A DNA stretch of 64,000 bases from Candidatus Aegiribacteria sp. Lineage in GTDB: Bacteria; Fermentibacterota; Fermentibacteria; Fermentibacterales; JCC-6. Every line of letters starts with the position of its first letter. Position 1 is the first letter of the stretch. A model generated the notes under the pieces. It saw nothing but the letters and a program-made list of their open reading frames with translations. It had not been told where the DNA came from and did no database searches. The DNA lies in contig JAUXIK010000004.1 of assembly GCA_030620995.1 (NCBI GenBank), positions 18,447 to 82,446 of the forward strand, given 5' to 3'. Position numbers and translations under genes: made by a program. This document shows positions 1 to 64,000 of this stretch, one piece after another.

Positions 1-373
1 AACAAGAAGCGAATCCCTGCGAACGGCAGTAATGGAAATCTCTGCTGAGCCGTCCGACATGAGCATCTCCATATGTCCGAGATTGTATGTCCTGTCGGTC
101 ACAGCCGTCATGCTCATTTCAATATCACGCTGGTTTCCCATCAGAATCATATTCCAGCTGATTGACTGCGTTATCAGGAGTGAATCGGTACCCAGTTCCT
201 GAACATCAAGCTCCATATAACCGACATCATCACCCATTATGGACACGGCGAACTTCTGCAGACCGATATCCGCCGAACCGCCGGATATTGTTGAAGAATC
301 AGCGTTATTCAGCTCGTGTTCCCCTCCGCAGCCGCTGGCGAGTACTGGAACAACAATCAACAGAATCAGAGTT
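1..373 (-). CDS. Lipoprotein, partial (N-terminus in window, C-terminus runs off the left edge); missing from the ORF track because no stop codon is in the window
   Basis: The reverse strand from ATG (rc 371-373) reads MKPGKIITLILLIVVPVLASGCGG..., a signal peptide with a lipobox Cys. GGAGGA sits 6 nt upstream, and the frame stays open to position 1. Confidence 0.45.
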
Positions 374-389
374 ATTATTTTTCCGGGTT

Positions 390-1454
390 TCATCTGTTTC
401 CTCCGGTAAAGTTTTCTATGGCTGCCACGATCCTTTTTCCCGCCTTCCCGTCCCACATGGGAATGACAGGGGGAACATCGGGTCGACATGCAATCTGTTT
501 TGTTACAGCTTCAGGAATTAACGATGTATCGGGGCAGAGCACATTCGTTCCAATTTCGAGAGTCACCGGCCGTTCTGTACTGGTTCTGACAGTTACGCAT
601 GGAACACCAAGAACGCTTGTCTCTTCCTGAACCCCACCCGAATCCGTAATGACAACTGATGCGTCGACCTCACATCTGATAAAATCCAGATAAGACATGG
701 GTTCAACTATAGATAATCTTTTCGGAATACTCAGATCCCATTCATCCATATTGCGAAGAGTACGCGGATGCGCCGGGAACAGAATCCTGAGTCCTTCAAG
801 ATTGCCAAGGGCATCCAGGACAGCGCCAAGTCGCTCCGGATTATCAACATTTGATGGACGATGCAGAGTAACCAGGGCGTAAGGCTCGTCAGGCGGAGGT
901 GCTCCTGTATCCATAGCTGATGGAAGAAGTCTCAGCAGGGTATCAATCATGGGATTCCCAACAAGCTTTATCATTTCACTCTGTCTGCCTTCGGCCAGCA
1001 GATTATCCCTGGCTTCAGTGGTGGTTATGAGAAGCAGATTCGCGATTTGATCTGTCAGTACTCTGTTGATCTCTTCTGGCATATGGCGATCGAAACTTCT
1101 GAGCCCCGCCTCTACATGAATTACGGGAACCCCATACCGCACCGCCACAAGAGCACATGCAAGGGTTGAATTTACATCGCCGACAACAACAATGACCTTT
1201 GGCCTTCGTTCAAGGAACACTTCCTCATACCGCTGCATGATTGTCGCCGTCTGTACGGTAATGCTCGCTGATCCGACTTCAAGGTTCACGTCAGGTCTGG
1301 GCAGATCCAGATCATCGAAAAAGCTCTGTGACATTATATGATCGTAGTGCTGACCTGTATGAATGAGTCTGATTTCAACAGATGGATCAATGTTTTTTAT
1401 TATGGGGTCAACCTTCATGAAATTAGGTCGTGCCCCGCAGATTACGTCAATCAT
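390..1454 (-). CDS. wecB: UDP-N-acetylglucosamine 2-epimerase (non-hydrolysing)
   Basis: HTGQHYD motif and overall WecB/MnaA similarity. The likely start is M at MIDVICGARPNF (rc ATG 1452-1454) with a GGGAGAG RBS; the 52-aa extension on the ORF track is probably not translated. Confidence 0.85.
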   Translation of the reverse strand: MIDVICGARPNFMKVDPIIKNIDPSVEIRLIHTGQHYDHIMSQSFFDDLDLPRPDVNLEVGSASITVQTATIMQRYEEVFLERRPKVIVVVGDVNSTLACALVAVRYGVPVIHVEAGLRSFDRHMPEEINRVLTDQIANLLLITTTEARDNLLAEGRQSEMIKLVGNPMIDTLLRLLPSAMDTGAPPPDEPYALVTLHRPSNVDNPERLGAVLDALGNLEGLRILFPAHPRTLRNMDEWDLSIPKRLSIVEPMSYLDFIRCEVDASVVITDSGGVQEETSVLGVPCVTVRTSTERPVTLEIGTNVLCPDTSLIPEAVTKQIACRPDVPPVIPMWDGKAGKRIVAAIENFTGGNR

Positions 1455-1488
1455 GTACTCTCCCGTGGAATAATCGAATATGTATGAA

Positions 1489-1929
1489 TCAGACAGTATC
1501 CATTCTGTCGGTTCTTCTGCTGTGCCGTCCTCCGTCAAACTCCTCTGAAAGAAAGACCTCCGTAATTTCCCTGGCCTGGAAAAAGGCTGTGATCCCTCCA
1601 CCGAGAACAAGAATGTTCGCGTTATTATGATGTCTTGCGTAATAAGCCATCCGAGGGTACATGCATAGGGCTGCCCTGATTCCCCTGAATCTGTTCGCGG
1701 TCATGCTCATGCCCAATCCCGAATTACAGATAAGAATGCCGAAGTCCGCGCTGCCATCCAGCAAATACCTGCAGAGAGAAGCTGCAAAATCGGGGTAATC
1801 AACAGAATCGGCAGAAAATGGGCCAAGATCTTCTATATCCATGTCCAGCCCTTTTTTATCTTTGAGCCATATGGTCAGTTCACGCTTTAGAGGATAGCCT
1901 GCATGATCGCTGGCCAATACTACCTTCAC
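1489..1929 (-). CDS. rpiB: Ribose-5-phosphate isomerase B
   Basis: MKVVLASDHAGYPLK... is the RpiB/LacAB signature N-terminus; 146 aa. Confidence 0.85.
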   Translation of the reverse strand: MKVVLASDHAGYPLKRELTIWLKDKKGLDMDIEDLGPFSADSVDYPDFAASLCRYLLDGSADFGILICNSGLGMSMTANRFRGIRAALCMYPRMAYYARHHNNANILVLGGGITAFFQAREITEVFLSEEFDGGRHSRRTDRMDTV

Positions 1930-2855
1930 TAACTCCCGCCTCCTGCCTGGTATCCGGCTACAACGCTGGACAATACTATAGAGCAGAGCTTGGATTCAGC
2001 GGAATCAGCTCTTGATGTAAGTACAACCGGGTTTGTTGCTCCCATAATTACCGCGCCAAGCTCTCCGCCTGCAATGAAGATGAGTGCCTTGTAGAGAACA
2101 TTGGCTGCTTCAATATCAGGCAGAAGCAGTATGTCGGCATCTCCTCCGACAGGGCTCTCAATCTTCTTGATCCTGCATGCCTCGGAGGATACGGCAAGAT
2201 CCAGAGCAAGAGGAGCGTCAAAAATGATATCGCCGAATTCACCCGCATCCGCCAGTTCCTGCATTCTGGCCGCTTCCATTGTGCAGGGCATCTTTTCGTA
2301 TGGAACTTCCTTGGCGCAGACGTAAGTTGATTTGGGATGATCGATTCCCAGAGCATGAGCAACTGTAATAGCATTTTTCAGCAAACTGACTTTCTGTTCA
2401 AAATCCGGCGCTATGTTCATGGCGGCATCCGTAACTATAAGAAGCTTGTCGAATCCGGGAACACCAAACGCGGCTACATGACTCATAACTTCCGGGGCTC
2501 TTAAGCCAAGCTCCCTGTCAAGAATAGCTCGAAGGAACGTACTTGAAGCCACCAGACCCTTCATGATGACATCGGCTTTGCCGGATCGTACGATTTCAAC
2601 TCCCTTTATGGAAGCATTTTTATCATCTTCAGCATGTATGATTTCAATGCCGTTCAGATCGAAATCAGCCTTTTCCGCAGCCTCTCGAATACCTTTCTCG
2701 GGACCGATAAGAACTGCCTCGACCATGTTATCTTTGACAGCAGTGCCAATAGCGCTCATGGTTTCAACTTCATCAGCTCGTACAACCGCAACGCGTTTTG
2801 AAGGGAGTTCTCTGGCAATCTTTTTCAGTTCTTCGAGGCTTCTTACAGGTTTCAT
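1929..2855 (-). CDS. ptb: Phosphate butyryltransferase / phosphate acetyltransferase (PTA_PTB family)
   Basis: Family similarity over about 300 aa. The probable start is MKPVRSLEEL (rc ATG 2853-2855), and the 40-aa upstream extension on the track is unlikely. Confidence 0.8.
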   Translation of the reverse strand: MKPVRSLEELKKIARELPSKRVAVVRADEVETMSAIGTAVKDNMVEAVLIGPEKGIREAAEKADFDLNGIEIIHAEDDKNASIKGVEIVRSGKADVIMKGLVASSTFLRAILDRELGLRAPEVMSHVAAFGVPGFDKLLIVTDAAMNIAPDFEQKVSLLKNAITVAHALGIDHPKSTYVCAKEVPYEKMPCTMEAARMQELADAGEFGDIIFDAPLALDLAVSSEACRIKKIESPVGGDADILLLPDIEAANVLYKALIFIAGGELGAVIMGATNPVVLTSRADSAESKLCSIVLSSVVAGYQAGGGS

Positions 2856-3076
2856 GAATTCTCCCTGATTTTTGTGAAAATACACGGTAATGAATGTTAA
2901 CTTCCAATATACAGCACGAATATACGCACTTCTAAAGGAATCCCGCAAGAAGTGTTGACAAATCAACTCGTTCAAGAGAGATTAGGTGGCATTCTTCTGG
3001 AAATCAATCAATGTGTACCGGTGTTTAAAAAATCCTGTTCATACAGAAATACAACTCGCGAAAGGGGTGGTGACAA

Positions 3077-4396
3077 ATGAAATACATACCTGCGTCAAAA
3101 GTCAGGTCAACAATAGCAAACCATATGCTGGCAGATGGTTTTGATATGGTTCTTGACCTTGAGAAAAGCAAAGGATGCACTATACATGATTCTCAGGGTG
3201 ATAAGGACTATCTTGACCTCTTCAGCTTTTTTGCTTCAGCACCACTTGGCATGAACCATCCCGGGCTTTGCACCGAGGAATTCAGAAACCACATAGCCGA
3301 TGTTGCTATCAACAAGCCTTCCAACTCGGATTTCTACACTGAAGAACTTGCGGCTTTTGTGGAAGCATTTGCGGATACCGTTATTCCTGACAGCCACCCG
3401 CACCTTTTCTTCATTTCTGGCGGTGCTCTTGCCGTTGAAAACGCCATGAAAACGGCTTTTGACTGGAAGGTTCGCAAGAATCTCGAAGCAGGCAGAGGTG
3501 AGCTGGGCTCGAAGGTTATTCATTTCAGAAAAGCCTTCCATGGAAGAACAGGTTATACTCTTTCCATGACAAATACTGCTGATCCGAGAAAGTACATGTA
3601 CTTCCCTCTGTTCGACTGGCCGAGAGTAGATCCGCCGTCGATAAAATTCCCTCTTGAGGATAATCTTGACGAGGTCATCGAAGCCGAGAAAAAGACGCTT
3701 GAACAGATAGATGAAGCCATCAAGGAATACGGACACGATATCGCCTGTCTTGTCATGGAACCAATTCAGGGTGAGGGCGGAGATAATCATTTCAGACCCG
3801 AGTTCCTGCAGCAGCTCCGCGAACGGGCGGATAAGCATGAATTCATGTTCATTTTTGATGAGATTCAGACTGGAATGGGGCTTACAGGTGAATGGTGGGC
3901 ATGGCAGTCTCTGGGTGTAGAACCCGATATCTTCTGTTTCGGCAAGAAATCCCAGGTTTGCGGAATCGCATGCAACAAGCGTGTTGATGAAATAAAGGAC
4001 AATGTTTTTCACGAATCGAGCAGGATTAATTCCACCTGGGGCGGTAATCTCGTTGACATGGTCAGATGTACCCGTTTCCTCGAAATCATGGTCGAAGAAG
4101 ACACGCTGGAAAACGTCCGCAGCAGAAGCAAGACTCTCCTCGACGCTCTTCACAATCTTGAGAAGAAGTATCCCGGCAAATTCTCGAATGTTCGAGGCCG
4201 GGGACTCATGTGCGCCTTTGATCTTGAAGACGAGGAAACCAGAAACAGAATGATTGCTTCGATTATGAAGAATGGAGCCATCATTCTTCCCTGCGGTCAC
4301 ACCAGTATAAGATTCAGACCCCCTCTGAATATCACGGATGATGAGCTTCTTAAAGGGATCAGCATCATTGAAAAGGCTGCTGAGGTAGTTTTCTGA
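3077..4396 (+). CDS. lat: L-lysine 6-transaminase (class III aminotransferase)
   Basis: Blocks FDEIQTGMGLTGEWWAWQ, FGKKSQVCG, NSTWGGNLVDMVR, RGRGLMCAF and RFRPPL match Lat (lysine epsilon-aminotransferase) rather than other class III enzymes. Confidence 0.75.
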   Translation: MKYIPASKVRSTIANHMLADGFDMVLDLEKSKGCTIHDSQGDKDYLDLFSFFASAPLGMNHPGLCTEEFRNHIADVAINKPSNSDFYTEELAAFVEAFADTVIPDSHPHLFFISGGALAVENAMKTAFDWKVRKNLEAGRGELGSKVIHFRKAFHGRTGYTLSMTNTADPRKYMYFPLFDWPRVDPPSIKFPLEDNLDEVIEAEKKTLEQIDEAIKEYGHDIACLVMEPIQGEGGDNHFRPEFLQQLRERADKHEFMFIFDEIQTGMGLTGEWWAWQSLGVEPDIFCFGKKSQVCGIACNKRVDEIKDNVFHESSRINSTWGGNLVDMVRCTRFLEIMVEEDTLENVRSRSKTLLDALHNLEKKYPGKFSNVRGRGLMCAFDLEDEETRNRMIASIMKNGAIILPCGHTSIRFRPPLNITDDELLKGISIIEKAAEVVF

Positions 4397-4420
4397 GCAG
4401 GAATACCTTTTAGTAAGATA

Positions 4421-5278
4421 GTGAGAGACGGTATGGATATCATTCAGTTCACCAGAGAAGATATTGGTCGAATAGCAACACAGCTCGCCAGAACGGGGTG
4501 GGCCGAGGCCAACGCGGGAAATATCTCCGTTCTGCTTCCGGAAGGAGCAGCCGATACGATATGGGAAAATCAGGTTTTCTCCGATCCGCTCCCGATACCT
4601 ATTCCTGAACTGGCCGGAAGAACTTTCCTTGTGACCTGCGCCTGGAGCCGATTCAGAACACTTCAGCAAAAACTCGACACGGAAATAATCCCTGTCAGGG
4701 TTTCTTCTGATGGACTGAAAATAATCAGACTTAAGGGAAGCAAAGATCCCACAAGCGAGTTCAGTACCCATCTCCTTGTTCTGGCGGGAGCGGTAAGCCG
4801 CGGTTGGACAACAGCCTCTCTCGTTCATACACATTCGACGCATATGCTGGCGCTGTCCTCCAGTGACCTGCCGGGAGAGATGCTCGAAGATGCCGTCAAC
4901 AGATCTCATCCGGAGGTATCTCTTCTCCTCGGACGCGGTGTACGCTTTCTTGATTACATGACCCCCGGCACATGGGAGCTGGGGGTGGAAACAGCAAAGG
5001 TCTTTGAGAACAGTGACTGCGTTATCTGGAGAAAACACGGCATTCTTGGTCTTGGCAGAGATATTGATTCTGCCTGCGACGCGGTTGAAGTTGTAGAAAA
5101 GGCAGCTCGATTACTTCTCCTTGAGAAATCCGCTTTTGGTAAATTCGTAGGTCTGAAAAACCGCGAACTTGTGCCTAAAGACCCTTTGTCCCCAGAAGAC
5201 TCCGATGAAGATATCGATGATACGGATGGCGATTTGCCACCCGGTCTTCCGATTATAGACATTGGGGTCGGATCTTGA
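4421..5278 (+). CDS. Class II aldolase/adducin family protein with an acidic C-terminal tail
   Basis: The GWAEANAGNIS motif and overall fold resemble the fuculose/rhamnulose-1-P aldolase-like family. The last 5 codons and the stop lie inside the REPIN-like repeat. Confidence 0.65.
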   Translation: MRDGMDIIQFTREDIGRIATQLARTGWAEANAGNISVLLPEGAADTIWENQVFSDPLPIPIPELAGRTFLVTCAWSRFRTLQQKLDTEIIPVRVSSDGLKIIRLKGSKDPTSEFSTHLLVLAGAVSRGWTTASLVHTHSTHMLALSSSDLPGEMLEDAVNRSHPEVSLLLGRGVRFLDYMTPGTWELGVETAKVFENSDCVIWRKHGILGLGRDIDSACDAVEVVEKAARLLLLEKSAFGKFVGLKNRELVPKDPLSPEDSDEDIDDTDGDLPPGLPIIDIGVGS

Positions 5279-5390
5279 ATTTTGACATTTCTTAATTTAC
5301 TCAATGACATATACGCGAAAGAATGATTAACTATCAGATATGACACCTTTTCATCTGTCATGAAAATGTTAAAATTCAAGATCCGACCCC
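5264..5390. repeat. REPIN-like element: two inverted REP-like arms, 5264-5291 (GGGGTCGGATCTTGAATTTTGACATTTC) and 5362-5390 (its reverse complement with 1-2 mismatches), separated by a 70-bp spacer
   Basis: Inverted repeat read directly from the sequence. The arms are about 70% identical to the 29-bp inverted repeats that flank the RAYT gene at 12405 and 13357. Confidence 0.6.
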
Positions 5391-5563
5391 GTTACTCTTG
5401 ACAGGAAGTTTCAAATTCTCAATTATTCATCAGGGCATAATTCAAACAGGAGGTTCGATCTGATCATTTTTTCTTTTCTGTTGGCAAGTATGAGATGCAA
5501 ATTCAGTGGTTTTTCAAAAGATGGAAATCCTGACTGATCTGCATAAACTGAAAGGATAAATAA

Positions 5564-6115
5564 GTGAGAAGGTCGAAGTTCGCGGCAGCAGCCGTGATTA
5601 CATCAATCATTCTGTCAGTATCCGCATGCTGGAATCCATTCGCTCCCAAGCAGACTACTCCGATCAACCCATATCAGTACTACGCCCCTGTTGACAGCGC
5701 CTGGAAAGTACTGAAAAATTTGGAATATTCATATTCCAGCATGGATATTGACTGCTATATTGCATGCTTCAGAAGCGATTTCGAGTTTCATCTTCTTGAA
5801 ATTGACTGGGCTGATTACACCGGTAACGGTGTGATTGACGAGTACTGGGGCCTTGCCAAAGAAGAGGAATTTCACATTGCGATGTTCAATTCAGTATCGT
5901 CAATCGAACTGACTCTTTCGGGAGATTCGGAATTCCCCTGGAGTGGAGATCCGACAGGTATGGCCCTTGCCCTTCCGAGAACCTTCGATCTGAAAGTCTA
6001 TACTGACGGCGGGGTAAACGGATACTGTGCTTCCGGATCAGCTCTCTTCATCTGCAGAGAGGATGAATCAGGCGAGTGGTACATCTGGCAGTGGTGGGAT
6101 CAGTCAAGTACCTGA
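5564..6115 (+). CDS. Hypothetical lipoprotein
   Basis: Signal peptide with lipobox (ILSVSAC); no recognisable domain. Confidence 0.5.
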   Translation: MRRSKFAAAAVITSIILSVSACWNPFAPKQTTPINPYQYYAPVDSAWKVLKNLEYSYSSMDIDCYIACFRSDFEFHLLEIDWADYTGNGVIDEYWGLAKEEEFHIAMFNSVSSIELTLSGDSEFPWSGDPTGMALALPRTFDLKVYTDGGVNGYCASGSALFICREDESGEWYIWQWWDQSST

Positions 6116-6123
6116 ACCTGCCC

Positions 6124-7467
6124 CTAAGGCGTTAAACGCTTCGCGTCACGGGGAAACATCGTTGTAAGACGGATATTGTCCACATCGAGAATCCTGGCGG
6201 TCATTCTCTCAAGACCTATTGCAAGGCCGCCATGTGGCGGAAGGCCGTATTTGTGCGCCTGCAGATAGCTTTCAAAGTCATCCGGATCAAGCCCGAATTT
6301 CTTCATTTTTTCAACCTGCATTTCGTATTCGTGAATCCTTTGTCCTCCGGTTGTAACCTCGAGACCTCTGAACAGCAGATCGAAGCTCAGCGTTGTACCA
6401 GGATTTGCAGGATCATCCATCGTGTAGAACGGCCTCTTCTCCGTGGGGAAGTGAGTTACAAAAAGGAATTCGGAACCCCATTCCTCCTTTGAATACCTGC
6501 AGAGTATCTTCTCTTCCTCCGGCTCAAGGTCAGGTTCTCTCATGCAGTTCTTCCCGCTGATCTCAGAGGTAATCCTATGTGCTTCCTCCAGCGTAATGGA
6601 AGGTATTTGCTCACCTATTTCAGGCATCTTTGCGCCAAGCATTTCGAGTTCGTACGAAGTGTTCTTCCTCACCCTATAGAGGCAATGCCTCAGAACTGCT
6701 ACCTCAAGCGCCATCACGTCTTCAAATCCGTCAATGAAACCCATCTCAAAATCGAGAGAGGTGTATTCGTTAATATGTCTGGAAGTCTGGTGAGGTTCAG
6801 CTCGGAAAACAGGTCCTACTTCAAACACCCGCTCAAAGATACCTACTCCCATCTGTTTGTAGAACTGTGGGGATTGTGCAAGAAATGCAGGCCGGCCGAA
6901 GTAATCAACTTTAAAGATATTTGCTCCGCCCTCCGCTCCGGCTGAACAGATTTTCGGAGTGCGGATCTCGGTAAATCCCATATTTGAGAGGCTTTCCCTG
7001 AAGCCGAGCGCAAATGATTCCGCAATCTTGAGCCTGGCTCTTTCGCCGGGGTGCCGCAGACTCAGAGGGCGAAGATCAAGATTGGTATCAATGTGCAGAT
7101 CGAGAACTTTTTTGGTCGTATCGACCGGTGGCTGAACCGCAGGTGCTGAAATGATATCGATTGAATCCACATGAATTTCAACAGATGCGGGATGAATTGA
7201 ATTGTCCTTTATTCCGGCTTCCTTTACTGTACCCGTAACTTCAACCGACTGCTCGACATCCAGATTGTCAAGAATCTCTTCGTTTCCGTCATTCCCCATA
7301 ACGCATTGCAGTAATCCGTCATGGCGACGAAGCACGATAAACGCGCCCCAACCAAGGCAGCGGATTCGCTGAATTACGCCATGGAGCGTTACTTTCTCTC
7401 CCGCCATTCCCTCAAGCGTTTCTGCTGAAAGCAGGTTTGTCATTCCTTTATCACTTATACCGATCAT
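6124..7467 (-). CDS. aspS: Aspartate--tRNA ligase, archaeal/type-2 (about 440 aa; possibly non-discriminating)
   Basis: Class IIb motifs FRAEPHQTSRHINEYTSLDFEM and GGLAIGLERM; N-terminal OB-fold anticodon-binding domain; GGAGAGG RBS before the ATG at 7465-7467. Confidence 0.8.
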   Translation of the reverse strand: MIGISDKGMTNLLSAETLEGMAGEKVTLHGVIQRIRCLGWGAFIVLRRHDGLLQCVMGNDGNEEILDNLDVEQSVEVTGTVKEAGIKDNSIHPASVEIHVDSIDIISAPAVQPPVDTTKKVLDLHIDTNLDLRPLSLRHPGERARLKIAESFALGFRESLSNMGFTEIRTPKICSAGAEGGANIFKVDYFGRPAFLAQSPQFYKQMGVGIFERVFEVGPVFRAEPHQTSRHINEYTSLDFEMGFIDGFEDVMALEVAVLRHCLYRVRKNTSYELEMLGAKMPEIGEQIPSITLEEAHRITSEISGKNCMREPDLEPEEEKILCRYSKEEWGSEFLFVTHFPTEKRPFYTMDDPANPGTTLSFDLLFRGLEVTTGGQRIHEYEMQVEKMKKFGLDPDDFESYLQAHKYGLPPHGGLAIGLERMTARILDVDNIRLTTMFPRDAKRLTP

Positions 7468-7527
7468 GGAAAACCTCTCCGTTTTCTGGAAGCTCGTATT
7501 TCTCTTCAGAACAGCTAATATACATAT

Positions 7528-7923
7528 TCAGTCCTGTTGCGATGAATCACTCTCAAGGTTACTGTTCAGATTGGGATTAATTCCCCCGGATTTGAAAACA
7601 CGAATCAATCTGTTGGGAACTGAAATCAGGTGAGCCTGGAGTTCCCTGAATACATTTTCCGCGTTAATCAAAAGATCCTCTGCTTCCTCTCGACCCGGTT
7701 CATCCAGTTTGATTGTGCAGGAGAGTTTTCTCACATACCTGAATATATCCCTCAGTTTCGGCTGGTACTTTGTCCTCGAAAGCTCTCTAAGATTATGAAG
7801 TTCTTTCAGATCAGATTCAGCAAGCGCTTCTTCCTTCTGCAATCTGAAGCTCTCTCGTATGCGTTCCATCTGTTTGAGTAGAAGACTCAGCTCTTCGACT
7901 ACTCTTATATTTGCATTTTTCAT
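7528..7923 (-). CDS. Hypothetical coiled-coil protein
   Basis: ORF with a probable start at MKNANIRVVEEL; charged and helical; no recognisable domain. Confidence 0.3.
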   Translation of the reverse strand: MKNANIRVVEELSLLLKQMERIRESFRLQKEEALAESDLKELHNLRELSRTKYQPKLRDIFRYVRKLSCTIKLDEPGREEAEDLLINAENVFRELQAHLISVPNRLIRVFKSGGINPNLNSNLESDSSQQD

Positions 7924-7991
7924 ATTCTTGGCTTTCTTGATAGAGTGAATTAGAATTCTTGAAGTATATAAGATTAATCGATTGGAGAAGA

Positions 7992-9086
7992 ATGTCAGAC
8001 ACCTACCAAATATTAGCAATCAATCCCGGCTCCACGTCTACGAAAATATCTGTATTTGAGAGTGAAAAGGAAGTATGGTCTGCAAAAATATGTCATTCCA
8101 ATGATGAGCTGGCAGGATTTGACCATATTTTTGAGCAGTATGATTTCAGAAAAGATGTTATTGAAAAAGAGCTTGAGGAAGCTGGTTACGACATTCCATC
8201 CTTCGACGCGATTGTCGGTCGGGGTGGACTTCTCTACCCTGTTGAGGGAGGAACATACGAAGTAAACGAGAAGCTCCTTGAAGATCTCCGTGCAGGCGTT
8301 CAGGGGGAGCATGTTTCTAATCTGGGAGCTCCAATTGCAAATGAACTTGCTCATGAAGCCCACTGTCCCGCGTTTATAGTTGATCCGGTTGTTGTAGATG
8401 AAATGGAACCTCTTGCAAGGTTCTCGGGTCATCCTGATCTTCCCAGAAGATCGATCTTCCATGCCCTGAATCAGAAATCTGTTGCACGGAAAGCATCCTC
8501 AGATATTAAGAAATCATACGATAAGGTAAATCTCATAGTAGTTCACCTCGGTGGAGGAATCTCAGTGGGCGCTCATAAAGCCGGAAGGGTTATTGATGTC
8601 AATAACGCTCTTAATGGTGATGGCCCTTTCACACCTGAAAGATCCGGGGGTTTGCCGGTAGGTGATCTGACAGCACTCTGCTTCAGCGGTAAATACACTC
8701 TGCCGGAAGTCAAAAAAATGATCAAGGGCGCTGGCGGAATTGTAGCTTATCTTGGTACAAACGATATGAGGCTCGTCGAGGATAAAATCAGAGAAGGAGA
8801 CAGGAAGTACGCTCTGGTCTACGAAGCAATGGCATACCAGATAAGCAAGGAAATTGGAGCCATGGCAACTGTTCTTGAGGGCAATGTTGATGCAATAGTC
8901 CTTACCGGCGGAATCGCCTATGACAGGAATTTCGTGGAAATGATTCGCAGCCGCACGGGATTCATTGCGGAGATTCTGGTCTATCAGGGTGAGATGGAAA
9001 TGGAAGCTCTTGCGCTTGGAGGTTTGAGAGTGCTTCGGAAAGAAGAGAACGCAAAAATATACAACCCACGGAGGAAAGTTCTCTAA
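7992..9086 (+). CDS. buk: Butyrate kinase
   Basis: [14 protein letters not shown]-terminal ASKHA motif and full-length butyrate kinase similarity; the probable start is MSDTYQ. Confidence 0.85.
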
Positions 9087-10750
9087 TGAGTGATTCAGAA
9101 TTCGAAAAGAGAAAAAAACTCTGGGAAGAAAACATCCTTGATCCTGTCGTGAACAAATTCCCTGAAAGAAAAGAGACTTTCGTCACCGGATCGGGAGAGC
9201 CGGCGGAACGTGTTTACTTCCCTGAAAAACCGGATGAGGAATATCTGAGGAAACAGGGTTTCCCCGGACAGTACCCGTTCACAAGGGGAGTACAGCCCAC
9301 AATGTACAGGGGTCGTTTCTGGACGATGCGGCAATATGCGGGGTTCGGAACGGCGGAGGAATCAAATAAGCGGTATCGCTACCTTCTTGAACAGGGACAG
9401 ACCGGACTTTCAGTGGCGTTCGATCTACCGACTCAGATAGGATACGATTCAGACCATCCTCTCTGTGAGGGTGAGATAGGAAAAGTCGGCGTTGCTATCG
9501 ACAGCCTCTCTGATATGGAGATTCTGTTCAGTCAGATTCCCCTTGACAGTGTGTCAACCTCTATGACCATAAACGCTCCGGCTGCGGTTCTCCTTGCGAT
9601 GTACATTGTGGTTGCGGAGAAGCAGGGTATCCAGGCCAGAATGCTTCGCGGTACAATTCAAAATGACATTCTGAAAGAGTACATGGCCCGCGGAACCTAT
9701 ATTTTTCCCCCTGCCCAATCCATGAGACTCATAACTGACATTTTCTGCTTCTGCAGTGATAATGTACCGAAATGGAACACAATAAGTATTTCAGGATATC
9801 ACATTCGTGAAGCAGGGAGTACTGCTGCGCAGGAAGTTGCATTCACTCTTGCCGACGGTATTGCATACGTTGAAGCAGCAATTGAAGCAGGATTGAATGT
9901 CGATGATTTTGCGCCCAGGCTCAGTTTTTTCTTCAATGCGCACAATGATCTGCTTGAGGAGGTAGCTAAATTCAGAGCTGCGAGGAGATTATGGGGACAA
10001 ATCATGAGAGAGCGGTTCAAAGCAGAAAATCCAAAGAGCATGATGCTCCGTTTTCACACCCAGACAGCCGGCTCCTCTCTAACTGCTCAGCAGCCGGATA
10101 ACAACATCGTGAGAGTAGCAATTCAGACTCTTGCGGCAGTACTCGGCGGTACCCAGAGCCTCCACACGAACAGCAGGGATGAAGCCCTTTCTCTTCCAAC
10201 TGAACAGGCGGTTCGGATCGCTCTTCGAACCCAGCAGATTGTGGCTAACGAATCCGGGGTCGCGAATACAGTTGATCCGCTGGCGGGAAGTTATTTCGTT
10301 GAAAATCTTACAGATAAAATAGAAGAAGAGGCTCTGGAGTATATCAGAAAAATCGATTCAATGGGTGGTATGGTCAGCTCAATTGAGAGTGGATACCCTC
10401 AGAGAAAGATACAGGATTCAGCTTACAAATATCAGCGTGATATTGAAAATAAAGAAAGAGTAATTGTAGGGGTCAATAGTTATAGAATTCAGGAAGATCC
10501 ACCTGAAGGCCTCCTGAGGGTAGATCCTTCCGTTGCCGAATCGCAGCTTTCCAAGCTTGACAGCATAAGGAATAAGAGGGATAACAGTGCTGTTGAAACA
10601 AGTCTTGGAGCTCTTCAAAAAGCTGCAGACTCTACAGATAACCTGATGCCGTTCATACTTGATTCCGTACGGTGCTACGCTACTCTTGGTGAAATATGCA
10701 GGGTACTCAGGGATGAATTCGGGGAATACAGACCCAGCACGGTCCTGTAA
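9086..10750 (+). CDS. Acyl-CoA mutase large (catalytic) subunit, methylmalonyl/isobutyryl-CoA mutase family, without a B12-binding domain
   Basis: [61 protein letters not shown] matches the MCM/ICM catalytic barrel. The ATG overlaps the buk stop (TAATG), which points to translational coupling. Confidence 0.85.
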
Positions 10751-10805
10751 CCCAAAACCACTCATATGTGGTGTGGTCGAGTTTAGCAAGAAAGGAAAAT
10801 TCAAC

Positions 10806-12405
10806 TTGAAACTTTATAGAATCTGCTTAACAGCTTCAGTATTATTACTGCTTTTTCTCACTTCGTGTTTCGGCTCTTCGGTAGATAATTCAACCTGGAT
10901 TCTGATTGTCAGAGATGACTCCGTATCCGTTGGACAGCTTGGTGAATCATGGCTTGGAATGGATAGCCTTCAGAGGGAATCTTTCCTGTCAAAGGACAAT
11001 ACTATTGGTGAATTCATTGTCGCATACGGGAGAAGAGTCATCCTTGAGAAGGAGCTGGAAGCAGAGGGATATTTGACTGATCCTCTTTTTCTGTCTTACA
11101 GAAATTCATGGTTGATGGTCGAAACCGCCACGGCCGCAAAGAAATTGCTGGTTGAGCGGGAGGCTGCTGAAGTTACCGAATCCGATATACAGTTCTACGG
11201 TGAACACCTGGGCAGAAACGTGGTGTATACAGTCTATCCCGGTTCTGAAAATGAATTCAGTATCGGTCCGGTACATCTCCCGAATCTGCGACGTGAACTT
11301 GCCCTGCATCTTGATACATTATCATTCAATGAAATCGGAACTGACGGATCGGGTCTTCTAGTAAGGCTCGATACTCTGATGATGGTCGATTCTATCCTGA
11401 TCAAGAATGCTCTTTCTGATCCAGCCACAGTCAGTGATATGGCGATAAGAGATCTTTCTAATGCAAGATTCAATCGATGGGCACAGGATGTCAGTTACCG
11501 AATCTACACTGATTACTCGGTTACCTTTGATTCAGTTAAAGTTAAAGATTTCACTCAGCACCTTATCGGTAATAATCCTGATATGTCTGATAGCGTTGTT
11601 ATCGTTGAATCGGATTTCGGAACCTGGACAGTGAAATATCTTGAAGATGAGATTCTTTATCTTAGTACTCGTATTGATGTTCAGCCTGGATCTTCAGTCT
11701 GGATTGAAGATATGATTCAGGTCCTGCTGATGCAGTGCTATTTCTATGAGTTCATGCAGGAGGAATCTCCCGGAATACTTGACTCGCTGCGAGATGAATC
11801 CGAAACCTACCTGCTTAGTTTCGCCTCCGAAGAGTACTACAATGACATGATAGGCTCAATTGTAACCGTAACTGAATCAGACATCATATACGAATATGAG
11901 ACTCTTGAAGAACCTTTTATGATTGAGGAGAAGCGTGTACTTCAAGCAGCCTATATTCCAGTTGAGAGGACTGATGATTTCCGGCAGGCTGTATATGAAG
12001 AAAAACTGGAAGAATTTATCTCAGAGCTTGACGGTTTCGGATACCTGGCGGCAGATTCAACTCAAATCCAAATAACTCGACCTCTCAGATTTGGTGAAGT
12101 TCCAGGAGGCCACGGAGAAGAAGTTTTCTTACTCGATCCGTCCGATACGACAAGCTGGCTGGGGCCGGTCAGTGTATTCGCAGATGATGGGTCTGCTCTG
12201 CTCAGGCTTATAGAAGTAGTGCCTTCAAGGGTTGCGAGAATTGATGAAGTCAGGCGAAGTCTGAAGAACATGGCCATGACCAGACTTCAGGAGCAGGCCA
12301 CTGTTGAATTGATTCAGGAACTTGAAGAGAAGTACATTCTTATCATCAATGAAGAGATCCTTGACAAATTGCCTTCGGATCCGGGAATGTGGGCAACTCT
12401 ATAGG
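10806..12405 (+). CDS. Hypothetical lipoprotein (about 533 aa)
   Basis: The probable start is TTG at about 10806 after an AAAGGAAAA RBS, reading (M)KLYRICLTASVLLLLFLTSC with a lipobox. The longer start on the track overlaps the mutase gene. The stop TAG abuts the RAYT left inverted repeat. Confidence 0.5.
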
Positions 12406-13357
12406 GGTCAAACCTTGTATTTTAACATTATGGCTTATTAATATATTATTGCTAGCTATAATATTGTTCGTTCTTTATAATACGAGATACAGTTGCGAAG
12501 TGAAGTCCCAGGAAATCAGCTATCTCCTTCTGGCTGTATCCATACTCAATATATGCCTTGTATATAGCTTTGTCTCTTGCTTCCTTTACAGATCTAACAC
12601 CCAGGTCAAGCAGTTTCTCAATTGAAGGTCTGTCCGCATATCGTTGCCGTTTCAAAAACTCAGATTCATTTTTCGAATCAATCATTATGTCTCTCAGAGA
12701 CTCAACAAATTCGTCTTTACCGAGTATCAATCCACCCCTGGTATCTTCAAGCGGAGAATCACTTGATATTCCATCAAGTACAAACTTCCTGAAATTGCGT
12801 TTGGCCGTTTCCGAAGAACTTCCAAAATGTTCCTGTAGGAAATCGGTCTTAATGAATGGCATGCTTTCGTCAATTCCGACCATCTGCCTGTAACTGCTCC
12901 AAGAATATTCTTCTGGTTTCTCAACAATTCCTGCCCTTACAGGATTAAGTACAATGTACCTGCATAGTTCCAGGAAGTAGTTCTCGCGGTCAACAACAAT
13001 TGCATTATATCTTCCCTGAAAAACATGTCCGACAAGATCATGATGCTTATTGAAGTACTGTGCGTAGATACCGTTGAGGTTTTGCATTCCCATCGACAGA
13101 TTCGTCTCGGGAGTTTCAATAAAAAGATGATAGTGAGTATTCATGAGGCAGAGGTCATAACAATTCCATCCGAACCGATTCAGTATTTTCTGAAATATTT
13201 CAGAAAACTTATGTCTGTCCTCTTCATCAAGATAAATAGGCTGGCAATCGTTACCTCGGGCATAGATGTGGTAGAGCGCTCCTGGGAATTTAATACGTAA
13301 AGGTCTCATAATATATATATTATAATGTCATAATGTTAAAATACAAGGTTTGACCCC
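12405..13357. mobile_element. REP-RAYT unit: a tyrosine-transposase gene bracketed by perfect 29-bp inverted repeats, GGGGTCAAACCTTGTATTTTAACATTATG at 12405-12433 and its exact reverse complement at 13329-13357
   Basis: Inverted repeats read directly from the sequence; the ends abut the stop codons of the two convergent flanking genes. Confidence 0.75.
12452..13309 (-). CDS. rayT: REP-associated tyrosine transposase (IS200/IS605-like Y1 transposase) with a C-terminal helix-turn-helix extension
   Basis: HxH motif (NTHYHLFIET), a downstream conserved Tyr region (YSWSSY), and a C-terminal DnaA-domain-IV-like HTH (YSQKEIADFLGLHFATVSRI). Confidence 0.8.
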   Translation of the reverse strand: MRPLRIKFPGALYHIYARGNDCQPIYLDEEDRHKFSEIFQKILNRFGWNCYDLCLMNTHYHLFIETPETNLSMGMQNLNGIYAQYFNKHHDLVGHVFQGRYNAIVVDRENYFLELCRYIVLNPVRAGIVEKPEEYSWSSYRQMVGIDESMPFIKTDFLQEHFGSSSETAKRNFRKFVLDGISSDSPLEDTRGGLILGKDEFVESLRDIMIDSKNESEFLKRQRYADRPSIEKLLDLGVRSVKEARDKAIYKAYIEYGYSQKEIADFLGLHFATVSRIIKNEQYYS

Positions 13358-13986
13358 TACTGGGGGAAGAATTTGTAGAGATCAAGGTTTCTGATGGCAA
13401 AATTCAATGCCGGATACAGGATTTTTGAAAGGGCTCCAAACCAGAGGAGGCCGAATATGATAAAAATCCCGAAGCGCTCAAGCTTTCTATAACTGTACAG
13501 AGCCTGTCCATGAAGAAATCTCGCTACAATTCTGCTGCCATCAAGGGGTGGAATCGGCAGCAGGTTAAAAACCATAAGAACAATATTCATCAGAGCGGCA
13601 AAGGCCAGGCTATGCATGAGTATGGCCGGCATTATACCGGATGCGAGATGAAGCAGAACTGTTAGCACAAGGGCAATAGCAAGGTTGGTAGCAGGACCTG
13701 CGATAGCAACCCACATCATTCCCTGTTTTGGATCTCGAAAATGCCTGGGGTCAACCGGAACCGGTTTTGCCCATGCGAGCAATATCGGACTGTTGGTTAT
13801 CAACAACATCGCCGGAAGAAGAATGGTTCCAATGGGGTCTATGTGGGGAATTGGATTAAATGTAAGTCTGCCCATTCTATATGCTGTGGGATCGCCAAGC
13901 TTCAGGGCAACATATCCATGAGCTATTTCGTGGCATACGACACTGAAGAAGACAAGGATAATTACGAATGGAGTCTCAATACCCAT
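13357..13986 (-). CDS. Site-2 protease family (M50) membrane metalloprotease
   Basis: HEIAHG (HExxH) inside a TM helix, a downstream LDG motif, and a polytopic membrane profile. Confidence 0.8.
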   Translation of the reverse strand: MGIETPFVIILVFFSVVCHEIAHGYVALKLGDPTAYRMGRLTFNPIPHIDPIGTILLPAMLLITNSPILLAWAKPVPVDPRHFRDPKQGMMWVAIAGPATNLAIALVLTVLLHLASGIMPAILMHSLAFAALMNIVLMVFNLLPIPPLDGSRIVARFLHGQALYSYRKLERFGIFIIFGLLWFGALSKILYPALNFAIRNLDLYKFFPQ

Positions 13987-14675
13987 TACCTTCTCCTGCC
14001 GGCAAGAAGCAGCCAGATCATCTGTCCCAGAGAAGCAAGCGCAGCGGCAACATAGGTCATGGCGGCGGCACCAAGGACTTTCCTGACACCCTGCAGTTCA
14101 CCCGCAGTCATACTGCCGCTTTTCTCAAGGTAAACGACTGCTCTTCTGCTTGCATCGAACTCAACGGGAAGAGTAACCAGCTGAAACAGCAGCGCTGCAC
14201 CGTACAGAGCAGCGCCAACGTAATAAAGTGCGGTCATATGAAAGAACAGACCGCCGATTATCAATGGAAACAGCATCTGGGATCCAAGATTGGCGACAGG
14301 AACCAGCTTCTGTCTGATCTGGAACGGACCGTAGCCCATCGCGTCCTGAACAGCGTGACCGGCTTCATGCGCGGCAACTCCAACGGAAGCAATTGATGTC
14401 CCCTCGTAAACATTCTGAGAGAGTCTAAGGGTACTGCTGCGGGAATCGTAGTGATCCGTAAGATGCCCTGATATTTCTTCAATACCAATATTGGCCAGGC
14501 CGTAGTTATCAAGTATCTGTCTCGCGACGAAAGCCCCGGAAAGCCCTCTGCCGGTGGCAACCTGACTGAACCTTCTGTATGTGCCGTTTACCTTTGACCT
14601 GGCTATCATGCCTATGATCATAGCGGCAATGATGATCAGAAATCCTGCATTCATGTCTACGAATCCTAGATACAT
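13986..14675 (-). CDS. Membrane zinc metallopeptidase (Zn_peptidase_2 / YpfJ-like)
   Basis: HEAGHAVQD motif and flanking TM segments. Confidence 0.7.
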   Translation of the reverse strand: MYLGFVDMNAGFLIIIAAMIIGMIARSKVNGTYRRFSQVATGRGLSGAFVARQILDNYGLANIGIEEISGHLTDHYDSRSSTLRLSQNVYEGTSIASVGVAAHEAGHAVQDAMGYGPFQIRQKLVPVANLGSQMLFPLIIGGLFFHMTALYYVGAALYGAALLFQLVTLPVEFDASRRAVVYLEKSGSMTAGELQGVRKVLGAAAMTYVAAALASLGQMIWLLLAGRRR

Positions 14676-14778
14676 TTACCGTCCCCTGTTCTATCTTTGC
14701 GCGGATGCTCACCCGGAGAGTGCATGTCCGTAGTAAGCCTGTTTGTTTTAATGAATATAAGCAAGATTCTCCAGATGC

Positions 14779-14839
14779 GGGGACACGCAGCAGAGCGTCA
14801 TGTTCTTTGGGGACACGCACCAGAGCCTGCATGTCCCGC
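14779..14839. repeat. REP family 2 doublet (GGGGACACGCAGCAGAGCGTCATGTTCTTT + GGGGACACGCACCAGAGCCTGCATGTCCCGC)
   Basis: Near-identical doublets at 34865-34924 and, inverted, at 46931-46990. Each unit is an imperfect palindrome GGGGACAyGCA...TGCrTGTCCCC. Confidence 0.6.
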
Positions 14840-15565
14840 TGTTCTTTTATTGAGAAGCAGTTCAAGGTGTCTGAAAATTTTGCCTCTGGTAATTTCATTC
14901 TCAAAATCAGCGGGATGAATCGCAAACCTGACAGTCCGCATTCCGCCAAGGACAACTCTGGATGACGTAACCCAGAGATCAGCCATACATCTTTTCAGGC
15001 TACTGCCTCCCGCATAATTCACGACCGGTACTCTAAGATATGTCTGACCGGTCATCGGGTTCCATGTTCTCCATCTGCTTTCGGCATATGTAAATCCGGT
15101 TTCCGAAAGGGCTTTAAGTGTTCCCGTGCTGTATAACCATGCCGGCGCAGTAAAACCTGTTATATCAATTTCCAGAATTCGCTCAAGCTCGTCTTTCCCC
15201 TTTTTCAGCAATTCAGCAGCAGCCTGACGGTCAAGTCCCAGGAATTCTCCCTCTCCTCTTGTAAAGAACGCCGATCTTACTCGATCAACTGCTCCGTGAC
15301 TGCCGATACTGTCATAGTGATGGTATCCATGGAGAATCATCTCTGTTCCCTCAGCAGACAGGTCTCTGAGCCATTCACAGAATCCGGGGGAATCCTCAAG
15401 CGGCCATTTTCCCCAGAAGTCGGGAACTACCAGCATGCTGTACCGTGCCGCTCCCAGCTCAACCAGCGCATCGTGAATCCGCATGATGGTTTTTTCATAC
15501 CTGGGAGACACATCGTGCAGGGTAACATGAACCCATTTCTTTTCAGCCATCATTCCTCCCACCAT
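14798..15565 (-). CDS. DUF2334-type polysaccharide deacetylase-like protein
   Basis: N-terminal WVHVTLHDVSP motif typical of DUF2334. The C-terminal about 12 codons are encoded by the REP doublet. Confidence 0.6.
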   Translation of the reverse strand: MVGGMMAEKKWVHVTLHDVSPRYEKTIMRIHDALVELGAARYSMLVVPDFWGKWPLEDSPGFCEWLRDLSAEGTEMILHGYHHYDSIGSHGAVDRVRSAFFTRGEGEFLGLDRQAAAELLKKGKDELERILEIDITGFTAPAWLYSTGTLKALSETGFTYAESRWRTWNPMTGQTYLRVPVVNYAGGSSLKRCMADLWVTSSRVVLGGMRTVRFAIHPADFENEITRGKIFRHLELLLNKRTAGHAGSGACPQRT

Positions 15566-16755
15566 TTATCAGGGGGGATCAGGCTGTCCGGATCTCCATC
15601 TCTGAAAGCACTGATGATTCTCTCGTAGAAAACCTCTATCCTTCGGAACACGGAATCCCAGTCATGTCCGTCAAGAGCAAATCGTCTAAGGTAATCCGTT
15701 GTCTCTGAATCGGACATTGCCGCAGCGGATACGATAGCATTTGCGAGGCTTTCCGGACTGTTTGACCGGTAAGGAGGTACAAATCCCAGAGACGATGCCA
15801 TATCACCCGACGCGCCTGAATCGGGAAGAACCGGTGTTGTGCCGCATGCAATTGCCTCAAGACCTGCCAGACCGAACGTCTCTGATTGACCGAGTGACAG
15901 ATATACATCCGCTGAAGCCATTGCCTCAGCCACGGCTTCACGGTCTGGAAGGTACGGCAGACGACGCACTTCAGGATACTGCTTGATGAATTCCACCAGC
16001 CTGCCTTCAGCAGGGCCATGTCCTCCAATGACAAGTTTTATTGAAGCAGGATCTCTGAACAGTGGATATGCTTTCATCAGAAGATCAAGACCTTTTTCCC
16101 GGTGCAGCCTTGCGAGGTAAAGCACAAGTTTACTTCCGCTGTAAACTCCTAGAGCCCGCCGAAAATCATCAGAGCGTCTGGAGGGAGAGAACTGGTCTGT
16201 ACTAACGCCAAGAGGAGTAAGAAAGAGTCTCTTCACTCCTGAATCGTAAAGCTTCTGAAGTGTATACCTGCTGGCGGCAAAAACAGCTGTCATGCCGCCG
16301 TATGTTCTCCTGACATGGCTCCGGGCCAGCCTGGTCAGCGGCCCCGCGAGTCCGGGAAAATATTTACTCGCAAAAGGCTTAACGTAACTGTCAGGATAAT
16401 CCGAGTGGTAAAACCCTACGGTAGGGACAAAAGAGTTACCAAGGGCTTTCCTTGTATGAATCGGAAGCAGATAGGGGCTTCCGACCTCGACCAGATCAGG
16501 TTTGAAATCCCCGAAGGCAGAGGTCAGTCCCCCGCTGTCAACAATCAGGCGGTATCCTGAATTCAAAAGAGGAAGGGATTTCACTCTGTATACACTGGTA
16601 TTTCCATCTACAGTGCAATCAGTGTTTCTGCCGGGAATCACAAGAGCAATTGAGTGTTCGGGGCGGCCGGCGAAATACTCCAGCTTCCTGTCGTGGTAAA
16701 TCCTTATACCGCCGCCGGTTTCTGAATATAAACTGTTTGTATCGCAGATTCGCAC
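15550..16755 (-). CDS. Glycosyltransferase family 4 (GT-B, group 1)
   Basis: GT4 C-terminal domain motifs and the E...E region (SETFGLAGLEAIACGTPV). Confidence 0.8.
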   Translation of the reverse strand: MRICDTNSLYSETGGGIRIYHDRKLEYFAGRPEHSIALVIPGRNTDCTVDGNTSVYRVKSLPLLNSGYRLIVDSGGLTSAFGDFKPDLVEVGSPYLLPIHTRKALGNSFVPTVGFYHSDYPDSYVKPFASKYFPGLAGPLTRLARSHVRRTYGGMTAVFAASRYTLQKLYDSGVKRLFLTPLGVSTDQFSPSRRSDDFRRALGVYSGSKLVLYLARLHREKGLDLLMKAYPLFRDPASIKLVIGGHGPAEGRLVEFIKQYPEVRRLPYLPDREAVAEAMASADVYLSLGQSETFGLAGLEAIACGTTPVLPDSGASGDMASSLGFVPPYRSNSPESLANAIVSAAAMSDSETTDYLRRFALDGHDWDSVFRRIEVFYERIISAFRDGDPDSLIPPDKWWEE

Positions 16756-16774
16756 AGATAACCTTATTTACATC

Positions 16775-18793
16775 TCAGCGGATGCTGTCACCCGGCATGG
16801 AATCGCTTCCCGGTTCAAGCAGGAATACCTTCCCATCGCCGTCAGATGCCAGAACCATCCCGTTACTTTTTACACCCCTGATCGAAACAGGCTGCAGATT
16901 GACCAGAACTATGACTTTTCTGTTGAGAAGTTCCTCTTTCGAATAGTATGGTTTCATTCCTGCAACAAGCTGGCGGGTGTGATCACCCATATCTGCGATC
17001 AGCCTGTATAGTTTGTCAGCTCCTTCAATATCGTGAACTTCCGTTACCAGCCCGACTCTCATATCGAGCTTCGTGAATTCATCGTAAGTTATGCTTTCCT
17101 TGATCGAGATTCCCTGGGAGTTACTGTCATCGATCCCGCCGTCAGTTTCCCCTTTTACCATTACTTTCTCGAATCCTTTCTTCAGTTTGCTCAAAAGAAT
17201 CTCAGGAGTCCCGAGCTGATGCCCGGCCGGAAGATTTTCCCTGCCTGCGTCTTTCCAGAGCAAAGAGGTGTTTCCAAGCATTTCACCCGTTTTTTCAGAG
17301 GTGAAAGGTATGAACGGAGCAAGGAGAATCCTGAGTGAATCCGCAATCTGAAGACTGTAATAGATGGATGCAGCACACGCTTGAGGATCGCTTTTCGCTG
17401 TCTTCCAGGGTTGAGCCTGGTCAAAATACCTGTTTCCCTCGCGTGCTAGATCCATGATCCTGGAACATGCCGCCTTCAACTGGAAATTCCTTAGCAGTTT
17501 TTCCGTCTCATCCCGTGTTCTGACAGCTGATGCCATAAGTTCCTCTTCAACACTTCCTGCCCGGGCAGGTTCCGGTACTTTTCCATCGAAATACAGGTGA
17601 GCAAACTTTATTGTCCTGTTTATGAAATTTCCGAAAACATCGGCAAGTTCGTTGTTCTTGGATCTGAACTCACCCCAGGTAAAATCAGCATCCCGGTTTT
17701 CAGGAGCATTAATCGCCAGCGTGTATCTGAGTGGATCGGGAGGCAGGTTATCAAGGTAATCTTTCGTCCAGAGTGCCGTTCCCCGGCTTGTGGAGAATTT
17801 TTCCCCCTTGATGTTCAGATACTCATTAGCGGGAATATTCCAGGGAAGGACGAAATCTCCCAGACCATGAAGAACCGAAGGCTCGATGATAGCATGGAAA
17901 ACGATATTGTCCTTGCCTATGAACTGAACAAGGCGGCAATCAGGATTCTGCCAGTAATCTTTCCATCCGTCCGGATTCCCCTTCAAAGCGAAGTACTCCA
18001 TAGTGCTGCTGACATAACCCAGAAGGGCCTCGAACCAGACGTAGAGCACCTTTCCCTTAACACCTTCAAGAGGAACAGGCACACCCCAGTCAAGATCACG
18101 GGTTATAGCTCTTTCCCGGAGGCCTTTCTTGAGCCATCCGAGACAGTAGTTCTGCACATTGTTCTTCCAATCCCCGTGATTCCCAAGCCAGGTTTCCAGC
18201 CAGCCCTGGAACTGATCCAGTCTGAGGAACCATTGTCTTGTTTCTCTTGGCACAGGTGTGGCTCCGCATATGGCGCACACAGGGTCCACCAGATCCAGAG
18301 CATCAAGCCATGTGCCGCAGTCATCACACTGATCTCCTCGAGCCTTCATGGAATCGCACTCGGGACAGGTGCCGTTTACGTATCTGTCAGGAAGAAAGCG
18401 TTTGCAGCTCTCACAGTAGAACTGCTCCATGGGTTTTTCAGTGATGTACCCTTTTTCGAGAAGATCCAGAAATACCCCCTGTGTGAAGCGGTAATGTTCA
18501 GGCGTCTCCGTTCTCGAAAAATTGTCAAAGGATATTCCCAATCTATCAAAATCACTTTTGATCTCTTTGTAAAATATGTCAACCACTTCTCTGGGAGTTA
18601 TACCCATCTGTTCAGCTTTCAACGTTATCGGAACCCCGTGCTCGTCAGTGCCGCAAATGAAGATAACGTCCTCTTCACACATTCTCAGAAAACGAACATA
18701 GATATCCGCCGGTAGATATGCTCCGGCAATCTGACCAAGGTGAGTGGGGCCATTTGCATAGGGCAATGCGCTTGTTACGAGATATCGGGGCAT
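16775..18793 (-). CDS. metG: Methionine--tRNA ligase with a C-terminal EMAP-like tRNA-binding domain
   Basis: PYANGPTHLGQ (HIGH region), a KFSTSRG (KMSKS-like) motif and Zn-knuckle cysteines. The likely start is MPRYLVTS (rc ATG 18791-18793). Confidence 0.9.
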   Translation of the reverse strand: MPRYLVTSALPYANGPTHLGQIAGAYLPADIYVRFLRMCEEDVIFICGTDEHGVPITLKAEQMGITPREVVDIFYKEIKSDFDRLGISFDNFSRTETPEHYRFTQGVFLDLLEKGYITEKPMEQFYCESCKRFLPDRYVNGTCPECDSMKARGDQCDDCGTWLDALDLVDPVCAICGATPVPRETRQWFLRLDQFQGWLETWLGNHGDWKNNVQNYCLGWLKKGLRERAITRDLDWGVPVPLEGVKGKVLYVWFEALLGYVSSTMEYFALKGNPDGWKDYWQNPDCRLVQFIGKDNIVFHAIIEPSVLHGLGDFVLPWNIPANEYLNIKGEKFSTSRGTALWTKDYLDNLPPDPLRYTLAINAPENRDADFTWGEFRSKNNELADVFGNFINRTIKFAHLYFDGKVPEPARAGSVEEELMASAVRTRDETEKLLRNFQLKAACSRIMDLAREGNRYFDQAQPWKTAKSDPQACAASIYYSLQIADSLRILLAPFIPFTSEKTGEMLGNTSLLWKDAGRENLPAGHQLGTPEILLSKLKKGFEKVMVKGETDGGIDDSNSQGISIKESITYDEFTKLDMRVGLVTEVHDIEGADKLYRLIADMGDHTRQLVAGMKPYYSKEELLNRKVIVLVNLQPVSIRGVKSNGMVLASDGDGKVFLLEPGSDSMPGDSIR

Positions 18794-18806
18794 TTCTTCT
18801 CCATTT

Positions 18807-19733
18807 TCAAGGGGTTTCAGTCCCGCCCGGTGTATCGGAAGATTGCTTTTTAGAATCATACTCTTTTTTAAGAGGTTTTCTTTTTCTGTGGAACTTCTCT
18901 ATGTCCATTGTTCTCTCTTCATCGTCATCCATTAGAAGTGTTACTGTTTCAGTAAATATGTCAACTGAAGTAACCTCCCCTGTTCTTTTTCCTATTCTGG
19001 CTTTTGAACCGACCTGAGGGTACAGTTTTCTTGCTTTTCGGTAGAAATCCGACTCAAAATGCAGGCAGCACTTCAGACGGCCGCAGACTCCGGAAACCTT
19101 TGAGGGATTGGGAGTCAGGTCCTGTTCACGAACATCCCTCAGGGTAATGGATCTGAATTGTGAAAGGTAGGATGCACAGCAGAGTCTCTGGCCGCAGACT
19201 CCCAGACCGTCTTTCTGCCTTGCGTCGTCTCTTACCCCGATCTGCCGCATTTCGATCCTTGCGTGAAATTTGCTTGCAAGATCACGAACTAGTCCACGGA
19301 AATCCATCCGCTCATCAGCGGTGAAATATATCCTGATTTTCCGTCTATCCAGTTGAGCCTCGCAGCTTGAAAGCCGCATATCCTGTTTCCTCACCGAAAT
19401 TCTTTCCCTGCAGAACCTCAGTACTTTATTCTCGAAATCCCTGTTCTGCTCATAATTCGCGATATCGGTAAAGGTAGCCTTTCTAATAAACTTACCTGTA
19501 ATTGAAGCAACAGGATCCCTGGGATTGTACTTTGCAACAACTCGTCCGAGATCTTCTCCCCTGTCAACGGAAACAACTACCATTTCTCCTATCTCAACAG
19601 GAACTTCAGCCAGATTAATGAATGTATCCAGCCGTTTGGAACTGAATTGAAGCCTCAGAAGTTCGGTCGCTTCAAATCTGATTGATTCAAAATCATCAGT
19701 GTGATTATCGTTGTTGTTGCCATTATTGCTCAA
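18807..19733 (-). CDS. ricT: PSP1 C-terminal domain protein (RicT/YaaT family)
   Basis: PSP1 domain similarity plus the conserved holB-yaaT-metG gene order. Confidence 0.75.
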   Translation of the reverse strand: MSNNGNNNDNHTDDFESIRFEATELLRLQFSSKRLDTFINLAEVPVEIGEMVVVSVDRGEDLGRVVAKYNPRDPVASITGKFIRKATFTDIANYEQNRDFENKVLRFCRERISVRKQDMRLSSCEAQLDRRKIRIYFTADERMDFRGLVRDLASKFHARIEMRQIGVRDDARQKDGLGVCGQRLCCASYLSQFRSITLRDVREQDLTPNPSKVSGVCGRLKCCLHFESDFYRKARKLYPQVGSKARIGKRTGEVTSVDIFTETVTLLMDDDEERTMDIEKFHRKRKPLKKEYDSKKQSSDTPGGTETP

Positions 19734-20817
19734 GATACCGGGTCCTTTCCCGTTGCTTTAATATTTTCCATGCACCCAGGAATGCGGCTGCAAGTACTAT
19801 TCGGGGTATTCCATTTCCTCGAAGCCTGGTTTCAGCGGTCTGAAATACCGGGAGCAGCCTCTCAGCTTCATCATCATTCATATCGACCCCGCTGAAATAC
19901 TTATCAGTATGGGTAAGAGGTTTCATTTCCATGGATCTGCGTCTGAGATCAAGAAGTATAGACTGCATTTCTATCGTGAATTCCAAAGCCCCCTCCTTGC
20001 CAAGCTTCTGTGAAACCTCCACAGCTATCGAAATTACCGGTGAAGCCATGGTTTTGTCAACTATTTGACCCAGAATCTTCAGTGGATCGTAATTCGCGGT
20101 GAGGGATATGGTTTTACCTTCACGATTGAGGGCAACTCCAGGTCTTCCATCTGAAGCTACTGCTGTCTCTGCTGCCGTCTCTCTATTCATTCCTTTCCTG
20201 TCCATCAGGATATCCACTATCAGATTTTCACTCAGCCTTCTGAATCTTATGAGATGAGCCCGGGATCTGATTGTTGGAAGAAGGGCAGACCAGGCGGAAC
20301 TTATCAGGATAATAACTGTGTCATCAGGTGGTTCCTCAAGCGTCTTAAGAAGCGCATTAGCAGCTTCGACTCCCATTCTGTCCGAGTCGACAATGATTTC
20401 AATATGGCCTTTATTTTCGAAGGATTTGCGGGACAGTCTTCTTCTCATTTCACGTATCTGAGCAATTTTGATCCTGCTGTTTCCGGGGATCTGAAGCGGA
20501 CTGATTCCATCATCTGCCCTTGCCTTAAAAAGGGATGCTATGTCCTCCGGTTCTGTTTTCTCCAATTGCGGAATCGTTAATCTCACATCCGGATGCTGGA
20601 ATCTGAATACTCTCTTGCAGTCATTACATGTCCCGCAGTAACCTGAATCCGAAACAGAACACATCCATACAGCAGCAAGTTCAAGAGCCGCTGTAAGTTT
20701 TCCCACTCCCATGGGTCCGGCGAAAAGATAGGCATGAGCAAGCCTGTCTTTCATCATTGACCTTCCAAGAAGCTCAGAGGCCTGTTCCTGTCCCTTAACT
20801 ATTTGAAAAATGCTCAT
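19723..20817 (-). CDS. holB: DNA polymerase III subunit delta-prime
   Basis: AAA+ clamp-loader motifs (GPMGVGK Walker A, SRAH sensor region) and the zinc module CxxC (CGTCNDCKR). Confidence 0.8.
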   Translation of the reverse strand: MSIFQIVKGQEQASELLGRSMMKDRLAHAYLFAGPMGVGKLTAALELAAVWMCSVSDSGYCGTCNDCKRVFRFQHPDVRLTIPQLEKTEPEDIASLFKARADDGISPLQIPGNSRIKIAQIREMRRRLSRKSFENKGHIEIIVDSDRMGVEAANALLKTLEEPPDDTVIILISSAWSALLPTIRSRAHLIRFRRLSENLIVDILMDRKGMNRETAAETAVASDGRPGVALNREGKTISLTANYDPLKILGQIVDKTMASPVISIAVEVSQKLGKEGALEFTIEMQSILLDLRRRSMEMKPLTHTDKYFSGVDMNDDEAERLLPVFQTAETRLRGNGIPRIVLAAAFLGAWKILKQRERTRYLEQ

Positions 20818-20820
20818 TTT

Positions 20821-21936
20821 CTATTCCAGATACTCCTCAGGGTTAACTGGTTCCCCACCTCTTCTAATCTCAAAATAGTACCCCGGCTGCCCACCGGGGA
20901 TCGAGCCTGTTTTCCCGATCTGCAATCCGTTCATAATTTCATCTCCGGGATTTACCAGAATCTGTCCCAGATATCCGTAAACCGTGATATATCCGTCCTG
21001 ATGATCAAGTACAATCATCTGTCCCAGGCTCAGGAATTCCCTGGCATAAAGCACAACGCCTTCGGCTGATGAATACACCGGCTGTCCGGGCGGCGTGACA
21101 ACTGTGATACCGTCGCTTGTTGTCTGAGTTCCATACTCCCGATGAGTCTGAACTCCGAATGTTCTAACAACCTGCCCTGTGGCAGGCCAGCTGATACCTC
21201 CCCGGAAGGATTCCATGTAGCTGTCAGGTTCCGGTTCCAGAAAAGGAGTCCCGGAAGCCGCAGGAGTTGATCGAACACTGAGCCGGGTTACGAATTCCGC
21301 CCTGCTGATCCTTCTATCCTCGAGAACGGCAAGCGATTCTTTCTCGGCTGCTATCCTGCCCATCAGCTGATTCCTGATCGAAGCCTGGCGGGCTTCCTCA
21401 TCGTAAATTCCACCCTGCAATTCCTCCATCTGCTTTCTTAGCTCCTGAACCTCGACCAGAAGAAACTCCAGTGAGTCCCTGCAGCTGCCCAATGAGTCCT
21501 GACTGATGGAGAGCATGAACACTTCGTTCGCAGCCCTGGACGCAAGATAATCGATATATGCCTGGCGGCGGAGCATTCTGGTGAATCCCCCCTCTATGAA
21601 GAAATATCCAATCCCTCCGAGATTCCTGTGAGAATACAGGTAAAGCAGGTAAGAGGAAAGGCTTTCGACAAGTTCCCCACGGAGGGAATCCTCAGATGTA
21701 AATATCCCTGAGACCCTGGAAAGCTGCTGGAGTATTCTCGATTCCTCAAGGGCCAGTTCATTGTAATAATCCCTTGAAATGGTAAGGTGCTCGTGAATGG
21801 CATCGAGTATTGTTGATATTGCCGCTTCTTCTTCTTCCAGCTGCGAAATATGTGCCTGGGTTTCGCGCAGACATGTATCAAGACTGTCAAGAGAGCCTGC
21901 GGTAATGATACAGGCAGCAAACATCAGAACTGTCAC
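20821..21936 (-). CDS. M23 family murein endopeptidase with an N-terminal coiled coil (EnvC/NlpD-like)
   Basis: Coiled-coil N-terminal half; C-terminal LytM domain (QTHREYGTQTTSDGITV...GYITVYGYL). Confidence 0.75.
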   Translation of the reverse strand: MTVLMFAACIITAGSLDSLDTCLRETQAHISQLEEEEAAISTILDAIHEHLTISRDYYNELALEESRILQQLSRVSGIFTSEDSLRGELVESLSSYLLYLYSHRNLGGIGYFFIEGGFTRMLRRQAYIDYLASRAANEVFMLSISQDSLGSCRDSLEFLLVEVQELRKQMEELQGGIYDEEARQASIRNQLMGRIAAEKESLAVLEDRRISRAEFVTRLSVRSTPAASGTPFLEPEPDSYMESFRGGISWPATGQVVRTFGVQTHREYGTQTTSDGITVVTPPGQPVYSSAEGVVLYAREFLSLGQMIVLDHQDGYITVYGYLGQILVNPGDEIMNGLQIGKTGSIPGGQPGYYFEIRRGGEPVNPEEYLE

Positions 21937-21974
21937 CGATTCCTCCAGTCAATTCTATGGATATCCGCCTGTTA

Positions 21975-23132
21975 TTAAAACAGTCTGGATGCAATATCCT
22001 CAACCCGATCGACCTTCTCCCATGAGAATGTTCCATCGTGTCCCGGTTCTCTCCCGAAATGTCCAAAAGACGAAGTCCTGCTGAAAACAGGCTTTTTCAG
22101 ACCAAGGTAGTCTATGATATCATATGGCTGCAGAGGGAAAATATCCTTTACCACAGTCTCCACCGCAGAGATATCGGAGACTTTTTCCGTTCCGAATGTC
22201 TCTATCATAACAGAGACCGGTTCTGCCTGGCCTATTGCGTAGGCAAGCTGTATCTCGCATCTTTCAGCAATCCCGGCTTCAACGAGGTTTTTGGCAATGT
22301 AACGTGCCATATATGCTGCGGAACGGTCAACCTTTGTGGAATCCTTGCCTGAAAAAGCTCCGCCTCCGTGACGTCCTGTGCCACCGTATGTATCGACAAT
22401 TATCTTCCTGCCGGTAAGGCCGGTATCACCATGGGGCCCGCCAATGGCAAATCTGCCGGAGGGATTGAAAAGGAGTTTACCTGTCCATTGAAGATGCGGT
22501 TTGCACAGAGTAAGAACAGGGGATACTACTTTATTGCGAATGTCTTCAATCATATCTTCGGTTCCCACGTCCGGAGCATGGTGTACCGAGAGTAGAATCT
22601 CATCGATGGATACAGGCTTGAAACCCTCATATTCAACGGTTACCTGGCTCTTGGCGTCAGGTCGCGCCCATGGCAGTTCTCCTGCCAGACGAACCTCCCT
22701 GAGTTTTTCAAGAAGCCTGTGAGCAAGCTGTATCGGGTATGGCATATGAGCTTCCGTCTCGCAGCATGCAAACCCGAACATCAATCCCTGATCTCCAGCT
22801 CCCTTATTGTCTACAACACCATGATCGATATCCGGAGACTGAGAATGTATCCTGATCCTGTATGTGTTTTCATTGAAATGAAAACCCAGATCAGGCTGAT
22901 CATAGCCAATAGACCTGATAGTATCTCTGGCGACTTTCTCATAGTCCACATTGGCATGGCTTTTCACTTCACCCGCCAGCAGGCAGAAATTAGTAGTTAC
23001 GAGAGTTTCACAGGCCACATGAGCATTTGGATCAACGGTAAGGTGAGCGTCAAGAACAGCGTCTGATATCTGGTCACAGATTTTGTCCGGATGACCTTCG
23101 GAAACGGATTCGCTGGTAAACAGTCTTCCCAT
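21975..23132 (-). CDS. metK: S-adenosylmethionine synthetase
   Basis: GHPDKICDQISDA and the GGGAFSGKD motif; full-length. Confidence 0.95.
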   Translation of the reverse strand: MGRLFTSESVSEGHPDKICDQISDAVLDAHLTVDPNAHVACETLVTTNFCLLAGEVKSHANVDYEKVARDTIRSIGYDQPDLGFHFNENTYRIRIHSQSPDIDHGVVDNKGAGDQGLMFGFACCETEAHMPYPIQLAHRLLEKLREVRLAGELPWARPDAKSQVTVEYEGFKPVSIDEILLSVHHAPDVGTEDMIEDIRNKVVSPVLTLCKPHLQWTGKLLFNPSGRFAIGGPHGDTGLTGRKIIVDTYGGTGRHGGGAFSGKDSTKVDRSAAYMARYIAKNLVEAGIAERCEIQLAYAIGQAEPVSVMIETFGTEKVSDISAVETVVKDIFPLQPYDIIDYLGLKKPVFSRTSSFGHFGREPGHDGTFSWEKVDRVEDIASRLF

Positions 23133-23162
23133 GACTATTAAACCCTTCCAATCTGACAGCCG

Positions 23163-23280
23163 AAGAAAAAAAGCCGCCTGCCGGCGGCCTGAGGTTGCTA
23201 TCGGCTTTTTAGCACTTTTTTTTACGTGGTTGCAATAGACCTCAAATCATTCCACGAAGTTAAATGATACGAGTTATCCC
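23163..23280 (-). promoter_or_regulatory. Structured metK 5' leader: intrinsic terminator (GCCGCC-GGCA-GGCGGC + U7) 30 nt upstream of the start codon, preceded by a candidate SAM-II/V-like aptamer
   Basis: The terminator hairpin and U-run are read on the minus strand. The upstream segments UAUUGCAAC and GUGCUAAAAAGCC loosely resemble SAM-II conserved blocks; the class is not confirmed. Confidence 0.3.
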
Positions 23281-23452
23281 GACAAAGTCAATCATCAGGA
23301 ATAGTTGTTTATTCTCTGCATTTTCCATCTACCCGAAAGGATATCTAATCGTGAATGCCGGGCATTACTGTCATTGACAGATGAAAGCTACTGTTGGTTA
23401 TATTAATTTCAGATAAATAAAGTATATTATGTTAGTGAACTGCTTCAAAATT

Positions 23453-23493
23453 TGATTCCGGTGCGTTGGGAAATTAAGTTTTCAACTCATTAC
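23453..23493. repeat. 41-bp direct repeat copy A (TGATTCCGGTGCGTTGGGAAATTAAGTTTTCAACTCATTAC); its partner is at 27743-27783
   Basis: 38 of 41 bases identical to copy B. Together the copies bracket the 942-aa T9SS cargo gene and the beta-propeller gene. Confidence 0.55.
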
Positions 23494-23511
23494 CTGCATT
23501 CAAGCAAGTCC

Positions 23512-26340
23512 TTAATGACAGACAATCACTGTTCTGGTTTTCTCAAAGGAATCAGAAACAAGTGACACATAGTAAATCCCCACAGGGACATTATGTCCGC
23601 TTGCATCCTTTAGATCCCAGTGAAGATTATGGTTCCTCATGCCCGGTAAACCCTCTGCGAGTATTTTAACCAGATGCCCGGATATGTCATAAATACGTAC
23701 AGTTGAGGTAACAACTTCAGATGTCATGAACTCAATACTTACTGAACCTCTTGCGGGATTTGGGAATACATCAAAGTAATTACTTATTTCGACTTCCCTG
23801 GATGATAATTCTGATCTGCCTACATTGTTTTGATCAATAGTTTTGTAACTGAATGTTTCCACACCAGGAGCATCCAAGTATAGGGTTGTGTCAGATGGAA
23901 CAGTATTCGGATACTCGTACTCACAAATTTCTACTTCAACTCCACCTTGATAACTATATTCTCGTAATAAAGATATGTGTGTGTCATACAGAATACCTTC
24001 ATCCCACCATTCATCGCCTCCGCCTACCATGGTTTCAACACTGTTTCCAGTATAAGCATCATAAACTGTAACATAAAGCTCAACATCCCATACGCTGGCG
24101 TTAGTAATATCCGATCTAAAAGTTGCATCTTCCTGCAAATCTTTTGTCTTCCATCCTAACCAACCGAATCTATCCCGTTCATGGGTTTCATTCCAGTTTT
24201 CGTCATAGTAGGTTGGAGTAGTTATTTCAGTAGCACATACTTCACTCGATATTTCACTTGTACCTGGATCAAAGACATATTTATGGTGTACGATATTCCC
24301 AAGATAGTTAATAATATATAGGTGTAAAATGTCCTCATCATCGTCTTCATACATCCATGCTCCACCATAGATATAGCAGCTAGAGCTACCATCTTCATCT
24401 CCAGAATGGAGATAATACCCTTCATTAAATAGGAACGCATCAGATAACGAAGGAGGGAGAGTTATGTAATGTTTTGGATATACATATTCATCACGTTCAG
24501 GAATATATATAACATCATAATAAGCCCATATGGTATTCGACCTGGAATCCTGCTCACTATCCAAGCGGTAATACCCATAGAGATATTCTTCTACTACAAT
24601 TAGCGTATCTACCGCTTCATAGTTACCACTACTACCTGAGCCAAAGGCTGGTACTATGGTTGAGGCATCTGCATCCAGTCCATTTCCAGCAAGATCAGTC
24701 GCAAAAGAAGAATCAATACCCAGCTCAACGATTTGATTGCCAACATAATCCGGTGGTTGATTTCCAGTACCGAGATATATAGCCCACATATACACATCAT
24801 CCTGAGTCATGCAGGATTCATCAAGTTGAAGTTCTATCAAAGACGACCAGGTTATACTGGAATCTGGACCAACATACATCTTGATTGTCAAAGGAATTTT
24901 CTGAATCAGATTTGTAACAGGCTCGCTATAGTCAATCTCCAATGAGTATTCATTAGTACCGCCTCCGGTACTGATATAAGGAGAGAAGTTATACCCAACA
25001 TAATTATAACTCAGCGTCCTTCCTGAATCCGGGTCATTCAATACATTTGCTTCGTACGAACCATCTCTGATTATTTGCCAGTCATTTTCTTTAAGACAGA
25101 TATCGGTGATCCTTGGAGCCCAGTTATCAACAATTACACTTGTAACTTCAGATTCTGGGTCAGTGATATCAACAACTGGCAATGTATCAATAGTAGGCGT
25201 ATCAGATCTTTGAGGAATTGCCTCTACTTCAATAGCATAACGTCCATCCATGAATGCTGCAGCTTCATCAATGTTTGCGGGATTTGCACCATATCCGTCT
25301 GATAGTCTTGTATCCCACGCCCCTCTGCAGAATTCATCATCGTTATAATCAATTAGACGATTATAAGGATTGATCCACACAGTCTCGACACCAGGGAATG
25401 ATGCATTTACCCTGGCGCTATCGCAGGTATTTGTCAAGCATAAGTGATTTTGCCAATCATCGTTGTCGTAATAAATCTTCTGGTATTCATCATAGTAATT
25501 CTGTGGATCAGCATCATCAGGGATTTCCCCACTGAAGTTAAATAAAGTACGCCATGAACCCAGAATGTCGTTGGGGTAGTATTCTAGTGTGTTGGGGTCT
25601 TGCCAGAGAAGGCGCCACCTGACTTCCCGTACCCCACATTTATCGTTTGAAAGATCATAGTAATACTTAGTATATGGGCGAACAAGAATATCTACTATAT
25701 CACGCACTTCGTCCCAAGGTATTATTGGAAAATATGCGTTATCCGGAAGGATCACAACTCCATTTGATCCAAAACTACCATTGTAATTAACCGGTCCGAA
25801 TATCGCTTCATCGTAAAGAGGTGTAAGAGGTGGACTTAGATATTCGAACGGGTTGAAGTATCCGACTTGAGGAGTTCCCGGGGAAAGAGCACCTTCATCC
25901 AGCCAGCTGAAGTGTACATGACTCCCGAGGGGATGTTCTACTAATTCTGAAATCACAGACCTGTTGTACATATGATTGAGATCTAGTTTGAACCTTCTAT
26001 GATTAATATCTATATGACCATATAGCCATCCGTAAGTAGCACTTGAGTCATTACCGATTATTACATGACCTTCAGTCGGTGAACTACCTGTTACTGTATC
26101 AGGCCATATATCAATCACCCAGAAATCGTCTCCAGGATAAGGACATAATGCTAGATCAAACTCATTGCCATGAAAATCAAGCGCTCTGTGAAACTCATCC
26201 TGATTATTCCACTGACCGTACCCTCTCCAGGGAGTTACAGAAGCACCCAAAGGCCAGGCTGCTGGAGACTGAGGCACATCATAGTCGACTGTAGATAATA
26301 TTAGTAGAAGACAAAGACAAAACATATTATCTCTCCTCAA
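23512..26340 (-). CDS. Large secreted protein with an N-terminal M23/LytM-like peptidase domain and a T9SS C-terminal sorting domain
   Basis: Signal peptide present. The HRALDFHGNEFD...GHVIIGNDSSATYGWLYGHI block resembles M23 HxxxD...HxH. The last about 80 aa (FDVFPNPARGSVSIEF...VRIYDISGHLV...GIYYVSL) are a T9SS C-terminal domain. Confidence 0.55.
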   Translation of the reverse strand: MRRDNMFCLCLLLILSTVDYDVPQSPAAWPLGASVTPWRGYGQWNNQDEFHRALDFHGNEFDLALCPYPGDDFWVIDIWPDTVTGSSPTEGHVIIGNDSSATYGWLYGHIDINHRRFKLDLNHMYNRSVISELVEHPLGSHVHFSWLDEGALSPGTPQVGYFNPFEYLSPPLTPLYDEAIFGPVNYNGSFGSNGVVILPDNAYFPIIPWDEVRDIVDILVRPYTKYYYDLSNDKCGVREVRWRLLWQDPNTLEYYPNDILGSWRTLFNFSGEIPDDADPQNYYDEYQKIYYDNDDWQNHLCLTNTCDSARVNASFPGVETVWINPYNRLIDYNDDEFCRGAWDTRLSDGYGANPANIDEAAAFMDGRYAIEVEAIPQRSDTPTIDTLPVVDITDPESEVTSVIVDNWAPRITDICLKENDWQIIRDGSYEANVLNDPDSGRTLSYNYVGYNFSPYISTGGGTNEYSLEIDYSEPVTNLIQKIPLTIKMYVGPDSSITWSSLIELQLDESCMTQDDVYMWAIYLGTGNQPPDYVGNQIVELGIDSSFATDLAGNGLDADASTIVPAFGSGSSGNYEAVDTLIVVEEYLYGYYRLDSEQDSRSNTIWAYYDVIYIPERDEYVYPKHYITLPPSLSDAFLFNEGYYLHSGDEDGSSSCYIYGGAWMYEDDDEDILHLYIINYLGNIVHHKYVFDPGTSEISSEVCATEITTPTYYDENWNETHERDRFGWLGWKTKDLQEDATFRSDITNASVWDVELYVTVYDAYTGNSVETMVGGGDEWWDEGILYDTHISLLREYSYQGGVEVEICEYEYPNTVPSDTTLYLDAPGVETFSYKTIDQNNVGRSELSSREVEISNYFDVFPNPARGSVSIEFMTSEVVTSTVRIYDISGHLVKILAEGLPGMRNHNLHWDLKDASGHNVPVGIYYVSLVSDSFEKTRTVIVCH

Positions 26341-27520
26341 TCAGGCAGGAGTGTATACTGATGCCATCAAAGTACCAGAAGCCGGAATTATCACTGCGGA
26401 AACCAGTGTCGGAATTGACAAATCTGGCATGTGCATCAGGCAAGCTGCTTGATAACCATATTATATCCATATATGGAGATAGTAAAACGATGCGGGCAAA
26501 GACTCTAGGGTGTTGATATGCCAGAAAGGCCAGCACATGACCATTATCTGACACAGATTCTGACGTGAATTGAACTGGCATTTCAGAAACAGCTCGGGAA
26601 TCGTTTATGCTAAGGTACTTATCAAGTTTGATAATATCATCGGTTAGTGATATTGATCGGGCGCCAATATTTTCACCCCTGAAGTAGCAGCTTAAAATTA
26701 TAACTGAATCTGATTCACTGATTATAGGATCATTTACGCTTTCATCAAAATCGAATCTTGCGATTTGAGTACCATCATCAGTGCTGATAATCTGAAGTTT
26801 ATACAAATCCAGAACAGTAATAAAGGTATCATCATGAGATAACGTGAAGTTTCTTGTATGGATTATTCGTTCATTATCAGGTTCGAATAATTCCCTGTTC
26901 CATAGAAGATTCCCCTGCATATCGTATGCGCGCAGGCTATCGTAAGTGGTTGAATAGATACGGTCACCCGCATTAGATAGGCCTACAAAATGACCCCAGC
27001 TGAAGTTGTCCCTGGACAGAATGCAGTTGAAATCGGAATCGTACATCCTCAGACAGGTGGATTGTTTCACAAGCACCGTTCCATCGTTGGTTACACGGAT
27101 GAGAGGATTCCCGGGTAACTCCATTTCACTTGAGAACAGAGGAATTGATTTGACCGTGTTCTCAGCAAGATCGAAGAGGATAAGCTTCTCATCAAAATAG
27201 CAGTATCCGAGCAGATACTGACAATCAGGAGAAAAAGTCAATCTATAAATATCACCGGAATAGGGAATGCTGTTTACTACAGTATCACCCTCAAGTAGAA
27301 GAATGTACTCCTTGTCAACAAGAACAGTATGCCACTCAAAACCTTCCTCCGATTCAACACCGTATACAGTTCCCAGCTGCCCGTATACCGGATCAATACG
27401 ATCAAGAACATTGTAGCTCCATTCCTCAACGATGCGGATATCAGGTGAGGTCCAGCTTGATTCAGAGGTAATCGCAGGTGGGATAACAAGCATGATCATG
27501 CTGATGATATTGACAAGCAT
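26327..27520 (-). CDS. Secreted hypothetical protein, beta-propeller-like
   Basis: Signal peptide and beta-rich repeats; overlaps the upstream gene by 14 nt, so co-transcription is likely. Confidence 0.45.
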   Translation of the reverse strand: MLVNIISMIMLVIPPAITSESSWTSPDIRIVEEWSYNVLDRIDPVYGQLGTVYGVESEEGFEWHTVLVDKEYILLLEGDTVVNSIPYSGDIYRLTFSPDCQYLLGYCYFDEKLILFDLAENTVKSIPLFSSEMELPGNPLIRVTNDGTVLVKQSTCLRMYDSDFNCILSRDNFSWGHFVGLSNAGDRIYSTTYDSLRAYDMQGNLLWNRELFEPDNERIIHTRNFTLSHDDTFITVLDLYKLQIISTDDGTQIARFDFDESVNDPIISESDSVIILSCYFRGENIGARSISLTDDIIKLDKYLSINDSRAVSEMPVQFTSESVSDNGHVLAFLAYQHPRVFARIVLLSPYMDIIWLSSSLPDAHARFVNSDTGFRSDNSGFWYFDGISIHSCLIEER

Positions 27521-27742
27521 ATTTATCCTTCTTTCACGATATCAATAACTGGTGAAAATCAATTTCCTTATTGGAATATGTAATGATACAAAACTATCTA
27601 ATGCATGATAATGAACCCTATGTAAAATAATAAGGGGGGGGTAAAGCATGTCAATAACTCATTTAATTAATACTGCTAAAGGAACATTGATATTCAGAAA
27701 CCATACCCGAGGTATAGTGGCCAAATGAACCATGTCAGGAGG

Positions 27743-27783
27743 TGATTCCGGTGCGTTTGGAAATCAAGTTTTCAACTGATTAC
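27743..27783. repeat. 41-bp direct repeat copy B (TGATTCCGGTGCGTTTGGAAATCAAGTTTTCAACTGATTAC)
   Basis: See copy A; preceded by AGGAGGTG. Confidence 0.55.
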
Positions 27784-27919
27784 TGATAAGAAAATTAACT
27801 GATTCTCTTCTTCTTTTTCCTCTTCTTGCGCAAGTTCAGCAGGATCAGCTATCTCTTCAAGATTATCCTGATCGAATTCCTGACCGGTTTATTCGGATAT
27901 TTCCCGGTGTTCTCGCCTT

Positions 27920-29137
27920 TTATATCTCCTCTATCAACACCGAGTAACTGACGGTACCTCCGCTGAATACGCTGAGATAATAAGTTCCGGCAACTGCATC
28001 ATCAGGAAGACCGAGTTCACAGGTAACTCCCGGAGCCACATCCCACTCGGTATGGATTTCATCCTGATCTGGATCGAAAAGCCCCACGTTCAGTCCTGCT
28101 CCGTCAGCATCCGGAGTAACCATGAAGGTCAGGTTATGGCCTTCAGCAACTTCAACGCTGTACCAGTCTTCTTCGTCATAATCACCGATAATACCACTGA
28201 TTGTCTGTCCTGTTTCCAGTGCAACAGCGTAAACAGCTCTGTCTCCGGCATCATCACCGCTCCCTGCGTCATCCTGAAGAACGGCATTAACTGTCAGACT
28301 GTACGTTCCTGTGCCTCCTTTGAAGACACTGATGTAATAGATTCCTCCCGATGAACTGTTCATTATCATCGACCTTGTTAATGTCACACCTGCGGAAATG
28401 TCCCATTCCGTCCAGATATCATCGACTTCAGTATCAAGGAATGCGATATTTGCGCCTTCTGAATCATTTCCTGGAGCAAATGATATTTCAAGAATGCTGC
28501 CGGATGGAACCTCAAAGGAATACCAGTCGGATTCATCCAGATCACCTATAATGCCTCCCACTGGCTCTCCAAGTGTGATCTCAATCGCATCCGGAGCCCT
28601 TCCGCCGGCATCAGCACCTGAAATTCCATCGTTCTGCATTACCTTTGAAAGCTCAAGTGTGTAACCGCCAGGGCTTCCCTGGAATACATGCACGTAATAA
28701 TCACCGGAAAAATCCTCTGGCGTCATATAGCTGAATTCCTTGCTGACAGGCGGCTTTACATCCCATTCTGTCCACATGTCGTCCAGTTCGTCATCAAGTA
28801 TTCCAACATTAATACATTCAGCATCGTTCGAAGGAGTAAAAGATACGGTGAAAGTTTCTCCGCCATTAACGCTGAATACATACCAGTCATCCGTTTCTTC
28901 CAGCTCGAGTTCTCCTTCTGTAACGCCTTCACCCAGCACAAACGCATCAGCCGCGGTGTTGTTCGTACCTTCCGGGGTCTCAGCAGGAGTTTCAGCGGAT
29001 TCTCCCTGCTCCTCAATTTCTCCTTCGGTCTCCCCGGCGGGTTCACCCTGTTCCTCAGGTTCTCCCCCGCCGCAGGCCATTACAAGAAGTACGACCATTC
29101 CAGAGAATATCAGCGCCGTCCATAAAACGTGTTTCAT
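27920..29137 (-). CDS. Lipoprotein with an acidic linker and three tandem PPC (pre-peptidase C-terminal)-like domains
   Basis: Lipobox (LVMACGG) and an E/G/P-rich linker. Three repeats of about 100 aa each carry D-DWY-F/V...TEWDV/I. Confidence 0.55.
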   Translation of the reverse strand: MKHVLWTALIFSGMVVLLVMACGGGEPEEQGEPAGETEGEIEEQGESAETPAETPEGTNNTAADAFVLGEGVTEGELELEETDDWYVFSVNGGETFTVSFTPSNDAECINVGILDDELDDMWTEWDVKPPVSKEFSYMTPEDFSGDYYVHVFQGSPGGYTLELSKVMQNDGISGADAGGRAPDAIEITLGEPVGGIIGDLDESDWYSFEVPSGSILEISFAPGNDSEGANIAFLDTEVDDIWTEWDISAGVTLTRSMIMNSSSGGIYYISVFKGGTGTYSLTVNAVLQDDAGSGDDAGDRAVYAVALETGQTISGIIGDYDEEDWYSVEVAEGHNLTFMVTPDADGAGLNVGLFDPDQDEIHTEWDVAPGVTCELGLPDDAVAGTYYLSVFSGGTVSYSVLIEEI

Positions 29138-29255
29138 TCTTCTCTCCCTTCAAATAACTTGCGGATCCCGCAAAAACTGAAGAATTAAGTACGCCCTGGT
29201 ACATCAATCTTCTTCCACTTACTGACTTCACAACATGGGAATACCGGCCGACCGG

Positions 29256-29537
29256 TTAACGATATGTCCTGCGACTGATGAAACACATGTCAACCACAGG
29301 CGATATTCCTGTTTCGAATATCTGTATCATTAAAATACGCAAGTACAATCCTGGGGGCAACTGGCCAACATTAGAAACCGGACCCTGGGGACTATCGGAA
29401 GAAATTTTCTGATGAAGAAACCTTTTACGAGAATTCCGACACTGATAATTCGTGAAATCTTCCAGCAGAATAACTCTGTCAGCACCGAACAGAATGAAAG
29501 GGAGCACCAGTAACATGATTATGTATATCGCACGCAT
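29256..29537 (-). CDS. Small hypothetical protein with an N-terminal hydrophobic segment
   Basis: ORF only; weak. Confidence 0.2.
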   Translation of the reverse strand: MRAIYIIMLLVLPFILFGADRVILLEDFTNYQCRNSRKRFLHQKISSDSPQGPVSNVGQLPPGLYLRILMIQIFETGISPVVDMCFISRRTYR

Positions 29538-29712
29538 TTTTATTCTCTTCTGAATGAAAATTACTATAAATTATTTTCTCTTTAATTTATACTAGTTTAG
29601 TAGGAAATAATAATTGGTTGAACAATTCCCTCCCATAGCCTGTTTTTTTTAATCTAGTATAATTTATACTTGTTGAAGACAGCACTTGTGTACCATTACA
29701 GTGTAGCATATA

Positions 29713-30633
29713 GTGTCTGGAACTTGTGATGATATGCGATTGAATCAGAAGATTCATCGGACTGAGCGTTATGATGTATCTTTCTTTTTATCAGCAGTAT
29801 TCGATTGTGAATATGTGCGGCTGTGCTTCCGGAGGTTGTTCTTGAAACAGAATGTAAAACTCATTGCCAGGCTCGTTCGAAAAGCGAAAAAGGAGCTTGA
29901 TCGTAACAACCGCAAGGAAGCCCTTGAACTGATGATAAAGGCAGTGAACAGCGATGATAATAACGGACTGGTCATCCAGGCAATACAGTCACTTGATCAA
30001 AAAGAATCAGCGAAGACGATGTCCTGGGAATTGTATGAGGAACCCTTCTTCAATGAACCTGACGAACAGCCTCAAGCACCTGTTGAAGAAAAAGAAAGGA
30101 ACATATCTATGACGAAGGGGGATCGACTTGCCAAATTGTTTGAAGCTTCCGATAAGGCATTTGACGGAGGTCACCAGGCAAAGGCAATTGCTTATCTTAA
30201 TAAAGCTCGAAAGCTGGATCCGGATAACACTGAAGTAGAAGCAAAAATAGATTTCCTTAAAACAAAGATGAAAGCAGCGAATCTTATCTCCCTGTCACGA
30301 AGAAATATGAAAGCAGGAAACCTGTTGGAGGCTGTTCGCTTTGCTCAACAGGCATTTGAAATGATGCCCGGGATCGATGGCCTTCACGAACTTCTCGAAG
30401 ATATTGAAAAGATCGATTGCAATGCGGCCTCTCCTGCGGAAAGTACAAATAAGGATAACAGTAGAACGGAAAGTAATAAGCCATACATCGCGAAGATTCG
30501 GCAGCTTGTGCAGGATAATTCTCTTGAAGAGGCGGCTTCCATCGCGCTGAAGTCGTATGAAAACAATCAGGATGATGAACTGCTGCTGCAGTTTATCGAG
30601 AATTTCAAAAAATTGGGACTTATTGAAGAATAA
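29713..30633 (+). CDS. Hypothetical helical (TPR-like) protein; start uncertain
   Basis: ORF behind an AT-rich promoter-like region (two TATAATTTATAC boxes at about 29585-29680); no clear domain. Confidence 0.4.
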   Translation: MSGTCDDMRLNQKIHRTERYDVSFFLSAVFDCEYVRLCFRRLFLKQNVKLIARLVRKAKKELDRNNRKEALELMIKAVNSDDNNGLVIQAIQSLDQKESAKTMSWELYEEPFFNEPDEQPQAPVEEKERNISMTKGDRLAKLFEASDKAFDGGHQAKAIAYLNKARKLDPDNTEVEAKIDFLKTKMKAANLISLSRRNMKAGNLLEAVRFAQQAFEMMPGIDGLHELLEDIEKIDCNAASPAESTNKDNSRTESNKPYIAKIRQLVQDNSLEEAASIALKSYENNQDDELLLQFIENFKKLGLIEE

Positions 30634-30659
30634 TCAACGCTAATTTGTAAAGAAATCAG

Positions 30660-30826
30660 GCACGCAAGTAAGAAGAATTCCCAGAATAAGTACTATAATC
30701 CCCGAGAGAAACATCAGACCCGTAATAACAGGGTGCAGTTTCTTCCCAAGCATTACAAATCCGGTAACGGAAAACAGGAATCCAGGTATCAGCAGAGCGA
30801 GGTAGGCGTAATTCAAAAGTTATCCT
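30660..30826 (-). CDS. Small (about 55 aa) two-TM membrane protein downstream of dnaJ
   Basis: GGGAGG RBS, 7 nt, then TTG; reads (M)NYAYLALLIPGFLFSVTGFVMLGKKLHPVITGLMFLSGIIVLILGILLTCVPDFFTN. Below the 60-aa cutoff of the ORF track. Confidence 0.3.
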
Positions 30827-30880
30827 CCCAATCAGATCTTGAGTTTGTTCATCCGGGAATAATATCCGTTTCTGTCTGCG

Positions 30881-31906
30881 TCAAGCTTTTCTTCTGCCGC
30901 TCTCTGCCAGTTTTTCCCAGAGAGCTTTCTCTTCAGCGGAAACAGACGGAGGGAGTTCCACATCAACATGAACGAGTTGATCTCCTTTTGTACCTCTGTA
31001 CAAAACTCCCTTGCCTGGAATTCTTAAAATGGTTTCGGGCTGAGTTCCAGGGTGAATGTTGAGCAGAATTTTCCCTTCAATAGTTCTTATCTTGAGCTTC
31101 GTGCCAAGGACAGCCTGTGGAGCAGTAATCTTCACGGTGCAGTGAATGTCCCTTCCCTCACGTCGGAGGAATCTGTCAGACATGATTCTAAGCTTCACCA
31201 GAACATGTTTGTGCGAGGGGGTTACAAGTCGAAGAACTGTCCCGTTATCTGAGCCGGGAGGAATGGTTATCTTAACGCTTTCACTGCTTGTAACTTCTCC
31301 GGTGCCGGCACACCTTTCGCAGATATTGGTATACGTTTTCCCCTGTCCCCCGCATGATGGACATGGAAGCACCATCTGTCCCTGCTGAATTCTTCCAGCT
31401 CCTCCGCACTGTGAACAGATTTTCTCTCCTGATCCACCTGCTCCCAGGCAGACGGGACAGGTAACAGGAACGGAGAGGTCTGTACGGACATCTCCACCCA
31501 GCGCAGCAGTCCTGAATGGAACAGAGATGACTACTGTCGGTCTTGATGCGGCTCGCTGACCGAATCCACCTCTGTTCCCAAATTCGAATCCGCCACCTCC
31601 GAACATGGAGCGCAGAATATCATCAAGTCCGCCGGAACCGAAAGGACTTCCTCCTCCAGCACCGGTTCCGTCAAAGTGGAAGCTGCCTCCTCCGCCCTTG
31701 CGCATGAGGTCATACTGGGATTTCTTCTCAGCATTCCCAAGAATATCATAGGCCTCGGAAATTTCCTTGAAACGCTCTTCTGCACCTGTATCTCCCGGAT
31801 TGGCATCAGGATGATACTTCTTGGCCAGCTTCCGATAAGCTTTCTTCAGTTCTTCAGGTGCAGCTTTCTCGTTAACTCCAAGAACTGAATAGAGGTCTTT
31901 ATTCAC
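30881..31906 (-). CDS. dnaJ: Chaperone DnaJ
   Basis: J-domain HPD (KKYHPDAN), a G/F-rich region and four CxxCxGxG zinc-finger repeats. Confidence 0.9.
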
Positions 31907-32601
31907 TATTTCTGATTCTCTCTGGTACTGTTATTGAATGTTTGTCCGTTATCGGATACTGACGAGTGGTCTATCGGTTTTCCCACTTTCACCCTTGCAG
32001 GTCGAAGAAGTTCGTCTCCGAGCATATACCCTTTCTGAAACACCTCAAGAATAATATCCCTGTCCAGATCAGCAACCTCTTCGGCAAGCATTGCTTCGTG
32101 ATAATTAGGGTCGAATGGATCGTTCACCTCGACATCAAGGGGATGCAGTCCTTCCTGCCTGAGGATATCGGACAGCTGTCCGGATGTCCTGATGAGCCCT
32201 TCAGCAATCTCCTTGAGTGGATGATCACCTTCATCAATTAATTGCTCGGCGCGACTGTAATTATCAAGAACTGCCAGCAGTTCCTCAATCAGTTCTTTCT
32301 TTCCCTGAGTACAGAGCAGCTTGAAATCCCTGATCTGACGCTTCCTGTAATTATCGAAATCAGCCTGAAGCCTCAGAATTCTATCCCGAAGCTGTTCCTT
32401 CTCCAGTTCAGATTTCTCTTCCAATTCAGATAATCCACCGTTTATCTCCTCTGCTTCCGTTTCAGCATTCTCATCGCACTCAACGGTCTTCGGAGCAGGT
32501 TGTATTTTTCCGTCATCGTCCGGGGCAGCATCTACAGGAATTCTTCGACTGGTGGAAGTGTGCGTTACTCCCCGTTTTACTGTTCTTCTGGGGTCAGCCA
32601 T
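31906..32601 (-). CDS. grpE: Nucleotide exchange factor GrpE
   Basis: [13 protein letters not shown] motif and the GrpE C-terminal domain. Confidence 0.85.
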
Positions 32602-34508
32602 CAGTCATCAACTACTTCGTAATCCGCGTCAATCGTTTTTTCATCATCAGGTTCTGAATCCGGTCCTCCGGCTTCACCCGTTGGGGCCGAGGCTTCTCCG
32701 GCCTGCTGCTGATTCTTGTAGAATGCGGCTCCTACCTGTTTCCAGGTTTCCTGAAGGCTGTCGAACTTCTGTCTGATAATGTCATCGTCTTCACCATCAA
32801 GCGCTTTTTTCATTTCGGAAACCGATTCTTCAAGCCTCGATCTTTCAGCCGGGTCAAATTTGTCGCCGATATCCTTCAGTTGTTTTTCTATTTCAAAGAC
32901 CAGGGCATCCGCATGGTTTCTGCGCTCGATTATTTCCCTCTTCTTCGCGTCTTCCACAGCGTTGACTTCAGCGTCATGAACCATCTTCTTGATCTCTTCT
33001 TCGGAAAGACCGCTGGAGGCCTCGATCCTGATCTTCTGCTCCTTGCCAGTCGCTTTGTCCCTGGCCATCACATGCAGTATTCCGTTCGCGTCGATATCGA
33101 ACGTCACTTCAATCTGCGGCAATCCTCTTGGAGCGGGAGGGATTCCATCGAGAACAAACCTTCCGACAGCCCTGTTGTCCGCCGCCATTTTCCTCTCGCC
33201 CTGAAGTACGATAATTTCAACCTGCGGCTGATTGTCTGCCGCTGTGCTGAAAACCTGGCTCTTCTTGGTCGGAATTGTCGTGTTGCGTTCAATAATAGGT
33301 GTAGCAACTCCTCCGAGTGTCTCGATTCCAAGAGTAAGCGGAGTAACGTCAAGAAGAAGTACATCCTTAACGTCACCGGACAGCACTCCCGCCTGTATGG
33401 CGGCACCGACAGCGACCACTTCATCAGGATTTACGCCTTTGTGAGGCTCTTTCCCGAATATCTCGGTAACTTTTTTCTGAACCAGCGGCATTCGAGTCTG
33501 TCCTCCGACCAGAAGGACATCATCAACCTGTGAGTTGTCAAATCCCGAATCCTTAAGGGCACATTTGCAGGGATTAACAGTTCTCTGCACCAGATTATCA
33601 ACAAGCTGCTCGAGCTTGGCTCTGGAAAGAGTCATATCCAGATGCTTCGCGCCGGAGGAGTCAGCAGTTACGAATGGAAGATTGATGTTTGTGCTCTGGG
33701 TTGTGGAAAGCTCACACTTTGCTCTCTCTGCTGCTTCCTTCAGTCTCTGCAGGGCCATGGGATCCTTCGAAAGGTCAATTCCCTGCTGTTTCATGAACTC
33801 GTCAACCATCCAGTTGATTATTTCCTGATCAAAATCATCTCCGCCAAGGTGGGTGTCACCATTTGTCGATTTTACCTCGAATACGCCATCACCGATCTCA
33901 AGAATGGATATGTCAAAGGTTCCGCCTCCAAGATCGAATACCGCTATCGTCCTGTTGGATGATTCTTTGTCCAGCCCGTATGCGAGAGCGGCAGCTGTAG
34001 GTTCATTCACTATTCTTTCAACCTGGAGCCCGGCGATTTTCCCCGCGTCTTTCGTCGCCTGTCTCTGGCTGTCACTGAAATACGCGGGAACGGTAATAAC
34101 CGCCTTCTCCACCTTTTCTCCCAGGTAGTCCTCCGCGGTCTGTCTCATTTTCTGAAGGATCATCGCGGATATCTCAGGCGGGGAATACTTCTTACCAAGC
34201 GCTTCCACCAGGACGTCTCCGTTAGAACCCTCAACAACCTTGAAGGGAACTCTTTCCCTCTCAACTTTCATTTCACTGTATTTGCTGCCCATGAATCTCT
34301 TTATTGAGAATATGGTATTTTCGGGATTGGCCACAGCCTGCCTGCGGGCGACAACTCCCACGAGTCTTTCTCCATTGTCGTTGAAACCGACAACCGATGG
34401 AGTAGTTCTGGACCCTTCGGCATTGGGGATAACGGTAGGTTCACCGCCTTCCATAACAGCTACGCACGAATTCGTAGTTCCAAGATCAATTCCGATGATC
34501 TTTCCCAT
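32601..34508 (-). CDS. dnaK: Chaperone DnaK (Hsp70)
   Basis: [14 protein letters not shown] and full-length Hsp70 similarity. Confidence 0.95.
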
Positions 34509-34864
34509 AGTTTCCTCTCCTGTTCTCTTTCTCCCGAAGGGAGTAAGTTTCTGTTAATAAATCTTTTCCGCCATTCGGCTTTCAATATTTGTTTCGGGAT
34601 TACACCCGCCTGCTAAAACTTCCTGAAAGGCTTCTTCTCTTTTATGTCACCGTTCAGGTTTCTTTTTTCCCAAATACAGTGGAGCAATCAACATGCCAGA
34701 AATTGGAAGAGTGCTATGCGGTTGCACATCAGATATTTACAATTCATCCAGACAATCGTTATCAACTCCTCCACAAAATATACGTGCTATTGTGGCACAT
34801 CCCTTGGGGGTATGGTGATATAGTATATTAAACGGTTAATATGGTCGCGGGAGGCAAGTTTTTT

Positions 34865-34924
34865 GGGGACACGCACCAGAGCGTCGTGCTTTTTGGGGAC
34901 ACGCACCAGAGCGTGCATGTCCCC
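34865..34924. repeat. REP family 2 doublet (GGGGACACGCACCAGAGCGTCGTGCTTTTT + GGGGACACGCACCAGAGCGTGCATGTCCCC), 12 bp upstream of the uvrA start
   Basis: Same family as 14779 and 46931. Confidence 0.6.
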
Positions 34925-34936
34925 GGGAGAATTAAT

Positions 34937-37768
34937 ATGGACAGGATAATCGTAAGAGGAGCCAGAGAGCACAACCTGAAAAACATTACGGTGGAATTTC
35001 CCCGTAATCAATTCGTGGTCCTTACCGGAGTATCCGGTTCAGGTAAGAGTTCATTCGCTTTCGACACGCTCTATGCTGAAGGACAGCGCCGTTACGTTGA
35101 GTCGCTTTCAGCTTACGCAAGACAATTCCTGGGACAGCTTGAAAAACCCCTTTACGAAAGTATCGAGGGATTATCACCCGCGATATCAATCGAACAGAAA
35201 ACCGTAAGCCATAATCCAAGGTCAACAGTAGGTACGGTAACTGAAATTTCCGATTATATGAGAGTTCTCTTCGCTCGAACGGGAATTCCTCACTGCCCTG
35301 AATGCGGCAGGGAGGTTTCAAGTCAGTCAACTCAGCAGATGCTCGACAGAATTCTGCAGATTCCTGCCGGAACCAGACTTCTGATCACAGCTCCGCTCAT
35401 TCGCAACAGAAAGGGAGTGCATGCTGATCTCTTCCCGGAATTGAGAAGAAAAGGATACGTTCGCGTGATGATCAACGGCAAGATACACAGTCTTGATGAA
35501 ACCCTGGCTCTCAATGCCAGGAAAAAGAATGATGTGTACCTGGTAGTTGACAGAATTATCTGTGGAGAAGGCAAAGACGCCTCGGGCAGACTCATGGACT
35601 CTGTGGAAACAGCTCTCAGTGAGGGAAACGGTATCATTTCGGTGATTAACGCCGATACGAATGAAGAGACGCTCATGAGCGAACACAGTGCCTGTGCCTG
35701 GTGCGGTATCAGCATGCCGGAACTTACTCCACAGCTCTTCAGCTTCAATAATCCCGCGGGTATGTGTGAGGAATGTTCGGGTCTCGGATACGAGATGAAG
35801 GCCGACCCGCTTCTGGTTATCCCGAGGAAAGCTCTTTCCATCAAGGACGGGGCTGTGGCACCCTGGGGAATTCCATCAGGCCAGGGAAATTATCTTGTCA
35901 AAGCTCTGTCCAAAGCACTGGATTTCAATATTGGCGCTCCGTGGAAAAGCCTGTCCGAAGACACACAGGACGCTATTCTTTACGGCGCTGGAGATAAGAA
36001 GATCAGTATTTCCTGGTCTTCAAGTAACAGCAGCGGAACCTGGGAAACAAAATGGGAAGGCGTGATACCGAGGCTGGAGCGCCGTCACCATTCTACCAGC
36101 AGCCAGGCAGCGAGGAAGCACTACGAGAAATTCTTCAACAGGACACACTGTTCTGCCTGCGAGGGCACAAGGTTAAGAAGAGAGGCCAGGGCTGTAACTG
36201 TCGGGGATAAAGGGATTCATGAACTGAATTCGATGACGGTCAAGGAGCTTCACAGTTTCTTTATTAATCTTGAACTCGACGACTGGCGGTTGAAGGTAGC
36301 GGGCGAACTTCTGAAGGAGATCAGGGGTCGTCTTGAATTTCTGATTAACGTCGGTCTTCACTACCTTACACTTGACAGGACAGCGCCATCCCTCTCAGGG
36401 GGAGAAGCCCAGAGAATAAGGCTTGCCAGCCAGATCGGCAGCGGTCTCACAGGAGTTCTTTATGTCCTTGATGAACCTACTATCGGCCTTCACCAGAGAG
36501 ACAATCTGAGGCTGCTGTCCACTCTCGACGAACTCAGGGATCTCGGTAACACGGTTCTGGTGGTGGAACATGACCATGAAACGATACTTCATGCCGATCA
36601 TATAATTGATTTCGGACCGGGAGCAGGTATTCATGGAGGCAATATTGTAGCAGCTGGAACCACTTTGGATATAATAGCCTCACCCGATTCGCTTACCGGG
36701 GATTACCTGTCCGGCCGCAAATTCATCCACAGAACGGTGCCCGTAGTATCAGGCATGGGAAAGAACTCCATCATCCTGAGAAAAGCCAGTCTCCATAATC
36801 TGAAGGATGTTACTCTTGAGGTTCCACTGGGAAGATTCATCTGCGTAACCGGTGTATCCGGATCAGGAAAGAGCTCCCTTATAAGCCAGACACTCTACCC
36901 CGCCCTTTCAGCGGTAACAGGGGGATCTTCAAAGGAGCGCCCCGGACCTTACGGATCTCTGGAGGGTGAGAAGAAAATCGATAAGGTGATAAACATATCA
37001 CAGGATCCCATCGGCAGAACTCCCAGATCGAATCCGGCTACTTACACCAAGGTTTTTGATCACATCAGAGAGCTTTTCGCAAAAACCTCCCAGGCAAAGA
37101 TCAGGGGATACAAACCCGGTAGATTCAGCTTCAATGTCAAAGGTGGAAGGTGCGAGGAGTGCAGGGGAGCCGGTGTAATTAAAATTGAAATGCACTTCCT
37201 GGCGGATGTTTTTGTTGAATGCAAAGAGTGCAGGGGTCATAGATTCAACAGAGAAACTCTCAAAATCACTTACAGGGGACTCAATATCTCAGAAGTTCTG
37301 GATCTCACCGTCAGCGAAGCTCTGAACCATTTCGAAAGGGTTCCGCAGGTGTACCGGATACTGAAAGTACTCGATGACGTGGGTCTTGGTTACCTGCAGC
37401 TGGGCCAGCAGGCCACGACTCTGTCCGGGGGAGAAGCCCAGAGAATCAAACTGGCGAGAGAGCTTGCCCGGCCCGGGTCATCTCATACCGTCTACATACT
37501 GGATGAACCGACTACAGGACTTCATTTCCACGATGTCAAGAAACTGCTGATGGTTCTGGGGCGGCTCGTAAAAGCGGGTAATACTGTCATCGTAATTGAA
37601 CACAACCTTGATGTTATCAAGAATGCCGGCTGGATTATCGATCTGGGTCCGGACGGAGGGGACGCCGGAGGAAGCATAATCGCCACCGGCACACCTGAAG
37701 AGCTGGCCGCGAATAAGAATTCATATACCGGACATTTCCTGAAGACAATTCTGGAAGCTGAAGCATGA
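34937..37768 (+). CDS. uvrA: Excinuclease ABC subunit A
   Basis: Two ABC ATPase modules (GVSGSGKSS twice, LSGGE signatures) and zinc-finger cysteines. The start is at MDRIIVRGAREHNL; the 32-aa extension on the track is REP-encoded. Confidence 0.95.
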   Translation: MDRIIVRGAREHNLKNITVEFPRNQFVVLTGVSGSGKSSFAFDTLYAEGQRRYVESLSAYARQFLGQLEKPLYESIEGLSPAISIEQKTVSHNPRSTVGTVTEISDYMRVLFARTGIPHCPECGREVSSQSTQQMLDRILQIPAGTRLLITAPLIRNRKGVHADLFPELRRKGYVRVMINGKIHSLDETLALNARKKNDVYLVVDRIICGEGKDASGRLMDSVETALSEGNGIISVINADTNEETLMSEHSACAWCGISMPELTPQLFSFNNPAGMCEECSGLGYEMKADPLLVIPRKALSIKDGAVAPWGIPSGQGNYLVKALSKALDFNIGAPWKSLSEDTQDAILYGAGDKKISISWSSSNSSGTWETKWEGVIPRLERRHHSTSSQAARKHYEKFFNRTHCSACEGTRLRREARAVTVGDKGIHELNSMTVKELHSFFINLELDDWRLKVAGELLKEIRGRLEFLINVGLHYLTLDRTAPSLSGGEAQRIRLASQIGSGLTGVLYVLDEPTIGLHQRDNLRLLSTLDELRDLGNTVLVVEHDHETILHADHIIDFGPGAGIHGGNIVAAGTTLDIIASPDSLTGDYLSGRKFIHRTVPVVSGMGKNSIILRKASLHNLKDVTLEVPLGRFICVTGVSGSGKSSLISQTLYPALSAVTGGSSKERPGPYGSLEGEKKIDKVINISQDPIGRTPRSNPATYTKVFDHIRELFAKTSQAKIRGYKPGRFSFNVKGGRCEECRGAGVIKIEMHFLADVFVECKECRGHRFNRETLKITYRGLNISEVLDLTVSEALNHFERVPQVYRILKVLDDVGLGYLQLGQQATTLSGGEAQRIKLARELARPGSSHTVYILDEPTTGLHFHDVKKLLMVLGRLVKAGNTVIVIEHNLDVIKNAGWIIDLGPDGGDAGGSIIATGTPEELAANKNSYTGHFLKTILEAEA

Positions 37769-37772
37769 CCGG

Positions 37773-40700
37773 TTAGTTTTCTGATGAGTTTCTCTCAAGC
37801 AGCATTTCTGACAGTGCGACAAAAGCCCTGAAAATATTTTTCACGCTTTGAGATACTCCAGTCGCATTATTCCATGCTGAGATAAGCCTTCCTCCATGTT
37901 CAAATTCCCTGGAAAGAACATGATATTTCCCCAGGATATCCGGATGATACTTTATTCTTCCGATTCTGCCCGGTTGGATTTCCTCCACAATCTTTCCTGC
38001 AAACAGGATTCCAACTTCAAACCTGCTTCCACATGCTGATTCCAGATATAGGTACTCGCTTCTGAATGCGTTCCGCAGCTTCCGGGCAATGCATTCAATC
38101 GAGGGGTTGTCAATCGTAAGCAGTTCAAGCGCAGCCTGATTCAGAGTATAGTCCCAGCCGGGGTCACCGGTATTGAAAGTCGTGAGTATCCCTGCATCCG
38201 GATAACCAGTACCAGCATCCACGCTCCAGGCGGTAGTCTGGTTGCGGCCTTTGTCCCTGCTCCTCTGAAGCGCTGCATAAGCTTTACTGACTATCATATC
38301 CAAACCGTCTTCCGAGGAATGTACTGTCGCTGAGCCAATACTCACTGTAACGGGAACCTGATCCGGTCTGATATCTTTGCCGGCAATTTCTCTGCAAATG
38401 CGCTCTGCTATCATGAAAGCGTTCTCACTGCCTGTATCGGGGAGTATTATCCCAAAAAGATCCTCCTTGATCCTGCCGATCATGTCGTTGGGACGAAGAG
38501 TCTGGGATATCGTAGAAACAACGGCCCTGAGGATTCCATCTCCCACTCTGAAACCGAAAAGTTCGTTGATCTTTCTCAACCCGTCCACATCAGCAAACAG
38601 TATGGATAAAGGAGCGCTCTCCGAAACATTCTCAGCAAGCAGCTCCTTCAGTCTTCTTGTCCATGAAAAGCCTATTACAGAACCGGTCATTGTATCTACA
38701 TATGCCATGGATTCTCTGTCTCTGAGGAGCAGAGCGGAACCTATCTGCCTGTAAAAACCTGAAAGGAAAACCTCTGTGCTTCTCTCCACTGTGTTGAAGG
38801 GCGTATCAATCTCGAGGAGCAGGTAATTCCCCTGATGCGCCTGAACTGATCGAAACCTTCTTTCAGCATGCAGCGGGATAACGGACTTCTCGGTTGGTAT
38901 CACTAAATACCTTCTGCTGCCGAACGGAGTGATTCCGAAGTTATCAATTTTCTGTATGTCTTCAGGATATTCAAGAATCGTTTTCTTCGCCTCCCAGTCC
39001 GGCAGTCTCTCTTTTCCGAACCCGTAACTCTCAATTATCCGGATTTCACCGTTATTTACTTTAAGAGCCAGAATCCTGTCCACTTTTACGAGGAATCCAA
39101 GTATCTCAAGGCTGCGGCTGATCTCCGATCGAGCGGATACCTTTTTGGACATGCTGGATATTTCTCTGATGATCTTACTCAAATCAGATTCAATTTTTCC
39201 GGCAAGAATATCCCGAAGCTCCGTCAGTGATCCTTCTGCACCCCCGGCGAGTTTCCTCAGTATCACGTCCCGTTCGCTGATATTTGATACACTCATGAAT
39301 CGAAGGCAAACATCATCTGGCAGTTGTCCGGCTATATGATGGTCAAGTTCCGCCAGTAACAGATACAGCTTCGCTTCCTCGGCAAATTGCCGGGAGAGAT
39401 TCAGTCTTGTCCTGCATCGCAGAATGAGCCATACCAGCAACAATCGGTCCATCTGTCTGGCAAGGATCTGCGCTGAACTGAAGAAGTCCTCCTTGTGTTC
39501 TTTCTTTGACGACAGAAGAGCGCTTATACACAGTTTCCAGGAAAGCACAGGTTCCTTCTTAAAACGGCCTGTAGAAGAATCAAGAGCGGCTGCAATGATC
39601 GCTGAAGACTTTTCAAACCCTTCAGCAAATGATTCCATAGCGAGAAACAGGGCATAGATGGCAGCTTCGCTTCCAGGTGATGACATCAGAAAGTCCGATA
39701 TGGCATCAGCTTCCTTAATTGGTTCTTCATTACGTTCGAGCTGCCGAAGAAAATTCACCGTTCCGGGAAGAAGAAGGTCCGCTTTTTCCGGAATCGGCGT
39801 TTCCCCTGTCAGGAATCCCAGAAAAGCTGAGCACCATTCCGTTACAGGCTCATCCGACAGAATTTTTTCAAACTGTAGAATTTCTTCTATTTCTGCCGAT
39901 GCACTCTGCGAATGGCGTATCTGGAGAGTTCGAAAATACATATCAGCAAGATGATCAAGCGCATACAGATGATTGGATACACTTCCACTTGTTGCAGCGT
40001 TTTTCGATACCCGTTCCATGATGGATATGAGATTTCTAATGGTGTATCCGGAACGTTCCTTCATCGCTATAACGATTGTATTGAGTATTTCCGCAACCGC
40101 CATCTGATCGTTGAGTTTCTCAGCCAGAAGAAGAGCCCGTTCAAGCATGGCCATTGCTTCTTTCTTCTTCCCGGAAACCATGTATACCTTCGCCCTGCAC
40201 CATTCCAGAGACTGTCTTGATGACGGGGATAAGATTCCTTCACGCGATAGAGCAGCCTGTATCGCGGTTTCCGATGCGGAGTTCATTCGAAGTACCGCCA
40301 GAGATACAGCTGCGGTGGCAAGAATCACAACAATAAGATCGTTATCCTCAAGTTCAGGCAGCCAGTTGATTATATCCTGGATTTTCGCCGCCGTTTTTCT
40401 CATTCCCTTGAAATCATGTGGAATTTCCACGATGCTCTCAAGAATTTCAGGAAGCCATGTTGCAGCTTCCACACTCATGCTCAGGTTCATTGCGTCATTC
40501 AGATGTTGCTCAGCAAGTGGAAATTTGTTATCCATCAGTTCAAGCTCGCCGAGTCGTGTCAGCGCCTTAGCTCTGTCAGATGAAGATTCAAGAGCAGGTA
40601 AGAGAGCTTCTAGGAATTCTCTTCCTGTTGAATGTTCGATATCTTTGAGTTTTCCCGGTTTATAAATTCCGAGAACTTCTCTTATTTCAGGAAGGAACAG

Positions 40701-40853
40701 AGTATTCGCCGGCAGACTTATGAGTTCGCTGATATAGTGCGCAACAAGTTTGAACTCACCTTTGTCTTTTGCCTGACGCAAGTCTGATAGAAGAAGATTT
40801 GCTCTTTCCCGAGGTGCGAGATCATCCGGTGATATTTCAGTCAACCTAACCAC
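37773..40853 (-). CDS. Large (1026 aa) signalling protein: N-terminal helical/TPR-like repeats, a degenerate GGDEF domain and a C-terminal extension of unknown function
   Basis: The GGDEF fold is recognisable (DVDGLRKINELFGFRVGDGIL...SIGSA...RNQ), but the active-site GG(D/E)EF is KEDLF while the I-site RxxD (RPND) is retained. Confidence 0.65.
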   Translation of the reverse strand: MVRLTEISPDDLAPRERANLLLSDLRQAKDKGEFKLVAHYISELISLPANTLFLPEIREVLGIYKPGKLKDIEHSTGREFLEALLPALESSSDRAKALTRLGELELMDNKFPLAEQHLNDAMNLSMSVEAATWLPEILESIVEIPHDFKGMRKTAAKIQDIINWLPELEDNDLIVVILATAAVSLAVLRMNSASETAIQAALSREGILSPSSRQSLEWCRAKVYMVSGKKKEAMAMLERALLLAEKLNDQMAVAEILNTIVIAMKERSGYTIRNLISIMERVSKNAATSGSVSNHLYALDHLADMYFRTLQIRHSQSASAEIEEILQFEKILSDEPVTEWCSAFLGFLTGETPIPEKADLLLPGTVNFLRQLERNEEPIKEADAISDFLMSSPGSEAAIYALFLAMESFAEGFEKSSAIIAAALDSSTGRFKKEPVLSWKLCISALLSSKKEHKEDFFSSAQILARQMDRLLLVWLILRCRTRLNLSRQFAEEAKLYLLLAELDHHIAGQLPDDVCLRFMSVSNISERDVILRKLAGGAEGSLTELRDILAGKIESDLSKIIREISSMSKKVSARSEISRSLEILGFLVKVDRILALKVNNGEIRIIESYGFGKERLPDWEAKKTILEYPEDIQKIDNFGITPFGSRRYLVIPTEKSVIPLHAERRFRSVQAHQGNYLLLEIDTPFNTVERSTEVFLSGFYRQIGSALLLRDRESMAYVDTMTGSVIGFSWTRRLKELLAENVSESAPLSILFADVDGLRKINELFGFRVGDGILRAVVSTISQTLRPNDMIGRIKEDLFGIILPDTGSENAFMIAERICREIAGKDIRPDQVPVTVSIGSATVHSSEDGLDMIVSKAYAALQRSRDKGRNQTTAWSVDAGTGYPDAGILTTFNTGDPGWDYTLNQAALELLTIDNPSIECIARKLRNAFRSEYLYLESACGSRFEVGILFAGKIVEEIQPGRIGRIKYHPDILGKYHVLSREFEHGGRLISAWNNATGVSQSVKNIFRAFVALSEMLLERNSSEN

Positions 40854-41024
40854 ATCCCGTCAATAAAGCAGATTTATTACATAATTGCACAGTTCTCCTT
40901 TCAGGTCAACTCCTAACACAGGCTAAGGGCGCTGACACTTGTTCATGCGCTCCACCGGGGTTATCTTTCTGCCTCTTCTGAATATGTGCCGTGACAATAC
41001 TTACTCTTGCGAAAGGACATTCAA

Positions 41025-43433
41025 GTGACGTTACCGAAACGTTACAATGCCGGGGAAGCTGAACCCAGATGGCAGGATTTCTGGAACAATCGAGGAATAT
41101 TCAAATTTGACAGTAATTCGAAAAAACCTGTTTACTCAATTGATACTCCTCCGCCCACCGTTTCCGGGATGATTCACATGGGTCATGTATTCAGCTACGT
41201 CCAGGCGGAAGTTCTGGCAAGGTATCATCGAATGAAGGGCCAGGAGGTCTTCTACCCCTTTTGTTTTGATGACAACGGCCTGCCAAGTGAGAGATTCACT
41301 GAGCAGCAGAAAAAAGTGCGTGCTCAGGATATGACGAGAAGCGAATTTGTGAAGTTATGTCTCGAAGTAACCAAAGACGCTGAGGATACGTTCAGAGATC
41401 TCTGGACAAGATTCGGATTCTCGTGTGACTGGGATCTTCTCTATACGACAATAGACCCGTGGGTTCAGAGAATAAGCCAGCGGTCCTTTCTTGATCTTAA
41501 TAGAAAGGGATTTGTCTACAGAAAAGAAGCTCCGACATTGTGGTGCCCTGAATGCCGGACAGCGGTAGCCCAGGCCGAAACGGAAGACAGTGAGTTTGGC
41601 TCGGTCTTTCATGATCTTGAATTCCCCCTTGCGGATGGTTCCGGAAATATCCCCATAGCCACCACAAGACCGGAACTGCTCCCGGCATGTGTTGCGGTTT
41701 TCGTACACCCTTCGGATGAAAGATGGAGTCATCTGATCGGCAGGAAAGCCGCTATTCCAGTCTTTGGTCATGAAGTTGAGATTATGTCGGATTTCAAGGT
41801 TGACAGGGATAAGGGCAGCGGGATAGTCATGTGCTGCACATTCGGTGATACAACTGATATCGAGTGGTGGCAGGAATATGATCTGGATCTCAGAATAGTA
41901 CTGGATAACAGGGGGCACATGAATGCCGCCGCAGGCTTCCTGGAAGGCATGTACTGGAAGAAAGCCAGAAAAGTTCTTGTACAGAAACTCGATGATGAAG
42001 GATTCAGAAAAGGCGGAGAAGATATTCAGCATGTAATCAATGTGCATGAAAGATGCGGAACTCCGCTTGAATTCCTGCTTAATATGCAGTGGTTTGTGCG
42101 TATTCTTGATAAGAAGGATGAACTCATCAGACGAGGCAATGAAGTTAACTGGTATCCCCCTTATTTCAAGGTTCGCTATGAGCACTGGGTGGAAAACCTC
42201 AAATGGGACTGGTGCATAAGCCGTCAGCGCTTCTATGGAGTACCTTTCCCGGTGTGGTTCTGCGAGGATTGCGGTGAACCTTTCTTCGCCAAGGAGGAAA
42301 ATCTTCCTGTTGATCCTCTGGTGGATACACCGGAGGGACCATGCCCTTCGTGCGGAGGTTCAGACTTCAGACCCGAATCAGATGTCATGGATACGTGGGC
42401 AACGAGTTCTCTCACCCCTCAGATCAACGCAAAGTGGGGGGAAGAGGATGAGATGGAAGGATTGCTTCCCATGAGCCTCAGGCCTCAGGCGCACGATATC
42501 ATCAGGACATGGACATTCTATACAATAACGAAGGCGCATCTGCATTCAGACAGCATTCCCTGGAAGGATATAATGATCAGCGGTCACGCTCTGAACCCCT
42601 CAAGGGAAAAGATGTCCAAGAGCAAGGGAAATATCGCTGGTGATCCGCTTGTCGCTCTTGATCGATACTCGGCTGACGAGCTGCGCTACTGGTCATGCAG
42701 CTCGAAACTGGGCAACGATGTTCTCTTCAGCGAAGATATTCTTGGAGACGGCAGACGCCTTGTCACAAAACTCTGGAACGCTACAAGATTCGCTTCTTCC
42801 AGACTTGAGGATTTCGACACTGAACTGGAACCCGATCTGAAACCCTTTGACAGATGGATTCTCTCCAGATTCACCAGAACCGCGAAAGACGCTACATCCG
42901 GTATGAATAAGTATGAGTTTTCCGTCTGCATCCGCGATGGCGAGCATTTCTTCTGGAAAGCGCTTTGTGACAATTATCTGGAAATAGTAAAAAAACGTCT
43001 TTACTCAGACGATAACCCGGATGAAAAGCATTCCGCCCAGTACGCCCTCTACCATGTTCTTTACGGCTCACTGAGGCTTTTCGCTCCCGTTCTTGTACAT
43101 ATCACCGAGGAATTGTATCAGGCTGTTTTCAGGGAGAACGAAGGACATGAAAGCATTCATATAGCTCCCTGGCCGGAACCGGATTACATGGATGAAAAGG
43201 CTCTGAAATACGGTGATATGACACTTCAGATCATTGAAGAAGCCAGAAAATTCAAGAGTGAAGCAAATCTAAGCATGGCGGCACAACTCAGTTCAATTGA
43301 GATCAGCGCCCAACCTGAAGATCTGATTGAACTGAAAACCTTCGAAGATGATCTTCTGAATGTCACAAGAGCGGAAACTATCGGCTGGAGCGAAGGTCAG
43401 AGTCTTTCTGTCAGAGTTGTTAACTCTGAATAA
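41025..43433 (+). CDS. valS: Valine--tRNA ligase (short form, about 800 aa)
   Basis: PPPTVSGMIHMGH (HIGH) and KMSKSKGN motifs with a CP1 editing-domain insertion. The probable GTG start is at 41025 after AAAGGA; the track's TTG at 41007 is also possible. Confidence 0.65.
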   Translation: MTLPKRYNAGEAEPRWQDFWNNRGIFKFDSNSKKPVYSIDTPPPTVSGMIHMGHVFSYVQAEVLARYHRMKGQEVFYPFCFDDNGLPSERFTEQQKKVRAQDMTRSEFVKLCLEVTKDAEDTFRDLWTRFGFSCDWDLLYTTIDPWVQRISQRSFLDLNRKGFVYRKEAPTLWCPECRTAVAQAETEDSEFGSVFHDLEFPLADGSGNIPIATTRPELLPACVAVFVHPSDERWSHLIGRKAAIPVFGHEVEIMSDFKVDRDKGSGIVMCCTFGDTTDIEWWQEYDLDLRIVLDNRGHMNAAAGFLEGMYWKKARKVLVQKLDDEGFRKGGEDIQHVINVHERCGTPLEFLLNMQWFVRILDKKDELIRRGNEVNWYPPYFKVRYEHWVENLKWDWCISRQRFYGVPFPVWFCEDCGEPFFAKEENLPVDPLVDTPEGPCPSCGGSDFRPESDVMDTWATSSLTPQINAKWGEEDEMEGLLPMSLRPQAHDIIRTWTFYTITKAHLHSDSIPWKDIMISGHALNPSREKMSKSKGNIAGDPLVALDRYSADELRYWSCSSKLGNDVLFSEDILGDGRRLVTKLWNATRFASSRLEDFDTELEPDLKPFDRWILSRFTRTAKDATSGMNKYEFSVCIRDGEHFFWKALCDNYLEIVKKRLYSDDNPDEKHSAQYALYHVLYGSLRLFAPVLVHITEELYQAVFRENEGHESIHIAPWPEPDYMDEKALKYGDMTLQIIEEARKFKSEANLSMAAQLSSIEISAQPEDLIELKTFEDDLLNVTRAETIGWSEGQSLSVRVVNSE

Positions 43434-43437
43434 CCTT

Positions 43438-44256
43438 TTAAAATGCAACCTTGTATAGAGTGAACAGCCCCAGCGCTACTGTTGCTATACCCACAATTAC
43501 AGTAAAATTGCTGATTCTTATTTTCTTTACTGTCCAGGCACAGAATGGAACCGATATGAACGAGCCGATAACAAGCGGCAGAGCAATGCTCCAGTTGATA
43601 TCAGCCCCCAGAATAAGATAAGCAGTCACACCGACAAGACATGTAAAACTTTCCGCAAAAGATGTTATTGCGATAGAACTTTTACTCTTAACTCCCGACA
43701 GAATCTGCCCTGATGTGACAAGGGGCCCGTATCCTCCCCCCGAGAGCCCCTTATTGAACGCGGCAATAATTCCAAGACCCAGTATTTTCTTCCAGGAGAA
43801 CCTGTGAACGGTATTTCTCCTGACAAGAATCAGGATTCCCATAATAAGCACTATGGAACCGATAATTATCCTCAGATAGGCTTTCGGGATATGGAACGCC
43901 AGAATTACCGCCGCGACCGCGCCAATAACACTGCATGCGGCCAGCACAAACGCTATCTTTGAATCGTTTGACTTCGGAATGTACCCGAGGATTTTCATCT
44001 TCTTCACTATCCGGTGATCTCTGTCTCTTCTGAAGTTGAAATCAACATTGCCCATCCTGTGATGCATGAATGCCGCAAACCCGCCCGTAAGCAGTTCTGA
44101 CAGAAGTATCGCAGGTACTACGGCAAGAGGTTCGTAACCCATAAGAAGAAGAATCGGAGTCATGGTTGTTCCGTAGCCCATGCCAAGAGTTGAATCAACA
44201 TACTCGCAGATGAATGCCATGAAGAACAGTAAGCCAATTATCGGAACCGGATCCAT
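43438..44256 (-). CDS. TauE/SafE (TSUP, DUF81) family membrane transporter
   Basis: An 8-TM profile with duplicated GGG..G motifs typical of TSUP. Confidence 0.75.
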   Translation of the reverse strand: MDPVPIIGLLFFMAFICEYVDSTLGMGYGTTMTPILLLMGYEPLAVVPAILLSELLTGGFAAFMHHRMGNVDFNFRRDRDHRIVKKMKILGYIPKSNDSKIAFVLAACSVIGAVAAVILAFHIPKAYLRIIIGSIVLIMGILILVRRNTVHRFSWKKILGLGIIAAFNKGLSGGGYGPLVTSGQILSGVKSKSSIAITSFAESFTCLVGVTAYLILGADINWSIALPLVIGSFISVPFCAWTVKKIRISNFTVIVGIATVALGLFTLYKVAF

Positions 44257-44277
44257 AAGCTATCTCTCTCTTATCCG

Positions 44278-44502
44278 CTATCGCTCCTCTGTCCGTTTTT
44301 GCTGCAGCTTGTCAGCTTTTGACAGATAGAGCCGGCTATCTTTGAAGAGTATCCACCGAATCCTGTCGCCATCCAGCAATTCCAGCTGTTCCGCGACTTC
44401 CTTTGGAACGGTGACCCGCCTTCTGCTTTTTCTGATTGTAACAGAGGTTTCACCAGCATATTCAACATCATCAAGATTGATTTCCACAATAATTCCCTCC
44501 AA
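44278..44502 (-). CDS. AbrB/MazE/SpoVT-type swapped-hairpin DNA-binding protein (74 aa)
   Basis: VTIRKSRRRVTVPKEVAEQLELLDGDRI resembles the AbrB-N fold. Confidence 0.45.
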   Translation of the reverse strand: MEGIIVEINLDDVEYAGETSVTIRKSRRRVTVPKEVAEQLELLDGDRIRWILFKDSRLYLSKADKLQQKRTEER

Positions 44503-44634
44503 GTCAGACCAATATACTTTGGATTAATACCAAAGCCAATTATTTCAGTCAGAAAAAAAAATTCGGATTGTCATAAAGGATAAAATGACTTATGAATTAT
44601 GGATAAATTTATATTCTTTGGCAGAGGAGAAAAA

Positions 44635-45267
44635 ATGGAATATCCTGTTATTCACAATCCAGGCTCAATCGAACTGCTTCTGGATAAACTCCACGGCACC
44701 AAATCCCCCAGAGTGGTTGATTACGACTTTCTCACCACTCTCGGATTCAAGAGGGAAGTTGATGAATCACTCCTCATGCTTCTCGGATTTCTTGGTTTCA
44801 TCGATGATAACAATCAGCCGACCATCCTGTGGGAAAAGTCTCATGATCCTGATAAAGCAAAGGTTCTGCTCGGTAAAGCAGTAAAAGCTGCATACAGCAG
44901 CCTCTTCAAGGCTCATCCTGAGGCTATAACTGAAGAAAACTCTGTTCTGATGGAGTTTTTCAGATCCAGCTCAGGTGCATCCGATCCTGATGCTGCATAT
45001 ATGATTCTTTCTTTTAAAGTCCTCTGTGATCTATCAGAGTTTGACGAGAAACCTCCAATTGCGCAGAAAAAGCCTGAAAAAAAACCAAAAGCGATTAAAA
45101 AGACTCCGGCCGCGGAACTTCCGGAAGCAAAATCAGTTACAGATAAAGTAGCTTCAACGGATTCCTCACCGGTTATCAGATTGTCGATAAATATTGATAT
45201 TGATGAATCCGACCCTGAACTGAGGGAACTGACTCTGAAACTCATCAGAAAGCAGTTAGAACTATAA
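44635..45267 (+). CDS. Hypothetical protein with a lysine/proline-rich low-complexity middle segment
   Basis: ORF with the probable start MEYPVIHNPGS; no recognised domain. Confidence 0.35.
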   Translation: MEYPVIHNPGSIELLLDKLHGTKSPRVVDYDFLTTLGFKREVDESLLMLLGFLGFIDDNNQPTILWEKSHDPDKAKVLLGKAVKAAYSSLFKAHPEAITEENSVLMEFFRSSSGASDPDAAYMILSFKVLCDLSEFDEKPPIAQKKPEKKPKAIKKTPAAELPEAKSVTDKVASTDSSPVIRLSINIDIDESDPELRELTLKLIRKQLEL

Positions 45268-45297
45268 ATCAGTGTTTTACCAATAGATAAAAGTACC

Positions 45298-46923
45298 TTG
45301 AAAGGAGCAATTTTTGCTATGAAGAATTCGAGATGGATTATACCGCTGATCATGCTTACAGCAGTAATCCTTGCAACCTCTTGCGGAGATGATGAAACTC
45401 CGACCGGACCGGGCACATATCCTACAGCGTCAATCCTCAGCGCATCGACAGGAGCAAGTAATTCAGTATCCACTTCCTGGACCATGTGTCCTGATGATAA
45501 TTTTTCCGAATACAGCCTTTACAGGTCCCTGACTGAAGGGATTTCCGCCAATCCGCCGGACAGCCCTGTAAGAGCCGCCAGCAATGCGGCGGATACAACC
45601 TTTACAGATACAGGCCTGGAGTGGAGCACGGACTACTTTTACGCTGTCCGGACAAAGAATACCGACAATCTGTACTCCTGGAGTAACGAAGTATCAGTGA
45701 CCACTCCTGACTCCGGCAGTACCGGTGACTATCTGACCTGCTACCAGATCCAGGGACAGCAGTCATCCTCACCGTATGTTGACCAGATCGTTTCCGTAAC
45801 AGGAATTGTAACTACAGGCGGGGACGAACTCTACTATTCTGCGGGTCCTGTCGCGGTGCTGAGTGATCCTGATGGAGGTCCCTGGACGGGACTGGTTCTC
45901 TACGGTGACGATATCACTTCTCTTGCCAGGGGTGACAGTATACTTATCACCGGTACCGTTCAGGAGTACTACGGTCTGACTGAACTGGGTAACATTTCCT
46001 CTGTTGAGATTGTTTCTACCGGGAACGAGGTGCCACCAGCCACTGCGGTTTCCACTGGGGACATATCCAATTCTACTGATCCAGAGCAGTACGAATCCGT
46101 TCTTTGCACTATCAGCGATGCGATTGTAACCGAAGTCCAGGGATACGGCCAGTTCCTTGCCGATGACGGCTCAGGCGAATGCATTGTGGACGACATGGGC
46201 ACTTATTCGTACAGCCCTGCTGTTGGTGATACGATCATCACCGGAACCGGGATACTATGGTACTCCTGGGACGAATGGAAACTCGAACCCAGGGATGACA
46301 ACGATCTTATTACTTCCGGAGGCGGAGGCGGTGATACTTACACATGCTACGAGATCCAGGGACAGCAGTCGGAATCACCCTTTGATGGACAGACTGTCAG
46401 TGTCACCGGGATCATAACCGCTGACCCTGATGATTATACCGCTACATCTTCAACCTACTCCGCCATGGCAGATGCCGCCGGAGGACCCTGGAGCGGTCTG
46501 CTACTATATGGCGACGATCTCGAAGGGCTTCAGAGAGGTGACAGTGTAACGGTAACCGGAGTTGTGGATGAGTACTACGAAATGACTGAGGTTAAGTACC
46601 CGATATCCTACGTAGTACACTCGAGCGGACATGCTCTTCCGGATCCAATTCAGTTCTCTACCGGTGATCTCTCACCTTCTCTTGACCTTGAGCAATGGGA
46701 ATCCGTATTTGTGACCGTATCCGATGTCGATGTAACACAGATTGGTCTACCTTATTACACATGGGCTGTCGATGACGGAAGCGGAGAGTGCTACGCCGGC
46801 ACAATGGGTGACTTCACCTACGATCCGGCTGTAGGCGATAACCTGTCAAGCATGACAGGATTGCTCTGGTACTCCTACGATTTCAAGATTCAACCCAGGG
46901 ACGACAACGATATAGTCCAATAA
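45298..46923 (+). CDS. Lipoprotein with an FN3-like N-terminal region and two tandem domains of about 195 aa
   Basis: Lipobox (ILATSCG). The two internal repeats both begin D(Y/T)(L/Y)TCY(Q/E)IQGQQS and end KL/IEPRDDNDLI/IQPRDDNDIV. Confidence 0.5.
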   Translation: MKGAIFAMKNSRWIIPLIMLTAVILATSCGDDETPTGPGTYPTASILSASTGASNSVSTSWTMCPDDNFSEYSLYRSLTEGISANPPDSPVRAASNAADTTFTDTGLEWSTDYFYAVRTKNTDNLYSWSNEVSVTTPDSGSTGDYLTCYQIQGQQSSSPYVDQIVSVTGIVTTGGDELYYSAGPVAVLSDPDGGPWTGLVLYGDDITSLARGDSILITGTVQEYYGLTELGNISSVEIVSTGNEVPPATAVSTGDISNSTDPEQYESVLCTISDAIVTEVQGYGQFLADDGSGECIVDDMGTYSYSPAVGDTIITGTGILWYSWDEWKLEPRDDNDLITSGGGGGDTYTCYEIQGQQSESPFDGQTVSVTGIITADPDDYTATSSTYSAMADAAGGPWSGLLLYGDDLEGLQRGDSVTVTGVVDEYYEMTEVKYPISYVVHSSGHALPDPIQFSTGDLSPSLDLEQWESVFVTVSDVDVTQIGLPYYTWAVDDGSGECYAGTMGDFTYDPAVGDNLSSMTGLLWYSYDFKIQPRDDNDIVQ

Positions 46924-46930
46924 CTATAAA

Positions 46931-46990
46931 GGGGACATGCAGGCTCTGCTGCGTGTCCCCAAAAAACCTGACGCTCTGCTGCATGTCCCT
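46931..46990. repeat. REP family 2 doublet in inverted orientation (GGGGACATGCAGGCTCTGCTGCGTGTCCCC + AAAAAACCTGACGCTCTGCTGCATGTCCC)
   Basis: Reverse complement of the doublets at 14779 and 34865. Confidence 0.6.
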
Positions 46991-47035
46991 AACATCATTT
47001 TATTCCATATTACGCTATTGGGCAAACGTCGTGTT

Positions 47036-47995
47036 CTAAGTCCGACCCTGGAGCCAGCGGGTTTCTTCGCGCAGGCCGTCCAGGAGAGGTGTGGATGGTT
47101 TCCAGCCGATCGTGCGTTCCAGCAGCTCGGTTGACGCAAATGTGTCAGGAACATCGCCTGCCTGAACCGGAAGGAATTCCAGACACGCTTTTTTCCCCAC
47201 GGCCTCCTCAAGAATGGTTATAGCTTCCAGAAGAGGAAGTGTGTTACCGCCGCCAAGATTCATCACTCTGCCGTCAGTGCAGTTTTCCGAAAGCCGCAGA
47301 CCCTTGACCAGATCACCGACATATGTGAAATCCCGTGTCTGTCCTCCATCACCGAATATTCTGACAGGCTTTCCTCCGAGGATCGCCCTTATGAAAATGT
47401 TGAATGCCATATCGGGTCTCTGACGGGGACCGTATACTGTGAAGAATCGAAGAGATACACTTGGAAGATCATGATTTCTGGTATAAAGCCTGACCATATT
47501 CTCAGCAGCCAGTTTGGTTACTCCGTAAGGAGAATCAGGAATCGGAACGGTTCTGTCCTCCACCATCGGCAGATCAGCAACACGTCCGTATACCGAAGAT
47601 GATGAAGCGAAGATGAAATTGCGGAGCCTTCCATCGCGGACAGCCCATTCAAGAAGGCGCTGAGTAGCCAGAATATTGTCAGCAGTATAGCGCAGAAACT
47701 CTTTTCCCCAGCTCTTCCTTACGCCTGCCTGGGCAGCCAGATGGTATATGATGATGTCTTCATCATGAGATACCGCTTCATCAAGTTCGAAGAATGCCGT
47801 ATCCGAAAGATCCTGCTCAAGAAGTGTGAAACAGGGGTTGTCAAGCAAAGCGGATATATTCGCTCTTTTCAAATCAGGAGAATAGTAATCTCTGAAACAG
47901 TCAATACCGATTACGCTTTTTCCTTCAGCCAGAAGACGTTCTGACAGATGGCTTCCGATGAAACCCGCGGCTCCGGTGACTATATACTTCATCAA
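47036..47995 (-). CDS. NAD-dependent epimerase/dehydratase (extended SDR; UDP-sugar epimerase-like)
   Basis: [11 protein letters not shown] Rossmann motif and the YxxxK catalytic pair (YGVTK). Confidence 0.8.
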
Positions 47996-48079
47996 TTTTC
48001 GCTCTCTTCTATTTTCCTGTACTGCAACTTGTTCCGCACTACACTATTGTGTAAGTGCCGCAAGTGGCGTCCGACCCCA

Positions 48080-49552
48080 TTAATCGCCGCTTTCTTCGGA
48101 AATGCCCCAGCTGACCGTGTTTACACCTACCTGCAACAAGTATCTCAAATTGTCTTTTCTAACAGCCGGAGGGAGGAATTTCGCTCCAAACGGCGCCAGG
48201 CAGAGAAGTTCTGCGGGATTCGGAAGTTCATCAACCAAAAGGTCTATATGAGGTATTGGTACCGGATCAACCGGATATACAGCCATTCTCGACAGCAGCA
48301 GTTCTCTGAGCTTATCCCATGGAGTTCCCTCACAGCTGAATCCGGCTGCCATTTTGTGCCCTCCCGCGTTGGTGAACACATCTCCCATACTCATAAGAAA
48401 ACCAGCCATGTTCCAATCCCCGAATGAACGGGCTTCTCCAACGAGTTTTCCGCCCTCCCGCGGGGATACTATCAGTGTTCCTCTCCGGGTCACTCTGCTT
48501 AATTTGCTGGCGAGAACCCCCCCCATGCCATCAGGGATTGTATCCATGTATACAAGCGTCATTCCGTATGCGGACGCCTGGTCATCTCTGTTCTTGAGAG
48601 CCTGCGAGAATATGTCTGACAGCTGATACGCTCTGTACCGGCTTTCCTTTTTCATGAGTTTCCAGATAGACTTGCAGCTCCTGTAGTCTTCATCCATCAT
48701 GAAATCAAGCATGATCCCGATTCCTGAGCCCTTCCCTTTCCCGACAGTTGATGTGATCTCGTGCCGGATCATGGATCCCGTCCAGGCCGATTCTCTTGCG
48801 GGCCACCGTTCGGCAAGTATCTTCATGCCGCCTTTGAGCAGATCAATATCGATTTTTCCGAACTCCTCAAGGAGATACCTGTTCCAGCCCAGCAGAGGTA
48901 CTCGGTCCGAAACAGTTCCGAGAGCAACAGCTGTCAGAAGTTCAGGTTCGTTTTCCCACCCGGGGTAGATTGATATCAGGGCGGCGTACAGGACTCCGCA
49001 TCCGGCCAGATAAGTGGCGGGTGGGCCGGTTCTCTGTGGATTGATCATTCCATGGGCTTCAGGCAGAGGGGGGTTGAGCATGTGATGGTCGGTGATAACC
49101 ACCCTTGCGCCCTGATCCAGAGCCCAGCGGACTCCTGCTACAGAAGAACATCCGTAATCAACTGTAAGCAGCAGATCACCTGACAGAAGAGAGCCTTCCA
49201 TCAGCCTGGGAATAAGACCGTAATCATCTGTCGAACGTTCAGGCATGATTGGAATGACTTCAAAACCTTCTCCCTCAAGAATTCTGATTCCAACATAGAG
49301 CCCGGTAATGCCATCCATGTCATCGTGCCCATAGAGGACAATTTTGCCTCCACGATCTTTCAGATCATTGAGTTCACGGCGGAGAATATCAATATCGGGA
49401 ATACCGTCCGGCCATTCCGGCTTATCGGGCAGCCACTCTTTAATGGGATCGGGTAATTCGGGAAAGCGATGGAGAAGAATAGAATATGCCAGAGGCGTAA
49501 CCTTACACCTGCCCCGCTTCGTGTCGGGACCTTCTTCAATGGAACGCATCAA
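48080..49552 (-). CDS. DHH-family phosphoesterase (RecJ/NrnA-like; DHH + DHHA1)
   Basis: [11 protein letters not shown] and GGHKMAAG motifs. Confidence 0.7.
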
Positions 49553-49707
49553 TTCTCTCCAACAACCTGGATTATATCGGTAAGACCGACTTATTTATAA
49601 ATTCAACAACATAGCCTTATCCCTGAAAGCAGCTTTGTCAACCTTCCATGAATACAATAATGACATCTCTACCTGAGTTTGGAATTATTGTTCTTCTACG
49701 TCGGATA

Positions 49708-51978
49708 CTATGAGCTATCCAGTACAGCGCGGAGAGTTCCGGCCAGATTTCGGATATCAATCGGTTTTCCAATTATGGTACTGACGTTCTTCTTAAGCAC
49801 ATTCTCAGAAATAGTATTCCCGTAACCTGTTAAAAGTACTATCGGGAACTCCGGATGGGTTTTTCTTATCTCCTCTGCCAGATCCAATCCTGTCATTTTC
49901 GGCATTGTCAGATCGGTAAGAATCAGGTCATATTTGTCAGGCTGCTTGCAAAATGCTTCCAGCGCATCGACACTGCTGCCTCTGGCGTCAACAGTATAAC
50001 CAAGCTGATTCAGAATTTTTCTTAACAGCTCCAGAACTGACGTCTCATCATCAATAAGCAGAATTGTTTCATGTCCTCTCGGAAATGAATCTATCTGTTT
50101 CCGTTGAGGTTTCGCAATCTCCTTTGTGACAGGAAGATATACATGAAAAGCAGCCCCTTTTCCCGGTTCGCTGGATACAGTTATCTCTCCGCCATTACTC
50201 TGGATAATGCCGTGTACTACTGAAAGCCCCAGACCGCTGCCTTTTTCAGACTTCTTTGTGGTGAAGAAAGGTTCGAAAATATGATCCTTTATTTCTTCAG
50301 TCATTCCCGGCCCAGTGTCACTCACAGTCAGCCGGACATATTCTCCCTCCTGAAGGATCGGGTGTGATCTCGAATCATCACCGTCATCGGAATGAAAAGC
50401 CTTCAATTCAAAAGTGATCTGTCCTCCTCCATCTGCCATTGCCTGATAAGCATTGGTACACAGATTAACAATGACCTCATGTATCTGTGATGAATCAGCC
50501 ATGACCATCGGGCAGTTCACATTTATTTCCTTCAGTATCTCAATCGTTGACGGAATGATTGGCCGCAGTAATTTCAGGGCTTCTTCCACTACCTGCTGCA
50601 GACGAATCGGTTTTTTCTCCATTTCCATCTGCTGGCTGAATGTCAGGATCTGCCTGACCAGATCCTTCGCGCGGTTGGCTCCGCTCAGAATCTCTTCCAG
50701 ATCCTCGGTGATAGGATCATGAGAGGACAATCTGGACAGCACCATATCGGTATAGCCGATAATGGGTGTAAGGATATTGTTGAAATCATGAGCAATACCA
50801 CCCGCAAGAATCCCAATTGTTTCCAGTTTCTCCGACCGGAACAGGCGCTTCTGCATTTCAGCTTTTTCCCGTTCCTCTTTTTTCAGTTCGGTAATGTCCC
50901 GATGGCTTGCTACGTGCGCAATCGTCTTCCCTTTATCATCCGTTACCCTGGAGGCGGAGACCAATACAGGGAAAAGCTCTCCGTTCTTTCTCCTGGCAAC
51001 CAGCTCTCCCGACCAGCTGCCTTCTATTGCCTTTTTCAGTGTCGGTTTCTGTTCATCAGGATAAATGGAAGATATCTCTTTTCCCATCAGCTCTTCCCTC
51101 GAATAGCCGAACATTCCGGCAAATGCTTTATTCACATATGTAATTCTCCCTTTGAGATCGCCCATGACAAGGCCGTCAGGCGAACTCTCGACCGACTGAG
51201 AGAACTGCTTCAATTCCCTCTTCGCTTTTTTCCGCTCGGTGATATCCCTTATCGTGGTAACCCTGAACGCCTGATCCTTCTTCTTTATATTTCTTGCCTC
51301 GATCTCTATCGGGAACAGCGTTCCATCCTTTTTTCTTCCCGATATTTCAAATGGTTCGGCAATATGCTCGACTATCCGTCTTTCTATCATTGAATGGTAT
51401 TCCGCGGGTACACACTGTTCAATTACGTTCCTCCCGATTATCTCTTCTCTTGAATAGTCGAACATTTTCAGAAGTGATTCATTTACATCAATTGCCACGC
51501 CTTTTTCATGAATCAGGATACCTTCAATAGTGAGATTCGAAAGATTTCTGTATCTCTCTTCGCTCGCTCTCAGTTTTTTCTCAGCCATCTTCTTCTCGGT
51601 AATGTCGTAAAATGCCATGGCAAATAATCCGCTGTCCGGTGAAAACACATTGAAGGAATGGTATCTGTCTGTCGGGGAAAAGTAAGATTCAAAGGATTCG
51701 GATTTTCCTGTTTCCGCTACTCTGGCGCAGACATCGAGGTATGGAGCTTCTTCGGCTCCATACAGTCCTGAAGCTTTTTCACCGATTACGCTTAAGCGTT
51801 TGATGCCAAATATCTTTTCATACTCCGGATTAACGTCGATTATTCGGTAGTCAACAGCTTTGCCCCTGTCATCGTATACGATTTCGTTCAGGCACACCGC
51901 TTCGCCAATCAATTCAAAGAAGGATTGGAAGCTCCACTGATCTTTACTTCGACCGGGCTTATCTTTGTCTATTATCAT
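49708..51978 (-). CDS. Hybrid sensor histidine kinase / response regulator with multiple PAS domains
   Basis: Repeated PAS blocks, a HisKA H-box (HDFNNILTPIIGY), a HATPase_c G-boxes and a C-terminal receiver domain (LLIDDE...DLTMP). Confidence 0.85.
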   Translation of the reverse strand: MIIDKDKPGRSKDQWSFQSFFELIGEAVCLNEIVYDDRGKAVDYRIIDVNPEYEKIFGIKRLSVIGEKASGLYGAEEAPYLDVCARVAETGKSESFESYFSPTDRYHSFNVFSPDSGLFAMAFYDITEKKMAEKKLRASEERYRNLSNLTIEGILIHEKGVAIDVNESLLKMFDYSREEIIGRNVIEQCVPAEYHSMIERRIVEHIAEPFEISGRKKDGTLFPIEIEARNIKKKDQAFRVTTIRDITERKKAKRELKQFSQSVESSPDGLVMGDLKGRITYVNKAFAGMFGYSREELMGKEISSIYPDEQKPTLKKAIEGSWSGELVARRKNGELFPVLVSASRVTDDKGKTIAHVASHRDITELKKEEREKAEMQKRLFRSEKLETIGILAGGIAHDFNNILTPIIGYTDMVLSRLSSHDPITEDLEEILSGANRAKDLVRQILTFSQQMEMEKKPIRLQQVVEEALKLLRPIIPSTIEILKEINVNCPMVMADSSQIHEVIVNLCTNAYQAMADGGGQITFELKAFHSDDGDDSRSHPILQEGEYVRLTVSDTGPGMTEEIKDHIFEPFFTTKKSEKGSGLGLSVVHGIIQSNGGEITVSSEPGKGAAFHVYLPVTKEIAKPQRKQIDSFPRGHETILLIDDETSVLELLRKILNQLGYTVDARGSSVDALEAFCKQPDKYDLILTDLTMPKMTGLDLAEEIRKTHPEFPIVLLTGYGNTISENVLKKNVSTIIGKPIDIRNLAGTLRAVLDSS

Positions 51979-52387
51979 AATGTGCCTTTAAACAATAGAT
52001 TCTCGGTCCTGGTGTAATTTTCATACAGTTCAACGATTCCTTCTTCAATTCGCGATTGTCAGATACCGGTAACAGCGCTGAACAAAACAGGGAGAATGCC
52101 GGGATGGTTTTACCCCTTCCCGAACATCCCCCCATGTAGAACAGTATCTGAAAATATTCCCGCAAATTACGTATACATCTAACTCTTATATATACATTAC
52201 ATATTTAATGTACGTGCAGTCAACCTTTGTCATTTTTATCTTTGCGGTTATCCTGAATTAATTTTAAACTGAAAGGATTTCTCCGGTTATCAAAAATCTT
52301 CTCATAAGTGAGGCAGATCATCAATTTTCAGGCTTGCCCGAACAGCCCGCACTTGAAACCTGTTGAATATATTCGTAAACTCAGTGT

Positions 52388-53476
52388 ATGAAGATTCAAT
52401 CATTACTTTGCAGATTCGTCACCCTGTTCCTTCTGCTGCTCTCCGCTTCCCCCGCTGAAACAGCCTTTGAACCCGTTTCGGAATCTCCCTGGCTTCAGGG
52501 CGGAATAGCCTCCAGTCTCTTCCCGACAACACCGCTGGTCATAATAGTTAACCCGGCCTGTCTCGGGCTTCTTGAAGGACACGGAGTCGCGGCTTCAGCA
52601 TCACGTCCCTTTGGATTGCACAGCCTTGACCGAACGGCAATAGCAGGAGACTGGATGTTCAGGAGATTCGCGGTGGGCGCTGCTCTCTCTCTGTCAGGCG
52701 ATGGAAGCTATACCGAGGAAACCGCTGTCGCCGCTGCTGCTTTTCGAATCATGAACGGCGTCGTTCTCGGAACGGATATCTCCATCAGAAATCTCCAGAT
52801 AAGCGGTTACGGCCGGGCAACAGGTGTCTCGGCGGACATCGGCGCGGTCTGGTCTCCCACTTCCGGTGTTTACTCTACAGCTCTTTTCCGCAGTGTCATT
52901 AGAAGCGATCTCGGTGATTCCGGCGATCCGTCTTCTCCCCGATCACTTGAGCTCGGTCTCGGCGTCGTCCCGGTAGACAGAGTATCCCTGGCCGTAGGAG
53001 CCGGCAGGCAGGAAGGTCTCGATACCGAATTCAGTTTTCATACCGCTTTTTCCCCACAATCCAGTATCAGCCTCGGGGCGGGAATGATTACGAACCCCGC
53101 AAGATTCTGGGCAGCTCTGTCCATTTCGGTATCCCCGATCAATGTGGAATACGGTTACGGAGAGCATTCAACTCTTCCTGGAACCCATTCAGTTGCCCTG
53201 TGCTGGGGGAACTGCGCATCCGATCCACCCGCGCTGAATCTTTCCGACAGCGAGGAAGAATCGGAGGCTTCCGCACCTGAATTCCCCCTGAATGTCAACA
53301 CGGCAACCGAGGAGGAATTTTTATTGATTCCGGGGATAGGACCAGGCCGAGCTTCAGCTATAGCCGCCTGGATGCGGCAGAACGGACCTGTCTCCTCAAT
53401 AGAAGAGCTTGATGATATTCCCGGCGTAGGTCCTTCACTTATGGAAGTGTTCAGAGAGTTTCTGGTGGCTGAATGA
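52388..53476 (+). CDS. ComEA-like helix-hairpin-helix DNA-binding domain fused to an N-terminal G/A/S-rich beta-barrel-like domain
   Basis: Signal peptide. The C-terminal about 70 aa (LNVNTATEEEFLLIPGIGPGRASAIAAWMRQNGPVSSIEELDDIPGVGPSLMEVF) form a ComEA-type HhH pair. The N-terminal about 250 aa resemble the 293-aa barrel protein at 57906. Confidence 0.6.
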   Translation: MKIQSLLCRFVTLFLLLLSASPAETAFEPVSESPWLQGGIASSLFPTTPLVIIVNPACLGLLEGHGVAASASRPFGLHSLDRTAIAGDWMFRRFAVGAALSLSGDGSYTEETAVAAAAFRIMNGVVLGTDISIRNLQISGYGRATGVSADIGAVWSPTSGVYSTALFRSVIRSDLGDSGDPSSPRSLELGLGVVPVDRVSLAVGAGRQEGLDTEFSFHTAFSPQSSISLGAGMITNPARFWAALSISVSPINVEYGYGEHSTLPGTHSVALCWGNCASDPPALNLSDSEEESEASAPEFPLNVNTATEEEFLLIPGIGPGRASAIAAWMRQNGPVSSIEELDDIPGVGPSLMEVFREFLVAE

Positions 53477-54975
53477 AAATACCTCCTGTACTTATTCTGC
53501 TCCTGTTTCTGTCCAGTATGGTTTCCGCTATCGAAGGAGATGTAAGGGTTCGGCTTCAACGAAGATTCCCGGCGTGCCGCGGTACTATCGAGAATTACTA
53601 CGCTGGTGACGAATTCGGTTTCTATGACAGGTTCAGGTTCCGCAGCGGCACGATGCGCTTTTCGCTTCTTCTGGACAAGGCCAGAGGCGAGGAATGGGTT
53701 GATATCATCTCCGGTGGTGTAATATGGACTCCTCCGAACGGTAACCTTCAGTCCGTCTCGGCGGGATGGCTCAAGGTCGATCTGGGAAGCGGGATGGTTA
53801 TTTCCTGCCCCGGCAGATGGTCCGACTTGAGTGAACTGGCTCTCTATAAACCTCCGGGCATCAGGAACCGTATAGAACCCGCCACATCCGCGTGGGGCTG
53901 CAGAGGAGACCCTCTGATCGGAGCCGGGGCATTAGCCCGGTTCGGAGACCTTGATGTGTCATTGCTGGCGGCTTATTCCCTATTGGACTCCATTGGTGAC
54001 GGACATCACAGAACCGCATCGGAAATCGCCGGAAAAGCCGCCATCCGGGAAACTCTCGGAGCCATCCGCGTTGGAGGGGAAGAATGGGGGGTTACACTTG
54101 CCGGAGCTATTGAGCATGACAGCGATGAACAGTACTGGGTCCGCATGGGAACCGACTGGGATCTTGATTTCAACACTTTCCGATTCACCGGAGAAACAGC
54201 CGCAGGAGTAGATTCCGGAGGAGTATCAGCAGCGTTCTGGGCAGCTCCCACACAGAATTTCGGTAACTTCAGGCACATGCTCATGCTGCTGCGGAACCCG
54301 TCGGATTTCCCGGATGCCAGAACATCACCCCCGATAGGCCGCGAATGTGATATCGGCTTCTGTTACGGGTTCAGGTGGAATGTTTTCTCAAGAACCGTTC
54401 TGAAAGCAGGCGCTGGAACATATTTCAATAACGATGAGCATCTGCTTCGCGGTTCGACCGAGATTCAATACAGATTCCCCTGGAACATGGAAGCGACAAT
54501 GGGCGGTCGAACACGAACAGAAACTGCTGAATCAGGGTGGAGAGTCTGGACAGGCAATAGCTGGCAGCCTCTCGAAAAATTCAATATCAGGACAAAACTC
54601 TCGTTCACCGGATGGAGTTCCGACGAGGATTCCACTGAAAACGGAACCGGCATTGAACTCAGGATCAGATACTTTCCTGTCAGCCTGTTATCAGTCGGTC
54701 TCGGCGGAGCCGCTTTTTCCACTGATGGATATAACTCCAGGGTGTACGCGGCAGAGGCCTTCTTCCCCGGTGAGTTCGGCTCCACTGCGCTATGGGACAG
54801 GGGCTTCATGTTCCATATGAGCATTTCCGCTGAAATCAGTGAAGATCTCTTCCTCAGAGCAAGGTTCCTGAGAAAGATCATTGAGGACGCGGCTGTTCTT
54901 GGCTCCGGCTGGGAAGAAACCGAAGGCGACTCCAGAACCGAATTTGGTTTTCAGCTTGACTGCTCGCTTCAGTAG
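53473..54975 (+). CDS. Secreted beta-rich protein (possible outer-membrane barrel), co-transcribed with the ComEA-domain gene
   Basis: Signal peptide, a 4-nt overlap with the upstream gene (ATGA), and amphipathic beta patterns. Confidence 0.4.
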   Translation: MKIPPVLILLLFLSSMVSAIEGDVRVRLQRRFPACRGTIENYYAGDEFGFYDRFRFRSGTMRFSLLLDKARGEEWVDIISGGVIWTPPNGNLQSVSAGWLKVDLGSGMVISCPGRWSDLSELALYKPPGIRNRIEPATSAWGCRGDPLIGAGALARFGDLDVSLLAAYSLLDSIGDGHHRTASEIAGKAAIRETLGAIRVGGEEWGVTLAGAIEHDSDEQYWVRMGTDWDLDFNTFRFTGETAAGVDSGGVSAAFWAAPTQNFGNFRHMLMLLRNPSDFPDARTSPPIGRECDIGFCYGFRWNVFSRTVLKAGAGTYFNNDEHLLRGSTEIQYRFPWNMEATMGGRTRTETAESGWRVWTGNSWQPLEKFNIRTKLSFTGWSSDEDSTENGTGIELRIRYFPVSLLSVGLGGAAFSTDGYNSRVYAAEAFFPGEFGSTALWDRGFMFHMSISAEISEDLFLRARFLRKIIEDAAVLGSGWEETEGDSRTEFGFQLDCSLQ

Positions 54976-55013
54976 TTCGCATATTTCAGCAACATTCTGA
55001 GAGGTGATAAACT

Positions 55014-55493
55014 TTGAGACCGTCCTGGGACGAATACTTTCTGAAACTCGCCATGCTTGCTTCCGAACGTGCCACATGTCCGAGAATGCACTGCGGCTGT
55101 GTGCTGGTGAAAGACAGGTATGTGCTTTCAACAGGGTACAACGGTTCTCTCCCCGGACTGGAGCACTGCGAGGATGTGGGATGTCTCATTGTCGATAACC
55201 ACTGCGTCAGAACAAATCATGCCGAGATGAACGCGATTGCCCAGGCTGCGAGGCACGGCGTTCCACTGAACGGCGCCACCGCTTACATAACGAACATGCC
55301 ATGCACCACCTGCGCGAAAGCCCTGCTCGCTGCCGGTATTTCACGTGTTGTTATCTTCTCCGACTACCACGGATCGCTTGCCGAGAAGTTCCTCGACGAA
55401 TCAGATGTTCCGATTGACCGGCTGCCGATGCCCGAACTGGAAATTAACTACGATCTCGAAGGATACTCCTCCGCGAAAAAGTTCGAAAGCTGA
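55014..55493 (+). CDS. comEB: dCMP deaminase (ComEB-type cytidine/deoxycytidylate deaminase)
   Basis: HAEMNAI and PCTTCA zinc-binding motifs; 159 aa. Confidence 0.85.
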   Translation: MRPSWDEYFLKLAMLASERATCPRMHCGCVLVKDRYVLSTGYNGSLPGLEHCEDVGCLIVDNHCVRTNHAEMNAIAQAARHGVPLNGATAYITNMPCTTCAKALLAAGISRVVIFSDYHGSLAEKFLDESDVPIDRLPMPELEINYDLEGYSSAKKFES

Positions 55494-55754
55494 CCGTTCG
55501 GATTCGGTCGTCTCCGGACTGTCTTGGACCAGTTACAGTTATCACTGGATACTGTTGCGCCAGACAATCAATATAAGGCTGAATATCTCTAATAATCATG
55601 ATGTTCTCCTGTAAGTTTCAAAGTTGTACTTTGAATGTGTATACAATTGCTTGCATTCTTCGTTGTCAATTGCTGGAAATCCGTTATTGATTTCTTAAAA
55701 GTCAATTCTCTGTATACATGTTTGCCTATTTTCGTAACTGTACTGAAATGCAAT

Positions 55755-55960
55755 TTTCTTACAGTATAGAATAAGATATTCAGAAATTTGGATTATCTTA
55801 CAGTATGGAATAAGTTTGCACCCAGAATAATCGAAGCATTAACCGAATCTTGTATTGTATCAGCCAATCCCTGATTCTTGTTGACATGACATTTCTTACA
55901 GTATAGAATAAGATATTCAAAAGGTGGTGATATTCTTGCATTATAGAAGAAGTTTGTATC
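55755..55960. repeat. Tandem duplication (about 138 bp) of the promoter and 5' end of the DUF4143 ATPase gene; 27-bp repeat copies at 55755, 55794, 55893 and 55933
   Basis: R1 and R3 are identical (TTCTTACAGTATAGAATAAGATATTCA), and R2 and R4 are related. A sigma70-like TTGACA (55881-55886), then 15-16 nt, then TATAGAAT lies in the downstream unit. Confidence 0.55.
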
Positions 55961-57129
55961 TCGACAGAATCAGACCATTTATCGGATCTCCTGTTGTGAA
56001 AGTCATAACAGGTATGCGCCGGGTTGGGAAAAGCGTCTTCCTGGGTCAGGTTGTCGATCTGGTGCGATTGATCTCTCCGGGAACGAAAATTCTGTCAGTC
56101 AATATGGAACTGATGGAAAATTGGCAATACCGGGATGGCATTCTTCTTCACGGAATGATTACTGATCAGGGAACCGATATGGCTTTGTTCCTTGATGAGG
56201 TACAGGACATTAGAGGTTGGGAGGAGATCGTCTCTTCTCTTCTCGCCAGAGGCGGAGTTGATCTCTACATTACAGGATCAAATGCACAGATGCTTTCATC
56301 GGAGCTGGCAACGAAAATTGCGGGAAGATATGTGGAATTCCAGATATATCCGCTTGGTCTCTCGGAGTTCATTAAATTCCGTGGGGATGAAGCCGTCTCA
56401 CTGGAAGAGGAATTCCGTTTATACCTTAGATTTGGCGGGATGCCGGCTCTTCATTCGATGGAGCTTTCATGGGAAGTTGCATACCAGTACCTTCAATCTG
56501 TCAGAGATACCGTTCTCCTGAACGATGTAATCACTCGAAACAGCATCAGAAATATTCCGCTTCTCGAATCAGTATTTACCTTTCTTGCTGACAACATAGG
56601 TTCTCTTTTCTCTGCAAAACGTATTGCAGATTATCTTGGATCGCTGGGCAGGAGTACATCAGTTAACACTGTCATCGACTTCATTCATTATCTGTCTGAT
56701 GCCTTCGCTTTTCATTACGTAAGAAGATATGATCTCAGGGGTAAGAAACAGCTTGAATACACCGGCAAAGCGTTTTTAAATGACCTTGCCTTCCGGCATG
56801 CACTTTTCGGTTACAGGGAAGGTGATATTTCCGGTTTCCTCGAGAATATCATCTACATGGAACTGAGGCGAAGAGGTTATTCCATTTTCATTGGCTGGCT
56901 GGACGGAAAAGAGATTGACTTCATAGCCCACAGGGGAGATGAGACTATTTACATTCAGGTTGCGTATCTTCTTGCATCTGAGGAGACGATCGAAAGGGAA
57001 TTTCTCCCCCTCATGAACACTCAGGATAATTGCCCCAAGATGGTGCTTTCCATGGACAGAGACTTTCCATCAAGGAAAGGCATCCCTCAGATATATATAC
57101 CGGAGTTCCTCACAGGCGCTCAATCCTGA
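55924..57129 (+). CDS. AAA+ ATPase of the AAA_14 + DUF4143 family
   Basis: Walker A-like GMRRVGKS, Walker B LFLDEVQ, and a C-terminal DUF4143-like region; GTG start after AAAGG. Confidence 0.7.
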   Translation: MVIFLHYRRSLYLDRIRPFIGSPVVKVITGMRRVGKSVFLGQVVDLVRLISPGTKILSVNMELMENWQYRDGILLHGMITDQGTDMALFLDEVQDIRGWEEIVSSLLARGGVDLYITGSNAQMLSSELATKIAGRYVEFQIYPLGLSEFIKFRGDEAVSLEEEFRLYLRFGGMPALHSMELSWEVAYQYLQSVRDTVLLNDVITRNSIRNIPLLESVFTFLADNIGSLFSAKRIADYLGSLGRSTSVNTVIDFIHYLSDAFAFHYVRRYDLRGKKQLEYTGKAFLNDLAFRHALFGYREGDISGFLENIIYMELRRRGYSIFIGWLDGKEIDFIAHRGDETIYIQVAYLLASEETIEREFLPLMNTQDNCPKMVLSMDRDFPSRKGIPQIYIPEFLTGAQS

Positions 57130-57152
57130 ACCCGCAAGGTGAGATTTGCGGG

Positions 57153-57560
57153 TTATAGTTCAAATAGAATTTTCAGCGAACGGTTTATTCTCTGTACTTC
57201 GTCAGGTGACAGTTTCCCGCGGATTCTGATCATTCTGTGACTATGATCGATTGGACGCGTCTGCAGGCAGTCCGCTATGGATTTCTTCGAAAGGCCATTA
57301 TCAGGTGAAGGAAGAATTTCAACATTAGTCATTATCCGTGCTTTTTTTGCGCTCCATTCAGTAACTGGAACAACCTGAATAACCGGAACTCTTTCATTGT
57401 AAACATCATTCGTTACAATTACACACGGTCTGATTTTCCCCATCTCCGGACATTTATCCGGGAACCGCAAATGTAGTGACAAGCTGTTTTCTGAACCAAG
57501 AGTCGGATCAAGATTTACATCAATCACCATACCTCTTTTCAACACAGTCATTCCGGCCAT
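57153..57560 (-). CDS. Type II toxin, PemK/MazF-family endoribonuclease
   Basis: KRGMVIDVNLDPTLGSE...IRPCVIVT matches the MazF/PemK fold; overlaps the upstream small gene by 13 nt. Confidence 0.7.
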   Translation of the reverse strand: MAGMTVLKRGMVIDVNLDPTLGSENSLSLHLRFPDKCPEMGKIRPCVIVTNDVYNERVPVIQVVPVTEWSAKKARIMTNVEILPSPDNGLSKKSIADCLQTRPIDHSHRMIRIRGKLSPDEVQRINRSLKILFEL

Positions 57561-57781
57561 CCGGCTACTGTTGATTCAGTCAATTCTTTCAGATCATCAT
57601 CCAGTGAATAAATTTCAGAATACAGATCAGCTGATCTTCTCAGGCTTTCAAGTTCCATAGCTTTCTTTAACAGGTTAATAGCCTCTCTGACTACAGAGCT
57701 TTTATCCTTGAATCCATACACTTCGAATTCACTAAGGAATTGAGCCTGTGCTTCTTCAATACTGAATTTTGCCTGCAACAT
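57548..57781 (-). CDS. Cognate antitoxin (77 aa)
   Basis: Small ORF overlapping the toxin start; a helical, acidic C-terminus. Confidence 0.5.
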   Translation of the reverse strand: MLQAKFSIEEAQAQFLSEFEVYGFKDKSSVVREAINLLKKAMELESLRRSADLYSEIYSLDDDLKELTESTVAGWPE

Positions 57782-57905
57782 ACAGAAACCTTTCTGTCCC
57801 TACTTCTAGCCCCCAATTTACGACCCTATAATAAGTACTATGATATTCAAAGTCAATATGAACCCGGAATAACCCGCCTGCATGTGCAGTTTTACGTTCT
57901 ATCGA

Positions 57906-58787
57906 TTAAAAAGAAACAGATAGACCGGCCAGAACAGGCCAGCTCAGCTCGTCCCTCTGAGATATGGCGGCTTCGATTGTATATGAACCACCCGACTCAT
58001 AGGTATACCGCAGGCCCGCGAAGAACCCGCTTATCTCATCCTCACCGGGTGAATATTGATAACCCGCCGAACATCCATACTCAGAGTAATTAATGCTCAT
58101 TCCGCATCCAAATGCGTCGGAAGTTGAGAATCCTATCTTCCCGCCGGCAAAACCGGTCATAATCGATGATATGCGATAGCTCGCTCCTGCGGATATTTCG
58201 GTTGGCATATCCTTACGAATGCCCTGCCATGAAGGAGCCTGCCCGACACCTGTAATAACGATACCGGCAAGAAGCCCACCGTCAGGTTTAAAAGCCAGCC
58301 CCGCATTAGCGTTAATACCGGTTCCTCCCTCAGCCGCCACATTCTCCCATGACAGACCTGCTGAAACACCCGCATCAATCCAACCCGCAAGCGGGAAGGA
58401 CACTCCGGCCATTGCGCAGCCTGTTGAATAGGAATACTCGCCGGTAACAGCACCGGACTCATCTCTTCCGATGAGCCCTCCTCTGCCCAGATAAACAAGA
58501 CCGGTTCCGACTTCAATGTCAGATCCGGCAGAGAAAGCACCTGCGATTGATACGGCTGTAGTTTCCAGGTTCCATCGGCCTCCTGCCGCGCTGAACCCGG
58601 TTTTGCAAAGAGCCGGATTCGACAGCATGGATCCCGGACCTGTACTGATCGCACAGCCGGCGGGTCCGAGCATCATCGTCGATGGAAATCCTGGAGATGA
58701 CAGAACCAGAAGATCAGCTGTCCCCGTTTCGCCTGCGATAGCAAGAGAAGCCGCTATCAGCGGGATACAGCAAAGTATTCGGTACAT
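57906..58787 (-). CDS. Gly/Ala/Ser-rich outer-membrane beta-barrel-like protein
   Basis: Signal peptide, an NPA motif near the N-terminus, alternating beta patterns and a C-terminal aromatic residue (SVSF). Confidence 0.4.
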   Translation of the reverse strand: MYRILCCIPLIAASLAIAGETGTADLLVLSSPGFPSTMMLGPAGCAISTGPGSMLSNPALCKTGFSAAGGRWNLETTAVSIAGAFSAGSDIEVGTGLVYLGRGGLIGRDESGAVTGEYSYSTGCAMAGVSFPLAGWIDAGVSAGLSWENVAAEGGTGINANAGLAFKPDGGLLAGIVITGVGQAPSWQGIRKDMPTEISAGASYRISSIMTGFAGGKIGFSTSDAFGCGMSINYSEYGCSAGYQYSPGEDEISGFFAGLRYTYESGGSYTIEAAISQRDELSWPVLAGLSVSF

Positions 58788-59917
58788 GTCTCACCTCCCG
58801 AAGTTCTGAAGACAACAGCGTAAAGACCCGGAGAGGCCATTCCGTCAACGGTCGAAAGATTCCAGGTATAAGAACCGGACTCAGCATTTACATCAAGGAT
58901 CTTCTCTCCATTAAGATTGAAAACCATTATCGATGAGGACTGCCCATCAGTTGCGTCCCACGCGAAAGTAACCACTGAGGTGGCGGGGCTTGGATACACG
59001 GCGAATTCATCAATGGAAGCAGGACCTCCTCCACCCGTGGGCGGCATGGAGTCGTAATAAACTCCCTGTCCATCCGAGGATATATAGAACGTACCGTCAA
59101 GATCGGTTCTGTAGATGGTTATATCTCTGTCGTTCAATCTGTTAATAACTTCCGCGTGAGGATGACCGTAAGGATTTCCAGCACCGACGCAGATGGCGGC
59201 AATCGAAGGATTGATCTCAACCAGCCATTGCGTGCAGGTGGATGTATATGATCCGTGATGCCCCACCTTCAGCACATCTGCTGATATTTCATCAATTTCT
59301 CCTGTTGAGAGCGCTCCAAGAACAACGTCCTCTCCGCCGTCCGTCTCGAGATCACCGGTAAAAATGAATGAAACTTCATCGTATGTAAGCCGGATAACAA
59401 TGGAAGAGTTGTTTATGTTGGATGGAGACAGGGGATCGACAGGATGAATCACCTCAACCGTCAGTTCAGGCCCCCAGTTCAGAATATCTCCTCTCCGGGG
59501 AGTTACGAATTCAGAACCGTTGTTCATAATTGCCTCAAGATAGGTTTCGTATGTCCAGGTGCCTCCATAGGGCCAGCCCGAATCGTATGCTGTCACTACC
59601 GGAAGTGTGTTATAGACGGATATCAATCCGCCGACATGATCGGCATGGAGGTGAGTGCCTACAACTCCTTCCAGGTATGTAACCCCAAGGCTGTCCAGAA
59701 GAGGAAGTACTCTGTCTTCTCCGCAGTCCCACACAGGAGGATAGGTGCTCATATCACCCCCGTCTATCACATAATGCCTGCCGCCGGGTGTGCAGACAAT
59801 CATGGCGTCGCCGGAATAATCTTCGAATGTGGTGTCTATGAAAAATACTACAAGAGGGTCAGCCGCGAAAACGCAGTGAACCAGAAGAATAATCAACAGA
59901 ACAAAAACTGTTTTCAA
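58757..59917 (-). CDS. Secreted MBL-fold metallo-hydrolase (ComEC/Rec2-type beta-lactamase-like domain) with a T9SS C-terminal sorting domain
   Basis: HLHADHVGG, a later GHHGS motif, and a T9SS C-terminal domain (FAVYPSPATSVVTF...GLYAVVF). Confidence 0.65.
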   Translation of the reverse strand: MKTVFVLLIILLVHCVFAADPLVVFFIDTTFEDYSGDAMIVCTPGGRHYVIDGGDMSTYPPVWDCGEDRVLPLLDSLGVTYLEGVVGTHLHADHVGGLISVYNTLPVVTAYDSGWPYGGTWTYETYLEAIMNNGSEFVTPRRGDILNWGPELTVEVIHPVDPLSPSNINNSSIVIRLTYDEVSFIFTGDLETDGGEDVVLGALSTGEIDEISADVLKVGHHGSYTSTCTQWLVEINPSIAAICVGAGNPYGHPHAEVINRLNDRDITIYRTDLDGTFYISSDGQGVYYDSMPPTGGGGPASIDEFAVYPSPATSVVTFAWDATDGQSSSIMVFNLNGEKILDVNAESGSYTWNLSTVDGMASPGLYAVVFRTSGGETCTEYFAVSR

Positions 59918-59932
59918 GCGGACTATTTCAGC

Positions 59933-60538
59933 CTACTGAACGAAGGCTTTTATGAATGCCCAGCTGTTCTGCACGAAAGAATTCTCAAAAACACTGTTCA
60001 GTGAGCCTGGTGTGCCGAAATCACCATTCCCGAAAGTCATCGTGGATTTACCCCATGTTGAAGATGTGCTGGAGATCCATCCCGGGTTGATTCGCTCGCA
60101 GGAGTAACCCGCTGTTACAGGCCAGCTGCCGGTGTAGATTATTTCGTCAATAATTTCCCTTGAAGAGCTGCGCAGTGTCAGCCTGCCCGTATCGTTGATT
60201 GTGAAATCGCTGTATACATAGTCCGGAACAAGACCGCCGTTCATGGATTCATCTCCGCATGAGCAAAGGACGTAGTAACTATCCGGCGGCAGCAGATAAG
60301 TGGACATCGTTACTTCCTGCCCGAGAGCGTTTGACAGAGTCCATCCGGAAAGGTTGACCCAGTCTCCCGATCTGTTGTACAGTTCAACCCATTCGCCGTC
60401 TGTTTCCGTATAGGAAGCGAGGGGATGTGCCATGAATTCATTAATAACAACGACACCGCTGGACAGTGTTCCTCCGCCACTGCTACCGGGCACAAACGGT
60501 GTAATCTGAGCAATCAACAGAATAGAAAGCAATATCAT
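59933..60538 (-). CDS. Lamin-tail-domain (LTD) secreted protein
   Basis: VVINEFMAHP...EWVELYN matches the LTD signature. Confidence 0.6.
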   Translation of the reverse strand: MILLSILLIAQITPFVPGSSGGGTLSSGVVVINEFMAHPLASYTETDGEWVELYNRSGDWVNLSGWTLSNALGQEVTMSTYLLPPDSYYVLCSCGDESMNGGLVPDYVYSDFTINDTGRLTLRSSSREIIDEIIYTGSWPVTAGYSCERINPGWISSTSSTWGKSTMTFGNGDFGTPGSLNSVFENSFVQNSWAFIKAFVQ

Positions 60539-60648
60539 AGGCTACCTCCTTTGAAGCACGCCATTCCACGGCACGCTTCATCATATTTCATAGGAGTTTG
60601 AAACCCTTTTGTCAACTCGTACATCCCGGCCGTTATAATCAAGAAATA

Positions 60649-62013
60649 TTATTTACTCTTCTTTTCTTCGGGTTGCTCCAGGTTGAAGTCTATGCCGAAT
60701 TGTTTGATTGAACATTCGGGGCAGATCCCGTGAGTGAACTGTGCGTCGGAGTGTTCGGAGATATAGAACTCTATCTGCTTCCAGTAACCGTCATCATCCC
60801 TGACTTTCTTACAGCTCGCGCAGATGGGAAGCAGGCCCTGGAGTTTCTTCACATGCGCCAGGGCATCACGAAGCTGATCGTTTTTCCTGGAAAGCTCCAG
60901 GTTCTTCAGGCGGCAGATCTCGGCTTCCTTCTCCTTCTTCTCGGTCTCGAACTGCACCTGAAGCCCCGCTACCTTATCCATGCTCTTCTCGTTCAGATAC
61001 TCTTCCAGGCATATTTTCAGTTCCCGGAAGTACACCACCACCTGCTGCAGATCCCCTTTTGCCTCGTACAGATCCGTTATGTTCTCCAGACAGAGGATTT
61101 CACAGTCCTTTATCTTAAGCTTTCTTGTTATCGAAAGGCCTCTGCTGATAAGCTCTTCAGCTTCATCGAGACGTCCAAGGATGATATGTAACCCGCCTAA
61201 ACAATTGCATGTGTAAGCAATTCCTCTTTTGTTGCCGATCTCCTCAAACTGTTCAAGGCTCCTTGTGAAGAAGTCCAGAGCCGATATGTTATCGCCTAGG
61301 TTTTGCTGCAGACTCCCAAGGTTGCACAGAGTACTCGCGATACCTTTTTTATCCCCCAGGTCTTCCCTTATATCAAGAGCTTTCTGGAAGTACTCCTGTG
61401 CTTTGTCCAGCTCTTCCTTTTTTCCGTATACAGAACCCATGTTGTTGTAGATGTATGCCAGTTTCGCGCGGTTCCCGGACTCCTCCCATATCTTCCGTGA
61501 ATATTCATAGGATGACTGCGCCAGATCAAGGCGAAGCAGACTGCTGTAGCATGCGCCTATATTCAGGTAGCAAAGGGCAAGTTCATCTTTACCTGCGCCA
61601 CATTCCTGTTTCCGTCTGAGAGATTCGTGGTAGTGTTCAAGAGCCTTGTCAATCATACCCTGAGACCTGTAGCTGGAGGCCATGATGCCGTGAACGGATG
61701 CCATGCCGTTCTTATCTTCGAGTTTCTCAGAGATCTCCATGGATTTCCGGCAATACGACATTGCCTCAGCGAAGTTCCCCGCCTCCTGATTGACCGTTCC
61801 AAGCATATTGCAGCTCCTGGCCTGCTCGACAGGAAACCCCAGTTCTCCAGCCAGATCATGTGCTTCCAGAGCATAAGCTTCCGATTTGCGGGGATCTGAA
61901 TGAATCTCACTAAGAGCAATTTTGTTCAGCAGGGATACAAGTTCCGAACCGGGAGGTTCAAGTCTGAGTTTTTCGAGTTCCTTCTCCAGCGCTATGATTT
62001 CCTCATTCGGCAT
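60649..62013 (-). CDS. TPR-repeat protein with a coiled coil and a C-terminal Cys4 module (CASCKKVRDDDGYW...HGICPEC)
   Basis: Multiple TPR-like repeats, then ICASCKK...FTHGICPECS. Confidence 0.55.
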   Translation of the reverse strand: MPNEEIIALEKELEKLRLEPPGSELVSLLNKIALSEIHSDPRKSEAYALEAHDLAGELGFPVEQARSCNMLGTVNQEAGNFAEAMSYCRKSMEISEKLEDKNGMASVHGIMASSYRSQGMIDKALEHYHESLRRKQECGAGKDELALCYLNIGACYSSLLRLDLAQSSYEYSRKIWEESGNRAKLAYIYNNMGSVYGKKEELDKAQEYFQKALDIREDLGDKKGIASTLCNLGSLQQNLGDNISALDFFTRSLEQFEEIGNKRGIAYTCNCLGGLHIILGRLDEAEELISRGLSITRKLKIKDCEILCLENITDLYEAKGDLQQVVVYFRELKICLEEYLNEKSMDKVAGLQVQFETEKKEKEAEICRLKNLELSRKNDQLRDALAHVKKLQGLLPICASCKKVRDDDGYWKQIEFYISEHSDAQFTHGICPECSIKQFGIDFNLEQPEEKKSK

Positions 62014-62270
62014 GCAGCGTACTCCAGACTAAACCCCTTTCAAAAAGAATATTAATTTCTATATTCTTTCACTCATTAGCATAATATTCATTCATGTGAC
62101 TGGTGTCAATAAACTGAAGCAGCAAGATTGGCGTTGCATGTCCCCACACATATTTACATCAAACGATTCAGAAAGAATAATAAGTAAATCAGAAAGCATT
62201 CAAAGGGCTAGTAAGTACTTGATAATATACCTTAATCTGTTATGATATAACATTATGGAAGGGGTATACA

Positions 62271-62495
62271 ATGTTGCTGGCACATAAGATTGAGCTACGC
62301 CCAACTCCTGAGCAGATCATCCTTTCCATCTACGACCTCTCCGGAAGAAAAGTCCTTATAGCCGCTCAGGAAGTAATGAGAGAGGGAATGAACCGGATAA
62401 CCGTCGATACATCAACGCTTGCCTCAGGAATGTACTTCGCGAGGCTGACAGCCGGAGACATCTCGGCAACAACGCGGATGGTAGTAACAAGATAG
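62271..62495 (+). pseudogene. Orphan T9SS C-terminal sorting domain (74-aa remnant of a truncated cargo gene)
   Basis: LSIYDLSGRKV...LASGMYFARL...TRMVVTR is a T9SS C-terminal domain with no cargo domain. A REP family 2 remnant (GCATGTCCCC at about 62135) lies upstream. Confidence 0.45.
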
Positions 62496-62535
62496 AGGAA
62501 AATGTCACCTTGAAAACTCAGATGTAAGGATCACG

Positions 62536-63999
62536 ATGAAACTCTGGATATTACTCTTTGTATTTACTTTCTTCACAGTTGGCCTGGCCACCGATATAGA
62601 TCAGGCAATGGTAAAGATATACACGAACAGCATGGCCTGGAGCTATTACATTCCCTGGATCACCGAAGCTCTCAGGGAAAGCTCAGGTTCCGGTTGTGTA
62701 GTTGACGGGAACATGATACTGACCAACGCCCATGTTGTAAGTAATGAGACTTACCTGCAGGTGCGGAAAGAGGGTGATCCCAGGAAGTATCAGGCATCTG
62801 TGGTGGCGGTGTCCCACGATTCCGACCTGGCGCTGATAACGGTGAAAGATGAATCTTTCTTCCAGGGCATAGATCCTCTGGAACTGGGAGAGCTTCCCCG
62901 CCCCAGGGAACAGGTTACGGTCTATGGTTACCCCATGGGCGGAGATGCCCTCAGTACCACTCAGGGAGTTATTTCCAGGATTGAGAGTTCTTTCTACGTT
63001 CATAGCGGTCTTTCTCTGCTTACTGTACAGATTGACGCGGCGATCAATCCGGGGAACAGCGGCGGACCAGCCATCATTGACAGCAGGATCGTCGGCGTTG
63101 CCATGCAGACAATCTCTCAGGCAGACAACATAGGGTATGTGATACCGGTTCCTGTGATCAAACACTTTTTTGAGGATCTGGAGGATGGGAGCTACGACGG
63201 GTTCCCCAGCGCCGGATTCAGCTATCAGGTTATTCGTAATGAGGCTTTCACCGAAATGTTCGGAATTGAAAAAGAGCAGGCCGGAGTGATGGTTACCAAT
63301 ATTGCCTATGGCTCACCGGCGGCGGAGGTGCTGGAACCGGGCGATGTAATAATGGAGATAGACGGCAGATCAATCGCAGGGGACGGCACTGTGGAATTCA
63401 GATCCGGCAGCCGTACCAAACTTGACTATATGGTACACCGACGGCAGATAGGTGAGGTTATTCCCCTTGAGATAATCAGAGATGGTATCTCGGCGACGGT
63501 TGAGATGACACTCAACACCACGCTTCACGATCTTACGATTGTCTCCAGCAAGATATATGACACCCCGCCGGAGTACTTCATCTTCGGGGGAGCGGTGTTC
63601 ATGCCCCTTACGCTTAACTATCTGGAAGAATGGGGCAGTGACTGGCGTATGTACGTCTATGAGTACTTCACCTACCCATTTTTTTTCAACAACTGGCGCA
63701 CAGAAGACACGGAAGAAATAGTTATCCATACTTACATGCTCCCCGCCGAGGTGAACACCGGTTACGAAAACATCGCTAACGAGATAATCAGAATGGTGGA
63801 CGGCACCCCGGTAAGAAGTTTCTCCCAGTTCGTCGAATTGGTTGAAAGCAGCACAGGTCAATTCCTTGAGCTGACCACCAATCTGGGCAACATCATTGTT
63901 CTGGACAGGGAAGAAGCCTTTGCTGTCAATGACGAAATACTTGACCGTTATGGCATCCCGGAGGACAGAGTGGTATTCCAGGAGCCTGTCCGACAATGA
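62536..63999 (+). CDS. Secreted trypsin-like serine protease (S1C/DegP-like) with a PDZ domain
   Basis: Signal peptide and a catalytic triad context (TNAHVV, DLALI, GNSGGP); PDZ-like middle region. Confidence 0.8.
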   Translation: MKLWILLFVFTFFTVGLATDIDQAMVKIYTNSMAWSYYIPWITEALRESSGSGCVVDGNMILTNAHVVSNETYLQVRKEGDPRKYQASVVAVSHDSDLALITVKDESFFQGIDPLELGELPRPREQVTVYGYPMGGDALSTTQGVISRIESSFYVHSGLSLLTVQIDAAINPGNSGGPAIIDSRIVGVAMQTISQADNIGYVIPVPVIKHFFEDLEDGSYDGFPSAGFSYQVIRNEAFTEMFGIEKEQAGVMVTNIAYGSPAAEVLEPGDVIMEIDGRSIAGDGTVEFRSGSRTKLDYMVHRRQIGEVIPLEIIRDGISATVEMTLNTTLHDLTIVSSKIYDTPPEYFIFGGAVFMPLTLNYLEEWGSDWRMYVYEYFTYPFFFNNWRTEDTEEIVIHTYMLPAEVNTGYENIANEIIRMVDGTPVRSFSQFVELVESSTGQFLELTTNLGNIIVLDREEAFAVNDEILDRYGIPEDRVVFQEPVRQ

Positions 64000-64000
64000 A

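Follow-up and report, generated by a model that had tools for sequence, protein, structure and literature searches.

The well-studied Gram-negative bacteria bring DNA across the outer membrane via the PilQ secretin and a type IV pilus that retracts, with free ComEA as the ratchet. ComEA domains are periplasmic ratchets for long double-stranded DNA, and free ComEA of Vibrio has reportedly been shown to be a Brownian ratchet. To our knowledge, ComEA and ComEC-type domains are tied to import in all characterised systems. A comE operon unites comEA, comEB and a channel-bearing comEC in one transcription unit. Among the closest described systems on the outer-membrane side are SprA-PorV of the type 9 translocon and BamA-BamG of the Bacteroidota BAM, in which a PorV-like 14-strand barrel is combined with a larger barrel.

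In Riemerella anatipestifer (Bacteroidota), transformation is independent of pili, and the proteins on which it relies are unlike classical competence components: a surface protein with DUF5689, a barrel protein of the outer membrane and RA0C_RS02645, which is an HhH protein (PMC8459023). Two haloarchaeal lipoproteins, the MBL and LTD protein 'ComA' (Hlac_1867) and the LTD and thermonuclease protein Hvo_1477, have been linked to extracellular DNA (PMC5118699). The ExeM/NucH nucleases of Shewanella and Vibrio are extracellular too, with LTD and OB-fold modules.

Here, we describe a gene cluster of Candidatus Aegiribacteria (Fermentibacteria) that looks like an undescribed apparatus for the capture and uptake of extracellular DNA. 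In the literature searched, we found no description of an arrangement of such a barrel pair (A-B) with ComEC-type nuclease and LTD genes. Domain identities, predicted folds, gene overlaps and conserved linkage were computed here, and from them we infer the function.

Organization of the locus

The window, meaning the whole analysed stretch of 64,000 nt, contains two convergent operons, A-B-C and H-G-F (Table 1). The six open reading frames lie where a preliminary description had placed them, and its domain assignments (HhH_3/ComEA, MBL-fold, LTD and dCMP deaminase) all hold on profile search. The five DNA-related genes that it had seen as one module are indeed present, but 2.4 kb of inserted DNA lie between the two operons, and two further DNA-related genes, O and R, are found just upstream of the region that it covered. 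The insertion, absent from close relatives, encodes an AAA_14/DUF4143 ATPase as well as a MazF toxin with an antitoxin-like ORF. Translational coupling is indicated by the overlaps of A with B (4 nt, ATGA) and of the F start with the G end (31 nt), and C starts 39 nt past B.

Table 1. Features of the cluster, in window coordinates
Feature	Nucleotides	Residues	Strand	Description
O	45298..46923		+	predicted lipoprotein; fn3 domain and two repeated ExeM/NucH-type OB-fold modules
R	48080..49552		-	RecJ-like DHH/DHHA1 phosphoesterase, cytoplasmic, without signal peptide
PAS histidine kinase/response-regulator gene	49708-51978			separates R from A in the window
A	52388..53476		+	signal peptide, PorV/FadL-type barrel, acidic linker, ComEA-type HhH domain
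A, barrel	52466-53209	about 27-274	+	14 strands, predicted
A, HhH domain	53288-53464	301-359	+	ComEA-type, Pfam HHH_3
B	53473..54975		+	signal peptide, then predicted outer-membrane beta-barrel of about 24 strands
C	55014..55493		+	ComEB-like dCMP deaminase, cytoplasmic; HAE and PCxxC zinc motifs
F	57906..58787		-	secreted beta-rich protein, putative distant paralogue of the A barrel (PorV/PorQ-like)
G	58757..59917		-	signal peptide, ComEC-type MBL nuclease domain, T9SS type-A C-terminal sorting domain
G, MBL domain		about 30-294	-	motifs HLHADH and KVGHHGS
G, T9SS sorting domain		about 307-386	-	TIGR04183
H	59933..60538		-	small secreted lamin-tail-domain (LTD) protein; first gene of the H-G-F operon

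The barrel pair

For A, structure prediction gives, with high confidence, a PorV/FadL-type outer-membrane barrel of 14 strands that is followed at the C-terminus by an HhH domain of the ComEA type. The N-terminal part, earlier called barrel-like, is indeed modelled as a 14-strand barrel, which is the FadL-like architecture of the PorV/PorQ family, and the top structural matches of the model are PorV and BamG. The PorV/PorQ sequence models NF033709, NF033710 and NF033711 gave no match to A at E ≤ 0.01. The family of A comprises 71 clusters with 40-93% identity, which come from Fermentibacteria wherever the source carries a name.

The HhH domain of A scores 42.5 bits against HHH_3 (PF12836, gathering cutoff 27). 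Its best scores are to ComEA models and structures, with 35% identity to 2duy, and its predicted fold superposes on the ComEA structures 8dss and 2duy. A basic residue is conserved in the HhH hairpin, which carries the motif [IV]PGIGP[SAG][KR]AS. As in ComEA of Vibrio, Neisseria, Thermus and Bacillus, the HHH_3 domain is extracytoplasmic, and a ComEB-like gene is near, as in comE operons. Unlike known ComEA proteins, which are soluble or anchored in the inner membrane, this domain would be covalently tethered to a 14-strand outer-membrane barrel. Furthermore, A lacks the oligomerisation domain of Gram-positive ComEA, and misses the curated cutoffs of the full-length ComEA model TIGR01259 (46.9 against 152.35 bits) and of TIGR00426, the model of the ComEA HhH repeat region (40.2 against 53.1 bits).

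Both termini of 14-strand barrels are periplasmic, as established for FadL and PorV, and the ComEA domain is therefore expected at the periplasmic face of the outer membrane. Any DNA binding by this domain at the outer membrane, as proposed before, would be at the periplasmic face and not at the cell surface.

B, in its model a barrel with about 24 strands, has many invariant Arg/Lys positions. It matches no described family, and no HhH domain was found in B of the Candidatus Aegiribacteria genome.

The neighbouring genes and the comE comparison

C matches dCMP_cyt_deam_1 with 90 bits (cutoff 25), and ComEB TIGR02571 with E 8e-44 and 149.2 bits, under the equivalog cutoff of 219.45. R carries the Pfam domains DHH and DHHA1, and matches recJ (TIGR00644) with E 2e-50 and 171 bits against a cutoff of 397. 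In O, Pfam matches are tRNA_anti-like, fn3 and tRNA_anti-codon, and the translation shows a lipobox-like signal peptide and an internal repeat. O aligns with positions 37-123 of 546 of ExeM_NucH_DNase (NF033681; E 6e-18, 65 bits against a cutoff of 300), and profile search found no nuclease (endonuclease/exonuclease/phosphatase) catalytic domain in it. O is a candidate surface DNA-binding protein.

The LTD gene of the preliminary description was recovered above the gathering score, with H matching PF00932 over residues 26-135 (49.6 against 34.3 bits). The free-standing MBL hydrolase of that description, G, groups specifically with ComEC nuclease domains, as had been suggested. G aligns throughout the MBL domain with the solved beta-lactamase-like domains of ComEC (E 9e-41 to 30bt_A residues 524-799; E 1e-40 to 9ic4_A), with the HLHADH and HHGS metal-binding motifs kept. 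In the ComEC/Rec2 model TIGR00361 only positions 451-663, the MBL part, are matched (116.7 bits, cutoff 190). Unlike ComEC, G has no match to the Competence or DUF4131 Pfam domains, and hence no transmembrane channel domain and no DUF4131/OB domain. Instead, a signal peptide and a T9SS sorting domain are present (TIGR04183, 26.1 against a cutoff of 23; PF18962, 26.3 against 27, marginally under), from which G would be a separate protein that acts beyond the cytoplasmic membrane. The use of such sorting domains by this organism is supported by a second CTD protein in the window (23512-26340; TIGR04183, 33.1).

F, the second barrel-like protein of the preliminary description, is probably a distant paralogue of the A barrel. 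Jackhmmer gave cross-matches between F and A barrels, and hhalign aligned the A-barrel family (A1) with the F family (A3) at a probability of 88% (E 3e-6). F has weak NCBIfam matches to PorQ (E 2e-8, 33.8 bits against 220) and PorV_fam (E 3e-5, 23.7 against 90), and none to PDB sequences. Tied to the CTD-bearing G by gene adjacency only, it is a candidate surface anchor for G.

The locus had also been read as a comE operon re-wired for a diderm. The comE link holds in that the ComEA-bearing A and the ComEB-like C are split only by B, with the order of the Bacillus operon kept and a ComEC-derived domain close by. But B is inserted between the two genes, the ComEC channel is absent, and the ComEC-related G is a nuclease domain only, on the opposite strand and thus outside the transcription unit, and missing in most relatives. 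No ComEC channel, ComF, DprA or pilus gene was found within the window, and the re-wiring is an evolutionary guess. The classical order of ComEA, dCMP deaminase and full-length ComEC was seen in metagenomic loci that were retrieved via the HhH domain (L056-L059). ComEB and RecJ are housekeeping enzymes, whose linkage may be inherited synteny.

Conservation within Fermentibacteria

About 57 related loci were compared, in which the RecJ-like<|A>B> arrangement is constant and an LTD gene is always close by. In 34 of 35 loci, R lies upstream of A at a distance of at most 3 kb, in most relatives divergent from A and either immediately adjacent or with gene X alone intervening. C is found within 7 kb of A in 25/26 loci, and O within 9 kb in 16/20. 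H occurs within 9 kb of A in all 20 well-covered loci, at three different positions. G and F accompany A-B in 7 of 20 well-covered loci and are missing from the neighbourhood in the other 13. Therefore, the core of the system is the A-B pair with the RecJ-like and LTD genes, and does not include the MBL nuclease and barrel F. Of the genes that the preliminary description had expected to stay linked, the ComEA-barrel, ComEB-like and LTD genes do so in nearly all relatives, and the MBL-T9SS gene in a minority. With an HhH domain that is ComEA-like and an MBL domain related to ComEC, this co-localisation does not refute the idea of a linked module.

The genes occur in three configurations: R<A>B>C>F<G<H<, R<X<A>B>C>H< and H>G>F>O>R<A>B>...C<. 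The flanks (UvrA, GGDEF, aminoacyl-tRNA synthetase, DUF5343 and epimerase) are also syntenic across Fermentibacteria, and because so much of the surrounding region is conserved, linkage within the phylum alone is weak evidence. The three gene orders in the phylum, together with an independent operon in a distant lineage, argue for more than chance.

The pair in distant lineages

This operon, in locus L069, unites four genes. Two of them encode a B-like protein (L069_559) and an A-like barrel-ComEA protein, whose barrel is 28% identical to A across the matched stretch, and the others a ComEC-like lipoprotein of the MBL fold and a multi-LTD protein of 1445 aa. A divergent OB-fold protein is encoded upstream. 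L069_559 is only tentatively B-like from its sequence, as this likeness came from an iterative search in a small custom database only, and the direct hhalign probability is 1%.

The A-B pair was also found in loci L070-L074. In distant loci, the B-like partners that follow A-like genes match the A2 profile with E 4e-30 to 1e-14. HHH_3 is present in 12/12 of the distant A-barrel relatives of at least 340 aa examined, and the distant A-like relatives score 30-74 bits against PorV_fam, under the cutoff of 90. Each A-B pair examined has a ComEA-type HhH domain on one partner or on both, C-terminal in A and N-terminal in B, which argues that the domain is integral to the module. In other lineages, the pair adjoins a PorD-like gene or recR, with no nuclease nearby, and is thus not specific to Fermentibacteria or to nuclease genes. 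In L070-L073, a PorD-like T9SS gene is the divergent neighbour, and no nuclease, LTD or deaminase gene was found near the pair; for these loci, a role in secretion or in the envelope fits equally well.

A possible route for DNA

Our best reading of the cluster is that two barrels form an entry complex for DNA in the outer membrane, with a ComEA ratchet on the periplasmic side and with DNA-binding and nuclease proteins at the surface. Extracellular DNA would be bound by O, the OB-fold lipoprotein, and by the LTD protein H. G, exported by the type IX secretion system, could cut or process it at the surface, probably held there through its C-terminal domain by the PorQ/PorV-like F, comparable to PorQ-PorZ. 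It counts against this reading that transforming DNA should not survive a nuclease at the surface. The large barrel B would be the route across the outer membrane. The PorV-like A may dock on B as PorV does on SprA and BamG on BamA, and so position its ComEA domain just beneath the outer membrane, where it would bind incoming double-stranded DNA and block backsliding, as a Brownian ratchet. In the cytoplasm, the RecJ-like exonuclease could degrade arriving material, and the ComEB-like deaminase would convert dCMP. The adjacency of R and C leans toward nucleotide salvage; recombination is also possible.

The cluster shares with ExeM/NucH and the haloarchaeal nucleases its set of exported modules, LTD, OB fold and nuclease. 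Compared with them, the modules are here spread over three genes (H, O and G), the nuclease is a ComEC-type MBL and not an EEP or thermonuclease fold, and all three genes are linked to an outer-membrane barrel pair. The Riemerella system, likewise of the FCB group, is similar in concept: for DNA uptake it needs an HhH protein together with a beta-barrel of the outer membrane and a protein at the surface. Its barrel has a CarboxypepD_reg domain, not seen in B, and the sole hint of a link is a faint DUF5689 match on the OB-fold neighbour in L069.

That A-B-C, H-G-F, O and R together form an envelope apparatus handling extracellular DNA is, in our judgement, an evenly balanced proposition. A more tentative extension is that A-B forms an outer-membrane DNA translocon free of secretin and type IV pilus, in which the PorV-like barrel with its periplasmic ComEA ratchet gates or partners a channel of about 24 strands. 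Fermentibacteria and other T9SS-bearing lineages of the FCB group would take up DNA by it.

A reading that we consider unlikely, yet the strongest of the alternatives, makes A-B an accessory complex of type IX secretion or outer-membrane biogenesis, in which HhH makes protein contacts or has some other role apart from uptake, H-G-F is a secreted nuclease set for scavenging with no relation to the pair, and C and R are housekeeping genes kept by inherited synteny. The structural likeness of the modelled A to PorV and BamG points this way, as do the sub-threshold PorV_fam scores of its relatives, the divergent PorD-like gene, the syntenic housekeeping flanks and the loss of G and F from most loci. 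HHH_3-like domains are also not always DNA-binding, as the non-DNA proteins GspK and PsbU are among the weak matches. Secretion or biogenesis would not account as well for an HhH domain that is closest to ComEA, for its retention on one or other partner in each pair examined, for the L069 transcription unit that unites A-like, B-like, ComEC-like MBL and LTD genes, or for the linkage of H across three rearrangements.

It is rather improbable that the cluster is purely catabolic, with G, H and O degrading DNA as food, oligonucleotides or nucleotides diffusing through B, the ComEA domain of A concentrating substrate, and R and C completing salvage without any transformation. Such a diet would suit the extracytoplasmic G with its T9SS CTD, the RecJ-like and dCMP deaminase genes as the most constant neighbours, and the description of Fermentibacteria as fermenters of organic-rich anoxic habitats (PMC5030696, PMC10116835). 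Furthermore, LTD nucleases of haloarchaea enable growth on extracellular DNA, or its metabolism (PMC5118699). A ratchet for long double-stranded DNA would, however, be superfluous for nucleotides, no nucleotidase, phosphatase or nucleoside transporter was found in the cluster, and G is lost from most loci while A-B-H persists. This explanation also overlaps the entry complex, and differs only in the size and fate of the transported DNA. Export or anchoring of DNA, for example of biofilm matrix DNA, seems very improbable. Barrels with periplasmic DNA-binding domains could in principle pass DNA outward, and LTD and OB-fold proteins could tether it at the surface, but no coupling ATPase, relaxase or similar cytoplasmic or inner-membrane export component was found nearby, and the import association of ComEA and ComEC-type domains speaks against it.

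An A-B pair with a ComEA-type domain, recurrently encoded with ComEC-type nuclease, LTD and OB-fold genes, is a testable candidate for DNA entry. If the translocon is real, DNA uptake without pili in the FCB part of the bacterial tree would gain the outer-membrane step that it has lacked. A PorV-type barrel would thereby have a new use, and the ComEC nuclease domain would be seen once more at work as an exported protein of its own. With a nutritional function, the cluster would be a marker of DNA scavenging among the abundant uncultured fermenters that live in sediments and digesters.

Results

Gene content and protein identities

Positions 52388-60538 contain two convergent gene sets, A-B-C on the forward strand and H-G-F on the reverse strand (see table). 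The preliminary description had interpreted this stretch as a comE operon re-wired for a diderm with type IX secretion (T9SS). The RecJ-like DHH gene R, just upstream of A-B-C, and the lipoprotein gene O lie outside the span first described.

In a confident AlphaFold2 model based on 51 homologues (pLDDT 89.5), protein A, the barrel-ComEA fusion, begins with a signal peptide and a short hatch at the N-terminus, continues with 14 beta strands and an acidic linker and ends in an HhH domain. Its ComEA-type HHH_3 domain (residues 301-359) exceeds the Pfam cutoff and stays short of the NCBIfam ComEA cutoffs. Among dCMP deaminases, C is nearest to ComEB, under the equivalog cutoff. Over its full span, the catalytic domain of G aligns with the beta-lactamase-like domain from solved ComEC structures (E 9e-41, with the next unrelated MBL match at only E 5e-4), the metal motifs are intact, and the C-terminus is a T9SS type-A sorting domain. 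H is a small, secreted lamin-tail-domain (LTD) protein. The OB modules of O are internally repeated, and the protein has no nuclease domain. The observation as a whole is confirmed, including the HhH, MBL and LTD assignments. A reading of G as a defence protein was rejected, because G is exported and matches ComEC far better than Avs1a and 6A-MBL, for which its matches are sub-threshold.

For F, the PorQ/PorV matches in NCBIfam are weak, and the relation to A is visible by profile-profile comparison only (hhalign probability 88%; nothing significant between A and F by BLASTP). The F-family profile found no match among all PDB sequences, even at E<=10. On the hhalign and weak NCBIfam matches only, F is a predicted barrel, and by profile-profile comparison it is a distant paralogue of the A barrel.

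A 2.4-kb segment with an ATPase, a toxin and an antitoxin-like ORF separates A-B-C from H-G-F. This segment is absent from L002, L003 and L005. The spacing between C and F is only 66-102 bp in L002 and L003, whose protein A is 88-89% identical to that of the window, indicating that the segment is an insertion outside the system. The 64-kb window encodes no ComEC channel, ComF, DprA or pilus genes. A scan of 51900-62200 for sigma-70 promoters and terminators gave counts near the shuffled expectation. The remainder of the window contains housekeeping genes plus a further protein with a clear T9SS C-terminal domain (CTD), which is further evidence that the organism uses T9SS-type sorting.

Coordinates of features in the window and in relative loci
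Locus	Feature	Position	Strand	Remarks
Window	A, barrel-ComEA fusion	52388-53476	+	
Window	B, predicted large barrel	53473-54975	+	4-base overlap with A (ATGA)
Window	C, ComEB-like dCMP deaminase	55014-55493	+	
Window	AAA_14/DUF4143 ATPase	55924-57129	+	
Window	MazF/PemK toxin	57153-57560	-	Internal insertion relative to Pfam model
Window	Antitoxin-like ORF	57548-57781	-	77 aa; overlaps start of toxin gene
Window	F, predicted PorV/PorQ-like barrel	57906-58787	-	31-base overlap with G
Window	G, ComEC-type MBL with T9SS CTD	58757-59917	-	
Window	H, LTD protein	59933-60538	-	
Window	TPR-repeat protein	60649-62013	-	Cys-rich tail CASCKKVRDDDGYWKQIEFYISEHSDAQFTHGICPEC; directly upstream of H; in L005, replaced by a protein of 267 aa lacking a recorded Pfam family
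Window	R, RecJ-like DHH protein	48080-49552		
Window	O, lipoprotein	45298-46923	+	fn3 and two ExeM/NucH-type OB modules
Window	T9SS-CTD protein	23512-26340	-	942 aa; Por_Secre_tail 33 bits; FlgD_ig; no other Pfam match
Window	SAM-II (long-loop) riboswitch	23199-23261	-	48 bits, gathering score 44; directly upstream of next feature
Window	S-adenosylmethionine synthetase	21975-23132	-	
Window	IS200-like Y1 transposase	12452-13309	-	Y1_Tnp, E 2e-12
Window	ORF, 600 aa	3236-5038	-	No family match; opposite strand to overlapped aminotransferase and aldolase genes; probably not a gene
L006	Gene X	8947-9924	-	
L013	Gene X	5500-6447	+	
L070	DUF4835	9068-9943	-	
L071	DUF4835	8890-9798	-	
L072	DUF4835	7048-7884	-	

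Linkage within the Fermentibacteria

Near homologues of A, B and F occur in Candidatus Aegiribacteria/Fermentibacteria genomes and metagenomes, and in a word-indexed search each family seemed limited to this phylum. We collected 68 loci and mapped their genes by iterative profile searches. Three configurations were found: (i) R< A> B> C> F< G< H<, the order of the window, (ii) R< X< A> B> C> H<, without F and G, and (iii) X> H> G> F> O> R< A> B> ... C<, in which O sits directly between F and R.

In the gene map, every locus that continues beyond A has B next, and the start of B never lies past the end of A. Of 35 loci, 34 have R within 3 kb of A. C is found within 7 kb of A in 25 of 26 loci, and H within 9 kb in all 20 loci flanked by at least 7 kb on both sides. 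Under the same 9-kb limit, O is present in 16 of 20 loci and F and G in only 7 of 20. These counts carry the caveat that the loci are non-independent and that unrelated flanking housekeeping genes are likewise syntenic in part of the phylum. Even so, the H-G-F block has switched sides of R-A-B yet stayed near, and where G and F are gone, H still adjoins A-B-C.

The additional gene X (36 ORF matches across loci) encodes a secreted, Gly-rich protein of ~305-325 aa. It occupies the R-A gap in configuration (ii) and immediately precedes H in configuration (iii), indicating that it travels with the cluster. It matched nothing in Pfam or NCBIfam, showed no similarity to F in BLASTP and has no detected homologue in the window.

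The barrel pair beyond the phylum

With the A barrel as sole query (residues 1-285), a full HMMER scan across 1.84 billion representatives retrieved 668 relatives. Most are stand-alone barrels of ~274 aa with sub-threshold PorV/PorQ-family matches. All 12 examined distant relatives of at least 340 aa carry a C-terminal ComEA-type HHH_3 domain, some in two copies, and these fusions occur intermingled with non-fused barrels.

After the A-like gene, L070 and L071 encode a 646-664-aa protein that matches the B-family profile (E 1e-14 and 4e-30) and itself bears an HHH_3 domain at the N-terminus. L072 and L073 have a non-fused A-like barrel, then an inserted PDDEXK gene, and then a B-like protein whose N-terminal HhH is weak. 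The pair in L074 consists of an A-like protein carrying two HhH domains and, after it, a B-like protein. The A-like fusion that diverges most, L075, lies at a contig end. The pairs in L070-L074 indicate that the two barrels form a conserved module.

L069, with an A barrel only 28% identical over the matched stretch, has one tightly packed operon for four products: a 559-aa protein whose N-terminal HhH is degenerate, an MBL lipoprotein resembling ComEC (TIGR00361, E 8e-23), a multi-LTD protein of 1445 aa and an A-like barrel-ComEA. An OB-fold protein is encoded upstream, in divergent orientation. We tentatively regard the 559-aa protein as B-like, a match obtained by iterative search (jackhmmer) in a small custom database only; hhalign against the B family gave 1% probability and BLASTP against the 646-aa protein of L070 only E 0.009. 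Of all the observations, this independent recurrence of the same parts argues most strongly for a joint function of the genes.

Discussion

Our results partly support the initial interpretation and move its centre to the barrel pair A-B, joined by H, R and C. The G-F nuclease pair is a frequent yet dispensable companion of A-B. As for the comE operon, other bacteria in the metagenome scan (L056-L059) have the classical order ComEA, dCMP deaminase and full-length ComEC, and thus the ComEA/ComEB adjacency of the window has a clear counterpart; L063 and L064 likewise show this order or ComEA followed by ComEC, and all these loci are suitable comparators for tracing how the adjacency arose. In contrast to these operons, the window lacks the channel, and its ComEC-related gene, G, is reduced to the nuclease domain, exported and often absent in relatives. 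A derivation of the cluster from a comE operon is a plausible conjecture.

The surroundings of the distant pairs fit a possible secretion-related role of A-B. In three to four loci, the A-like/B-like pair has a DUF4835 gene as its divergent neighbour, and the L070 copy, the sole one scanned, is PorD-like (NF052317, E 5e-24, sub-threshold). A DUF6913 gene follows the B-like gene in L070 and L071. In L070-L073, where the PorD-like gene adjoins, no nuclease was found near the pair. This neighbour hints at a tie between the barrel pair and the T9SS. In each of the pairs examined, one or more ComEA-type domains are present, on a terminus expected to be periplasmic.

For a role of the cluster in DNA uptake, a mechanism can be proposed. 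In even-stranded FadL/PorV-type barrels, both termini are periplasmic, so that A would tether its ComEA domain beneath the outer membrane. PorV-type barrels partner larger barrels, as in SprA-PorV and BamA-BamG, and by analogy, A probably docks on B, which would serve as the DNA passage. Free ComEA of Vibrio reportedly rectifies the diffusion of incoming DNA, and the ComEA domain of A could likewise bind and rectify incoming double-stranded DNA. H and O, through their LTD and OB folds, would bind DNA extracellularly. G would be exported by the T9SS and process DNA outside the cell, with F as its likely surface anchor, comparable to PorQ-PorZ.

ExeM/NucH nucleases combine an LTD, OB folds and a nuclease. 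Haloarchaeal lipoproteins with MBL+LTD or LTD+thermonuclease fusions have also been tied to extracellular DNA (PMC5118699). In most Bacteroidetes ComEC proteins, the Lactamase_B domain is missing (PMC6299819). Transformation of Riemerella anatipestifer requires a surface protein together with a barrel protein of the outer membrane and an HhH protein, none like classical components (PMC8459023); we compared this set with ours by description only. In the literature found, there was no description of a PorV-like barrel fused to ComEA or of a large barrel partner, no paper combining Fermentibacteria and competence, and nothing relevant on a PorV-ComEA link or a ComEA/outer-membrane/beta-barrel fusion.

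The constancy of the RecJ-like and dCMP-deaminase neighbours suggests that any imported DNA would at least partly be directed to nucleotide salvage. The cluster would represent a new variant of DNA-uptake/extracellular-DNA machinery, possibly a new kind of outer-membrane DNA translocon.

Follow-up and report, generated by a model that had tools for sequence, protein, structure and literature searches.

The window analyzed here is a 64,000-nt stretch of contig JAUXIK010000004.1 (GCA_030620995.1) from Candidatus Aegiribacteria sp. It encodes a 362-aa protein (A; positions 52388 to 53476, forward strand) and a 293-aa protein (B; 57906 to 58787, reverse strand), the two ORFs singled out by a first-pass annotation and both present in the ORF list. 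Between them lies the gene for a predicted large, all-beta outer-membrane barrel of 500 aa (C; 53473 to 54975, forward strand), which the first-pass annotation had not flagged and whose start overlaps the stop of A (4 shared nucleotides, ATGA, read from the sequence). Directly downstream of C is a gene for a ComEB-like dCMP/cytidine deaminase (55014 to 55493, forward strand; PF00383, E value of 1e-25), followed by a lineage-specific insertion (55924 to 57781) in which Pfam matches identify an AAA_14/DUF4143 ATPase (55924 to 57129, forward strand) and a PemK/MazF toxin (57153 to 57560, reverse strand) with a small ORF upstream of it (57548 to 57781, reverse strand). Gene B belongs to a reverse-strand transcription unit that begins with a gene for a lamin-tail-domain (LTD) protein with a signal peptide (59933 to 60538; PF00932, E value of 5.6e-13) and continues with that of a candidate secreted nuclease of the ComEC-type metallo-beta-lactamase (MBL) fold (58757 to 59917), whose end the start of B overlaps by 31 nt. 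[quoted passage not shown] Divergently upstream of A, a RecJ-like DHH/DHHA1 protein is encoded (48080 to 49552, reverse strand; Pfam DHH and DHHA1; TIGR00644 recJ, E value of 2.4e-50, under the cutoff), with a PAS-histidine kinase hybrid (49708 to 51978) in between. Finally, a very acidic secreted OB-fold/fn3 protein (45298 to 46923, forward strand; pI 4.1) matches Pfam tRNA_anti-like and fn3 and, under the cutoff, NF033681 (E value of 5.8e-18, profile positions 37 to 123), and resembles the N-terminal, DNA-binding portion of the extracellular nucleases ExeM/NucH. ComEC proper, ComF, and DprA were not seen within the 64-kb window.

Domain architecture of protein A

The first-pass annotation described A as a ComEA-type HhH domain fused to a barrel, and this description held. 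The protein begins with a predicted signal peptide (aa 1 to 25; 52388 to 52462), in which a hydrophobic core precedes a cleavage site placed, from the sequence, between AETA and FEP. According to a confident AlphaFold2 model (pLDDT of 87), a hatch-like segment of short helices and other nonstrand residues (aa 26 to 61; 52463 to 52570) precedes the first strand of a 14-strand beta-barrel (aa 62 to 274; 52571 to 53209), whose strands are assigned by DSSP within residues 66 to 274. The odd-numbered loops of the modeled barrel span 9, 3, 3, 13, 5, 4, and 5 residues, and the even-numbered turns 2 to 3. An acidic linker (aa 275 to 298; 53210 to 53281) modeled with low confidence (pLDDT below 50 at residues 287 to 294) then leads to the ComEA-type (HhH)2 domain (aa 299 to 362; 53282 to 53473). 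Linker net charge is −7 in A and −4.5 on family average. Foldseek groups the model with FadL, TodX, CymD, and PorV, the highest TM-scores being those of PorV chains (8gl6_F, TMq of 0.59; 6h3i_F, 0.57); PDB mutant entries N33A, P34A, and delta-NPA are among the matches listed. The hatch-like segment holds the NPA motif noted earlier (aa 55 to 57; 52550 to 52558), about 30 residues past the predicted cleavage site. Its position at about residues 30 to 32 of the mature protein agrees with that of the FadL motif, which we take to be residues 33 to 35. Across 33 A homologs, P56 is invariant and N55 nearly so, as are, without exception, A26, F27, and E28 at the mature N terminus. Taken with the fold matches, these features bear out the earlier suggestion of a FadL/PorV-type hatch barrel, and A is thus predicted to be a ComEA-type HhH domain fused to an outer-membrane barrel of the FadL/PorV superfamily.

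Full-length homologs of A (n = 71) all come from Fermentibacteria, Aegiribacteria, or Sabulitectum. Its barrel is most closely related to numerous stand-alone barrels, about 275 aa in length, that pair with a large homolog of C; close ones match NCBIfam PorV_fam at E values of 1e-9 to 1e-24. HhH motifs are present in every one of the 23 proteins with a C-terminal extension found among the top 148 cluster representatives, and these proteins come from several lineages. The first-pass annotation had called the architecture unusual. We found no published description of it or of the pair with C, but it is not rare.

The C-terminal domain of A scored 42.5 bits with PF12836 (cutoff 27) and 44 bits with PF00633, and matched TIGR01259 with an E value of 2.5e-12. 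Its top PDB sequence matches are the solved ComEA structures 8dss (phmmer E value of 2.6e-12) and 8dfk. Both GIG hairpins are invariant among the 33 homologs, and residue 321, aligned with the GIGPAK-motif Lys of 8dss, is Lys or Arg in every one of them. We identify that Lys with Gs K166/Bs K164/Vc K63, the best-conserved residue of ComEA, whose replacement by Ala abolishes DNA binding and transformation (PMC9747964). The equivalents of the Bacillus ComEA HhH2 lysines K193 and K197 are not conserved. Also against DNA binding, the domain is acidic throughout the Fermentibacteria A family (net charge of −2 to −8, pI of about 4.4), unlike the basic domains of canonical ComEA and of the distant fusions P0278 and P0210. 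This objection is weakened, although not removed, by the equally acidic character of the entire secreted proteome of this organism (pI 4.1 to 4.5). HhH_3-like folds are also known from non-DNA-binding proteins, e.g., PsbU and GspK, both weak hits in the family searches.

Partner barrel C and distant relative B

The AlphaFold2 model of C (pLDDT of 91, pTM of 0.84) is all beta, with about 24 to 26 strands. Foldseek returned generic large barrels for it at TM-scores of about 0.5 (MtrB, PapC/FimD, TonB-dependent transporters), and searches of Pfam, NCBIfam, and PDB sequences gave no match. On the basis of this model, C is predicted to be a large barrel of an undescribed family. Adjacency of A and C was found at five further Fermentibacteria loci (L001 to L003, L094, and L095), with A identity down to 41%, and in the hit tables the longest contig is of equal size for at least 18 A and C homologs. 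A C-family HMM built from Fermentibacteria only matches the gene that follows an A-like barrel at L008, L010, and L009 (E values of 8e-30, 1.5e-23, and 1.6e-13, respectively). The pair of a small and a large barrel was found in Fermentibacteria, in Bacteroidota and Ignavibacteriaceae metagenome-assembled genomes (L014 to L018), and in further metagenome lineages, and at 59 of the 60 metagenome loci with room upstream, the C-like gene is immediately preceded by that of a small barrel. C-like proteins of Bacteroidota-type lineages are only about 20% identical to C of the window, and the adjacency with an A-like barrel is retained. The HhH domain is found on A only, on C only, or on both, at least one partner carrying it in every adjacent pair seen. 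Counting against A-C coupling, the fusion at L004/L005 has no C-like neighbor.

Protein B, a stand-alone barrel, had been regarded as a paralog of A in the first-pass annotation. Their likeness in composition stood up: Gly, Ala, and Ser make up 36% of the A barrel and 42% of mature B, against 21% for ten housekeeping proteins encoded in the window. So did the NPA motif, which in B (aa 57 to 59; 58611 to 58619, reverse strand) is located about 37 residues past the predicted cleavage site and has an invariant N57 among 27 homologs. Paralogy itself was not supported by pairwise BLASTP (best E value of 0.057), and neither family HMM matched the window protein of the other family at an E value of 1e-4. 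However, profile-profile comparison aligned the two families with 89% probability and an E value of 2.3e-6, colinearly over about 190 columns (A39-261/B41-247), its score of 49.9 contrasting with 16.3 for a reversed profile and at most 21.7 for 30 column shuffles. Moreover, the B-family HMM directly matched a deep-branching A homolog (E value of 4e-6), and intermediate barrels such as L081 match both HMMs. The null BLASTP, the significant profile comparison, and the direct HMM match together lead us to regard A and B, by sequence, as distant members of one FadL/PorV/PorQ superfamily rather than close paralogs. B matches NCBIfam PorQ (E value of 1.8e-8) and PorV_fam (3.1e-5), both under the curated cutoffs, and 26 of 27 B homologs match both models. 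All 57 B homologs found are from Fermentibacteria, and B is absent from the locus in deep-branching members. Its PorQ/PorV-like sequence and its cotranscription with the T9SS-sorted nuclease gene set it apart from A, of which it is not a functional twin; B probably carries or anchors that exported nuclease. On the whole, the original observation is partly confirmed and its interpretation partly supported.

Gene neighborhoods of the pair

In Fermentibacteria, the deaminase gene directly follows C at the same five loci as above, the LTD gene is kept beside four of them (L001, L002, L094, and L095), counterparts of the OB-fold/fn3 protein occur at L001 and L095, and the divergent RecJ-like gene is syntenically conserved. 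L001 and L002 have no ATPase-PemK/MazF insertion between the deaminase and B. In another, unrelated lineage (L006), a single operon comprises a probable C-like gene, a ComEC-type MBL gene, an LTD giant, and an A-like fusion, with RadC and an OB-fold protein (faint DUF5689 match) nearby.

A different context surrounds the pair in the Bacteroidota/Ignavibacteria-type clade, where porD is its only recurrent functional neighbor and no competence or nuclease genes were found among the pair neighbors. PorD is the divergent upstream gene at L008, L014, L016, and L017, scoring 219 to 230 bits (cutoff 170) at three of these loci and, under the cutoff, 109 bits at L008; a PPIase-domain protein is encoded further upstream at L014 and L017. 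The immediate upstream neighbor of metagenome pairs is typically an opposite-strand gene of about 291 to 300 aa, and DUF4835 (PorD) was identified in 24 of 99 neighbor genes scanned around them, about one-third of those genes being the immediate upstream neighbor. The adjacency was seen in this one broad clade and was absent from the Fermentibacteria loci examined.

A possible outer-membrane DNA receptor and conduit

Our best explanation, to which we give about an even chance, is that A is an outer-membrane-tethered periplasmic DNA receptor that works with C as a DNA conduit. The HhH domain is likely periplasmic rather than surface exposed: the usual rule for outer-membrane proteins places the barrel N terminus in the periplasm, and the even strand number (14), the alternation of longer loops with 2- to 3-residue turns in the model, and the presence of the same domain at the N terminus of the partner barrel in other lineages all point that way. 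In this view, A is a form of the competence protein ComEA that is anchored in the outer membrane. Its first 250 residues would build a barrel of the FadL/PorV superfamily, closed by the hatch of the same chain, and from the periplasmic end of the last strand a flexible acidic linker, about 25 residues long, would extend and bear the double HhH. A and C, which are made together, would be neighbors in the outer membrane, C offering a passage for extracellular DNA. By analogy with soluble ComEA beneath the PilQ secretin, the tethered domain would bind the incoming duplex just below the membrane and block its back-sliding. In Fermentibacteria, the module is embedded in a DNA-centered cluster (LTD protein, T9SS-exported nuclease with B, OB-fold protein, deaminase, and RecJ-like exonuclease), and the imported DNA may be destined for transformation or nucleotide salvage. 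In favor of this explanation, the Fermentibacteria envelope is diderm and contains LPS (PMC5030696). Against it count the lack of ComEC proper, ComF, and DprA among the genes seen in the window and the presence of type IV pilus genes in Fermentibacteria genomes, so that a conventional DNA uptake route may exist.

Comparison with described systems delimits this proposal. Solved ComEA structures are 8dss, 8dfk, and 2duy. In Vibrio cholerae and Neisseria, ComEA is a soluble protein of the periplasm; in Bacillus subtilis, a membrane helix at its N terminus anchors it. A shares with it the atypical double HhH DNA-binding domain with the key Lys/Arg and the proposed role as a periplasmic double-stranded-DNA-binding ratchet. 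It differs in its anchor (a 14-strand N-terminal barrel instead of a cleaved signal peptide or inner-membrane helix), in lacking an oligomerization domain, in the acidity of the HhH in this lineage, and in the translational coupling of its gene to a large-barrel gene rather than to comEB/comEC. With PorV/PorQ and FadL/TodX it has in common the 14 strands, the N-terminal hatch, and NPA, and B and the stand-alone A relatives match PorV_fam and PorQ; however, all of the scores are under the NCBIfam curated cutoffs, and the partner of A is C, not SprA/Sov. We know of no described PorV, PorQ, or FadL protein with a C-terminal DNA-binding domain like that of A. The loops of A are also very short compared with the extracellular ones through which PorV binds cargo (PMC10994853). 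A small FadL-like barrel next to a much larger one, with PorD as a frequent neighbor, recalls the SprA-PorV translocon and makes lateral docking of the small onto the large barrel a natural model. Nevertheless, C has 500 aa and about 24 to 26 strands versus 36 in SprA (PMC10994853), its proposed substrate is DNA instead of protein, and NCBIfam, Foldseek, and PDB sequence searches did not relate the two by sequence or by a specific fold. The pilus-independent DNA uptake and utilization systems of Bacteroidota, namely, Riemerella anatipestifer RA0C_RS04915/04920 with the HhH protein RA0C_RS02645 (PMC8459023) and Bacteroides thetaiotaomicron ddbABCDEF (PMC12478041), likewise combine, for DNA import within the FCB group, a barrel in the outer membrane, a DNA-binding protein at the surface, secreted nucleases, and an HhH protein in the periplasm; the deaminase theme is common to the Fermentibacteria cluster, and the OB-fold/DUF5689 protein beside the L006 operon is a further parallel. 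Yet DdbC and RS04915 are TonB-dependent-transporter-like proteins with a carboxypeptidase-regulatory domain, a family that C does not match, and the HhH protein of Riemerella, whose HhH spans residues 236 to 301, is described as a protein of the periplasm and not reported as a barrel fusion. OmpA-type proteins display the same order of N-terminal barrel, flexible hinge, and C-terminal periplasmic ligand-binding domain, but they are nonhomologous, OmpA having 8 strands and a domain that binds peptidoglycan, not DNA.

The frequent porD neighborhood keeps a T9SS role alive as a rival, although we consider it unlikely: the pair would be a secretion accessory, e.g., a PorV-like carrier equipped with a translocon-like barrel of its own, and the HhH would have a structural or other non-DNA role, as in PsbU or GspK. 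The extended T9SS translocon includes PorD and PPI (PMC10994853; PMC8754138), and the PorV/PorQ kinship of A and its stand-alone relatives, the T9SS cargo in the window, and the acidic HhH of Fermentibacteria all fit such a role. It accounts poorly for an HhH that is specifically ComEA-like with the DNA-contacting Lys/Arg in all 33 homologs, for its retention by one or both partners in lineages that have diverged widely, and for the clustering of the pair, in two unrelated lineages, with a ComEC-type nuclease, LTD, OB-fold, and deaminase instead of T9SS core genes; the porD adjacency is confined to one clade. Display of the HhH at the surface, which the word "receptor" in the first-pass annotation suggests, is less probable still; A would then resemble an inverse autotransporter in design and receive DNA outside the cell. 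The disordered 24-residue linker is long enough, further DNA-related proteins of the surface or the extracellular space are encoded in the cluster (LTD, T9SS-sorted nuclease, OB-fold), and intimin and invasin barrels appear far down the Foldseek list of A. However, FadL and PorV, not 12-strand inverse autotransporters, are the best fold matches, the topology discussed above predicts a periplasmic C terminus, the conserved hatch (AFE, NPA) predicted to fill the lumen would leave no room for a threaded linker, and the N-terminal HhH on large barrels elsewhere would need a second, different export route. That the A-B likeness is Gly/Ala/Ser composition alone and the A-C adjacency synteny devoid of functional meaning is hardly credible, since the BLASTP and reciprocal HMM nulls in its favor are outweighed, and the idea already largely refuted, by the profile scores over shuffled and reversed controls, the intermediates, an adjacency extending from Fermentibacteria to Bacteroidota-type lineages, and an HhH that moves between partners. 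Returning to the receptor-conduit explanation, the recurrence of A and C in several phyla and their constant pairing point to an uncharacterized outer-membrane DNA-handling module.

The small barrel–ComEA fusion and its relationship to protein B

Protein A (52388..53476, + strand; 362 aa) ends in a helix-hairpin-helix (HhH) domain of the ComEA type, as defined by its match to PF12836 (HHH_3; 42.5 bits, cutoff 27). It also matches PF00633 (44 bits, cutoff 24), and its top PDB sequence matches are solved ComEA structures. TIGR00426 (40.2 bits) and TIGR01259 (46.9 bits; E 2.5e-12) recognize A under their cutoffs of 53.1 and 152, respectively, and both models are matched by every one of the 33 A-family members (best E 1.4e-19). 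Both GIG hairpins are invariant in the family. In the alignment to ComEA 8dss, residue 321 of A falls on the lysine of GIGPAK, the basic position that follows the first GIG hairpin (Bs K164/Gs K166/Vc K63), and every homolog keeps a basic side chain there (K in 20/33 and R in 13/33). In ComEA, this Lys is the best-conserved residue, and an Ala mutant loses DNA binding and transformation (PMC9747964). The HhH domain of the A family is acidic (net charge of -2 to -8; pI about 4.4), which casts some doubt on its predicted binding of double-stranded DNA; the distant fusions P0278 and P0210 carry basic HhH domains (pI 9.8). This acidity looks like a lineage trait, because the secreted proteins of the window as a whole are just as acidic (pI 4.1-4.5 and K+R 2-5%, with a window median pI of 5.3), but it is still a caveat for DNA binding.

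The N-terminal domain of A had been annotated on first pass as barrel-like, and the AlphaFold2 model built from the A alignment (pLDDT 87) bears this out. In order, the model comprises a signal peptide, a strand-free stretch containing short helices (residues 30-61), a region of 14 strands (66-274), an acidic, low-confidence linker (275-298), and the HhH domain. The 14-strand barrel and the N-terminal hatch with an NPA motif at residues 55-57, conserved in the A family, place the fold in the FadL/OMPP1/PorV-PorQ superfamily. [quoted passage not shown] The invariant A26-F27-E28 at the mature N terminus, with NPA about 30 residues downstream, mirrors the hatch features of FadL; FadL mutants in these elements (Phe3 and N33/P34/NPA) are among the PDB entries matched. 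Loops of 9, 3, 3, 13, 5, 4, and 5 residues alternate with turns of 2-3 residues in the model. In the usual topology of outer-membrane proteins, an even strand number leaves both termini in the periplasm, which would place the termini of the modeled A barrel, and hence the HhH domain, on the periplasmic side. Inverse autotransporters (intimin/invasin), in which the linker runs through the pore of a 12-strand N-terminal barrel to a C-terminal passenger exposed on the cell surface, were ruled out as the class of A by its 14 strands and its own hatch; their barrels rank 36-37 in the Foldseek search (TMq about 0.3).

Protein B (57906..58787, - strand; 293 aa) had been proposed as a paralog of the A barrel domain on the basis of shared composition and motifs. 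These likenesses were confirmed: Gly/Ala/Ser residues account for 36% of the A N-domain and 42% of mature B, compared with 21% in housekeeping proteins, and B carries a family-conserved NPA motif at residues 57-59, with an invariant N. Pairwise similarity was not significant, the best BLASTP E value being 0.057. Profile-profile comparison of 33 A with 27 B homologs, in turn, returned 89% probability (E 2.3e-6) over a colinear alignment (A39-261 versus B41-247), with a score of 49.9, as opposed to 16.3 and 21.7 for two composition controls, i.e., the reversed B alignment and the best of 30 column shuffles. The B-family HMM directly matched a deep-branching A homolog (E 4e-6), and some unrelated PorV-like barrels match both the A-family and the B-family HMMs. 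The profile score above the controls and the HMM match to an A homolog establish A and B as distant members of one superfamily; the claim of paralogy thus survives as common superfamily membership and fails for recent duplication.

The Pfam scan of B yielded no match. Its similarity to the NCBIfam models PorQ (NF033711; 33.8 bits, E 1.8e-8) and PorV_fam (NF033709; 23.7 bits, E 3.1e-5) lies below the curated cutoffs of 220 and 90, respectively, as do the matches of 26 of the 27 B homologs to both models. PorV_fam was matched by a single A homolog out of 33 (E 0.019), and stand-alone relatives of A score 32-84 bits on it. By NCBI's criteria, A, B, and these stand-alone barrels are classed here as superfamily relatives outside PorV/PorQ. 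PDB sequence searches with profiles of B, of the A barrel, and of protein C, described below, retrieved no relatives. There is a 31-nt overlap between the start of B and the 3' end of a gene (58757..59917, - strand) for a candidate nuclease, a ComEC-type metallo-beta-lactamase (MBL) protein hereafter called the nuclease (TIGR00361, E 8.4e-34, C-terminal MBL part), which bears a T9SS type A sorting domain (TIGR04183, 26.1; cutoff 23); two other Fermentibacteria loci (L001 and L002) have the same layout. This overlap ties B to that T9SS cargo, not to A. Association with a T9SS cargo, as in the carrier/anchor class PorV, PorQ, and PorP, was thus found for B and not for A, and B is probably the carrier or anchor of the sorted nuclease by analogy with PorV/PorQ.

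Protein C and the gene order in Fermentibacteria

The start codon of the gene for protein C (53473..54975, + strand; 500 aa) overlaps the A stop codon in ATGA. Searches of Pfam, NCBIfam, and PDB sequences with C found no relative. Its AlphaFold2 model (pLDDT 91) is all-beta, with about 24-26 strands, and Foldseek returned generic large barrels at TM of about 0.5 (MtrB, PapC/FimD usher pores, and TonB-dependent transporters). The motifs best conserved within the C family (GxHRTxSE, TDGYNSRVY, FPGEFG, and GSGWEETEG) map to long non-strand segments of the model rather than to strands, a position that points to a conserved plug or gate, or to a surface for binding. TonB-dependent-transporter-like DNA importers of the DdbC/RA0C_RS04915 type have a TonB-dependent receptor barrel, a plug, a carboxypeptidase-regulatory domain, and a DUF5689 surface partner. 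This identity was rejected for C, which has no Pfam or NCBIfam match and resembles TonB-dependent transporters generically (TM about 0.45); no DUF5689 gene occurs in the window.

A and C are adjacent in every Fermentibacteria locus examined (L001-L003 and the deep-branching L094 and L095), down to 41% A identity, and at least 18 A and C homologs have equal largest-contig sizes in the hit tables. The window belongs to a Fermentibacteria chromosome; all close homologs of A, B, and C are labeled Fermentibacteria, Aegiribacteria, or Sabulitectum, and the surrounding window genes are housekeeping, including UvrA, DnaK/DnaJ, MetRS, and SAM synthetase. The conserved order in Fermentibacteria comprises a divergent RecJ-like DHH/DHHA1 gene (TIGR00644, E 2.4e-50, below cutoff), A, C, a dCMP deaminase gene (PF00383, E 1e-25), and a convergent LTD gene (59933..60538, - strand, in the window). 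In the sub-lineage of the window, the nuclease gene and B are also present, between the LTD gene and the deaminase gene. Upstream of A lies a gene for a very acidic OB-fold/fn3 protein, like the N-terminal DNA-binding region of ExeM/NucH nucleases. A scan for promoters and terminators gave results at chance level.

A 756-aa PAS/histidine kinase/receiver hybrid (49708..51978) is inserted between the RecJ-like gene and A, a position without a kinase gene in L001, L003, L094, and L095. Between the deaminase gene and B, positions 55924..57781 hold an AAA_14/DUF4143 ATPase, a PemK/MazF toxin, and a small upstream ORF; this block looks like a defence or addiction cassette, and its insertion appears recent, since L001 and L002 lack it. 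Divergently upstream of A, L094 (8947..9924, - strand) and L095 (8981..9895, - strand) encode a secreted protein of 304-325 aa with a charged, apparently helical C-terminal tail and no family match, for which identity as a B homolog or a PorD-like protein was ruled out. Further away in the window, the region 23512..29137 contains another T9SS cargo of 942 aa (Por_Secre_tail); next comes a 397-aa protein without a family match, and an extremely acidic 405-aa PPC-domain protein (D+E 20%, K+R 2%) is nearby. No Pfam match was obtained for an acidic 581-aa ORF (10659..12404) that shares ~90 nt with the end of the methylmalonyl-CoA mutase gene and whose start codon may be miscalled.

The barrel pair outside Fermentibacteria

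When 1.84 billion cluster representatives were searched with a profile restricted to the A barrel, 3082 proteins were retrieved at E up to 1e-3, 1009 of them at E up to 1e-10. Most of these relatives are stand-alone barrels of 265-300 aa (PorV_fam, E 1e-9 to 1e-24). Among the best 148 cluster representatives, 23 proteins are extended by 55 or more residues at the C terminus, all of them with HhH motifs, and the long proteins that were scanned have one or two HHH_3 domains without exception (9/9); other members of the fusion set carry a ComEA label from JGI. Directly 3' of the small barrels in three loci of other lineages, there is a C homolog (L008, E 8e-30; L010, 1.5e-23; L009, 1.6e-13). These matches are independent evidence, as the HMM was built from Fermentibacteria only; those of a broader C HMM, seeded with L006, L008, L009, and L010, are circular at these loci. 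In L008-L010, the large barrel, too, bears an HhH domain of the ComEA type at its N terminus (TIGR01259, E 4.2e-13 in L008). Similarly, in Bacteroidota and Ignavibacteriaceae metagenome-assembled genomes (MAGs; L014-L018), an HhH-less small barrel is followed by an HhH-plus-barrel protein of 661-670 aa. A search with the Bacteroidota-type C alignment gave 80 metagenome loci, and all of their large barrels (80/80) carry the N-terminal HhH domain. Of the 60 loci that extend far enough upstream, 59 have a small barrel immediately before the large one, in the same orientation. A separate set of 80 genome loci, retrieved with a two-sequence alignment, mostly contains more distant PorV-like barrels without a C-like neighbor (Latescibacterota, Elusimicrobiota, and others), which say nothing about the module.

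Which barrel bears the HhH domain depends on the lineage: the small one alone (Fermentibacteria), the large one alone, or both; at least one partner carries it in every adjacent pair seen. Domain shifting between two always-adjacent genes is a classic signature of two subunits of one complex, and the small and large barrels carry this signature, as judged from their gene arrangement. Being C-terminal on one barrel and N-terminal on the other, the domain would face the same compartment on both partners under the usual topology.

The unrelated lineage of L006 and L007 has a single operon with a probable divergent C-like gene, a ComEC-type MBL gene similar to the window's nuclease gene (BLASTP, E 2e-18), a gene for a 1445-aa LTD protein, and an A-like fusion; nearby are RadC and an OB-fold protein with a faint DUF5689 match. 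The 559-aa protein of L006 is only probably C-like: hhalign against the Bacteroidota-type alignment gave 77% probability (E 2e-5), and the Fermentibacteria-only C HMM gave no significant match. With the Fermentibacteria cluster, this operon means that the link between the barrel pair and extracellular-DNA processing is seen twice independently. The fusion in a Bacteroidota MAG (L004/L005) has no C-like neighbor, so this lineage may have a different partner arrangement; a 200-218-aa protein without a family match (9348..10004) precedes the fusion there, with a 4-nt overlap. Proteins of 515-540 aa with a PorV-like barrel region also occur in MAGs labeled Clostridia or Actinomycetota (L019-L024, L063, L083, and L093), which are either mislabeled diderm bins or evidence of the family in unexpected phyla.

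A possible secretion accessory or a proposed DNA route

The pair could be a T9SS accessory. In the Bacteroidota/Ignavibacteria-type clade, porD is its recurrent functional neighbor: DUF4835 was found in 24 of the 99 neighboring genes scanned, and porD (DUF4835) lies on the opposite strand directly upstream of the small barrel in L008, L011, L014, L016, L017, and most of L096-L175 (NF052317, 219-230 bits in L014, L016, and L017, cutoff 170; 109 bits in L008, below cutoff). A PPIase-domain gene is located further upstream in L014 and L017, and PorD and a PPIase are parts of the extended T9SS translocon (PMC10994853, PMC8754138). No competence genes were seen among the neighbors scanned near these pairs. 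We nonetheless rate this reading lower than DNA uptake, because it is specifically a ComEA-like domain that is kept throughout and because nuclease/LTD genes cluster with the pair in two other lineages. A secretion-related role and DNA uptake are, moreover, compatible with each other.

As for DNA uptake, it is possible, albeit on balance doubtful, that the pair is a hitherto unrecognised secretin- and pilus-free outer-membrane DNA translocon widespread across the FCB group and neighboring candidate phyla, with a T9SS-like docking of carrier and barrel working inward and HhH domains on either or both barrels as a periplasmic ratchet. This is the stronger form of the claim. In the mechanism that we propose, and hold about as likely as not, C would provide the passage through the outer membrane, with A beside it holding the ComEA domain just under the channel on a tether of about 25 residues. 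There, the domain would catch incoming duplex DNA and block its back-sliding, as reported for soluble ComEA in Vibrio cholerae (PMC3879209). Capture and processing of DNA outside the cell would fall to the LTD and OB-fold proteins and to the nuclease displayed via the T9SS. The deaminase and the RecJ-like enzyme are consistent with salvage of the imported DNA as well as with the tradition of the comE operon; in Bacillus, ComEB is not needed for transformation (bioRxiv 10.1101/2020.12.30.424838). Fermentibacteria are diderms with LPS and have type IV pilus genes (PMC5030696), and a conventional uptake route may therefore coexist with the pair. The closest functional precedent is given by the natural-transformation genes of Riemerella and the related ddb DNA-utilisation locus of Bacteroides, in which one machinery type can serve both transformation and nutrition (PMC8459023, PMC12478041). 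The Riemerella HhH protein RA0C_RS02645 is probably not the same fusion, its reported HhH position (236-301) being unlike that in either partner (PMC8459023).

We classify A as a ComEA with an outer-membrane barrel anchor inside a conserved two-barrel module, and propose this as a new form of ComEA. Literature searches (ComEA with PorV, FadL, or outer-membrane beta-barrel) retrieved no account of either the fusion of ComEA to a barrel or the partner family, and we know of no earlier case of ComEA tethered to the outer membrane; such a tether, if real, would set the DNA ratchet right at the channel exit. To our knowledge, the crossing of the outer membrane by DNA is well understood for type IV pilus/secretin systems only, and a second, TonB-dependent-like route has recently emerged in Bacteroidota. 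The two-barrel pair, in which at least one partner bears a ComEA domain, would add a third candidate that can be tested. It is found in uncultured lineages with high abundance in sediments and digesters, habitats in which extracellular DNA serves as a major source of nutrients and genes. Even without DNA uptake, these findings define a large uncharacterised barrel family of about 500-670 aa and a PorV-like subfamily (1009 representatives at E below 1e-10), which are clear partners of each other and possibly tied to T9SS PorD.
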